From Desulfuromonas sp. DDH964 (GTDB taxonomy: Bacteria > Desulfobacterota > Desulfuromonadia > Desulfuromonadales > DDH964): 24,000 nt of DNA. The notes below the pieces were generated by a model, which did no database searches, had not been told where the DNA came from, and saw only the letters and a list, made by a program, of their open reading frames with translations. The stretch lies in assembly GCF_001611275.1 (NCBI RefSeq), contig NZ_CP015080.1:3066956-3090955 (forward strand). Direction: 5' to 3'. The position numbers and the translations under genes are program-made. This document shows, in pieces, positions 1 through 24,000 of this stretch. Positions within the stretch are counted from its first letter, which is position 1, and each line of letters begins with the position of its first letter.

Positions 1-562
1 GATGCTTTTCGGGAGCATAGGCCTCGCCAAAACGTCCCATGAATGCACCCAGCGAGTCATGCCCTGGCGGCTGATGCTGTCCGACCTTGACCGCTTGCGT
101 GCGCAATTCACCCGGCACCACCCGACATTCCCGGCCGTTATCCGGGTTTGTCATGACCAGGAATTCTTCCGGCAGCAGCACAAAAAAAGCCTGATGCAAC
201 GAGCAGAGGAATTTCTGCCCAGCGATATTGGGGGGCGCCGCCTCGTGCAGCCACTCCTCCATCTGCTGCTGTACCGTAATGTGAGCGATACTTTCCAACT
301 GCAAGTTGCGCTTGGCCGGTTCGGCGTCGTACTGCTGCCGCATGGCCCTGACGATATCGTAGGGATGGGTGTTATGCCCTTCGATGAGATTGGAGTAGTA
401 GCTGTTGATGATGCGCAACAGTTCACGCAGGGTATGCAAGGTAACAGGGTGCTGTCTGGTGCCGAGAGAGGCCGAGCGCTGGACGACCTCCAGGGCCAGA
501 TCCTGAAGATCATCCGCCCCTTCCGGAAGCAGTGGCGTCATCTGGCTGATTGAGTCGGGCAT
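1..562 (-). CDS. Fic/DOC-family protein, N-terminal ~187 codons; 3' end runs off the left edge (absent from the supplied ORF track)
   Basis: My own translation of the minus strand from ATG 562-560 is open to position 1: MPDSISQMTPLLPEGADDLQDLALEVVQRSASLGTRQHPVTLHTLRELLRIINSYYSNLIEGHNTHPYDIVRAM...ECRVVPGELRTQAVKVGQHQPPGHDSLGAFMGRFGEAYAPEKH. The SN-x-IEG-x-x-T block and the PGE-x-R...V-x-VG-x-H-x-PP block are the conserved segments that precede the HPFxxGNGR motif in Fic proteins. The motif itself would lie beyond the edge. Track ORFs 2..553(+) and 151..513(-) look like off-frame shadows. Confidence 0.7.
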   Translation of the reverse strand, partial: MPDSISQMTPLLPEGADDLQDLALEVVQRSASLGTRQHPVTLHTLRELLRIINSYYSNLIEGHNTHPYDIVRAMRQQYDAEPAKRNLQLESIAHITVQQQMEEWLHEAAPPNIAGQKFLCSLHQAFFVLLPEEFLVMTNPDNGRECRVVPGELRTQAVKVGQHQPPGHDSLGAFMGRFGEAYAPEKH

Positions 563-571
563 TGCAGATCC

Positions 572-1023
572 AATATTGCCGATTAATATGCCGGTATCTA
601 CTGTGCACAAAGATACATTTCTATTGAAGAAAATGCAAGTCGGATCAATATTTAACCAATTTTTTTGCCGATTATTCTGCCGATAGGTCGAGCAAGGAAG
701 GCGCATGGGGTCAATATGAAATCTGTAGACGCGTCCCTTCTGCTTTCCCTTTGCCTTGAAAAGCCCGTCAATTAAATATACTGTCCCCGGAATTCCTAAT
801 ATTGCCGATTAATATGCCGATACCTACTGTGCACAAAGATACATTTCTATTGAAGAAAATGCAAGTCGGATCAATATTTAACCAATTTTTTTGCCGATTA
901 TTCTGCCGATAGGTCGAGCAAGGAAGGCGCATGGGGTCAATATGAAATCTGAAGACGCGTCCCTTCTGCTTTCCCTTTGCCTTGAAAAGCCCGTCAATTA
1001 AATATACTGTCCCCGGAATTCCT
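572..1023. repeat. Tandem direct repeat, 2 x 226 bp (572-797 and 798-1023), about 3 substitutions between copies
   Basis: Direct comparison: both units run aatattgccgattaatatgccg...caattaaatatactgtccccggaattcct. Differences are ggtatc/gatacc and ctgtagac/ctgaagac. Each unit holds two dyads of TGCCG(A/G)T half-sites 12 bp apart: 577/589 and 666/678, then 803/815 and 892/904. Unit 1 starts 9 bp upstream of the Fic start codon. Confidence 0.95.
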
Positions 1024-1143
1024 CGACGGATTGCCAAAGAACGAAACGAAAGCCAAGAGCACAACCGAAGAAGCTGCTTGACCCGTCACCCCGCCAAGGG
1101 CGGTAGTGTCAGGTGAATACTATCTCTGTACAGTATTTAGCTG

Positions 1144-1172
1144 TCTACAAATTTCAATTTGAAATCTGTAGA
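1144..1172. repeat. Imperfect palindrome tctacaaatttca-att-tgaaatctgtaga (12 of 13 arm positions pair)
   Basis: Seen directly. The right arm overlaps the start of the third partial copy of the 226-bp unit. Confidence 0.8.
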
Positions 1173-1238
1173 CGCGACCCTTCTGTTTTCCCTTTCCTTG
1201 AAAAGCCCGTCAATTAAATATACTGTCCCCGGAATTCC
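1161..1238. repeat. Third, partial (78-bp) copy of the 3' end of the 226-bp unit
   Basis: gaaatctgtagacgcgacccttctgttttccctttccttgaaaagcccgtcaattaaatatactgtccccggaattcc matches the last ~79 bp of the unit, with 2 substitutions and 1 deletion. Confidence 0.9.
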
Positions 1239-1278
1239 CCCCAAACCCTTCTCTTAATTGTGTGATTTTTAACTGTTA

Positions 1279-2979
1279 CCTGAATCAGTGAGCTTACAAT
1301 CGTAATTTCTTGTTTTATCTTTGACAATTAGCTGATTTTGTTGATCTTTTCTGCTATTATAGAGCCGCCTCAAACTTCACCCAAGGAGATTTTTTCGTGA
1401 CGTTTCCGCGGTTCAACATCGAGCAGTCCGACAGCGAATTCTACACCTCCCAGTCCGGCGTGGCCCTGGTCGGCCTGGCGGTCAACAGGTTCACGTCGTT
1501 GAACGCGCGGGTCGCCAAGGCGGCCCCCTGCAAGGGCATTGCCACGGCCGATGTGCTGCGTTGCTATCTCGGCCTGCTCTGCCAGGGCAAGAGCGACTTC
1601 GAGGCGATCCGGCCTTTTTTCGAGGATGACGAGTTTTTCGCTGCGGCCCTCGGCGTCAACAAGGTCCCGTCACCGGAGACCCTGCGTCAGCGAATGGATG
1701 CCGTCGCCGAGGCGACGATGCGCATTGTCGACTTCTGTACGGTTGAGTTTCTCAAAAAAGCCAAGGCCGAGTTCTCGACGCTTGAGACCGGGCACATGCC
1801 GCTGGATTTGGACGTCTTCACCCAGGACAACTCCAACACCAAGAAAGAGGGGGCCTCCTGGACCTACCGCAAGTTCCACGGCTTCGCCCCGATCGCCGCC
1901 TGGCTGGGCTTGGAGGGGTGGTGTCTGGAGATCGAGCACCGTCCCGGGTCCCAGCATGCCCAGGAGGGCTTTGTCCCCTTTTTGCTGCGGGCGATTCACA
2001 AAAGCCGGCAGTTGACCGAAGCTCCCCTGCTGGTGCGACTGGACAGCGCCCACGATGCCATTGCGACTCTGGTGGCTCTCAAGGAAGAGAAGGTCGACTT
2101 CATCGTCAAGTGGAATCCCCGAGGGACCGACGTGCCGGCCAGAGCCAGCGAGGTCTTTGCCCACGGCAAGATGATCAAGCAGGATAAGACCGGCCGCATC
2201 GCCATCATGACGGAAACGGTCGAGCGCGCCTTCAAGGATGAGGATGACAAGTACCAGACTCTCAAGGTCCGCCGTGTGCTGCGGGCCACGGAACGCTATT
2301 TCGAAAAAGACGGCACCCCGCTGCTGGTCCCGGACATTGAAATCGAGGGCTGGTGGACCAGCCTCTCAAGCGCCAAGGACAAGGTGATCGAACTGTACAA
2401 GGGACACGCCCTGTGCGAGCAGTATCACTCCGAGCTTAAAAGCGATATGGATCTGGAACGTCTGCCGTCAGGCAAGTTCGCCACCAACACCCTGGTCATG
2501 CACTGTGCCGGGCTGGCCTACAACATTCTGCGGGCTGTGGGCCAGGTCGGCCTGATGACCGGCAAGCAGCGTCGGCGGGCCAAACAACGCCGCCGGCTCA
2601 AGACGGTGATTCAGGACCTGGTCTACTTCGCCGGGCGCTTCATCTGCCACGCACACGCCCTGACGTTGCGCTTCAGTCGGCATGCGCATGATCAGTATGA
2701 CGCTTTCAGTAGAACCTATCGACGGTTCGCTTATGGCTGACCGGAACCGAGACAATCAGGGCACGGAATAACCCCACCATCAGGTTGGGGTCGCCATCGC
2801 TCGCCCTGAAACAGACACAGAGAGGCCGCACCATGTAAAAATCAGCTGAATTGTCAAAGAACAGCTCCGCCGATCCGGGAAAACAACCCGGACGGACGGT
2901 GTGAGACTCAAAATCACTCGCGAAAATGACCTCGCGAGGTAAAAATCAGAGGTGCGAGCTGCCACCTCACTGATTCAGG
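1279..2979 (+). mobile_element. IS1380-family-like insertion sequence, copy A (1,701 bp)
   Basis: Boundaries come from comparison with copy B (constant offset of 10,414 bp). Terminal inverted repeats are cctgaatcagtgag (1279-1292) and ctcactgattcagg (2966-2979). The size, the CC-initiated ~14-bp IRs and the single ~447-aa DDE transposase fit IS1380 family members such as ISEcp1. No target-site duplication is visible (left flank tgtta, right flank tggat). Confidence 0.85.
1397..2740 (+). CDS. DDE transposase, IS4 superfamily / IS1380-like
   Basis: 447-aa ORF with a GTG start, preceded by AAGGAGA at 1383-1389. C-terminal YKGHALCEQYHSELK fits the Y-x2-(R/H)-x3-E-x6-K signature of IS4-type transposases. 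A near-identical second copy lies at 11811..13154. Confidence 0.9.
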   Translation: MTFPRFNIEQSDSEFYTSQSGVALVGLAVNRFTSLNARVAKAAPCKGIATADVLRCYLGLLCQGKSDFEAIRPFFEDDEFFAAALGVNKVPSPETLRQRMDAVAEATMRIVDFCTVEFLKKAKAEFSTLETGHMPLDLDVFTQDNSNTKKEGASWTYRKFHGFAPIAAWLGLEGWCLEIEHRPGSQHAQEGFVPFLLRAIHKSRQLTEAPLLVRLDSAHDAIATLVALKEEKVDFIVKWNPRGTDVPARASEVFAHGKMIKQDKTGRIAIMTETVERAFKDEDDKYQTLKVRRVLRATERYFEKDGTPLLVPDIEIEGWWTSLSSAKDKVIELYKGHALCEQYHSELKSDMDLERLPSGKFATNTLVMHCAGLAYNILRAVGQVGLMTGKQRRRAKQRRRLKTVIQDLVYFAGRFICHAHALTLRFSRHAHDQYDAFSRTYRRFAYG

Positions 2980-3005
2980 TGGATCTTCAACTGATTGGTT
3001 TTCAT
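2980..3005 (-). pseudogene. 5' stub (8.7 codons, MKTNQLKI...) of the gene downstream of the decoration-like gene, cut by IS copy A
   Basis: On the minus strand the stop of 3024..3386 is followed by cccAAGGAGccaacgcacATGaaaaccaatcagttgaagatcca. This runs directly into the IS right end at 2979. By position in a head module this would be the major capsid gene, which is inference. Confidence 0.45.
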
Positions 3006-3023
3006 GTGCGTTGGCTCCTTGGG

Positions 3024-3386
3024 TTAGACGAGCAGGCGGAATTTGAGGACGCCGCTCTGTACGGAAATGGCGTGGGCGACGACGTGCTCTCCGGCCGCGA
3101 CGCCGTTGGTCAGGCGACCGCCCGCCGAAACTTTCAAGTCGTCTCCGGCGACGACGGTCCCTTCGAAGGCGTCGGTCTCGTAAACGCCGCCGTCGCAATA
3201 GATGCCGGGCATTTCGCCACCGGCGTAATCCTTTATCAGGATGCCGAAGGAGCGCTTGGTGGGATCGGTGTTGACGGCGAACAGGTCGTCGCCGACCACG
3301 CGGACCACCTGGCCGAGTTGGCCGTCCCCCTGGATGTGGCCGTCGCCATAGGCGAGGCTGCGGTGACACGGATTGATGAATGACAT
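3024..3386 (-). CDS. Small Gly-rich beta-type protein, tentatively phage head-decoration-like (gpD/DUF2190-like)
   Basis: 120-aa ORF with a strong RBS (AAGGAGGAaacaccATG), starting 12 nt after the stop of the upstream fusion gene. FGILIKDYAGGEMPGIYCDGGVYETDAFEG resembles the VGIL...G-x-F core of decoration proteins. The functional call is from memory only. Confidence 0.55.
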   Translation of the reverse strand: MSFINPCHRSLAYGDGHIQGDGQLGQVVRVVGDDLFAVNTDPTKRSFGILIKDYAGGEMPGIYCDGGVYETDAFEGTVVAGDDLKVSAGGRLTNGVAAGEHVVAHAISVQSGVLKFRLLV

Positions 3387-3398
3387 GGTGTTTCCTCC

Positions 3399-5795
3399 TT
3401 ATGCGTTGATTTGCGAGTGTTCGGGAGAGTCCTCGCCGACACGGTTGCGGTAAGCGGCCATGAACCCGTCGCGCAGACGGTCCTCAAGCGACACCTTGCG
3501 GTCGTCCACATCGTGGGGCCGGACACCGGCGTCGCTGCGTAGCGGCGTTTCCGTCGATGCCTTGGCGGCGGGCTTGCCGCCCTGGTCGCTGTCGGCGGGT
3601 TTTTCTTCCTTGTCCTTGTCCGCCTTTGCCGATTTGGGCAGGCGCTCGTAAGCGGCCTCGGTGGCGGCGAAGGCTTCGTCGGACAGTTCGGCCAGGCGTT
3701 TCAGCTCGGCTTCCCGGTCCTCCTCGGACGCAAAGGAGAGCCCCTGTTTCTCCAGCCGGGTGAGCAGTTTCTTGGCGCGGGAGCGACAAGCGGCCGCCTT
3801 TTGTTCGGCTTCCAGTTCCTGGACGCGCTTCTGCAGCTCGGCGACCTGGGCCTTGAGCTGTCGGTTTTCCTTTTCCAGGTCGGAAACGCGAGCGGGATCG
3901 CCTTCCTGCTGGGCCGGTTTCTTCTTGGCCGCTTCGACGGCCGGGTCATCGGTGGGTTTGGTTTTGTCTTCCATCGTGGAATCTCCTTCGGGTTGGGATT
4001 GGTCGGGCTGGCTCTGAAGGGACGCCACCTGCAGAATCCTGGCGTTCTCGTCCGCGCCTTTGCGGTCGAGCAGTCCCAGTCCGGTGAAAGTGACGCCGTG
4101 CAGAATCTCGAAAACGGGTTGGCCGTTGAAATCACGGCCCTTGAATTTGCGCAGGTGGGTGCAGTAGTCGGCCTTGTTCTGGAAGCGCTTGTGGCAGATT
4201 GAGCACTCACCCTCCTGGTAGTCGCATTCCATGGAGACCTGGGAGATGATCCCGCGCTTCATCAGCTTGTAGGCCAGCCGGGCGGCCGGGGTGTCGTGGA
4301 CATACAGCTCGCCGACGCATTCCACGCGGCCGCCGTTGTCGTCCTCCAGGTAGTCGGCGGCGACGATGCCTCCCACGATGTCGTTGAACTCCTGCGAATG
4401 CTGCAGATCGACCTTCTTGTTCACGGCCGTCATGTGCCGACCGGACAACTCCTCGGCGGTGAAGTGGTCGCCGTTCTTGTTGGTCCCGGTGCGGCAGAGC
4501 ACGAAGCTGAACTGGGGGTCGCCCGCCGAGCCGACATCCATGGCCTCGGTCGCGAGACGTTCGCCTTCGCCCAGCCGGATATCCACGGGGATGCTGGTGT
4601 GGAAGTTCGCGGCGGCGGCCATCGGAGCGGGTTTCTCCTCCCGCTCGGCGCTGGCCTTGGCCCCGGGAGCGCAGACGAACAAACGCTCCTTGGCGTTGGA
4701 AGCCTCGCCGTGCTTGGAGGTGATGGCGTAGTGGTGATCCTTGGACTTCATCCGGCTCTGTTTGCCGAAGGAGCCAATGATCCGCTTCATCTCCTGCTCG
4801 TTGGGATAGGCGTGATCGCGGTAGGAGATCAGCCAGTGCGGGATGTGCTTGGCGTTGCCGAGAAAGGTCTGGAAGAACTCGCTGGCGTTGGCCTTGGTGA
4901 CGGTCTTGTGGTCGGTCTCGTAATACTTGACCTTGGTGTCGGCCTTGATTTCGAGCCCTTCCCAATAGGTCATGAGCCCCTCCACGAAGTGGTAGGCCCG
5001 CTCGTAGTTGGTGGTCGAAAACTCGGTGGCGTAGGGCGGATCGAAGTAGGCCAGATCCGCCTTGGCTTTCGGCAGCAGCTCGTTGATGTCCTGCCGGTAT
5101 GCCTTGTTCTCCTTGTCGTTGTCGAAAACCAGGGCGTTGATACGCTGCAGGTTCTTGCGCAAGCGATCCTTGAACTCGTCGGGGGTGTCCTGGCGGCGGC
5201 CATAATCGGTGGACGACGAGAAGTGGCCGAAGCCACCCTTGCCGCTCATGCAGGTTTTTCCGAGGCCGAACAGGGCGATGTCTTTCTTGAAGCCGGAGAG
5301 CTTGTCGCAGTTGGCGCGGATGGTGTCGATCAGCGCATGGACGCCCTTGGCGAAGAAAATGCCCTTGAAGTTGTCCTGAACGAAGCTGCCCGCCTTGGCG
5401 TTGTCGGCCAGGAGTGCCTCGATCTCGTCCTCGCTCAGGCGAACCGAGTTGTTCTCGATGATCGCCTTGGCGGCATGGTGGCAGTAGCGGAGCCGGTCGT
5501 TGGCGATGACCTGGAGGCCCTTGGTCTTGTACATGTAGGCCACGACCGCAGACCCCGAAAAGGCATCCAGCACCGTGCCAGTGCCTTCCGGGGTATGCTT
5601 CCAGATCCAGTCGACGAGCTTTTGCTTACTGCCGATGTAGTTGGTGATGTACTTGGGGCGCTTCTCGGGAGGGAGCTCTTCAGGAGCGGACTGTTCGGCG
5701 GCCTCGGACCCGAGCGTGTCGGGATCGAGAGTCAGCGCCGCATCGGCCTCCAGTAGAAACGCCAGCCTTTCCAGGTCTGTGGCGAACAGTTCCAT
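3399..5795 (-). CDS. Fusion protein: D12/Dam-like N6-adenine DNA methyltransferase + prohead-protease-like domain with zinc knuckle + scaffold-like coiled coil
   Basis: 799-aa track ORF, with TTG at 5798. The likely start is ATG 5795, preceded by GGAGAcgttg. In track numbering the methyltransferase motifs are YIGSK 54-58, FSGSA 80-84 and FDPPY 252-256. Residues ~425-590 read NKNGDHFTAEEL...VDLQHSQE...IISQVSMECDY, with ECSICH...YCTH as a CxxC...CxH knuckle. Residues 636-720 form a heptad-rich charged coiled coil (LEKENRQLKAQVAELQKRVQELEAEQKAA...). Confidence 0.85.
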   Translation of the reverse strand: MELFATDLERLAFLLEADAALTLDPDTLGSEAAEQSAPEELPPEKRPKYITNYIGSKQKLVDWIWKHTPEGTGTVLDAFSGSAVVAYMYKTKGLQVIANDRLRYCHHAAKAIIENNSVRLSEDEIEALLADNAKAGSFVQDNFKGIFFAKGVHALIDTIRANCDKLSGFKKDIALFGLGKTCMSGKGGFGHFSSSTDYGRRQDTPDEFKDRLRKNLQRINALVFDNDKENKAYRQDINELLPKAKADLAYFDPPYATEFSTTNYERAYHFVEGLMTYWEGLEIKADTKVKYYETDHKTVTKANASEFFQTFLGNAKHIPHWLISYRDHAYPNEQEMKRIIGSFGKQSRMKSKDHHYAITSKHGEASNAKERLFVCAPGAKASAEREEKPAPMAAAANFHTSIPVDIRLGEGERLATEAMDVGSAGDPQFSFVLCRTGTNKNGDHFTAEELSGRHMTAVNKKVDLQHSQEFNDIVGGIVAADYLEDDNGGRVECVGELYVHDTPAARLAYKLMKRGIISQVSMECDYQEGECSICHKRFQNKADYCTHLRKFKGRDFNGQPVFEILHGVTFTGLGLLDRKGADENARILQVASLQSQPDQSQPEGDSTMEDKTKPTDDPAVEAAKKKPAQQEGDPARVSDLEKENRQLKAQVAELQKRVQELEAEQKAAACRSRAKKLLTRLEKQGLSFASEEDREAELKRLAELSDEAFAATEAAYERLPKSAKADKDKEEKPADSDQGGKPAAKASTETPLRSDAGVRPHDVDDRKVSLEDRLRDGFMAAYRNRVGEDSPEHSQINA

Positions 5796-5912
5796 CAACG
5801 TCTCCGGTTGGTTTGCTGGGCTCTCCGCGATCTGCGGGGAGCGTTCAGCGGTTACTTACCGGAAGCGTTGGCGATGTGTCGGAGGGTGACGAAATGAGAA
5901 TTTTTTATTGAC

Positions 5913-6012
5913 AATGAACTACCCCGCAGCAAGCTACGGGGTATCAACAGCCTACACCCTTAGTAAAAATCGCGCAGCAAGCTGCGGGGAATTGAACCCA
6001 ACTTTTGATTAA
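5913..6012 (+). repeat. 100-bp element, copy 1; equals 1 nt plus a complete 32-codon mini-ORF (5914..6012)
   Basis: 100/100 identical to 9571..9670. The sequence aATGaactaccccgcagcaagctacggggtatcaacagcctacacccttagtaaaaatcgcgcagcaagctgcggggaattgaacccaacttttgatTAA translates to MNYPAASYGVSTAYTLSKNRAASCGELNPTFD. Two GC hairpins (ccccgcagc-aa-gctacgggg and cgcagc-aa-gctgcg) lie 48 nt (16 codons) apart. Confidence 0.9.
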
Positions 6013-6028
6013 CTAAAAGGAGAGGGAT

Positions 6029-6358
6029 ATGCCACTCATCAATTGCCCAGAATGCTCAACAGAAGTAAGCGATACTGCATTAAAGTGCCCTAAATGTGGG
6101 GTGCAATTGAGAAAACCTAAGCGCGGTTTTTTCGGAAAATTAGTCAAATGGAGCTTTGTCGGCTTCAATATCCTCATGGCAATATGGCTTATAGGCGGCA
6201 TGAACTCGGCTTCTGAAGGAATGCAGGCTCTTTCTGGTGCTGAGCAAGCTGGTGCCGCAATTGGAACCGGCATCGGTGCGATGTTGATTCTCGGCATCTG
6301 GGTGGTTGGAGATATTATCCTTGGCCTTTTTGTGCTCTTTACCCGGCCAAAAGCATAA
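6029..6358 (+). CDS. Zinc-ribbon domain membrane protein
   Basis: 109 aa, with RBS AAAAGGAGAGGG at 6015-6026. N-terminal CPEC-x13-CPKC zinc ribbon, followed by two hydrophobic helices (WSFVGFNILMAIWLIGG and IGAMLILGIWVVGDIILGLFVLF). AT-rich relative to the core genes. Confidence 0.8.
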   Translation: MPLINCPECSTEVSDTALKCPKCGVQLRKPKRGFFGKLVKWSFVGFNILMAIWLIGGMNSASEGMQALSGAEQAGAAIGTGIGAMLILGIWVVGDIILGLFVLFTRPKA

Positions 6359-6378
6359 AAGATCAATATCATATCCAC

Positions 6379-6425
6379 TAGCCCTGAATTACATCTCATC
6401 GCGATGTTGTTCAGGGCTTTTTACT
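6379..6425 (+). terminator. Rho-independent terminator
   Basis: Outer stem agccctgaa/ttcagggct with inner stem acatc/gatgt, followed by tttttactttt, 20 nt after the stop at 6358. Confidence 0.8.
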
Positions 6426-6441
6426 TTTGCGAGGTATTAGC

Positions 6442-6705
6442 ATGAAAAAGATATCACTGATTATCATAACTGTTTTGGCACTTTCTGGGTGCAAGGCTAC
6501 GGTAGAGACAGAAGTTAGTTTGAAGGACATTCTTGAATCAAAGACGAAAACTATTACCGGTGATCTTTTTGTGGAGGTTGCAGGTTGCAACGACTACAAA
6601 GATTCAAGACAACCATCATCCTCCCTTGTGAAGGTACAACAAACCATTCCGAGCATATTCCCAGATGCAAAATATGTTGAGTGTTTTAGGAAAGAGTTTG
6701 ACTCT
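6442..6705 (+). pseudogene. Lipoprotein gene, 5' fragment (88 codons), interrupted by an IS21-family element
   Basis: ATG 6442 follows GAGG at 6431-6434. The signal peptide carries a lipobox (MKKISLIIITVLALSGC). The reading frame continues exactly at 9379 once the IS and one copy of the ACTCT duplication are removed (2,673 bp = 891 codons). Confidence 0.85.
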
Positions 6706-6710
6706 TGCGT

Positions 6711-6848
6711 ATTCCGAGCCAAACTTTCCACCGATTCCGAGCCAAACTTTCCACCGATTCCGATGCAAACTTGCCACTGATTCCGATCCAAACTTGCCAG
6801 TCATTCCGACGCAAGGTTTCCACCCGTTCCGATCCAAACTTTCCAGTT
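6711..6848 (+). repeat. Six tandem ~23-bp subterminal repeats at the IS21 left end (presumed transposase-binding sites)
   Basis: Units are attccgagccaaactttccaccg (twice, identical), attccgatgcaaacttgccactg, attccgatccaaacttgccagtc, attccgacgcaaggtttccaccc and gttccgatccaaactttccagtt. Confidence 0.9.
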
Positions 6849-6972
6849 TGAGCGGAAGAGGTCGGTGAATCTGTCAGACTGATCAAAGTTCTCGCGACGC
6901 TGGGTAACCGCGGGGTACAACCTTCTGGACTTTTTCCAGGAGGTGGTCCCATTGGCACACACGAGGTTATCC

Positions 6973-8499
6973 ATGCGCAAGATCAAGGACGTTCTGCGTC
7001 TGCATTACGAAGCCGGCCTGACACAGCGGGCCATCGCCCGCTCCGTCGGCACGTCACACACCACGGTGGGCGAATTTCTGAGACGCGCCGCTCACGCCGG
7101 GTTGTCTTGGCCGCTGCCAGAGAATCTGGACGAAACCCGACTTGAACAGTTGCTCTTTCCGCCAGCGCCAGTCATTCCCGCCGACCAGCGCCCCATGCCC
7201 GACTGGGCGACCATCCATCAGGAACTCAAGCGCAAGGGCGTCACCCTGGGGCTGCTCTGGGAGGAATACCAGAACAGCCATCCCGAGGGGTATCGCTACA
7301 GCCGTTTCTGCGATCTGTACCGTGAGTGGTCCGGCAAACTGCGTCTGTCGATGCGTCAGGTGCACAAAGCCGGCGAGAAGCTGTTTGTCGACTACACCGG
7401 CCAGACCCTGCCGATCGTCGACCGCCGCACCGGCGAGATCCGCGAAGCGCAACTGTTCGTCGCGGCCCTGGGGGCGAGTTCCCAGACGTTTGCCGAAGCC
7501 ACCTGGACCCAAGGGCTGCCGGACTGGATCGGCTCGCATGTCCGGGCCTTCTCCTTCTACGGCGGAGTGCCCGAGATCGTTGTTCCGGACAACCTGAAAA
7601 GCGCCGTCTCCAAACCCTGCCGCTACGAACCGGACATCAACCCCACCTATGCGGAGCTGGCCGCTCACTATGGCTGCGCGGTGATTCCGGCGCGGGTGCG
7701 CAAACCCAAAGACAAGGCCAAGGTCGAGGCGGCGGTTCTGGTCGCCGAGCGCTTCATCCTGGCGCGGCTGCGCAACCGTACCTTCTTCAGTCTGGCCGAG
7801 GCCAACGCCGCCATTCGGGAGCTGGTGGAGCACCTCAACCGGCGCCCCTTCAAGAAGCTTCCCGGCTGCCGCCAGCAGCTCTTCGACACCCTGGAACGTC
7901 CGGCTCTGAATCCTCTGCCGGCGACCCCCTATACGTTCGCCGAATGGCGCCATGCGCGGGTCAACATCGATTACCATGCCGAAGTCGACCACCACTACTA
8001 CTCGGTCCCGTATGTGCTGGTGAAGCAGCAGCTCGACGTGCGCCTGACGGCGACCACCGTCGAATTTCTGCACAAAGGGCAACGGGTGGCCTCCCATGTC
8101 CGCTCCTCTGAGCGCGGTCGCCACACCACTCTCGGCGAGCACATGCCCAAAAGCCACAGGGAGTATGCCGAATGGACGCCGCAGCGCCTGGTTTCCTGGG
8201 CGGCCAAAACCGGACCGCACACCGCCGCCTTGGCAGAGAAGATCCTGGCCTCACGGGCCCATCCCCAGCAGGGCTACCGCAGCGTCCTGGGGCTGATCCG
8301 GCTGGCCAAGACCTACACGCCCGAGCGCCTGGAGGCGGCCTGCCAGCGGGCCCTGGCAACAAACGCCTGTCGCCTCAAGAGCGTCGCCTCGATCCTCAAA
8401 ACCGGACTGGACCGCCAGTCGCTCCCCGAGTCCACCGAGTCCCAACTCTCATTGCTGCCGAGTCACGACAACATCCGCGGCGCCGGCTACTACCACTGA
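6973..8499 (+). CDS. istA: IS21-family transposase IstA
   Basis: The track ORF 6943..8499 starts at a GTG. ATG 6973 (MRKIKDVLRLHYEAGLTQRAIARSVG...) has GAGG 6 nt upstream. It has an N-terminal HTH and a central DDE integrase-type region, and is followed by istB, the typical IS21 organisation. Confidence 0.9.
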   Translation: MRKIKDVLRLHYEAGLTQRAIARSVGTSHTTVGEFLRRAAHAGLSWPLPENLDETRLEQLLFPPAPVIPADQRPMPDWATIHQELKRKGVTLGLLWEEYQNSHPEGYRYSRFCDLYREWSGKLRLSMRQVHKAGEKLFVDYTGQTLPIVDRRTGEIREAQLFVAALGASSQTFAEATWTQGLPDWIGSHVRAFSFYGGVPEIVVPDNLKSAVSKPCRYEPDINPTYAELAAHYGCAVIPARVRKPKDKAKVEAAVLVAERFILARLRNRTFFSLAEANAAIRELVEHLNRRPFKKLPGCRQQLFDTLERPALNPLPATPYTFAEWRHARVNIDYHAEVDHHYYSVPYVLVKQQLDVRLTATTVEFLHKGQRVASHVRSSERGRHTTLGEHMPKSHREYAEWTPQRLVSWAAKTGPHTAALAEKILASRAHPQQGYRSVLGLIRLAKTYTPERLEAACQRALATNACRLKSVASILKTGLDRQSLPESTESQLSLLPSHDNIRGAGYYH

Positions 8500-8513
8500 C
8501 CAAGGAGACCACC

Positions 8514-9269
8514 ATGCTCAGCCACCCCACCGACGACAAACTGCGCGCCCTCAAGCTGACCGGCATGCTCAAGGCCCTTCAGGAACAGCGCCTTAGCGAG
8601 ACCGCCGATGCCTTGAGCTTCGAGGAGCGCCTCGGCCTGCTGGTCGACCGCGAGCAGACCGAGCGCGACAGCCGCCGGCTCACCACTCGCCTGCGCACGG
8701 CCCGGCTGCGTCAGAGCGCCTGCATCGAGGACCTCGACTGGAGGGCACCCCGGGGACTCGACCGCGACCTCGTGCTGGCGCTGGCCGGCGGTCGCTACCT
8801 CGCCAAGGGCCACAACATTCTCATCACCGGCCCCACCGGCGTCGGCAAGAGCTACCTCGCCTGCGCCTTGGCTCACAAGGCCTGCCGCCTCGGCTGCAAG
8901 ACCCTCTACCTGCGCCTGCCCCGCTTCCTGGAGGAACTGGCCCTCGCGCGGGCCGACGGCCGCTACCCCAAGATGATGGATAGAGTCGCCAAGACTCAAC
9001 TGCTCGTCCTCGACGATTGGGGGCTCGCCCCCATGACCGCCGCCGGTTGCCGCGATCTGCTCGAAATCCTCGAGGACCGCCACAATCTGCGTTCGACCCT
9101 GATCACCAGCCAGCTTCCGGTCGAAGCCTGGCACGACTACCTCGGGGATCCGACGGTCGCCGACGCCATCCTCGACCGCCTCATCCACAACGCCTACCGG
9201 CTCACCTTGAAAGGAGAATCGATGCGCAAACGGCGATCCCAGCTTGACCCGATCGGCAACTTGGCGTAA
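8514..9269 (+). CDS. istB: IS21-family helper ATPase IstB
   Basis: ATG 8514 follows AAGGAG at 8502-8507. Walker A is GPTGVGKS and Walker B is LLVLDDWG. The longer track ORF from 8172 is an upstream-extended shadow. Confidence 0.92.
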   Translation: MLSHPTDDKLRALKLTGMLKALQEQRLSETADALSFEERLGLLVDREQTERDSRRLTTRLRTARLRQSACIEDLDWRAPRGLDRDLVLALAGGRYLAKGHNILITGPTGVGKSYLACALAHKACRLGCKTLYLRLPRFLEELALARADGRYPKMMDRVAKTQLLVLDDWGLAPMTAAGCRDLLEILEDRHNLRSTLITSQLPVEAWHDYLGDPTVADAILDRLIHNAYRLTLKGESMRKRRSQLDPIGNLA

Positions 9270-9300
9270 GACAAAAACTCCAGCGTCGCTACGCTCCGAT

Positions 9301-9368
9301 CACTGGCAACTTTGCCTTGGAACGAGTGGCAACTTTGCGCTGGAACGGCTGGCAACTTTCATCGGAAT
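9301..9368 (+). repeat. Three subterminal ~23-bp repeats at the IS21 right end (inverted relative to the left-end repeats)
   Basis: Units are cactggcaactttgccttggaac, gagtggcaactttgcgctggaac and ggctggcaactttcatcggaat. Their reverse complements match the attccga...aa(a/c)tt(t/g)cca pattern of the left end. Confidence 0.9.
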
Positions 9369-9378
9369 CCGCAACTCT

Positions 9379-9573
9379 TATGCGCGCTTTACTATCCCGG
9401 TGTTTTTAGACAAGGACAAGGACGGAAAACTAGCATCAGAATCACACCTGAATATCATTTCTAACGCAGATTCTCTCTTGATGGTTGGCATTCCTCAGAA
9501 CATTAAGGCGAACATGGAGCGTGTGAAAAATAATAGCTTCGGAACTAGCGCATTTGATTTAAAGGTAAATAAT
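9379..9573 (+). pseudogene. Lipoprotein gene, middle fragment (YARFTIPVFLDKDKDGKL...SAFDLKVNN)
   Basis: Same frame as 6442..6705 after IS excision. The track ORF 9244..9621 is a chimera of the IS21 end, this fragment and read-through into the 100-bp element. Confidence 0.75.
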
Positions 9574-9670
9574 GAACTACCCCGCAGCAAGCTACGGGGT
9601 ATCAACAGCCTACACCCTTAGTAAAAATCGCGCAGCAAGCTGCGGGGAATTGAACCCAACTTTTGATTAA
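9571..9670 (+). repeat. 100-bp element, copy 2 (mini-ORF 9572..9670)
   Basis: Identical to 5913..6012. It lies inside or at the end of the lipoprotein reading frame. AAAGG sits 7-11 nt upstream of its ATG. Confidence 0.9.
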
Positions 9671-9851
9671 AGTAAACAACGATACGGGAAAAGAATTTCC
9701 ATTCAAAGTAATTGCTGCCTATGTTGAAAATCAGCCATACGTTTATGGCGACCTAACATCTAAAGGAAATGGATCTTTCACTGTAACGTTATCTGATGTT
9801 TCGGTCAGCAGTGCATTAGAGAATGGCACAGCTATGGTTTTAATCCGATAA
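9663..9851 (+). CDS. Small ORF (62 aa, TTG start). Either an independent gene or the 3' fragment of the disrupted lipoprotein gene
   Basis: MIKVNNDTGKEFPFKVIAAYVENQPYVYGDLTSKGNGSFTVTLSDVSVSSALENGTAMVLIR. There is no RBS, and the start lies inside the 100-bp element. Its opening IKVNN echoes DLKVNN just before the element. Confidence 0.4.
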   Translation: MIKVNNDTGKEFPFKVIAAYVENQPYVYGDLTSKGNGSFTVTLSDVSVSSALENGTAMVLIR

Positions 9852-9870
9852 TTTATACCAAGGTGGCGAC

Positions 9871-10113
9871 ATGTTTTTAACAATAAACATAACTGATGTT
9901 GAAGACGCGCTAACTCTCAAGAACGGACAATTCATTGAGGCAGTGTTTACTCATGCGTTAGAAATCGTAAATGCTGGTGGCCGCATCATCATTCAGAGGG
10001 AATACATCAATGCACCTCCAACCCTTCTTGATACCTTCACGACCCAGGCGGATTTGGATGGCTGGAAATCGAGAATTGACGATATTCTTTCATGCCTGGA
10101 TGAACAGCAATGA
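9871..10113 (+). CDS. Hypothetical protein (80 aa)
   Basis: ATG follows AAGGTGG. The stop overlaps the next start (ATGA at 10110-10113). I recognise no motif. Confidence 0.6.
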   Translation: MFLTINITDVEDALTLKNGQFIEAVFTHALEIVNAGGRIIIQREYINAPPTLLDTFTTQADLDGWKSRIDDILSCLDEQQ

Positions 10114-10472
10114 TCGAAATCGGGTTTGTCAATGATTGTATTTCGGAGCTGCAATCCTGCCTGGATCAAGGACCTATCGTTTTTTATCAGGGGAAGGAGC
10201 TTCGCAGCCTCAATGAAGAGGTAGTCGGCCGCATCGGCGGGTTGAGAGTGACCATACGCGCCGACGAACACCCCCCACCCCATTTTCATGTCGAGTATAA
10301 CGGCGAAAACAATAGCTTCAGCATCGAAGATGGGGCACCTCTTTATCCAAGCAACGGACTGAAACAGTATTTCCGAAACATCAACAAGTGGCACTCTAAT
10401 AACCGTGCCACCTTGGTTGCTACTTGGAATCGAATGCGGCCGCACAACTGTCCGGTCGGCCCAATCCAGTAG
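10110..10472 (+). CDS. DUF4160 domain protein
   Basis: ADEHPPPHFHVEYNGENNSFSIEDG...NKWHSNNRATLVATWNR matches the E-x-x-PPHFHV...W...L...W signature of DUF4160. It carries ~35 extra N-terminal residues compared with typical members. Confidence 0.7.
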   Translation: MIEIGFVNDCISELQSCLDQGPIVFYQGKELRSLNEEVVGRIGGLRVTIRADEHPPPHFHVEYNGENNSFSIEDGAPLYPSNGLKQYFRNINKWHSNNRATLVATWNRMRPHNCPVGPIQ

Positions 10473-10479
10473 CTTATCT

Positions 10480-10821
10480 TTATACCCGGGCCAGAACGGC
10501 TTTGCCGCAGGCATCGATGGAGGGGTATTCGTCGCTCTCGGTGATCTCGGAAAAGACCCCGTCGTAGGGAGAGCGGGACAGCCGGTGGTATTCGAGAAAA
10601 TCCGCCGGAAGCGAAGTGGCCCCGGCCTCAACCAAACGGTTGACCACCCAGGCAGCCTCATCCTTGCGGTCGGCAAGCCCGTTCGGTCCCCGGTCGAGGT
10701 AGTACATCTCCACATCCAGGCCGGGTCCCGGCCCCTGAACCCAGACGCCCACGGACACGTATTCCGGGACGGTGGCTTGCCGGTCGGCGAGTATCGAGTC
10801 GATCATATAGCGCAGTTTCAT
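10480..10821 (-). CDS. Hypothetical protein (113 aa), last gene of a coupled operon
   Basis: The start overlaps the upstream stop (ATGA at 10818-10821). No recognisable motif. Confidence 0.6.
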   Translation of the reverse strand: MKLRYMIDSILADRQATVPEYVSVGVWVQGPGPGLDVEMYYLDRGPNGLADRKDEAAWVVNRLVEAGATSLPADFLEYHRLSRSPYDGVFSEITESDEYPSIDACGKAVLARV

Positions 10822-11330
10822 GACCAGTCCTCCGCGATCCGGAGATGTTCGGCCAGAAGCTGGTCGTCGATCCGGCGGAATCTCTCGGCATTTTTCCGGC
10901 GGTAGGCGGTCCAGCGTTGCCAGTCCGCCGCGAGCTCTGGCTCCGAGACCGGCTCGATCATTTCGACATGGTGAATCCGGCCCAGATCGTCGGTCAGCTC
11001 GACAATCAGCCAGCCTTCGGCCTCCTTGCCGTCATGTTCGGCCATCAGGGTGTCTTCGACCCGGACATCGACCACTTTGATGGTGTGGGCGTGCTGAAAA
11101 CCCTCGTCGTAACCGAGCGCCTTCCACAACAGCCAGAAATCGGTGCGCAGATGGTTGCCAGCGGTGTCGAAATGGGGTGCGATCCGGGTGACGGTGAAGC
11201 TGTCCACCAGGGTATCCAGAAAGAGATCCCCGGATTCCCTTACGGTCATGCGGCTGCCCCGGTTGTTGAACCAGTGCAGCGCTTCCTGCAGCCGCTGTTT
11301 CTCTTGTTCGATAAAGTTTTTCATGGTCAT
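10818..11330 (-). CDS. Hypothetical protein (170 aa)
   Basis: ATGA overlaps at both ends (11327-11330 and 10818-10821). No recognisable motif. Confidence 0.65.
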   Translation of the reverse strand: MTMKNFIEQEKQRLQEALHWFNNRGSRMTVRESGDLFLDTLVDSFTVTRIAPHFDTAGNHLRTDFWLLWKALGYDEGFQHAHTIKVVDVRVEDTLMAEHDGKEAEGWLIVELTDDLGRIHHVEMIEPVSEPELAADWQRWTAYRRKNAERFRRIDDQLLAEHLRIAEDWS

Positions 11331-11641
11331 TGTTTGCGTTTGCTCCAGCTTTGAGGAGTATGGACGATGTCCTCCACCTTGCGCCCGTCGGGTAGTTTCT
11401 TGATGCCGCGCCGGGTGAAACTCTGGATGATCTCCCGGCGTTCGTTGTCGCTTCTGGCGACGATGAATTCGATGTTGTCCAGCAGCGTCACCGAGTATTT
11501 GAAGATGGTCTCGTTACCATGGCGCTGCGAGAACCGCTTCCAGTCGTCGATGCTGGCCCCCCGGTTGCGCTGCACGTAGTCATCAATCACCTTGCCGTAG
11601 GCGTCATGGTCATAACTGATAGCGTCCATGCGCCGCAGCAT
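11327..11641 (-). CDS. Hypothetical protein (104 aa as called); the frame stays open upstream to the IS junction at 11692, so it is probably 5'-truncated
   Basis: No Shine-Dalgarno precedes ATG 11641 (cttcaagaaacagATG). The 17 upstream codons (KKQPASDASPALYFKKQ) are open and end exactly at the left end of IS copy B. Confidence 0.6.
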   Translation of the reverse strand: MLRRMDAISYDHDAYGKVIDDYVQRNRGASIDDWKRFSQRHGNETIFKYSVTLLDNIEFIVARSDNERREIIQSFTRRGIKKLPDGRKVEDIVHTPQSWSKRKQ

Positions 11642-11692
11642 CTGTTTCTTGAAGTAGAGGGCCGGTGAGGCGTCGCTGGCCGGTTGCTTCTT

Positions 11693-13393
11693 CCTGAATC
11701 AGTGAGCTTACAATCGTAATTTCTTGTTTTATCTTTGACAATTAGCTGATTTTGTTGATCTTTTCTGCTATTATAGAGCCGCCTCAAACTTCACCCAAGG
11801 AGATTTTTTCGTGACGTTTCCGCGGTTCAACATCGAGCAGTCCGACAGCGAATTCTACACCTCCCAGTCCGGCGTGGCCCTGGTCGGCCTGGCGGTCAAC
11901 AGGTTCACGTCGTTAAACTCGCGGGTCAACAAGGCGGCGCCCTGCAAGGGCGTTGCCACGGCCGATGTGCTGCGTTGCTATCTCGGCCTGCTCTGCCAGG
12001 GCAAGAGCGACTTCGAGGCGATCCGGCCTTTTTTCGAGGATGACGAGTTTTTCGCTGCGGCCCTCGGCGTCAACAAGGTCCCGTCACCGGAGACCCTGCG
12101 TCAGCGAATGGATGCCGTCGCCGAGGCGACGATGCGCATTGTCGACTTCTGTACGGTTGAGTTTCTCAAAAAAGCCAAGGCCGAGTTCTCGACGCTTGAG
12201 ACCGGGCACATGCCGCTGGATTTGGACGTCTTCACCCAGGACAACTCCAACACCAAGAAAGAGGGGGCCTCCTGGACCTACCGCAAGTTCCACGGCTTCG
12301 CCCCGATCGCCGCCTGGCTGGGCTTGGAGGGGTGGTGTCTGGAGATCGAGCACCGTCCCGGGTCCCAGCATGCCCAGGAGGGCTTTGTCCCCTTTTTGCT
12401 GCGGGCGATTCACAAAAGCCGGCAGTTGACCGAAGCTCCCCTGCTGGTGCGACTGGACAGCGCCCACGATGCCATTGCGACTCTGGTGGCTCTCAAGGAA
12501 GAGAAGGTCGACTTCATCGTCAAGTGGAATCCCCGAGGGACCGACGTGCCGGCCAGAGCCAGCGAGGTCTTTGCCCACGGCAAGATGATCAAGCAGGATA
12601 AGACCGGCCGCATCGCCATCATGACGGAAACGGTCGAGCGCGCCTTCAAGGATGAGGATGACAAGTACCAGACTCTCAAGGTCCGCCGTGTGCTGCGGGC
12701 CACGGAACGCTATTTCGAAAAAGACGGCACCCCGCTGCTGGTCCCGGACATTGAAATCGAGGGCTGGTGGACCAGCCTCTCAAGCGCCAAGGACAAGGTG
12801 ATCGAACTGTACAAGGGACACGCCCTGTGCGAGCAGTATCACTCCGAGCTTAAAAGCGATATGGATCTGGAACGTCTGCCGTCAGGCAAGTTCGCCACCA
12901 ACACCCTGGTCATGCACTGTGCCGGGCTGGCCTACAACATTCTGCGGGCTGTGGGCCAGGTCGGCCTGATGACCGGCAAGCAGCGTCGGCGGGCCAAACA
13001 ACGCCGCCGGCTCAAGACGGTGATTCAGGACCTGGTCTACTTCGCCGGGCGCTTCATCCGCCACGCGCACGCCCTGACGTTGCGCTTCAGTCGGCATGCG
13101 CATGATCAGTATGACGCCTTCAGCAGAACCTACCGACGGTTCGCTTATGGCTGACCGGAACCGAGACAATCAGGGCACGGAACAACCCCACCATCAGGTT
13201 GGGGTCGCCATCGCTCGCCCTGAAACAGACACAGAGAGGCCGCACCATGTAAAAATCAGCTGAATTGTCAAAGAACAGCTCCGTCAACCTGAAAAAACAA
13301 TCCGGACGGACGGTGTGACACTCAATAAGGCTCGCGAAAAAGGCCTCGCGAGACAAAAACCAGAGGTACGAACTGCTACATCACTGATTCAGG
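11693..13393 (+). mobile_element. IS1380-family-like insertion sequence, copy B (1,701 bp)
   Basis: Same length and IRs as copy A (cctgaatcagtga... and ...tcactgattcagg). No target duplication (flanks ttctt and attca). Confidence 0.85.
11811..13154 (+). CDS. DDE transposase, IS4 superfamily / IS1380-like (copy B)
   Basis: 447 aa, differing from copy A at only 4 residues (A37S, A40N, I47V, C421R). Confidence 0.9.
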   Translation: MTFPRFNIEQSDSEFYTSQSGVALVGLAVNRFTSLNSRVNKAAPCKGVATADVLRCYLGLLCQGKSDFEAIRPFFEDDEFFAAALGVNKVPSPETLRQRMDAVAEATMRIVDFCTVEFLKKAKAEFSTLETGHMPLDLDVFTQDNSNTKKEGASWTYRKFHGFAPIAAWLGLEGWCLEIEHRPGSQHAQEGFVPFLLRAIHKSRQLTEAPLLVRLDSAHDAIATLVALKEEKVDFIVKWNPRGTDVPARASEVFAHGKMIKQDKTGRIAIMTETVERAFKDEDDKYQTLKVRRVLRATERYFEKDGTPLLVPDIEIEGWWTSLSSAKDKVIELYKGHALCEQYHSELKSDMDLERLPSGKFATNTLVMHCAGLAYNILRAVGQVGLMTGKQRRRAKQRRRLKTVIQDLVYFAGRFIRHAHALTLRFSRHAHDQYDAFSRTYRRFAYG

Positions 13394-13480
13394 ATTCAGA
13401 AAGAGAAGAGTGAGTAAAACAATAATTGCACCTATAATAGTCACTGAGACCAACATAGCGGTGTTGCGGGTAGCATTCAT
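13376..13480 (-). CDS. Small membrane-peptide ORF running into IS copy B (MNATRNTAMLVSVTIIGAIIVLLTLLFLN + 5 IS-encoded codons)
   Basis: My own translation; the ORF is below the track size cutoff. Its ATG at 13480 directly abuts the TAA of the upstream ORF. Exactly 29 codons precede the IS junction at 13394, and they contain one clear TM helix. Confidence 0.4.
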   Translation of the reverse strand: MNATRNTAMLVSVTIIGAIIVLLTLLFLNPESVM

Positions 13481-13891
13481 TTAGTTACCCTCGCAACAGT
13501 TTTTCTTATGGCACACCGTGATTATTGTTTCAGCCCAGGCTCTACAGTCATAGAGACCAAAAAGGTAAGAAGGCGGAATCATTCTTGCTTTTTGCAAAAC
13601 GCAAGAATCGTCAACGCACTTCAAGGGGCTTCCACAACTGACATCGTTACCCGGCTTTTCATTCAGGTCAACACCGCCAGGATGCAGGCCAATCCTTTGA
13701 CCATTAAGGGAAAATGGGGACAGATTTATTTTCTCTCCCCCACCTCCATAAACGACAAACCGCCCGCCGGATTCTACTCCGGTCGGGCGGCTCTGAAAAA
13801 TTGTCTCGATCTGGTCCTTGCCACGGCACCCCTCCGCTATTGCATGGGAATAGACCTCTCCTAAATACTTGCAAAGACCGCAGGCTGTCAA
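13481..13891 (-). CDS. Cys-rich hypothetical protein (136 aa, TTG start)
   Basis: AT-rich ORF. A His (RIGLHPGG) and a later LYDCRAWAETII block are faintly reminiscent of LRAT/NlpC-type thiol enzymes, but this is a weak match. The start codon and the strand choice (versus 13508..13864 +) are both uncertain. Confidence 0.4.
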   Translation of the reverse strand: MTACGLCKYLGEVYSHAIAEGCRGKDQIETIFQSRPTGVESGGRFVVYGGGGEKINLSPFSLNGQRIGLHPGGVDLNEKPGNDVSCGSPLKCVDDSCVLQKARMIPPSYLFGLYDCRAWAETIITVCHKKNCCEGN

Positions 13892-13942
13892 TCATTTTGG
13901 CAGGTTCCACGCTCTGCCCGGCCCTCACCTGTGTTTGTTGCC

Positions 13943-14245
13943 TCAGCCCGCCAGCAGCGGACCAACCACCCGTTCCACCTCCGCCACCGTCACTCCCCGC
14001 ACCAGCAACCGCTTGTGCCGGGAGGTCTCGCCGGCGAGCAGTTCCACCGCCCCCTTGGCGACGCCGAAGAACTTGGCGAAGTATTCGCAGCAGCACTTGT
14101 TGGCGGCACCGTCGACGGGGGGCGAGGTGAGGCGGACTTTCAGTTCCTCCCCCTGGACGCCGGCGATCTGGTTGCGGCTGGCGCGCGGCTGGACCAACAG
14201 GGCGATCACCGCGCCGCGCGGGTCGGCGCTCAGCCAGACGGGCAT
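13943..14245 (-). CDS. yggU: DUF167/YggU family protein
   Basis: 100 aa. LLVQPRASRNQIAGVQGEELKVRLTSPPVDGAANKCCCEYFAKFFGV is the typical YggU core (V-x-P-x-A-x-x-x-I...L-K-V-x-x-x-A-P-P-x-x-G-x-A-N). The start overlaps the divIVA stop. Confidence 0.85.
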   Translation of the reverse strand: MPVWLSADPRGAVIALLVQPRASRNQIAGVQGEELKVRLTSPPVDGAANKCCCEYFAKFFGVAKGAVELLAGETSRHKRLLVRGVTVAEVERVVGPLLAG

Positions 14246-14778
14246 CAGGGTTTTTCGTCCGTCGCCGCCGGGCGTCCGTCGAAGGGGAGGCGTTCTTCGA
14301 GCAGGCGGTCGTCACGGGTCTGGTCGGTGAGCGCTACGACGTCGAGGTCGAGCAGGCGCATGTGGCTCTCGACCAGGGTGCGCAGGGAGGTTTCGAAGGA
14401 GATCTTCTGCCGCTTCAGGTCCTGGATTTCATTGATCAGCTGGATGCGGCGGTCTTCGGCATCGCGCATGATCCGCTCGGCGCGCAGCTGGGCATCGGCG
14501 GTAATGATGTCGGCCTCGCGGCGGGCGTTGGCCTTGAGCTCGTCGGTCACCCGCTGGGTCGTCACCAGCGTCTCCTTCAGCGTCGCCTCGCGCTGGCGCA
14601 TCTCCTCCAGGCTCGCCCGGGTCCGCGCCAGCTCCTCCTTGGTCTCCTGGTGCTGACGCATGAAGCTCTCCAGCTCGTCGGCGATCATTTCGAGGAAATG
14701 ATCAACGCCGGCCTTGTCGTAGCCGAAGGGACGGGTTTTGAACTGGTACTGCTGGATGTCGATGGGGGTGATGCGCAT
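14245..14778 (-). CDS. DivIVA domain protein
   Basis: MRITPIDIQQYQFKTRPFGYDKAGVDHFLEMIADELE is the canonical DivIVA N-terminus, followed by coiled coil. ATG 14778 has GAGG 8 nt upstream. The earlier track start at 14808 would overlap yggT. Confidence 0.88.
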   Translation of the reverse strand: MRITPIDIQQYQFKTRPFGYDKAGVDHFLEMIADELESFMRQHQETKEELARTRASLEEMRQREATLKETLVTTQRVTDELKANARREADIITADAQLRAERIMRDAEDRRIQLINEIQDLKRQKISFETSLRTLVESHMRLLDLDVVALTDQTRDDRLLEERLPFDGRPAATDEKP

Positions 14779-14791
14779 GGCGAAGGCCTCG

Positions 14792-15079
14792 TCAGAAACG
14801 GTAGGCAAGCTGGGCGAGCAGTTCGAGCAGCAGCCGGCGCAGCAGGGATATACCGAGCAAAAGGATGATCGGCGAAAAGTCGATACCGCCGAACTGGGAC
14901 GGGATGTAGCGGCGGATGAAGGCGAGGGGCGGTTCCGTCACCTGGTAGAGGAAGCGTACGATCGGGTTGTAAGGGTCGGGGTTGACCCAGGAGACCAGGG
15001 CGCGCCCGATGACGATGAAGGTGTATATCTGGAAGATCAGGCCGATCACCTCGGCCAAGGTCGATAGGAGCACGTTCAT
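14792..15079 (-). CDS. yggT: YggT family membrane protein
   Basis: MNVLLSTLAEVIGLIFQIYTFIVIGRALVSWVNPDPYNPIVRFLYQVTEPPLAFIRRYIP...IDFSPIILLL is the YggT signature. ATG 15079 has GGAAGGA upstream. Confidence 0.88.
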   Translation of the reverse strand: MNVLLSTLAEVIGLIFQIYTFIVIGRALVSWVNPDPYNPIVRFLYQVTEPPLAFIRRYIPSQFGGIDFSPIILLLGISLLRRLLLELLAQLAYRF

Positions 15080-15195
15080 TGTCGATTCCTTCCCGGCGAT
15101 CCGGCCTGGATGGCGAGGTCGCACTGAGCCCCATTTTATAGCCGATGCTGGCTCGAGGTGTCAAACCAAATCCCCGCCGGGGGCCACCCAAGGCT

Positions 15196-15224
15196 TTGAC
15201 TTTCCCGCGGAAAACCGCTAAAGT
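15196..15224 (+). promoter_or_regulatory. Candidate sigma70-type promoter for the DAHP synthase gene
   Basis: TTGACT (15196-15201), 17 nt spacer, TAAAGT (15219-15224), ~70 nt upstream of ATG 15295. Pattern match only. Confidence 0.35.
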
Positions 15225-15294
15225 GACGCCCCGGAACGGGTGTTCCGCACACCGCGCACCGCAAATGACATCGATTCGACAAAGGGGAACCAGC

Positions 15295-16359
15295 ATGAAA
15301 CGGACCAACAACCTGCGAATCCGGGGGCTGACCCCGATTATCGCCCCGGCCGACCTGAAACAGGTCTTTCCGCTTTCCGTCGAAGGGGCGGAGTTTGTTA
15401 CCAGCGCCCGGCAACAGGTCATCGATATTCTCGCCGGCCGCGACCGCCGCCTGATGGCGGTGGTCGGTCCCTGCTCGATCCATGACGCCCGGGCCGCCCG
15501 CGACTACGCCCGCCACCTCGCCGAACTCGGCCGCGAACTGCGAGACCAGCTGCTGCTGGTGATGCGCGTCTACTTCGAAAAGCCACGCACCACCATCGGC
15601 TGGAAGGGGCTTATCAACGACCCCGACCTCAACGGTACCTACCAGATCTCCAAGGGGCTCGGCGTCGCCCGTGGCCTCCTCTGTTCGATCACTGAGCTCG
15701 GCCTGCCGGTCGCCGGCGAGATGCTCGACCCGGTCACCCCCCACTACCTCGCCGACCTCGTCAGCTGGGGCGCGATCGGCGCCCGCACTACCGAATCCCA
15801 GACTCACCGCGAGATGGCCAGCGGCCTCTCCTTCCCGGTCGGTTTCAAGAACGGCACCGACGGCAACCTGCAGATCGCCATCGACGCCATGGGCGCGGCG
15901 CGCCACTCGCACAGCTTCCTCGGCATCAACAACGAGGGGCGCAACTCCATCGTCCAGACCACCGGCAACGAGGACGTCCACATCGTCCTGCGCGGCGGCA
16001 ACGACAAGCCCAACTACTATCCCGAGGACATCGCCCGCACCGAGCAGATGCTCGCCAAGGCCGGCCTCAACCGCGGCATCATGGTCGACTGCAGCCACGC
16101 CAACTCCTGCAAGAACCACGAAAAGCAGGAGGAGGTGCTCGGCAGCGTCCTCGAACAGGTCGCCGCCGGCAACCGCTCAATCTGCTCGGTGATGATCGAG
16201 AGCAACCTCAAGGCGGGCAACCAGCCGATCCCACAGAACCTGGCCGACCTCAAGTACGGCGTCTCGGTCACCGACAAGTGCGTCGACTGGAAGACCACCG
16301 AGCGAATGCTGCGCCACGCCCACGCGGTGCTGAAGAAGTGCGGCGGCCGGCAGCTCTGA
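15295..16359 (+). CDS. aroG: 3-deoxy-7-phosphoheptulonate (DAHP) synthase, class I
   Basis: 354 aa starting at ATG 15295, with AAAGGGGA upstream. Conserved blocks: VVGPCSIHD, RVYFEKPRTTIGWKGLINDP, GEMLDP, SWGAIGARTTESQTHREMASGLS, PVGFKNGTDG, VDCSHANS. The isozyme (aroG, aroF or aroH) cannot be told from the sequence. Confidence 0.92.
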   Translation: MKRTNNLRIRGLTPIIAPADLKQVFPLSVEGAEFVTSARQQVIDILAGRDRRLMAVVGPCSIHDARAARDYARHLAELGRELRDQLLLVMRVYFEKPRTTIGWKGLINDPDLNGTYQISKGLGVARGLLCSITELGLPVAGEMLDPVTPHYLADLVSWGAIGARTTESQTHREMASGLSFPVGFKNGTDGNLQIAIDAMGAARHSHSFLGINNEGRNSIVQTTGNEDVHIVLRGGNDKPNYYPEDIARTEQMLAKAGLNRGIMVDCSHANSCKNHEKQEEVLGSVLEQVAAGNRSICSVMIESNLKAGNQPIPQNLADLKYGVSVTDKCVDWKTTERMLRHAHAVLKKCGGRQL

Positions 16360-16372
16360 AAGAGCAATTTCC

Positions 16373-16418
16373 AGGTCCTATGGGTCCCATAGGACCTATC
16401 GGACCTATAACCTGGACC
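16373..16418. promoter_or_regulatory. Perfect 12-bp-arm palindrome plus a GGACC(T) repeat array between aroG and hgcA
   Basis: aggtcctatggg-t-cccataggacct spans 16373-16397. It is followed by ggacctat (16401-16408) and ggacc (16414-16418). No U-tract follows the hairpin. The array ends 6 nt before ATG 16424. Confidence 0.6.
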
Positions 16419-16501
16419 AAGCCATGACCGAAAACCTCGAAAACAAACCAACACCCACCCCCTGCTGACCGCCGAAAGCGCCGCCGGGAGCGGCGCCCAC
16501 A

Positions 16502-17632
16502 GTGGAGTCTGCAGCCCCCGCCGTGCCGGCGGCGGTGACCTGCTGCCCGCCTCCGGCGGGCGGCGGCGCGCAGGCTGGCGAACGCCCCGGCCTGCGGCTC
16601 TGGCCCTTTGTCTGCGGCTGGCTCGACACCCCCGCCGGGCCGGTGCCGCAGGTCGAGACGCGGCAGCGCCCTAATGACCTCTTCGGCCGCTGGCAGATGC
16701 GCTGGGGCCTGGGGCGCATGCGCTACCGGATCGCGCCCGGCCTCTACGCCATCGGCAACCCGGACAGCGCAGCGCCGGTCCTGGTCACTGCCAACTACAA
16801 ACTCACCTTCGACAGCCTGCGCCGGGAACTGACCGGCCTCGACGCCTGGATCCTGGTACTGGAAACCTTCGGCATCAACGTCTGGTGCGCCGCCGGCAAG
16901 GGGACCTTCGGCACCGACGAAGTCATCCGCCGTCTCCGCGCAAGCGGCCTCGACCAGGTCGTCGCACATCGCACCCTGATCCTCCCCCAACTCGGCGCGC
17001 CCGGGGTCGCGGCCCACCAGGTGCGCCGCGAATCGGGTTTTTCGGTCCTCTACGGGCCGGTGCGCGCGGCCGACCTGCCCGCCTTTCTCGCCACCGGGAA
17101 TCAGGCCACCCCGGCCATGCGCCGGGTCAGCTTCACGACCGCGGAGCGGTTTGCGCTCACCCCGGTGGAGCTGACCTCGATGCTGCGGCCGCTCGGCTGG
17201 GGAATTCTCCTGCTGCTCCTCCTCGGCCTCGCCGGGCCGCAACTGCTCCATCCCGGGGCCGCCCTCGGCCGGGGACTGGCCGCCATTGCCGCCGGCCTCG
17301 CCGGGGTGGTGACCGGGGCGGTGCTGACGCCGCTACTCCTCCCCTGGCTCCCCCCCCGGGCCTTCGCCGCCAAGGGGGCCATGAGCGGAGGCGTGGTGGC
17401 CCTTTTCGGCCTCGCCTGCTCCTGGGAAGGGCTCGGCCCCTGGAACGGCGCCGCCCTGCTGCTGGCGCTGCCGGCCGTCGCCTCCTGGTGCGCCATGAAT
17501 TTCACCGGTTCCAGCACCTTCACCTCCCCTTCCGGGGTCGAAAAGGAGATGCGCCGCGCTATCCCCCTGCAGGGGCTGGCGGTGCTCGTCGCTGGCGTGT
17601 TGTGGATTTACGGGGGGTTCGTCGGGGGATGA
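16502..17632 (+). CDS. hgcA: Mercury-methylation corrinoid protein HgcA
   Basis: Contains the diagnostic cap-helix motif GINVWCAAGKGTFG within a CFeSP-like corrinoid domain (GRMRYRIAPGLYAIGNP...PVLVTANYKLTFD), followed by a multi-helix transmembrane C-terminal half. The GTG start at 16502 is uncertain; see the UGA finding for a possible start at 16424. Confidence 0.92.
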   Translation: MESAAPAVPAAVTCCPPPAGGGAQAGERPGLRLWPFVCGWLDTPAGPVPQVETRQRPNDLFGRWQMRWGLGRMRYRIAPGLYAIGNPDSAAPVLVTANYKLTFDSLRRELTGLDAWILVLETFGINVWCAAGKGTFGTDEVIRRLRASGLDQVVAHRTLILPQLGAPGVAAHQVRRESGFSVLYGPVRAADLPAFLATGNQATPAMRRVSFTTAERFALTPVELTSMLRPLGWGILLLLLLGLAGPQLLHPGAALGRGLAAIAAGLAGVVTGAVLTPLLLPWLPPRAFAAKGAMSGGVVALFGLACSWEGLGPWNGAALLLALPAVASWCAMNFTGSSTFTSPSGVEKEMRRAIPLQGLAVLVAGVLWIYGGFVGG

Positions 17633-17634
17633 AA

Positions 17635-17928
17635 ATGGCGGAGAAACTCGTTTATCTGGAAGGGGTCAGCACCCTCAAACTCGATCGCGAGCGCTGCATC
17701 GGCTGTGGTCTTTGCGCCGTCGTCTGCCCCCATGCCGTCTTCCTGGTCGAAGCCGGCAAGGCCGAAATCACCGCCCTCGATCGCTGCATGGAATGCGGCG
17801 CCTGCGCCCGCAACTGCCCGGTGACGGCGCTCCAGGTCAAGGCCGGGGTCGGCTGCGCCAGCGCGATCATCCACAGCTGGCTGACCGGCGAGGAACCGTC
17901 CTGCGACTGCGGCGGGTCGAGCTGCTGA
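17635..17928 (+). CDS. hgcB: Mercury-methylation ferredoxin HgcB
   Basis: 97 aa (MAEKLVYLEGVSTLKLD...). Two CxxCxxCxxxCP clusters (CIGCGLCAVVCP and CMECGACARNCP), a conserved GVGCASAI Cys and a Cys-rich tail (SCDCGGSSC). GGGGGA lies 5 nt upstream. An alternative ATG at 17629 overlaps the hgcA stop. Confidence 0.9.
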   Translation: MAEKLVYLEGVSTLKLDRERCIGCGLCAVVCPHAVFLVEAGKAEITALDRCMECGACARNCPVTALQVKAGVGCASAIIHSWLTGEEPSCDCGGSSC

Positions 17929-17943
17929 CCCGCGCTTGCCCCT

Positions 17944-19209
17944 TCAGCCCTGCAGCTGTTTAAGGGTGGTGTCGGCAACGGTCGCCCCGATACTCAGGGA
18001 CGCGGTCGCGGCCGGGGACGGCGCATTGAGCAGGTGAACCATCCCCTCCCCCTCCAGGATATGAAAGTCGTCGAGCAGGGAACCATCGGCGGCAATCGCC
18101 TGGGCGCGGACACCTGCGCCGCCCCGTTCCACATCCTCTTCGCGCAGCGCCGGAATCAGCCGCTGCAGGTCCCGCACAAAGAGCCCCTTGCTGAAGGAAC
18201 GCTGGAACTCTCCCAGCCCCTTGTCCCAGTAACGCGCCGCCAGGTGCCAGAAACCCGGATAGGTGAAGGTCGCCAGGCTGTCGCGCAGCGACCAGCTGAG
18301 GCGGTCGTACCCCTCGCGGCGAAAGGCGAGCACCGCGTTGGGCCCGGCTTCCACCCGGCCGTCGATCATGCGGGTGAAATGGACACCGAGAAAGGGAAAC
18401 GCCGGGTCGGGAACCGGATAGATGAGGTTGCGTACCAGCGATCTCGCCGCCGGCCGCAGCAGGTAGTATTCGCCGCGAAAGGGGACAATGCGCACGCCGG
18501 GGCGAAGACCGGCGAGGACCGCCACCCGGTCGCACTGCAATCCGGCGCAGTTGACGATCTGGCGGGCCAGCACGCTGCCGCCGGGAGTCCCGAGACGGAA
18601 ATGATCCCCATCCCGGCGGATGCTCTGCACCTCGCTGCAAAGGCGCACCTCCCCGCCCCCCTGCTGCACCCGGCGCGCCAGGGCTTCGGTCACCGCGACA
18701 TAGTCGACGATTCCGGTCTGGGGGACAAAAAGACCGGCGAGCCCGGCGACCTCCGGTTCATGGTCATGCAGACCGGACTCATCGAGACGCAGGATTCCTT
18801 CCAGGCCATTGGCCCGGCCGCGCCGCTCCAGTTCATCGAGGAGGGGAAGCTCTTCCTCGCTGCCGGCAACCACCAGTTTGCCACAGCGCTCGTGGGCTAT
18901 CCCCTCGGCGGCACAAAAGGCGTAGAGGGCAACCCGTCCGGAGCTGCAATTGGTGGCTTTGAGCGAGCCCGGGCGGTAATAGAGCCCGGAGTGAATGACT
19001 CCGCTGTTATGGCCGGTCTGGTGGGCGGCCAGCTGCGGCTCCTTCTCGAGCAGCAGAACCTTCAGGCCCGGCGCCCGTTCCAGGAGAGCCGCCGCCGTCG
19101 CGCAGCCGAGGATACCGCCGCCAATCACGACGACATCGGCGATGGCGTCGGCCGGAACGCTATTTTTTGTCACTGTTTTGCACCAGGACCTCGACCTCGA
19201 GGCGAACAT
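17944..19209 (-). CDS. lhgO: L-2-hydroxyglutarate oxidase (FAD-dependent)
   Basis: VVVIGGGILG dinucleotide fold, plus HQTGHNSGVIHSGLYYRPGSLKA, PFRGEYY, LIYPVPDPAFPFLGVHFTRMIDG, GPNAVLAFRREGY and NAPSPAATASLSIG. These closely track E. coli LhgO/YgaF as I recall it. The start is uncertain (ATG 19209 or GTG 19173). Confidence 0.88.
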   Translation of the reverse strand: MFASRSRSWCKTVTKNSVPADAIADVVVIGGGILGCATAAALLERAPGLKVLLLEKEPQLAAHQTGHNSGVIHSGLYYRPGSLKATNCSSGRVALYAFCAAEGIAHERCGKLVVAGSEEELPLLDELERRGRANGLEGILRLDESGLHDHEPEVAGLAGLFVPQTGIVDYVAVTEALARRVQQGGGEVRLCSEVQSIRRDGDHFRLGTPGGSVLARQIVNCAGLQCDRVAVLAGLRPGVRIVPFRGEYYLLRPAARSLVRNLIYPVPDPAFPFLGVHFTRMIDGRVEAGPNAVLAFRREGYDRLSWSLRDSLATFTYPGFWHLAARYWDKGLGEFQRSFSKGLFVRDLQRLIPALREEDVERGGAGVRAQAIAADGSLLDDFHILEGEGMVHLLNAPSPAATASLSIGATVADTTLKQLQG

Positions 19210-19354
19210 CGTCGATATTCACCCGTGCCACCTTCCCCCCTTCCCGTTCACAGCGGACCAGCCCGGCATCGACCCAACTGAGCACCTGACTCGTGTTGAC
19301 CCCAAACTTGGCCGCGGCATCCTCAGCGGCATACCAGGTTTTGACCAGCGACAT
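19160..19354 (-). CDS. Small helix-turn-helix DNA-binding protein (excisionase/MerR-like HTH)
   Basis: 64 aa from ATG 19354, with GGAGGA 5 nt upstream: MSLVKTWYAAEDAAAKFGVNTSQVLSWVDAGLVRCEREGGKV.... The 194-aa track ORF is an upstream extension antisense to the GGDEF gene. Confidence 0.65.
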   Translation of the reverse strand: MSLVKTWYAAEDAAAKFGVNTSQVLSWVDAGLVRCEREGGKVARVNIDDVRLEVEVLVQNSDKK

Positions 19355-19490
19355 CGAATCCTCCTTTTTTTCCCCTCGGGTTTGGTCTATTATAACCGCC
19401 TGAAACCGCCCTGTCCCGACCGCGGCTTGCCTTTCCGGGACGGACGCCCGCACCGCAGCATTCTGACCCAGTAGCGGCCCAACGAAAATC

Positions 19491-20444
19491 ATGAGACATT
19501 CGATCCTGATCATCGATGATTCCCGAACCTCCCGGCTCCAGGTGCGCGAGATCATCGAACCGACAGGGCTTTTTTGCGAGTTCCGCGAGGCTGCCGATGG
19601 CCTGGAGGGATTCAAGCAACTCCTCGACCGGCCGGCGGACATTATCCTCTGCGATCTCGAAATGCCGGGCCTGGACGGCGGCAAGTTCCTGCAGCTGCTC
19701 GCCGGACGCCAGGAGCTGGCCAACCTGCCGGTCATCATGCTCACCGGCCACGAGGATCAGGAAGCAAAAGTCCGCCTGCTGGGCCAGGGCGCCAGCGACT
19801 ACGTCACCAAGCCCTTCAATCCGGGTGAGCTCCTCGCCCGGGTCAAGGTCCAGCTCAAAATCAAGACCCTCCAGGACAGCCTGCGGGAAAGCAACCTGCG
19901 CCTGAAGGAGCTGGCCGCCACCGACCCGCTGACCGGGCTCGCCAATCGCCGCACCCTGATGAGTACCCTGGAACGGGAATTCCGCCGCAGCCAGCGCAAC
20001 GGCGCGCCCCTGTCGCTGCTGATGGTGGATATCGACCACTTCAAACAGGTCAACGACCGCTACGGCCACCAGCAGGGGGACGCAGTGCTGACGACGGTGG
20101 CCGGAATCCTGCGCCGCCACCTGCGCCCCTACGACCTCGCGGCCCGCTTTGGCGGCGAGGAATTCAGCCTGGTCCTTCCCGAGACCGGTCTCGACGAAGC
20201 GGTCAGGGTCGGAGAGCGGATTCGGTTGGCGGTAGCCGGTCAGGCCTTTCCCGGCCCCCTCGTCGACCTGGAACTGACGGTGAGCCTCGGGGCGGCGGTC
20301 TTCCCGGCCCCCGGCATTGGCAGCGACGAGGATCTGATCCGGGTGGCCGATCATGCGCTCTACCAGGCCAAAGACTCCGGGCGCAATCGCCTGCAGGCTG
20401 CCGGTAACGGAACCGACTCCCTCCCCGTCCCCTTCGCCCCCTGA
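19491..20444 (+). CDS. Response regulator receiver + GGDEF diguanylate cyclase
   Basis: REC domain (ILIIDDS...CDLEMPGLDG...TGH...KP) followed by GGDEF (DPLTGLANRR...DIDHFKQVNDRYGH...RFGGEEF). An RxxD I-site (RPYD) lies 5 residues before GGEEF. Confidence 0.92.
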   Translation: MRHSILIIDDSRTSRLQVREIIEPTGLFCEFREAADGLEGFKQLLDRPADIILCDLEMPGLDGGKFLQLLAGRQELANLPVIMLTGHEDQEAKVRLLGQGASDYVTKPFNPGELLARVKVQLKIKTLQDSLRESNLRLKELAATDPLTGLANRRTLMSTLEREFRRSQRNGAPLSLLMVDIDHFKQVNDRYGHQQGDAVLTTVAGILRRHLRPYDLAARFGGEEFSLVLPETGLDEAVRVGERIRLAVAGQAFPGPLVDLELTVSLGAAVFPAPGIGSDEDLIRVADHALYQAKDSGRNRLQAAGNGTDSLPVPFAP

Positions 20445-20485
20445 TACTGGTTCCGGATGCCCCCCACAACCCTCTGGTCGGATCG

Positions 20486-20809
20486 ATGAAAAAATTCTGC
20501 GTCCAGCTCACCGGCCACAACTATCTCCTCCCCTACGACGGCGAGCCGCGCAAGATGGGGTTCCGGGCGACCCGGATCGTCCGTGCCAACAGCCCCGAGG
20601 AGGCCGGCGTCCTCGCCCTGCGCAGCCTGGTCCGCGATCCCCGGCTGGTCAATGACCTGCTCAACGGGCGCCAGGACCCCTCGACGCTGGCGATCGACTC
20701 CATCCAGCGGCTCGGCCTTTTCAAAGGGTGGTCAACGGCCGGAAAGGGACTCGATTTTTTCTTCGAGGATCTGCCGGGAGATACGTCGTCCCGCGAAGAG
20801 ACGTCATGA
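20486..20809 (+). CDS. Hypothetical protein (107 aa)
   Basis: The ORF has core-like composition, and its stop overlaps the yciH start (ATGA at 20806-20809). No motif recognised. Confidence 0.55.
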   Translation: MKKFCVQLTGHNYLLPYDGEPRKMGFRATRIVRANSPEEAGVLALRSLVRDPRLVNDLLNGRQDPSTLAIDSIQRLGLFKGWSTAGKGLDFFFEDLPGDTSSREETS

Positions 20810-21168
20810 AATCATCCAAAACCAATTCAAGGCTCGTCTACAGCAGTGAGCAGGGACGGATCTGCCCCGCCTGCGAAAAACCCGCTGCGGCCTGCAGCTG
20901 CTCCCGCACCCCGGAGCCCCCCCGGGGGAATGGCGCGGTCCGGGTCGGTCGCGAAACCAAGGGGCGCAAGGGGAAGGGGGTGACCACCATCTCCGGACTC
21001 CCCCTCGATGAGGCGGGATTGGACAAGCTCGCCTCGGAACTGAAAAAGCGCTGCGGGTGCGGCGGGACGGTCAGGGATGGGGTAATCGAGATCCAGGGTG
21101 ACCAGCGCGAACTGCTGCTGGCGGAGCTGCTCAGCCGCGGCTGGAGCGCCAAAAAGAGCGGCGGCTGA
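20806..21168 (+). CDS. yciH: Translation initiation factor SUI1/YciH family
   Basis: 120 aa from ATG 20806: RLVYSSEQGRICPACEKP...VRVGRETKGRKGKGVTTISGLPL...LKKRCGCGGTVRDGVIEIQGDQRE is the typical YciH pattern. Confidence 0.88.
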   Translation: MKSSKTNSRLVYSSEQGRICPACEKPAAACSCSRTPEPPRGNGAVRVGRETKGRKGKGVTTISGLPLDEAGLDKLASELKKRCGCGGTVRDGVIEIQGDQRELLLAELLSRGWSAKKSGG

Positions 21169-21190
21169 AGCGTCGCCAAATTTTGACCTG

Positions 21191-21230
21191 ACAGGAAAGG
21201 GGCGTCCCGGCGGGGACGCCCCTTTCCTGT
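21191..21230. terminator. Strong 18-bp-stem hairpin between convergent genes (probable bidirectional terminator)
   Basis: acaggaaaggggcgtccc-ggcg-gggacgcccctttcctgt lies between the yciH stop (21168) and the DUF3047 stop (21247). U-tracts are weak on both strands. Confidence 0.55.
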
Positions 21231-21246
21231 TGCAGCGGCCATCGCC

Positions 21247-21882
21247 TCACTCCCGCGCGAGGCGGATATCGTCGTACCAGGCCCGGACCGCATCACCGGT
21301 GTTGTCGGTATCGGTCATCAGGGCAATCGCGCCGACCGCCGGGGGATCGCTGCCGAAGGCGCGGCGGTAGTCGGCGACGACGTTGCGCCGCTCTTCCACC
21401 CACTCGCCGACGCGCTCCGGTCCGCTCTCAACGGCAATCATCATCGCATTGGCGGTAAAGGGGTTGGGCAGGAGGGCTTCCTTGGGAAGCTTGTTGGCCC
21501 AGATGTAGTTGAGAGACCTGGTTTTCGGAAAGAACCAGCTCGGGAAGACGACGTAAAGCCGCGCCGGATAGTCGTCGCCGCCCTTGTGGCGGGCGTCGCC
21601 GGCAGCGAGCACCTTCTCCACCTTCCAGCGCCAGGCGAGGACCGGCCAGTTCTGGGGATCGTACTCGATCTTGTAGACCAGACCCGAGGCGGCGGCGCGG
21701 CTGTCGGCGGCGAGGACATGTCCGCCCCCGTCGGCCACCACCCGGTAGCTCGTTTCGCCGGCGAAGGATTTCTGCCTCCAGCCCGGCGCGAGGCCGTGCT
21801 CGAAATCGTCGATGGACCGGACATCGCTGCCGGCGCCGACACTCCCGGACAGCAGCCCGAACCAGAGCGTCAGTAACAGCAT
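21247..21882 (-). CDS. DUF3047 domain protein (secreted)
   Basis: ATG 21882 follows GGGGAGAAGG. Signal peptide MLLLTLWFGLLSGSVGA. WPVLAWRWKVEK...GDDYPARLYVVF...LNYIWANK fits DUF3047 as I recall it. Confidence 0.75.
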   Translation of the reverse strand: MLLLTLWFGLLSGSVGAGSDVRSIDDFEHGLAPGWRQKSFAGETSYRVVADGGGHVLAADSRAAASGLVYKIEYDPQNWPVLAWRWKVEKVLAAGDARHKGGDDYPARLYVVFPSWFFPKTRSLNYIWANKLPKEALLPNPFTANAMMIAVESGPERVGEWVEERRNVVADYRRAFGSDPPAVGAIALMTDTDNTGDAVRAWYDDIRLARE

Positions 21883-21902
21883 CCTTCTCCCCACACATCC
21901 CC

Positions 21903-23447
21903 TCAAGCCAGAAAATCCCGGGGTTTGCGACTCTCCGCTTCATTGACAACGCGGATGGCGCTGCGCCCGTCAAGGGGGCAGCGAGTTTCGCAGATGCCAC
22001 AGCCGATACAGCGCTCCTTAACTACCCGCGGCAACTTCAAAAGCCGCGGCTCACTGCCGACCAGCACCTGCCGCTCCGTGAAGACAATCGCTTTTTCTCC
22101 GGTTGGGCAGTGTTCCTCGCAGACCAGACATTCCTCGCCACGGGCAAAGGGAAGGCAGCGGTCCTTGTCGAAGACGGCGATACCGATCACCGTCTTGCGC
22201 TTCTTCTCCAGCGGCAGGAATTCGATAGCCCCGGTCGGACAGACCTGACCGCACAGGGTGCAATTGTATTCGCAGTAGCCGATACGCGGCACCACCAGCG
22301 GCGACCAGAGTCCCGCGCCGCCGGCCTCGAACAGGGCCGGATGGAGGGCGCCGCCAATGCAGACCTTCATGCACTCGCCGCAGCGGATACAGCGTTGCAG
22401 AAACTCCTGCTCGGCCCGGGCCCCGGGGGGGCGTAGCAGGAAGGAATGTTGCCGATCCAGCGCCGGGGCCACCCTACTGACCGGAGCCAGGATCGCACCG
22501 GCCGCCAGGGAGGTCAGAATTCCGCGCCGCTTCAGGTCGATCTCGCCCCCTTCAGGCGGCCGCCGAAAACCGAAATTGACCCGGGTCTCCGGGCAGTAAT
22601 CCTCGCAATCGAAACAGACCAGACACTCCTCCTGACGCCAACCCTTTCCGCTGACCGCCCCACTACGACAGGCATTGCTGCAGACGCGGCAGTCGGGACA
22701 GAGGCCGGAGGGAGTACGCTGCAGCAGCGCATAGCGGCTGCAGATTCCGAGCAGGGCGCCAAGGGGGCAGAGGTTTTTGCACCAGAAGCGCCGCTCCACT
22801 TTCTCCAGCAGCAGAATGGCGAAAAAGACCAGGCAGGTGAAGAGGGCCAGGCGAAAGGCCGGGGGATGAAACGCCAGGATATGGTCCCGTGAAAATGGAT
22901 AGATTGCATCGAGACCGGAGGAGACCAGGGGGACCCGATGGGAATAGAAAAAGTCGAAAAGGGCGTTGGCGACCAGGTTGACGGCCGGATAGATGGCGAG
23001 GGTCAGGGTGCGCAGGAAGATGGCGAGCGGGTCGAACAGGCCGATCACCTGGAGCCCGCCCAGGGCCGCCATCAGCAACAGCAGCAGGAGGTAGAACTTG
23101 ACCCGCCGCCAGGCCGGGCGCACCGGTCCGCCGCCGCGACCGACCAGCCGGCCGAGACCGTCGAGGGAGGTTCCCAGGGGGCAGAGCCAGCCGCAGAAAA
23201 ACCGGCCGAACAGGACGGTCAGCGCGACCAGCAGCAGGGCCGGCCAGAGCAGGCCCCAGACGAAGGAGCCGGGGGCAAAGGCTACCGCCAGCGCGGCCAG
23301 CGGATCGAGACGAAACAAAAGGCCGACCGGATAGGGGAGCAGGTCCTGGCCCCGGTACTCGGTCTGGACAAAGAGCCAGAGGACGCCGCACAGGGCGAGA
23401 ATCTGCACCAGGATGCGAATTTTATGGAGAGGAATTTTTCGTGGCAC
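21903..23447 (-). CDS. Membrane-bound polyferredoxin, NapH/MauN-like N-terminus with several 4Fe-4S motifs
   Basis: 514 aa with a GTG start. TM helices carry CGWLCPLG and CKNLCPLG motifs. C-terminal clusters are CIRCGECMKVC, CTLCGQVCPTG, CLVCEEHCPTG and CIGCGICETRCP. Confidence 0.85.
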   Translation of the reverse strand: MPRKIPLHKIRILVQILALCGVLWLFVQTEYRGQDLLPYPVGLLFRLDPLAALAVAFAPGSFVWGLLWPALLLVALTVLFGRFFCGWLCPLGTSLDGLGRLVGRGGGPVRPAWRRVKFYLLLLLLMAALGGLQVIGLFDPLAIFLRTLTLAIYPAVNLVANALFDFFYSHRVPLVSSGLDAIYPFSRDHILAFHPPAFRLALFTCLVFFAILLLEKVERRFWCKNLCPLGALLGICSRYALLQRTPSGLCPDCRVCSNACRSGAVSGKGWRQEECLVCFDCEDYCPETRVNFGFRRPPEGGEIDLKRRGILTSLAAGAILAPVSRVAPALDRQHSFLLRPPGARAEQEFLQRCIRCGECMKVCIGGALHPALFEAGGAGLWSPLVVPRIGYCEYNCTLCGQVCPTGAIEFLPLEKKRKTVIGIAVFDKDRCLPFARGEECLVCEEHCPTGEKAIVFTERQVLVGSEPRLLKLPRVVKERCIGCGICETRCPLDGRSAIRVVNEAESRKPRDFLA

Positions 23448-23546
23448 GCTACTCGGCTTTCGCCCCCTTGACCGGGAAAATTTCAGCGTTTCCTCCCGTC
23501 AGCACCAGCGAGGGTCCGGCGCCGCTGTCGAGACCGGGAGATGGGG

Positions 23547-24000
23547 CTAAACCATCTTTACCTGTTTGAGGTCCATCACCCCGAGCCCCCGCTGTGCTGC
23601 GGCGACGATGGTGGCAATCTCCTCCGGGCGCCGGCCGAGCAGAGTGGCACCAAAGGCGTCGGCGGCGACGATATCCGCCGAAGCGACCAGGGTGTCAAGA
23701 ACCCTGACATCCTCCAGCCGCCCCCCCTGGGGACCATTGGCAACCAGAACCCGGGTGGCATCGATCAGGGTCAGATCGGCATGCACCACGCAGTTGATGT
23801 CGACCAGGGCTTCGGCAATATCGCGATGCAATTGGCCGCGATTGCCGCCCAGTACCCCCATCAGGTTCTTCATCCCCAGGGTCACGGTGGAGATCGAATG
23901 GTGCTTGGCAATCGGCAGGTTGATGAGACGATCAGCTTCCAGCGCTGGTCGGTAAAAGGACCAGCGAGAGAGGTGTACCCCCTTCTCGATGTCGATCTCC
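23547..24000 (-). CDS. DUF362 domain protein, C-terminal ~150 codons (5' end beyond the right edge)
   Basis: The frame is open to position 24000: EIDIEKGVHLSRWSFYRPALEADRLINLPIAKHHSISTVTLGMKNLMGVLGG...DATRVLVANGP. The NLP-x-x-K-x-H...T-x-x-x-KN-x-x-G pattern is typical of DUF362. The GTG at 23885 in the track is internal. Confidence 0.75.
   Translation of the reverse strand, partial: EIDIEKGVHLSRWSFYRPALEADRLINLPIAKHHSISTVTLGMKNLMGVLGGNRGQLHRDIAEALVDINCVVHADLTLIDATRVLVANGPQGGRLEDVRVLDTLVASADIVAADAFGATLLGRRPEEIATIVAAAQRGLGVMDLKQVKMV

Follow-up and report, generated by a model that had tools for sequence, protein, structure and literature searches.

The gene found at 3399..5795 (minus strand) of the window, i.e. 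the whole 24,000-nt stretch of DNA analysed here, is complete (798 codons plus stop, as seen in the ORF list and the translation) and is probably a phage head-assembly gene yielding both a full-length polyprotein and a scaffold-only protein, by which a methyltransferase (MTase) is carried into the head. In the full-length product (88 kDa), a D12 MTase at the N-terminus is followed by a Ser/His prohead protease that contains a zinc knuckle, and the scaffold occupies the C-terminal part. A first-pass annotation had proposed three modules within one ORF of ~798 codons, and MTase, protease and helical scaffold were all recovered. The motifs it had pointed out were encountered at their places, namely YIGSK (aa 54), FSGSA (aa 80), DPPY (aa 253), NKNGDHF (aa 440), LQHS (aa 465), VSME (aa 521), CSIC (aa 532) and CTH (aa 546).

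The ORF started with an ATG at 5795, with an in-frame TTG at 5798-5796, and ended with a stop codon at 3401-3399. Direct reading of the sequence revealed a GGAG ribosome-binding site (5802..5805, minus strand) six nt upstream of this ATG. The closest database cluster (P0001) was of the same length as the 798-aa product counted from the ATG, more than 120 database clusters were 97-99 % identical to the protein, and phrog_27806 matched it over its full length (1743 bits). The ORF was intact in the window and 99 % identical to copies residing in a functional context. More than 100 distinct sequences kept the MTase fusion, down to ~44 % identity; the fusion is thus real, and its conservation ruled out a frameshift or an assembly artefact as its source.

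The D12-class N6-adenine DNA MTase domain extended over aa ~50-375 (4674..5651, minus strand), with a Pfam core at aa 54-294 (window 4917-5639). The D12-like MTase proposed in the first-pass annotation was recognised by MethyltransfD12 (PF02086) well above the gathering score (E 7e-26, 91.8 bits, cut-off 22), and it displayed both the SAM-binding motif I (FxGxG/A, here FSGSA at aa 80) and the catalytic motif IV (DPPY at aa 253). Motifs of the DPPY and FxGxG types were kept in all 117 unique homologous ORFs, and the domain is predicted to be catalytically intact. It did not qualify for the Dam subfamily, as NCBIfam model TIGR00571 scored 25 bits versus a cut-off of 114.85 and aligned to the N-terminal ~50 residues only. 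No MTase was matched at E<=1e-3 in a PDB sequence search with this domain. The linker between MTase and protease was variable except for a conserved motif, HTSIPV(D/E), at aa 400-406 (4581..4601, minus strand), which was recognisable in alignments of homologues down to 44 % identity; it may be where the polyprotein is processed, or else an N-terminal arm belonging to the protease.

The first-pass assignment of aa 400-799 to a protease and a scaffold withstood structure and profile searches: similarity to proteases was found at aa 425-594, and the residues beyond were helical and scaffold-like, with a conserved internal start of their own. Residues 425-594 (4017..4526, minus strand) are predicted to be a prohead (capsid maturation) serine protease of the herpesvirus-assemblin/HK97 gp4 fold. 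The AlphaFold2 (AF2) model displayed pLDDT values above 90 over this region. A Foldseek comparison with BFVD yielded 178 viral structures at E<=1e-3; prohead protease and head-maturation protease were frequent names among these, and Bacillus phage G gp19 ranked first (E 4e-18). Its top PDB matches were herpesvirus proteases (pseudorabies, VZV, HCMV, EBV, KSHV; probability 0.9-1.0). Profile scores were lower: Peptidase_S78 (PF04586) reached 19.3 versus 21 bits (E 1e-3) and TIGR01543 21.1 versus 59 bits, while four PHROG "head maturation protease" families matched weakly (E 0.007-0.02). A PDB sequence search with aa 395-799 returned coiled-coil noise only.

The predicted catalytic residues are His467 (codon 4398..4400, minus strand), conserved in 113 of 113 homologues, and Ser522 of the VSMEC motif (codon 4233..4235, minus strand), conserved in 112 of 113 and invariant in alignment A1. 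In an hhalign alignment that was itself weak (E 0.012), they fell onto His65 and Ser114 of HK97 gp4, the catalytic residues of that enzyme. Since the curated models stayed below their cut-offs and the hhalign match was weak, it is chiefly the predicted fold, together with residue conservation, that carries the protease assignment. Of the NKNGDHF...LQHS...VSME spacing pointed out in the first-pass annotation, the His of NKNGDHF was kept in 111 of 113 MTase-fused sequences but was not conserved in a wider alignment taking in stand-alone proteases, and was rejected as the catalytic histidine in favour of the His of LQHS (His467). The zinc knuckle said to be inserted in the domain is indeed present as CSIC and CTH (C532, C535, C546, H548; 4155..4205, minus strand). 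It was invariant in 113 of 113 aligned homologues, its CxxC...CxH pattern was present in 117 of 117 unique ORFs, and C2H2 zinc-finger profiles matched it weakly.

The remaining C-terminal part contained a nested in-frame gene, Met609-Ala799 (191 aa plus stop; 3399..3974, minus strand), preceded by an internal Shine-Dalgarno (SD) sequence, AAGGAG, lying in the coding frame eight nt before the internal ATG (3983..3988, minus strand). An (A)GGAG(G) sequence 7-8 nt ahead of an in-frame ATG, GTG or TTG at Met609 was conserved in 34 of 35 distinct variants, to 44 % identity, although the surrounding linker was otherwise variable. The Gly codon within this SD was always GGA, against a background GGA use of 11 %, and Met609 is precisely the first residue of database proteins 175-195 aa in length. 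From the internal SD and Met609, a nested product consisting of the scaffold alone is predicted, as in Mu I/Z and lambda C/Nu3; they are the strongest evidence for a Mu- or lambda-like logic. The first-pass annotation did not mention this nested start. The MTase-protease junction, taken as a control, displayed no conserved start or SD outside the clade of at least 97 % identity; with no conserved start before it, the protease seems, across the family, never to be produced other than in fusion with an MTase. Within the window's own clade, GGGAGGAG was located 12 nt before Met393, and this start could give some MTase-free protease there. Being confined to the clade of at least 97 % identity, Met393 and its SD were discarded as a second internal start of the family.

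The coiled-coil and scaffold-like character attributed to this region in the first-pass annotation was found again in the AF2 model, in which a long coiled-coil helix of 50 residues (aa 635-684; 3747..3896, minus strand; pLDDT ~95) was followed by more helices up to aa 787. Trimer_CC and other coiled-coil Pfam models matched here as well. The C-terminal tail (R.DA.VRP.D..D.K.SLED.L..GFMAAY..RV, aa 754-787; 3438..3539, minus strand), which included an AF2 helix at aa 771-787, was at least 80 % conserved among 51 homologues less than 70 % identical and is a candidate capsid-binding element.

Intact relatives of the locus displayed the order terminase, portal, MuF, cargo slot, fusion gene, decoration protein and HK97-fold major capsid protein (MCP), followed by connectors, sheath, tube and tape measure. 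Baseplate genes, an integrase and a replication module also belong to this phage, which is a temperate myovirus. The position of the fusion gene was checked in intact loci L002-L005, L163 and L164. There, intact homologues were situated between the portal/MuF and decoration/HK97-fold capsid genes, not away from capsid genes; proximity to portal and major capsid genes was true of these loci and false in the window, where the module is broken. No Pfam or PHROG match to another protease or scaffold was obtained in the head module of the intact loci, and the fusion gene appears to be the only head-module gene encoding either function. The intact 287-aa capsid homologue matched the phrog_2522 major head protein (E 3e-98) and the HK97-fold MCP model NF042927 (300 bits). 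The MuF genes of the phage bear variable C-terminal extensions (519 or 1529 aa), and the cargo slot was occupied by a restriction-modification (R-M) system in L002-L004.

The fusion, with one or two MTases, persisted to ~44 % identity across more than 10 phyla. An N-terminal D12 domain was displayed by 16 of 20 distant long relatives, and ~36 relatives carried two D12 domains. IMG/VR contributed ~80 viral contigs with the fusion gene. An 18.5-kb structural module was 95-97 % nucleotide-identical in isolate genomes of three phyla, Thermodesulfobacteriota, Pseudomonadota and Kiritimatiellota. P0145 was a genuine stand-alone protease-scaffold; P0130, considered as another, was dropped as it sits at a contig edge. 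The apparent presence of different integrases in different hosts (blastn boundaries ~1013 of L004) was a locus-edge artefact. When the region was compared by megablast with isolated phages, with E. coli genomes and with plasmids, no match was obtained, and tblastn against phages retrieved separate MTase or protease-domain matches only, without any fusion. In the open-access and bioRxiv literature searched, no published description was found of an MTase-prohead protease fusion or of the cross-phylum phage. The available text of the polyvalent-protein survey describes MuF and DarB-type architectures, and an MTase-protease-scaffold architecture was not found in it.

The domain identities, the conservation of the fusion, its nested start and its head-module position are established here, and this architecture strongly implies that the MTase is encapsidated. 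Most of the assembly core would consist of the scaffold-only protein, and the shared C-terminal scaffold and tail would co-assemble fewer full-length molecules inside the procapsid. As the protease appears to have no start of its own across the family, each protease molecule entering the procapsid would bring an MTase along. Once the shell is complete, scaffold digestion by the protease would follow, as would its own release by cleavage, and the folded ~43-kDa domain would most likely stay trapped with the packaged DNA. It might then methylate the phage DNA as this enters the head or, in what was judged the likelier option, exit with the DNA at infection and guard it against host restriction, like P1 DarB.

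Another order of events is conceivable, in which cleavage would separate the MTase from the polyprotein while still in the cytoplasm, ahead of assembly. The fusion would then serve timing and location, not delivery: an MTase produced late, together with the head proteins, and released by the protease or remaining on unassembled polyprotein, would methylate replicated DNA in the cytoplasm before or during packaging, and would be neither present in the mature virion nor injected. Soluble orphan MTases are used by many phages to modify their own DNA ahead of packaging, cleavage at the conserved HTSIPVE/LxxEA junction motif could free the enzyme, and Met393 may serve as an additional start in the window's clade. 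In HK97 and T4, however, prohead proteases with such a fold work inside the assembled procapsid, and a polypeptide whose C-terminus is a scaffold gets built into the core. Because no independent protease start is conserved family-wide, the MTase would have to travel with the protease at least into the procapsid, from which a folded domain of ~43 kDa would be unlikely to escape through capsid pores. A purely cytoplasmic role was considered unlikely, and carriage into the head is retained as the preferred reading.

In the window, the surroundings of the gene were those of a prophage relic. Twelve nt downstream (start at 3386) was a gene for a 120-aa head decoration (cement) protein (3024..3386, minus strand), in agreement with the first-pass annotation. 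Its AF2 model (pLDDT 86) matched by Foldseek, among PDB structures, the decoration proteins of T1, phi29 (gp8.5 base), HFTV1, Pam3 and TW1 (TM 0.6-0.72). The gene in capsid position, to which a strong ribosome-binding site had been attributed, did have one (AAGGAG, 3015-3020; ATG at 3005) but was not intact: only eight native codons of the major capsid gene were left (2980..3020, minus strand; sequence and blastn boundary), the gene being interrupted at 2979/2980 by the inverted repeat of an insertion sequence, and so the window copy lacks a capsid gene. This IS copy 1 (1701 bp; 1279..2979, plus strand), delimited by self-blast, Pfam and direct reading of its ends, displayed a DDE_Tnp_1_4 transposase at 1397-2740 and 14-bp inverted repeats CCTGAATCAGTGAG. 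IS copy 2 (11693..13393, plus strand; self-blast) was 98 % identical to it, lay in the same orientation and truncated the MuF gene. Directly upstream of the fusion gene, the variable cargo slot was filled by a 4.6-kb insertion (5892..10485), whose boundaries fell at adjacent positions in L005 (blastn) and in which a Zn-ribbon membrane protein, a DUF7424 lipoprotein, IS21-family istA/istB and a small ORF were recognised (Pfam). Beyond it, an upstream phage remnant (10486..11692, minus strand), delineated by blastn and L005 gene calls, comprised a 117-aa gene, a 170-aa gene and, from the end of the MuF-fusion gene, ~365 nt, and was 95 % identical to L005 5550-6756. The relic state of the locus, IS-bounded and with a truncated capsid gene, had escaped the first-pass annotation.

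Although its ORF is intact, the window copy resides in a prophage fragment bounded by IS elements. It cannot build heads and could at most act as an orphan MTase. It might be held on these grounds that the gene is only a leftover of a decayed prophage, possibly moved as a composite transposon: homology to the phage was confined to 2980-5891 and 10486-11692 (blastn), capsid and MuF genes were truncated, two directly repeated IS copies flanked the segment, and no portal, terminase or tail genes were found within the 24,000-nt window. Such an account, which we regard as improbable, concerns the state of this copy and not the design of the gene, which is explained by the intact loci. The idea of a composite transposon moving as a unit was rejected, as no target-site duplications were found at the IS copies. 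The encapsulin-like shell entertained in the first-pass annotation recalls the present system by its HK97-fold shell protein and by a targeting logic resembling encapsulin cargo loading, but the locus is a tailed-phage head module accompanied by genes for packaging, tail, baseplate, integration and replication, a major capsid model of Caudoviricetes recognises the shell protein and the fusion gene occurs on viral contigs of IMG/VR, and cargo of a nanocompartment is hardly credible.

Carriage of the MTase into the virus head, if true, would show that enzymes are naturally loaded into HK97-fold capsids by a new route, usable for engineered cargo delivery. Proteins are known to be smuggled into heads by short targeting peptides in T4, by helper-dependent signals in the case of P1 Dar, and by MuF; in the present gene this task would fall to the essential protease-scaffold, which would make encapsidation of the enzyme obligatory and fix its amount relative to the protease. 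There would also be a new class of virion-borne DNA MTases, now labelled only "DNA adenine methylase" in databases, for which methylome and R-M surveys would need to account. The annotation is corrected here for thousands of database entries whose C-terminal 400 residues were unannotated. A testable link would further emerge between capsid-delivered DNA modification and the unusually wide cross-phylum spread of this phage lineage. In its boldest form, the MTase would be obligatorily packed in every virion, in tens of copies, and injected as a host-independent anti-restriction device that, with the variable MuF effectors, helps to explain the 18.5-kb module shared by three phyla; this is doubtful at present and, if true, would imply a host range far beyond that accepted for tailed phages.

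Among known systems, the closest in organisation are Mu I/Z and lambda C/Nu3, in which a protease gene contains a nested in-frame scaffold gene; the lambda order B-C/Nu3-D-E corresponds to portal, protease/scaffold, decoration and capsid. As in both, the gene described here follows the portal (and MuF) and precedes the genes for decoration and major capsid proteins, and encodes an N-terminal protease and a C-terminal scaffold in one frame, with an internal start served by its own ribosome-binding site. Unlike both, it displays a D12 MTase of ~390 aa, or two, before the protease, as well as a CxxC...CxH zinc knuckle within it. Lambda C is ClpP/S49-like, in contrast to the HK97 gp4/assemblin type encountered here, and no sequence match of the fusion protein to Mu or lambda proteins was seen.

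HK97 gp4 (MEROPS S78) shares the fold class, and its His65 and Ser114 align with His467 and Ser522. According to Duda et al. 2013, its C-terminal part reportedly directs encapsidation; the job of the scaffold is done in HK97 by the delta domain of the capsid protein. The present fusion differs from gp4 by its zinc knuckle, its long separate scaffold and its N-terminal enzyme domain. The isolated-phage protein closest to the protease domain was gp19 of Bacillus phage G (31 % identity over aa 438-604, E 3e-11), which is likewise encoded in the head module between portal and capsid genes; it is only 300 aa long, is devoid of MTase and is not annotated as a protease in its record.

In T4, internal proteins and Alt bear a capsid targeting sequence (CTS) that is cleaved by the prohead protease. 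This sequence also encapsidates foreign proteins (PMC3012670), and MuF is a carrier of injected effectors (PMC5512222). In these systems, attachment to a component of head assembly takes effectors into the prohead, from which they leave together with the DNA (PMC3012670, PMC5512222), as would apply here; the carrier of the present fusion would be the essential protease-scaffold and neither a short CTS nor MuF. The anti-restriction protein DarB of phage P1 contains an MTase and is packaged in the head by means of a capsid-targeting signal; it is believed to accompany the DNA into the cell, which it protects in cis against restriction (PMC9024508, PMC5512222). What it has in common with the design predicted here is a DNA adenine MTase domain built into a myovirus head. 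DarB differs in being a separate 250-kDa protein that depends on a 30-residue N-terminal signal and on helper Dar proteins, and in having an MTase of a different family coupled to an SF2 helicase; in the fusion described here there is no helicase, and the carrier would be the protease-scaffold itself.

The fusion gene occupied a minus-strand open frame of 800 codons (5798 to 3399 in the ORF listing of the window), which begins with TTG (residue 1 in our numbering) followed directly by ATG at 5795; a GGAG was found 6 nt 5' of this ATG. The first-pass annotation had placed the gene at 3399-5795, exactly the extent from ATG to stop, and the motifs it had read were all recovered (YIGSK at residue 54, FSGSA at 80, DPPY at 253, NKNGDHF at 440, LQHS at 465, VSME at 521, CSIC at 532 and CTH at 546). 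The 486-aa ORF on the plus strand (4296-5756) was rejected as a shadow ORF, the DNA having 62 % G+C. For the minus-strand product, Pfam gave a strong match, and over 500 of the scored candidates were homologues. Public annotation designates the protein just as 'DNA adenine methylase' or 'DNA methyltransferase'. Its N-terminal domain is indeed a D12-class N6-adenine methyltransferase (PF02086, aa 54-294, 92 bits against a cut-off of 22, E 7e-26). It fell outside the Dam subfamily as defined by NCBI (25 bits against 115), and a PDB sequence search with this domain detected no relative.

The middle domain matched known prohead proteases only below threshold: 19 bits for Peptidase_S78 (cut-off 21), 21 bits for TIGR01543 (cut-off 59) and E-values of 0.007-0.02 for four PHROG 'head maturation protease' families. 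Residues 395-799 were therefore searched against 1.8 billion cluster representatives, 31 relatives were aligned (alignment A1) and the structure was predicted. The fold of residues 425-594 was predicted with a pLDDT above 90 and gave 178 matches at E<=1e-3 among predicted viral structures. The best of these was gp19 of Bacillus phage G (4e-18), and many others, at 1e-9 to 1e-11, were annotated as prohead or head-maturation proteases. Top PDB matches were herpesvirus assemblin proteases (probability 0.9-1.0), whose fold is common to HK97 gp4 and T4 gp21. A weak profile-sequence alignment with HK97 gp4 (E 0.012) placed the catalytic residues of gp4, His65 and Ser114, on His467 and Ser522. The former was found in all 113 distinct homologues and the latter in 112, and the inserted CxxC...CxH knuckle was invariant at its four ligand positions. 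The histidine initially favoured, that of NKNGDHF, was not conserved across the wider family in alignment A1.

The C-terminal region was modelled as a 50-residue helix (aa 635-684) followed by shorter helices, the last spanning aa 771-787. Its tail motif, R.DA.VRP.D..D.K.SLED.L..GFMAAY..RV, was kept in homologues of less than 70 % identity. The linker between protease and scaffold was variable apart from x-[EKQ]-G-[DEG]-x-x-M, which at the nucleotide level reads AAGGAG or AAGGAGG, 7-8 nt before an ATG. In the window, this internal Shine-Dalgarno (SD) sequence AAGGAG is located on the minus strand at 3983-3988 and the ATG at 3972-3974. Among homologues ranging from 99 % to 44 % identity, this 18-nt stretch occurred in 35 distinct variants, 34 of which displayed (A)GGAG(G) at a spacing of 7-8 nt. 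The glycine codon within it was always GGA, which accounts for only 11 % of the glycine codons in these genes, and variants without methionine displayed GTG or TTG instead. In addition, the representative library holds proteins of 175-195 aa starting exactly at this methionine. Such a conserved SD and start codon is, at the sequence level, the signature of an internal translation start, from which a 191-aa scaffold-only protein of ~21 kDa would be produced in the same frame as the full-length product of ~88 kDa.

As a control, the same analysis was run at the junction between methyltransferase and protease. Met393 and its GGGAGGAG (12-nt spacing) were limited to the clade of at least 97 % identity; more distant relatives displayed neither start codon nor SD at this position. 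Judging from these sequences, the protease therefore appears to be produced solely as a methyltransferase fusion throughout the family. The junction itself displayed a conserved peptide motif, AAN[FC]HTSIPVE followed by LxxEA, which could be a processing site.

Loci with homologues of 97-99 % identity revealed the genomic setting. Their gene order was integrase, four small genes, large terminase, portal, MuF minor head protein, a variable slot, the fusion gene, a 120-aa gene, a 287-aa gene, connector genes, sheath, tube and tape measure; baseplate, PAAR and fibre-like genes followed. On the other side of the integrase lay a replication module (primase, RecD2-like helicase, DUF669 and AAA_24). 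The 287-aa product was identified as the major capsid protein, of HK97 fold, by phrog_2522 (E 3e-98) and NF042927 (300 bits, cut-off 80). The model of the 120-aa protein (pLDDT 86) matched decoration or cement proteins of T1, phi29 (gp8.5 base), HFTV1, Pam3 and TW1 with TM-scores of 0.6-0.72, which bears out the earlier suggestion that a head decoration protein follows the fusion gene. No other protease or scaffold gene was found in the head module according to Pfam and PHROG matches. An intact locus is thus a complete temperate myovirus, and not the encapsulin locus that had been proposed as an alternative.

MuF was encountered in two forms, of 519 aa with an endonuclease VII-like region (intact phage locus L004, 5460-7019) and of 1529 aa (intact phage locus L005, 1326-5915), as is typical of MuF-carried polymorphic effectors. 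MuF is known to carry injected effectors (PMC5512222), and its variable extensions fit a phage investing in virion-borne effectors. The cargo slot just upstream of the fusion gene harbored a PstI/BsuBI-type restriction-modification system in loci L002-L004 (L004 6956-9886). Genes of 170 and 117 aa adjoined it in L005 and in another intact locus, L163, and are still present in the window. A second slot, at the boundary between head and tail genes (L005 12257-15446), carried metal resistance genes for a metal-sensing repressor, a cation efflux protein and a HupE/UreJ protein.

The window itself holds a broken prophage. By blastn, phage homology was restricted to two segments. One (2980-5891) takes in the fusion gene, the decoration gene and 26 nt at the 5' end of the capsid gene; the other (10486-11692) has two small genes together with the 3' part of a MuF-fusion gene. 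The gene that the first-pass annotation had seen in the major-capsid position does possess an AAGGAG ribosome-binding site and an ATG (3005); it runs into an IS inverted repeat after eight codons. Two IS copies of 1701 bp (1279-2979 and 11693-13393), 98 % identical and in the same orientation, bracket the prophage fragment; they encode a 447-aa DDE_Tnp_1_4 transposase and end in 14-bp inverted repeats CCTGAATCAGTGAG. Neither the individual copies nor the pair were flanked by target site duplications, a pattern that points to deletion or recombination through the IS more than to a simple insertion. A 4.6-kb insertion (5892-10485), which carries IS21-family genes and genes for small membrane proteins or lipoproteins, occupies precisely the variable slot that precedes the fusion gene. 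Within it, a perfect 100-bp direct repeat (5913-6012 and 9571-9670), each copy with two near-palindromic hairpins (CCCCGCAGCAAGCTACGGGG and CGCGCAGCAAGCTGCGGGG), flanks a low-G+C segment with a Zn-ribbon gene, a DUF7424 lipoprotein gene and IS21 istA/istB. Left of the first IS copy were tandem repeats of ~225 bp (569-1023, 98 % identical) and a further partial one of ~86 bp (1154-1238). The remainder (13.4-24 kb) had a chromosomal appearance. This copy is incapable of making heads; the fusion ORF itself is intact.

Of 20 long relatives, whose C-terminal modules were 40-66 % identical, 16 had the N-terminal D12 domain. A large subgroup of about 50 % identity, with ORFs of ~1290 aa, displayed two tandem D12 domains and two DPPY motifs ahead of the same protease-scaffold (related loci L041-L060, L063, L065, L067-L069, L073, L074, L080, L083 and others). 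Protease-scaffold proteins of 350-450 aa were also encountered as stand-alone products, and at least one of their genes has its own upstream intergenic region; the methyltransferase was therefore added to an older protease-scaffold gene. In three rows of alignment A1 (protein clusters P0124, P0142 and P0155), an unannotated N-terminal domain of ~110 aa with the motif IRxRVxDPxxFxPDSFR...GKLKPE replaced the methyltransferase.

The fused gene was found in about 80 loci in each of a genome scan and a virome scan, in phyla including Thermodesulfobacteriota, Pseudomonadota, Verrucomicrobiota/Kiritimatiellota, Hydrogenedentota, Armatimonadota, Myxococcota, Acidobacteriota, Chloroflexota, Planctomycetota and Nitrospirota. 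Intact lysogens include strains of Pseudodesulfovibrio, Desulfosarcina alkanivorans PL12 and Geoalkalibacter subterraneus. More than one copy was present in several genomes. Four were encountered in one Myxococcota MAG (L037-L040) and four on the Bryobacterales chromosome OZ252029.1 (L057, L058, L067, L068), presumably representing four prophage copies each time; Desulfobulbus rhabdoformis and a Desulfatitalea MAG displayed two each.

Comparison of loci L002-L032, L163 and L165 with L004 uncovered about 18.5 kb of head-tail module sharing 95-97 % nucleotide identity between different phyla. Carriers were Pseudodesulfovibrio, Desulfomicrobium, Desulfosarcina alkanivorans (complete genome), Desulfofustis, Ectothiorhodospira shaposhnikovii (Gammaproteobacteria; scaffolds) and a Verrucomicrobiota MAG. 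In Kiritimatiella glycovorans, whose chromosome of 2.95 Mb is complete, the shared part is limited to the 12.5 kb on the downstream side of the cargo slot. Similarity in patches, at 75-83 % identity, was also seen in Acidobacteriota, Chloroflexota, Planctomycetota and others. Binning errors in MAGs are no explanation for isolate genomes with the module. No paper on such a cross-phylum phage module was found in the open-access and bioRxiv literature searched, and this finding may outweigh the fusion in importance; a tie between the two, through a virion-borne methyltransferase, is speculative. In the Kiritimatiella locus (L165, CP010904.1), positions 1-9886, upstream of the fusion gene, carry LysR, MetE, an SHMT fragment, an IS3-type transposase and others in place of MuF, portal and terminase. 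The break coincides with the cargo-slot junction, and the segment is either a very large cargo or the mark of a truncated prophage. L163 (GCA_042437335.1, labelled Pasteurella multocida) is a 62 % G+C phage copy on a 223-kb contig, possibly a contamination or mislabelling; P. multocida has about 40 % G+C.

The data directly show what the domains are, the nested start, the place of the gene among the head genes and the retention of the fusion. Since the apparently sole protease-bearing polypeptide ends in a scaffold, which co-assembles inside the procapsid, entry of the methyltransferase into the procapsid is strongly implied. Autoproteolysis would then free the methyltransferase, and its domain of ~43 kDa would stay with the DNA. 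The main rival holds that the fusion merely ties methylation to late gene expression, the enzyme never being present in the mature virion; we consider this improbable. An encapsidated methyltransferase may act either on the DNA being packaged or, as the analogies of P1 DarB (PMC9024508, PMC5512222) and T4 internal proteins (PMC3012670) would have it, in the next host, into which it would be ejected and where it would shield the DNA from restriction.

A fusion of methyltransferase and prohead protease was not found described in the open-access and bioRxiv literature searched, which leaves its absence unproven. What appears new is the combination of a methyltransferase with what seems to be the sole prohead protease, the zinc-knuckle protease subfamily below curated family thresholds, and the implied obligatory co-encapsidation of the enzyme. 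HK97-type proteases, head-packaged methyltransferases and nested protease-scaffold genes are already known. Mu I/Z and lambda C/Nu3 display the nested in-frame arrangement of protease and scaffold, and the predicted in-frame scaffold-only product of the fusion gene is like theirs.

Follow-up and report, generated by a model that had tools for sequence, protein, structure and literature searches.

Each of two identical stretches in the 24,000-nt window (the whole stretch of DNA analysed here) contains what is very probably a 95-nt palindrome-associated transposable element (PATE), or MITE, left by deletion of the tnpA gene from a compact IS200-type insertion sequence (IS) of the IS200/IS605 family. 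The identification follows from ends that are homologous to those of full-length IS copies, from empty sites in relatives, from the lack of a target duplication, from a TTAAT target and from covariation of both the hairpins and a DNA guide. Of the marks by which IS200/IS605 PATEs are recognised, the following were observed: subterminal palindromes, insertion at a specific pentamer without duplication, ends like those of tnpA-bearing IS, guide-target pairing (on statistical evidence) and no coding capacity of its own.

Re-comparison of positions 5913-6012 and 9571-9670 bore out the original prediction that they agree at 100/100 positions and that their flanks are unrelated. The copies lie 3.6 kb apart and are the only two visible in the 24-kb window, within which no comparable repeat was found. 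A hairpin core shared within the element, CGCAGCAAGCTRCGGGG, is likewise confined to them (6 matches at ≤3 mismatches in the window, 0.29 expected). The remaining features that had been described are present too: an ATG (5914-5916) and an in-frame TAA (6010-6012) delimiting a 32-codon frame, hairpin cores that start at 5925 and 5973 and are offset by 48 nt, copy 1 just upstream of a zinc-ribbon gene and copy 2 within a lipoprotein reading frame, pieces of which flank it. What did not survive was the unit itself, which had been taken for 100 bp bounded by the ATG and the TAA. The inserted unit is 95 nt (5913-6007 and 9571-9665), and the last five identical bases, ATTAA (6008-6012 and 9666-9670), are pre-existing target that is also found in relatives lacking the element, the TAA included. 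Added to the 95 nt of the element, these five target bases give the 100/100 identity and account for the whole observation. The junction carries a 1-nt ambiguity, and we favour assigning the ambiguous base to the element because an A precedes ATGAAC in 112/120 family hits among the matches listed and GTTCATT ends 5/5 full-length copies.

The same zinc-ribbon protein, without a single residue changed, is encoded by 23 metagenomic contigs, several of them from anaerobic-digester or biogas samples, and ten of these contigs (L124-L133) were used for the comparison of empty sites. Their identity with the window in this region is 93-99%; in them the 213-aa DUF7424 lipoprotein gene is intact, and 10/10 lack both copies. 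At the site of copy 2 the relatives read ...gatttaaaggtaaatATTAAagt... (six junctions were printed, and the site is the same in all examined). Copy 2 (9571-9665, minus strand) therefore separates ggtaaat from ATTAA by exactly 95 bases, which lie 3′ of a minus-strand TTAAT (9666-9670; the empty site reads ggtaaatATTAAagt) with no target duplication. At copy 1 the ATTAA is present without the element in L132 (ccATTAActaaaagg); the right-end (RE) side of this copy abuts a deletion and is without a simple empty site. Since the copies are identical to each other and absent from all ten close relatives, both insertions appear to be recent relative to the 1-6% divergence among the prophage relatives.

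The transposon strand is the minus strand of the window, and the features that follow are all on that strand. Copy 1 (5913-6007), whose ends were set from the empty sites and the full-length IS, reads CAAAAGTTGGG...GGGGTAGTTCATT. The order of its parts is TAM TTAAT, left-end (LE) guide TCAA, LE hairpin, relic spacer, RE guide TTGA, RE hairpin and TEM TCATT. The TAM of copy 1 (6008-6012; ATTAA on the plus strand) is what holds the TAA stop of the supposed mini-ORF. The putative LE DNA guide, TCAA (5992-5995, positions -6 to -3 before CCCC), would pair with the target TTAA, as judged from target-guide covariation. The LE subterminal hairpin, CGCAGC-TT-GCTGCG (5973-5986), is backed by covariation, by alignment to the LE of full-length copies and by a terminator-like match. 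It is followed by ATTTTTAC and a relic ribosome-binding site, AAGGG, with a GTG where tnpA would have its start codon. The candidate RE DNA guide, TTGA (5944-5947, again -6 to -3 before CCCC), was assigned by analogy with the LE guide rule and is complementary to the TCA of the TEM; in the opposite reading, which opens with ATGAAC, TATC stands after the first (RE) hairpin in 88 parsed family hits among the matches listed. The RE subterminal hairpin, CCCCGTAGC-TT-GCTGCGGGG (5922-5941), has 9 pairs including one T.G wobble and was defined from the fold and from variation in the family. Last comes the TEM, the right-end cleavage motif TCATT (5913-5917), which holds the supposed ATG; ...GGGGTAGTTCATT ends 5/5 full-length IS copies. 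In copy 2 the RE hairpin lies at 9580-9599 and the LE hairpin at 9631-9644.

The RE and LE hairpins have the same orientation and are direct repeats of each other, and the element has no terminal inverted repeats. The minimum-free-energy fold of the 100-mer (z-score about -3) favours a long-range stem between LE and RE, because the two hairpins are alike. Support for the local hairpins comes from covariation in the family rather than from this fold. The original prediction had proposed a covariation analysis of the hairpins, and it was run. The LE hairpin was unconstrained by the query used for the genome scan, and 97.2% of its stem cells were paired in 42 distinct family members among the matches listed; 48 cells had changed on both sides compared with 13.1 in shuffles (0/500 shuffles as high), and every slid control collapsed. 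In the RE hairpin the variable stem position (pair 7) shows all four Watson-Crick combinations among the matches listed. Mismatches within the stems were also asymmetric among these matches, being G.T when read on the minus strand in 8 versus 2 cases for the LE stem and in ~24 versus ≤1 for RE pair 7 (where the plus strand shows C.A), an asymmetry that fits folding of the transposon (minus) strand.

Covariation also extends to the target. Target position 1 and guide position -3 form a Watson-Crick pair at 42/48 ends (shuffled mean 32.5, with 1/2000 shuffles reaching it, kinship being ignored), as do target position 2 and guide position -4 at 34/48 ends (shuffled mean 21.4, with 0/2000 shuffles reaching it, kinship again ignored). 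For instance, CTAAT occurs with TTAG, TGAAT with TTCA, TCAAT with TTGA and TAAAT with ..TA. This is statistical evidence, with exceptions among the 48 ends, suggesting that a guide 5′ of the LE hairpin reads the target by base pairing. The DNA-guide logic is the one established for the IS608 and ISGst elements (PMC10055086, PMC7290912).

A BLAST search of plasmids and phages with the 100-mer returned matches to its first 35 bases only (the RE), in Xenorhabdus and on cyanobacterial plasmids, and it was these 35-nt plasmid matches that led to the whole family. The Xenorhabdus element is 100 nt long and has the same build: ATGAAC.A, a hairpin, TATCA, a variable stretch, a second hairpin and GGGAAT..ACCC...GATTTAAT. 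When one genome per species was scanned with the query ATGAACNACCCCGCNGCAAGC, at least 120 stretches were obtained, placing the RE motif in at least 120 species from many phyla; the matches listed come from Desulfobacterota and other 'delta' lineages, Cyanobacteria, Bacteroidales, Nitrospinota, Lachnospiraceae, Xenorhabdus and one archaeal MAG. The motif lies ≤160 nt from the end of the stored locus in 25/120 hits among the matches listed, and at several of these motifs (e.g. L010, L011, L039 and L069) the contig truly ends, as is expected for multi-copy repeats. With copy 1 of the window counted, 124 occurrences among the matches listed were classified. These comprise 47 two-hairpin forms of ~85-105 nt, 11 one-hairpin 'solo' forms, 10 with longer inserts, 19 that run off the end of the stored sequence and 37 with no left-end motif within 400 nt, some of which are full-length IS copies.

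Full-length copies of 527-542 nt were found in L051, L099, L110, L106 and L002, from cyanobacterial and other metagenome-assembled genomes. They are arranged as target pentamer, LE hairpin, ribosome-binding site, a 147-aa ORF, RE hairpin and GTAGTTCATT, and they carry tnpA only, on the strand opposite to the reading of the first hairpin. The 147-aa ORF encodes a Y1 HUH transposase (Pfam Y1_Tnp PF01797, E = 2.4e-39) that matches the NCBIfam IS200/IS605 transposase model NF033573 at 136.7 bits against a cutoff of 55. The element in the window aligns with the LE and the RE of these copies, and it retains a remnant of the ribosome-binding site as well as the end of the 3′ region of tnpA. In at least one genome, that of Elainella saxicola, a full copy (L051) is accompanied by a truncated right end on another contig (L056). 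The subfamily-specific middle part of the window element was found in two further JGI metagenome contigs only, L134 and L135, and was not found in the viral contigs scanned; L134, the one of the two inspected, is a diverged relative with a compensatory CCTCG/CGAGG change in its RE stem. No tnpA was found in the 24-kb window. A literature search by sequence string did not find the end family (TAM TNAAT, TEM TCATT, RE ...CCCCGC.GCTTGC.GCGGGGTAGTTCATT), the consensus of which could be used to annotate this widespread family in metagenomes. A more far-reaching proposal is that the end family, found across many bacterial phyla and in at least one archaeal MAG, is an unusually widespread and unusually compact IS200 lineage, that its 95-nt and ~46-nt 'solo-hairpin' derivatives are near-minimal substrates of single-strand transposition, and that the loss of ~1 kb beside copy 1 was mediated by TnpA and did not arise by ordinary recombination between two copies; taken jointly, this is unlikely.

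Both copies are insertions into a Mu-like prophage region. The G+C content is low at 6000-6900 and 9300-10200, the window as a whole being ~60-65% G+C, and the genes of the low-G+C region are the zinc-ribbon gene, the lipoprotein gene from 6442, an 80-aa ORF and a DUF4160 gene. The zinc-ribbon membrane protein gene (6029-6358, plus strand; Pfam Zn_Ribbon_1) adjoins the LE/TAM junction of copy 1. The DUF7424 lipoprotein gene (6442-9851, plus strand), the target of copy 2, lies in three pieces (6442-6705, 9379-9570 and 9666-9851) that were joined by BLAST and by comparison with relatives; the rejoined protein matches DUF7424 (PF24199) with E = 2.5e-39. It is split at ~codon 87 by an IS21-family element (6706-9373; istA 6943-8499, istB ~8514-9269), whose ends read TGCG[T/G]ATTCCGA... 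at 6706 and ...CA at 9373 and which is accompanied by a 5-6 bp duplication, ACTCT(T). Copy 2 truncates the gene after ~codon 152; the gene was either broken beforehand or is broken now. Upstream of copy 2 the flank (KVN) is similar to the downstream one (KVNN), with differences at third codon positions, and a diversity-generating retroelement or allele shuffling was considered and rejected; the likeness arises because the intact lipoprotein of the relatives has an internal repeat, ...DLKVNIKVNNDTG....

On the other side of copy 1, 1,002 nt of the relatives' sequence is missing from the window (the L124 version of this segment is 970 nt). With it have gone an HTH_17 gene, a 234-aa zinc-ribbon gene and the -10 box of a promoter-like TTGACA-18-TATGCT that can be read in the relatives, of which TTGACA alone is left (5908-5913). 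Read along the transposon strand, the lost sequence begins immediately 3′ of TTAAT and extends through gggTTTAT, which ends in a TAM-like pentamer; the LE guide TCAA fits TTTAT as well as it fits TTAAT. From this we infer, as the simplest account, that the element had also inserted at TTTAT and that its two direct repeats of 95 nt then recombined; less simply, the deletion might have been made by the transposase next to its insertion site. The locus can be read as a decaying Mu-like prophage struck by at least three kinds of mobile element.

The original prediction had seen here a discrete mobile or recombining mini-gene. Its mobility is upheld by the empty sites and the full-length IS, whereas the mini-gene is not, as the ORF is not conserved, and a mobile 32-codon gene encoding MNYPAASYGVSTAYTLSKNRAASCGELNPTFD is now highly improbable. 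The ATG, the in-frame TAA and an internal repeat in the peptide are all there to be read. However, the TAA is the target site, ATTAA in the empty-site relatives, and lies outside the element, and the ATG belongs to the cleavage motif conserved at the right end (minus-strand TCATT, read as AATGA on the plus strand). Boundaries that coincide with a start and a stop, together with an internal period that is a multiple of 3, had been held to argue for a mini-gene. Of the 47 two-hairpin members in the matches listed, only 7 have their first in-frame stop inside the target pentamer. Their ORFs are between 7 and 97 codons long, and, counted from the ATG, hairpin 2 is divided 17/14/16 among the three frames, so the spacing of 48 nt, or 16 codons, is coincidental. 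Frameshifted copies had been named beforehand as evidence against coding, and they occur in the relatives, where indels in the loop shift the frame and retain the stem (e.g. the Chroococcidiopsis copy). Moreover, the peptide matches no NCBIfam family and would be encoded antisense to the tnpA of the full-length relatives. On comparison of these sequences, the coding reading is refuted for the family as a whole, and neither the 32-codon 'gene' nor the truncated lipoprotein need be annotated as a real feature.

A role as a recombination site or at the level of nucleic acid had also been suggested, and this came close to the truth; the hairpins are the functional parts. The hairpin followed by a T-run on the opposite strand, described at the outset as terminator-like, is real and is the LE hairpin; in the full-length relatives this hairpin and an A/T-rich tract lie just upstream of the ribosome-binding site of tnpA. 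IS200 left-end hairpins have been reported to terminate or block incoming transcription. Both hairpins of the element match a simple terminator pattern on the minus strand, and the fold z-score given above points the same way, so that the element could have been co-opted as a terminator or insulator of minus-strand transcription, or as a small RNA, a use compatible with a transposon origin. Such co-option is nevertheless quite unlikely. The whole window had no Rfam match at gathering thresholds, and a permissive search of 5860-6060 gave at best 16.3 bits against a gathering threshold of 49.5, which is at the level of chance. The insertions are missing in ten close relatives and hence too recent for a conserved host function, copy 2 sits within a gene already broken or now broken, and the DNA-level needs of transposition explain the conservation of the family. 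A side effect on host transcription is possible and is not needed to explain that conservation. A tRNA-like or T-arm-like reading of GGGTTCAATTCCC on the minus strand was likewise discarded: ARAGORN found nothing, and the loop is unconserved (TTATATT in the Xenorhabdus copy, for example).

Short hairpin repeats are also the substrates of RAYTs, Y1 HUH enzymes related to TnpA, and the TnpA of the full-length relatives does match the REP-associated model REP_Tyr_transpos. That match is weak, at 37.7 bits below a cutoff of 80, whereas the IS200 equivalog scores 136.7 against 55. The full-length relatives are, furthermore, compact IS with a distinct LE and RE, as illustrated by the full copy and the truncated right end in Elainella saxicola; the element inserts within a coding gene and follows a defined target-guide logic; and REPs are usually species-specific, whereas this family spans many phyla. 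A REP/BIME-type repeat kept by a domesticated RAYT, and not derived from an IS, is therefore very unlikely. Even less credible, to the point of being almost certainly wrong, are the proposals that a 100-bp piece was copied locally, by segmental duplication or gene conversion, or that it is an integron attC site; these draw on identical copies 3.6 kb apart and on the small cassette-like genes around them. The same family with the same boundaries is found in at least 120 unrelated genomes, and the empty site shows a precise insertion. An attC site would have R''/L''...L'/R' inverted symmetry and a GTTRRRY core, both of which are absent; the hairpins are direct repeats, and neither of the ends AATGAAC... 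and ...CTTTTG is the inverse complement of the other. What lies between the zinc-ribbon and lipoprotein genes is a plain terminator, and no integron integrase was seen in the ORF listing or among the 10 ORFs scanned against Pfam.

For the tnpA-less IS200 element, the course of transposition can be proposed from what is typical of its family. A Y1 HUH TnpA, assumed to act in trans from a full-length copy at another place in the genome, would bind both hairpins on single-stranded DNA; the flanks of this partner tnpA would read ...TTCCCCGCAGCTTGCTGCG... and ...CCCCGTAGCTTGCTGCGGGGTAGTTCATT. TnpA would then cut 3′ of TTAAT and 3′ of TCATT and release a single-stranded circle, which would re-insert 3′ of another TTAAT-like pentamer without duplicating it. 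This chemistry, with its TnpA dimer, single-stranded substrate and circle, is taken from family membership. The identity of the copies and their absence from ten relatives suggest that the element has moved recently; it may still be mobile today, given a source of TnpA such as the one assumed above. The kind of element and its mechanism are already well known, and no new question is opened by them. The locus offers instead a clean natural case of peel-and-paste logic, in which the empty site is seen, the TTAAT target is left unduplicated and the guide covaries with it.

PATEs are non-autonomous, palindrome-associated derivatives of IS200/IS605 elements and have been described in Haloquadratum (PMC3119063), Halanaerobium (PMC7290912) and Geobacillus stearothermophilus (PMC10055086). 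Like them, the window element has no gene and consists of LE and RE subterminal hairpins only, is presumably mobilised in trans by TnpA, lies 3′ of a specific pentamer without a target duplication and appears to read its target with an internal DNA guide. It differs in length from the PATE-like element of PMC7290912, being 95 nt instead of ~271 nt, and it derives from a tnpA-only parent of IS200 type, with no relic of tnpB or of an omega-RNA. Its layout of TAM, LE guide and hairpin, RE guide and hairpin, and TEM, with two similar hairpins in the same orientation and insertion without target duplication, is that of IS608, ISDra2 and ISGst, and its pentamers are in the same style as the TTCAT, TTTAT and TTCAC of ISGst (PMC10055086). 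It departs from those elements in the sequences of its hairpins, TAM and TEM, and in that its full-length relatives, known here from sequence, are 527-542 nt long and carry tnpA alone. With REP/BIME repeats and RAYTs it shares short GC-rich hairpins and a Y1 HUH enzyme; unlike them, it is associated with an enzyme that scores as an IS200 transposase, and its two ends are distinct, its target is defined and its insertion sites are intragenic.

Members of the PATE family, to which the two 95-nt gene-less IS200/IS605-type copies in the window belong, were found in both shorter and longer forms. Among the 124 listed occurrences, 11 were 'solo' forms of approximately 46-50 nt with one hybrid hairpin (loci L014, L020, L088, L104, L018, L100 and others). 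This hairpin has the left end (LE) guide and target pentamer (TAM) on one side and the right end (RE) cleavage motif on the other, and looks as if it were the product of recombination between LE and RE hairpins. At the other extreme, loci L051, L099, L110, L106 and L002 hold full-length autonomous relatives of 527-542 nt, made up of a 147-aa TnpA, an LE of ~45 nt and an RE of ~40 nt. These are shorter than the 0.6-0.75 kb usually quoted for IS200-group elements. Some family members (L016, L017, L036, L091, L096) contain passenger sequence of 80-150 nt between the end hairpins; these stretches are unrelated and often palindromic. Moreover, the outer left end differs in a sub-family found at L011, L013, L031, L068, L078 and L109, reading GGGGTATTAAACCC..GCTACGCAATAAA on the strand shown, as opposed to GGGGAAT..ACCC..AGATTAAA otherwise. 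Therefore, this sub-family probably has a different target motif.

A closer inspection of the neighbourhood of PATE copy 1 (window 5908-5913/6008) reveals that 1,002 nt present in close metagenomic relatives of the prophage region (L125, 1106-2107; L132, 151-1152) are absent from the window. The version in a further relative, L124, is 970 nt. The absent segment encodes an HTH_17 protein and a zinc-ribbon protein of 234 aa, and it includes the -10 box of a promoter-like site (TTGACA-18-TATGCT). On the transposon strand, its limits fall exactly after TTAAT and after a second TAM-like pentamer, TTTAT.

On the minus strand, a D12 N6-adenine methyltransferase domain is encoded in one 799-aa ORF (window 3399-5798) together with a region that contains a coiled coil and weakly matches a prohead protease. 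The counterpart of this ORF in the relative L126 is two separate genes of 274 aa and 522 aa, a difference which may reflect fusion, a frameshift or assembly. The DUF7424 lipoprotein gene, which contains PATE copy 2, is interrupted by an IS21-family element (window 6706-9373) encoding istA (6943-8499) and istB (about 8514-9269), with a duplication of 5-6 bp, ACTCT(T). Five tandem repeats of 23 nt (6711-6848) at the left end of this element are mirrored at its right end (9299-9359).

The entire prophage segment with both PATE copies is enclosed by two near-identical (98-100%) copies of an IS4-like element in direct orientation (window 1279-2845 and 11693-13259, at least), spaced 10,414 nt apart and encoding a 447-aa DDE_Tnp_1_4 transposase. 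Directly upstream of the first lies a tandem repeat with a 226-nt unit (window 572-1238), comprising two copies at 99% identity and a third, partial and diverged copy. The arrangement of the IS4-like pair flanking the prophage segment is similar to that of a composite transposon.

What the first reader, a model, noticed from the sequence alone, without database searches (positions are those of the whole stretch)
16424..16501. In-frame TGC-TGA followed by a hairpin upstream of hgcA: possible Cys-Sec N-terminal extension of the mercury-methylation protein
An ATG at 16424 is in the same frame as the called GTG start of hgcA (16502). The only interruption is one TGA at 16466-16468.
- **Local sequence:** ACC CCC TGC TGA CCG CCG (T-P-C-[UGA]-P-P) closely parallels GTG ACC TGC TGC CCG CCT CCG (V-T-C-C-P-P-P) 24 codons downstream, inside hgcA. 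The UGA therefore occupies the position of the second Cys of a repeated CCPP motif, which is the classic Sec/Cys pattern.
- **Hairpin:** a 7-bp GC stem, gcgccgc-cggga-gcggcgc (16478-16496), starts 12 nt after the UGA. Its G-containing apical loop lies ~19 nt downstream, inside the distance window I recall for bacterial SECIS elements.

A selenol next to a thiol at the N-terminus of HgcA would be a very high-affinity Hg(II) ligand, and I do not recall this being described.

Caveats:
- ATG 16424 has no obvious Shine-Dalgarno.
- GGGAG sits 11 nt before GTG 16502.
- GC-rich DNA forms such hairpins easily.
- The ATG..TGA stretch could simply be a 14-codon upstream ORF.
Basis: partly seen in the sequence, partly recalled or inferred. 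Interest (0 to 1): 0.65.

Follow-up and report, generated by a model that had tools for sequence, protein, structure and literature searches.

The report
Selenocysteine N-terminal extension of HgcA
The mercury-methylation gene hgcA of Desulfuromonas carbonis almost certainly starts 78 bases earlier than annotated and reads a UGA as selenocysteine, giving a Cys-Sec pair at its N-terminus; this is real, but it was already described for the HgcA family in 2022-2023.

Summary
ATG 16424, TGC-TGA 16463-16468 and the annotated GTG 16502 are in one frame, and a 7-bp hairpin (16478-16496) follows the TGA.

The hairpin on its own is not special (fold z = 0.02). The comparative evidence decides the matter.
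- 13 further Desulfuromonadales hgcA loci (12 distinct sequences) carry the same in-frame (C/Y)-TGA-PPKAPPGA module, and Cys-form relatives have CC at that site.
- 19 of 80 genome loci have TGA, never TAA or TAG, directly after a Cys upstream of the called start.
- The hairpin pairs in 91 of 91 cells, with one G:C→G:U→A:U series.
- Third codon positions are frozen inside the stem and free outside it.
- A Cys-form relative with CCPPKAPP has lost the hairpin.

It is not new: Haft & Gwadz (bioRxiv 2022; J Bacteriol 2023) reported that most HgcA proteins are selenoproteins with a CU motif upstream of the predicted start.

This locus is an unannotated member (the RefSeq protein is still 376 aa). 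Its motif is PCUPP rather than the published PCUGP. Sec machinery in this genome could not be checked, and no experimental proof was found.

The parts
16424..17632 (+). Corrected hgcA: 402 codons plus stop, with UGA at codon 15 read as Sec. Product begins MTENLENKPTPTPCUPPKAPPGAAPTVESAAPAVPAAVTCCPPP...
   Evidence: One frame with a single internal TGA. NF040863 HgcA scores 449 bits. The same architecture occurs in 13 relatives' loci.
16424..16426 (+). Probable true start codon (ATG); no clear Shine-Dalgarno sequence
   Evidence: It is the only ATG/GTG/TTG in this frame between the end of aroG and the TGA. Relatives start with a homologous 'MT(D/E)...' 12-17 codons before the TGA.
16463..16468 (+). 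TGC-TGA, the Cys-Sec (CU) dipeptide codons; the Sec codon is 16466-16468
   Evidence: 19 of 80 relatives' loci have TGA directly after Cys as the nearest in-frame upstream stop, and never TAA or TAG. Cys-form relatives have CC at this position.
16478..16496 (+). Putative SECIS hairpin: 7-bp stem GCGCCGC/GCGGCGC with loop CGGGA, the loop starting 19 nt after the U of the UGA. It also encodes A-P-P-G-A-A.
   Evidence: 91 of 91 cells pair in 13 sequences, with a GC→GU→AU series at one pair. Third codon positions are conserved in 51 of 52 cells in the stem and vary outside it. The hairpin is absent in Cys-form L089. Sec-form versus Cys-form hairpin test gives p≈9e-10.
16502..16504 (+). Annotated GTG start (RefSeq WP_231875342.1, 376 aa); probably an internal Val codon
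   Evidence: The cluster look-up shows 376 aa. GTG at this aligned position occurs only in the window and in L081/L082. Other relatives were called at non-homologous GTG/ATG/TTG codons.
16541..16555 (+). Second motif, TGC TGC CCG CCT CCG (CCPPP): a Cys-only repeat of the CU-PP unit
   Evidence: Relatives carry 1-7 tandem CC(PP) repeats in this tail.
17629..17928 (+). hgcB, 99 aa, Cys form (GVGC, not GVGU). Its start overlaps the hgcA stop (ATGA).
   Evidence: NF040864 scores 130 bits; coordinates.

Best explanation
hgcA of Desulfuromonas carbonis is a selenoprotein gene whose annotated start is too far downstream.

Proposed mechanism: translation begins at ATG 16424. At UGA 16466 the Sec-specific elongation factor SelB, carrying Sec-tRNA(Sec), is recruited by the mRNA hairpin at 16478-16496 (a bacterial SECIS). 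Sec is inserted and translation continues in frame through the former 'start' GTG 16502. The 402-residue HgcA that results has a flexible, Pro-rich N-terminal tail with a Cys-Sec dyad (PCUPP) and, 26 residues later, a Cys-Cys dyad (CCPPP). The tail most plausibly captures Hg(II), or handles the CH3Hg+ product, near the corrinoid domain.

Shown here in silico: the reading frame, the Cys/Sec homology, and the conservation of the hairpin and its link to the UGA. Inferred: actual Sec insertion, SelB binding, and the role in metal binding.
For: (1) Geometry of the locus.

(2) Recurrence. In 19 of 80 genome loci plus the window, the nearest in-frame upstream stop is TGA directly after Cys. None of the 29 TAA/TAG stops follows Cys.

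(3) All close relatives checked (78% to over 90% HgcA identity: L081-L088, L090, L002) keep the order start, 12-17 variable codons, (C/Y)-TGA, PPKAPPGA, HgcA. Length differences are always multiples of three.

(4) Cys homologues have CC at the same site. P0027 reads CCPPKAPP.

(5) Hairpin. It pairs 100% in 13 sequences, against 15-62% when the partners are slid, and one pair goes GC→GU→AU. Third-position G is fixed inside the stem (columns 18, 27 and 30 in 13 of 13; column 15 in 12 of 13) and at loop column 21. Third positions vary at columns 9, 24, 33, 36 and 39.

(6) The Cys-form L089 keeps the 5' arm but has lost the 3' arm.

(7) Other lineages' Sec forms have their own 5-7 bp hairpin, with the loop 22 nt after the UGA in 10 of 14. 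All 7 pairs show double changes, and 0 of 500 shuffles reach the observed score.

(8) Sec sites have longer stems than Cys-form CC sites: mean 6.5 versus 3.6 bp, p≈9e-10.

(9) Published precedent: Haft 2022 found 20 of 20 short HgcA calls extendable through one UGA to a CU motif. A 2026 review lists HgcA NF040863 as a CU selenoprotein.
Against: - No Sec machinery (selA, selB, selC, selD) could be checked for this genome. None lies in the 24-kb window: there are no tRNA genes, and no sel-like domain among the ten other window ORFs scanned.
- ATG 16424 has no evident Shine-Dalgarno sequence.
- The hairpin is not thermodynamically unusual for this composition (z = 0.02).
- Covariation within the Desulfuromonadales set is not significant on its own (141 of 500 shuffles), because the stem barely varies.
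- The stem also encodes a conserved peptide, so part of its conservation could be at the protein level.
- The hairpin-centred alignment used for one search is biased towards pairing.
- The sequences are phylogenetically related, so the p-values are optimistic.
- The motif is PCUPP, not the 'perfectly conserved' PCUGP of the preprint.
- No experimental demonstration of Sec in any HgcA was found. PMC11588087 says only 'may be selenoproteins'.
Confidence: 0.85

Rival explanations
1. The TGA is a true stop. The tail's first repeat was knocked out by a TGC→TGA nonsense mutation, and HgcA is now made only from GTG 16502 using the GGGAG upstream, as annotated. The upstream stretch is a decaying remnant.
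For: TGC→TGA is a single base change. The number of CC repeats varies from 1 to 7 among relatives, so losing one should be tolerated. GGGAG lies 11 nt before the GTG. NCBI annotates the 376-aa form.
Against: The same TGA, in the same codon context, is kept in 13 further loci spanning 57% to over 90% HgcA identity. Both flanks are still in frame, and an upstream start is retained. A remnant would accumulate frameshifts and other stops. The stop is always TGA. The GTG and the GGGAG are not conserved. Synonymous sites are frozen only where they pair.
Confidence: 0.05
2. Dual output. The UGA is read as Sec when selenium is available. When it is not, ribosomes terminate after a 14-residue peptide, and a shorter Sec-free HgcA is made by (re)initiation at GTG 16502. 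Selenium supply would then set the ratio of the two isoforms.
For: GTG 16502 with GGGAG 11 nt upstream is a usable initiation site in this genome and in L081/L082. Many relatives have some ATG/GTG/TTG shortly after the hairpin, which gene callers picked. By my reading of PMC11588087, ND132 HgcAB expressed in E. coli, presumably from the annotated ORF without Sec, still methylated Hg in lysates. That would mean the tail is not strictly required.
Against: The downstream start is neither positionally nor sequence-conserved. The GGGAG sits in the loop of the hairpin and is explained by the Pro-Gly-Ala codons and the G-rich SECIS loop. There is no direct evidence for reinitiation.
Confidence: 0.08
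3. The 14-codon ATG...TGA stretch is an independent regulatory upstream ORF (leader peptide), and the hairpin is an attenuator or translational structure controlling hgcA.
For: A short ORF followed by a GC-rich hairpin immediately before a gene start resembles leader-peptide arrangements. The hairpin overlaps the putative ribosome-binding site of GTG 16502.
Against: The leader peptide sequence is poorly conserved apart from the terminal Cys. The stretch after the stop, by contrast, is conserved as an in-frame peptide continuous with HgcA, and is homologous to coding CC-PP repeats in Cys forms. No terminator-like T-run is present. No Rfam family matches.
Confidence: 0.02

Closest known systems
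Selenocysteine-containing HgcA (NCBIfam NF040863), as described by Haft 2022 (bioRxiv 10.1101/2022.07.06.499078) and Haft & Gwadz 2023 (J Bacteriol 205:e00259-22); for example the re-extended GSU1440 of Geobacter sulfurreducens and DND132_1056 of Pseudodesulfovibrio mercurii ND132
   Same: It has a single in-frame UGA upstream of the previously called start and a CU dipeptide aligned with CC in Cys forms. Database entries are truncated at the N-terminus. The corrinoid and transmembrane HgcA core is the same, and hgcB follows.
   Different: The motif is PCUPP-KAPPGA instead of the PCUGP reported as 'perfectly conserved' in the preprint's 20 cases. The preprint's alignment (Supplementary Figure 7) has 24 CUGP and no CUPP or PPKAPP. 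A further CCPPP repeat follows the CU site. The hairpin has a different sequence (GCGCCGC-CGGGA-GCGGCGC). No HgcA SECIS is described in the preprint text I read.
Cys-form HgcA with N-terminal CC(PP) repeat tails, for example Geoalkalibacter sp. P0027 and P0042
   Same: The Pro-rich tail is homologous. 'CCPPKAPP' in P0027 aligns with 'CUPPKAPP' here.
   Different: It has TGC instead of TGA and lacks the 3' arm of the hairpin. It usually has more repeats, 3 to 7.
Bacterial SECIS elements, the archetype being E. coli fdhF (background knowledge)
   Same: A stem-loop lies in the coding sequence immediately 3' of the UGA. It has a G-containing apical loop about 19-26 nt after the UGA, and the downstream peptide is constrained by the RNA.
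   Different: SelB binding has not been tested. No bulged U is evident. The simple 7-bp stem and 5-nt loop are not recognised by any Rfam model.
Other CU-motif selenoproteins linked to mercury or organometallic chemistry: SaoB, SaoC, SaoL and Sec-form MerT (Haft 2022)
   Same: An adjacent Cys-Sec pair is proposed as a soft-metal ligand.
   Different: These are unrelated protein folds and genetic contexts. The similarity is in the motif only.

Membership tests
HgcA, mercury methylation corrinoid protein (NF040863) | Match to the equivalog HMM above its cut-off, including the cap-helix motif N(V/I)WCA(A/G)GK | tested here: met
   449 bits against a cut-off of 275. GINVWCAAGKGTFGT is present in the translation.
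HgcA, mercury methylation corrinoid protein (NF040863) | Adjacent hgcB ferredoxin gene | tested here: met
   NF040864 scores 130 bits against a cut-off of 99. The gene lies at 17629-17928 and overlaps the hgcA stop.
Sec-form HgcA (Haft & Gwadz) | The ORF can be extended upstream to a start codon by reading exactly one in-frame UGA | tested here: met
   From ATG 16424 to the stop at 17632 there is a single internal TGA.
Sec-form HgcA (Haft & Gwadz) | The UGA aligns with Cys in homologues, forming a CU/CC dipeptide | tested here: met
   P0027 has CCPPKAPP against CUPPKAPP in the window, and there are many other CC tails.
Sec-form HgcA (Haft & Gwadz) | PCUGP pentapeptide around Sec, stated as perfectly conserved in the 20 cases of the preprint | tested here: not met
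   The window has PCUPP. Other lineages here show GCUPK, SCUPP, ICUGP, SCUTT and YUPP. This shows the published motif is too narrow rather than excluding membership.
Sec-form HgcA (Haft & Gwadz) | The genome encodes selA, selB, selC (tRNA-Sec) and selD | not testable with these tools
   Only 24 kb of the genome is available. It holds no tRNA gene and no sel-like domain among the ten other ORFs scanned. Papers on strain DDH964 do not mention these genes.
Bacterial SECIS element | A stem-loop within about 10-40 nt 3' of the UGA with a G in the apical loop | tested here: met
   The stem is at 16478-16496 and the loop CGGGA starts at +19. All 24 Sec forms have a perfect stem of at least 5 bp starting 9-16 nt after the UGA.
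Bacterial SECIS element | The structure is conserved beyond coding needs, covaries, and is tied to the presence of the UGA | tested here: met
   Synonymous sites are fixed only in the stem and the first loop bases. One pair goes GC→GU→AU. There are 7 of 7 covarying pairs in other lineages (from a biased alignment). The hairpin is lost in Cys-form L089. The Sec versus Cys comparison gives p≈9e-10.
Bacterial SECIS element | Binds SelB and directs Sec insertion | not testable with these tools
   This needs an experiment.

The most novel reading that the evidence does not exclude
The Desulfuromonadales 'CU-PPKAPPGA' unit may be a distinct, self-contained Sec module, a repeat unit of the CC-PP array that carries its own SECIS. 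It would head a multi-site thiolate/selenolate tail. Because usable start codons follow it, the gene could yield a Sec-headed or a tail-less HgcA depending on selenium supply. That would couple selenium availability directly to the rate or substrate affinity of mercury methylation.
Probability: 0.1. Interest if true: 0.65.

Novelty: new member of a known kind. Interest (0 to 1): 0.3.

Why it matters
HgcA makes methylmercury, the neurotoxic and bioaccumulating form of mercury. If the native enzyme carries an N-terminal Cys-Sec dyad, several things follow:
- Constructs and structural models built from the annotated start lack a probable Hg(II)-binding element.
- Reference databases built from truncated annotated proteins, including those used for hgcA surveys, would omit that part of the protein.
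- Selenium supply becomes a plausible control on methylation.

That general point has been published. What this locus adds is modest:
- The RefSeq protein held in the collection searched here is still the truncated 376-aa form (WP_231875342.1).
- The published PCUGP motif is too narrow. A whole Desulfuromonadales clade uses PCUPP-KAPPGA, and Syntrophia-like lineages use CUP(K/S/P).
- It supplies comparative SECIS evidence (conserved hairpins at a fixed distance, lost in Cys forms), which I did not find in the preprint.

Tried and rejected
- **Single-sequence folding.** The fold of 16460-16530 is no better than shuffles, so it cannot serve as evidence.
- **Rfam.** No match at gathering thresholds for the whole window. 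A permissive scan of 16380-16600 gave only noise, such as miRNA and sRNA hits with E>0.1. Rfam gave no SECIS-like match.
- **ARAGORN.** No tRNA or tRNA-Sec in the window.
- **NCBIfam.** The NF040863 profile starts at residue 48 of the 376-aa call, so it neither supports nor contradicts the extension.
- **Sec machinery of D. carbonis / DDH964.** Two genome papers, the preprint's supplements and the 2026 review say nothing about it. I judged a SelA/SelB/SelD homology search unlikely to bring this species into the 120 hits listed, so I did not spend it.
- **J Bacteriol version.** PMC9879109 is not held, so I relied on the preprint.
- **Promoter and terminator scan of 16100-16650.** Nothing found.
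- **Metagenome scan.** Not used, because the genome loci and encoding contigs already gave enough relatives.
- **Covariation within the Desulfuromonadales hairpin alone.** Not significant. I rely instead on synonymous-site conservation and on the Cys-form control.

Full report
**1. The observation**

The window is from Desulfuromonas carbonis, also known as Desulfuromonas sp. DDH964. The 376-aa ORF at 16502-17632 is 100% identical to the NCBI protein 'mercury methylation corrinoid protein HgcA' (AMV73219.1 / WP_231875342.1).

- ATG at 16424
- TGC at 16463
- TGA at 16466
- hairpin gcgccgc-cggga-gcggcgc at 16478-16496
- GGGAG at 16486-16490
- GTG at 16502
- a second TGC-TGC-CCG-CCT-CCG at 16541-16555

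From 16424 to the hgcA stop at 17632 there are 403 codons, and that TGA is the only internal stop. The ORF is HgcA (NF040863, 449 bits), followed by hgcB at 17629-17928 (NF040864).

Taken alone the hairpin is unremarkable. The local fold is no more stable than dinucleotide shuffles (z = 0.02). No Rfam family matches.

**2. What relatives show**

I searched with the hypothetical extended protein, with Cys in place of the TGA. This showed that Desulfuromonadales HgcA proteins commonly carry a Pro-rich N-terminal tail with 1-7 tandem CC(PP) repeats. One of them, Geoalkalibacter P0027, reads '...SSCCPPKAPPATAQTCCPP...'. That matches the window's 'TPC[TGA]PPKAPPGAAPT...VTCCPPP'.

I then translated the hgcA frame upstream in 80 genome loci. 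In 19 of them, as in the window, the nearest in-frame stop is TGA directly after a Cys codon. None of the 29 TAA/TAG stops follows Cys.

These loci fall into lineage-specific types:
- C-U-PPKAPPGA in Desulfuromonadales (L002, L006, L008, L011)
- APC-U-GP(K/R)PDP in Desulfovibrio-like genomes (L029, L034)
- C-U-P.....LP.L.QPFV in Syntrophia-like genomes (11 loci)
- one further locus of its own, L040 (GC-U-AK)

Contigs encoding the closest database proteins gave the same picture. L081/L082 (over 90% identical), L083 (87%), L084 and L085 (78%), L086-L088 and L090 all have this order:
- a start codon
- 12-17 poorly conserved codons
- (P/S)C-TGA (Tyr-TGA in L086)
- CCN-CCN-AAR-GCG-CCG-CCG-GGN-GCG (CCG replaces AAR in L088, GCA the first GCG in L090), continuing in frame into HgcA

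Gene callers placed the starts of these genes at non-homologous GTG, ATG or TTG codons downstream. The GTG at the window's position occurs only in the window and in L081/L082, and GGGAG is replaced by GGGTG, GGGCG or GGGGG in five of the 13 sequences aligned. The annotated start is therefore not a conserved feature, whereas the upstream module is.

**3. The hairpin as a SECIS**

I aligned 13 Desulfuromonadales sequences on the TGA without gaps.

- All 91 stem cells pair, against 15-62% when the 3' partners are slid by 1-3 columns.
- One pair runs G:C (9 sequences), G:U (3), A:U (1, in L090).
- Variation is too low for a significant shuffle test (141 of 500).

Third codon positions are more telling:

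| Alignment column (third codon position) | Location | Bases seen in 13 sequences |
|---|---|---|
| 6 | first codon after the UGA | G in 13 |
| 15 | stem | G in 12, A in 1 |
| 18, 27, 30 | stem | G in 13 |
| 21 | loop | G in 13 |
| 9 | spacer | G, C, A |
| 12 | spacer | A in 11, G in 2 |
| 24 | last loop base | A, T, C, G |
| 33, 36, 39 | downstream of the stem | variable |

Synonymous freedom is therefore suppressed mainly where the RNA pairs and in the first loop bases.

Cys-form L089 is a natural control. Its sequence TGC-TGC-CCG-CCC-AAG-GCG-CCG-CCG-GCA-ACC keeps the 5' arm but has no 3' arm and no hairpin.

Across all data, each of the 24 Sec sites in that comparison has a perfect 5-7 bp stem starting 9-16 nt after the UGA. 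At 116 CC sites of Cys forms the mean stem is 3.6 bp, against 6.5 bp at Sec sites (Mann-Whitney p≈9e-10, not corrected for phylogeny).

The other lineages have hairpins of different sequence, with the apical loop 22 nt after the UGA in 10 of 14. All seven pairs show double substitutions, and 0 of 500 shuffles reach the observed covariation. The caveat is that I centred that alignment on each locus's best hairpin, which favours pairing.

Nearly all loops contain G in their first three positions, as expected for bacterial SECIS elements (background knowledge).

**4. Mechanism**

The best-supported reading runs as follows.
- Translation starts at ATG 16424.
- SelB·GTP·Sec-tRNA(Sec) is recruited by the hairpin, 9 nt downstream, and decodes UGA 16466.
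- The result is a 402-residue HgcA beginning MTENLENKPTPTPCUPPKAPPGAAPTVESAAPAVPAAVTCCPPP.

The Cys-Sec dyad and the following Cys-Cys dyad sit on a proline-rich tail ahead of the corrinoid domain. They are plausible soft-metal ligands for Hg(II) delivery or CH3Hg+ release.

The frame, the homology and the RNA conservation are shown here. Sec insertion and the metal role are inferred.

Rivals:
- **A fixed nonsense mutation with restart at GTG 16502.** Contradicted by conservation of the TGA, of both flanks and of the hairpin over deep divergence.
- **An independent 14-codon uORF.** Contradicted by the in-frame, protein-like conservation after the stop.
- **Dual output depending on selenium supply.** Not excluded, but there is no positive evidence for it.

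**5. Comparison with what is known**

This has been published. [quoted passage not shown] It extended GSU1440, DND132_1056 and 18 others through a single UGA. A 2026 review lists HgcA (NF040863, CU) and HgcB (NF040864, GVGU) as selenoprotein families.

The present locus differs only in detail.
- The motif is PCUPP, not the PCUGP called 'perfectly conserved'.
- The preprint's HgcA alignment has 24 CUGP and no CUPP or PPKAPP.
- The preprint text describes no HgcA SECIS.
- The RefSeq protein held in the collection is still the truncated 376-aa form.
- The NF040863 profile begins at residue 48 of that form, so it cannot flag the missing part.

I found no experimental confirmation. The 2024 PNAS study of purified HgcAB says only that some homologues 'may be selenoproteins'.

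**6. What could not be done**

The window has no tRNA gene and none of the ORFs scanned has a sel-like domain. Papers on strain DDH964 are silent on the subject. The Sec trait is common in this phylum, and Haft reports the machinery in all 20 species he examined, but this remains unverified for D. carbonis.

**7. Verdict**

It is a new, unannotated member, with a slightly different motif, of an already described class. Interest is low to moderate: it offers a useful annotation correction and broadens the published motif and the SECIS evidence, but it is not a discovery.

Noticed in passing
window 16373-16406 (between the aroG stop at 16359 and ATG 16424): A perfect 12-nt palindrome, AGGTCCTATGGG/CCCATAGGACCT, with a third related copy (GGACCTATCGGACCT) lies just upstream of the corrected hgcA start. 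Similar GGTCC(T/C)AT...GGACC motifs occur at the same place in L081-L083 but not in L084 or L085. It could be an operator for a regulator of hgcAB. It has no terminator-like T-run.
   Followed up: partly
window 1279-2740 and 11693-13154: Two direct copies (98-100% identical over the part compared) of an element encoding a 447-aa DDE transposase (PF13701), 10.4 kb apart. They bracket a D12-class adenine methyltransferase fusion (3399-5798, minus strand) and an IS21-type IstA/IstB pair (6943-9269). The arrangement resembles a composite transposon or mobile island, a few kb upstream of the hgcAB neighbourhood.
   Followed up: partly
window 572-1023: A tandem duplication of a 226-nt unit (572-797 and 798-1023, 99% identical). 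Its content was not examined.
   Followed up: no
window 17629-17928 (hgcB): HgcB is the Cys form at the position where some HgcB proteins have Sec (GVGC here, GVGU in Sec forms). Its C-terminus is ...EEPSCDCGGSSC rather than the terminal Cys-Cys dipeptide described for nearly all HgcB.
   Followed up: partly
L086:1261-1266: One metagenomic relative has TAC-TGA (Tyr-Sec) instead of TGC-TGA, with the hairpin intact. This is either a natural YU variant or a sequencing error.
   Followed up: no
Relatives P0006, P0026, P0028, P0058, P0081; L087, L090: HgcA N-terminal tails in Desulfuromonadales are tandem arrays of up to about 7 CC(PP) units with variable spacers. In Sec forms with several units (L087, L090) only the first unit carries U. 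The copy-number variation suggests rapid repeat expansion and contraction.
   Followed up: partly
window 13943-19209 versus L084, L085, L081: Gene order is conserved in relatives: DUF167, divIVA, yggT (minus strand), then aroG (DAHP synthase), hgcA, hgcB. In most relatives checked (L081/L082, L084, and the loci), an FAD-dependent oxidoreductase (DAO family) then follows on the minus strand. In L081/L082 and L084, a response-regulator-GGDEF gene follows that. L085 differs downstream of hgcB.
   Followed up: partly
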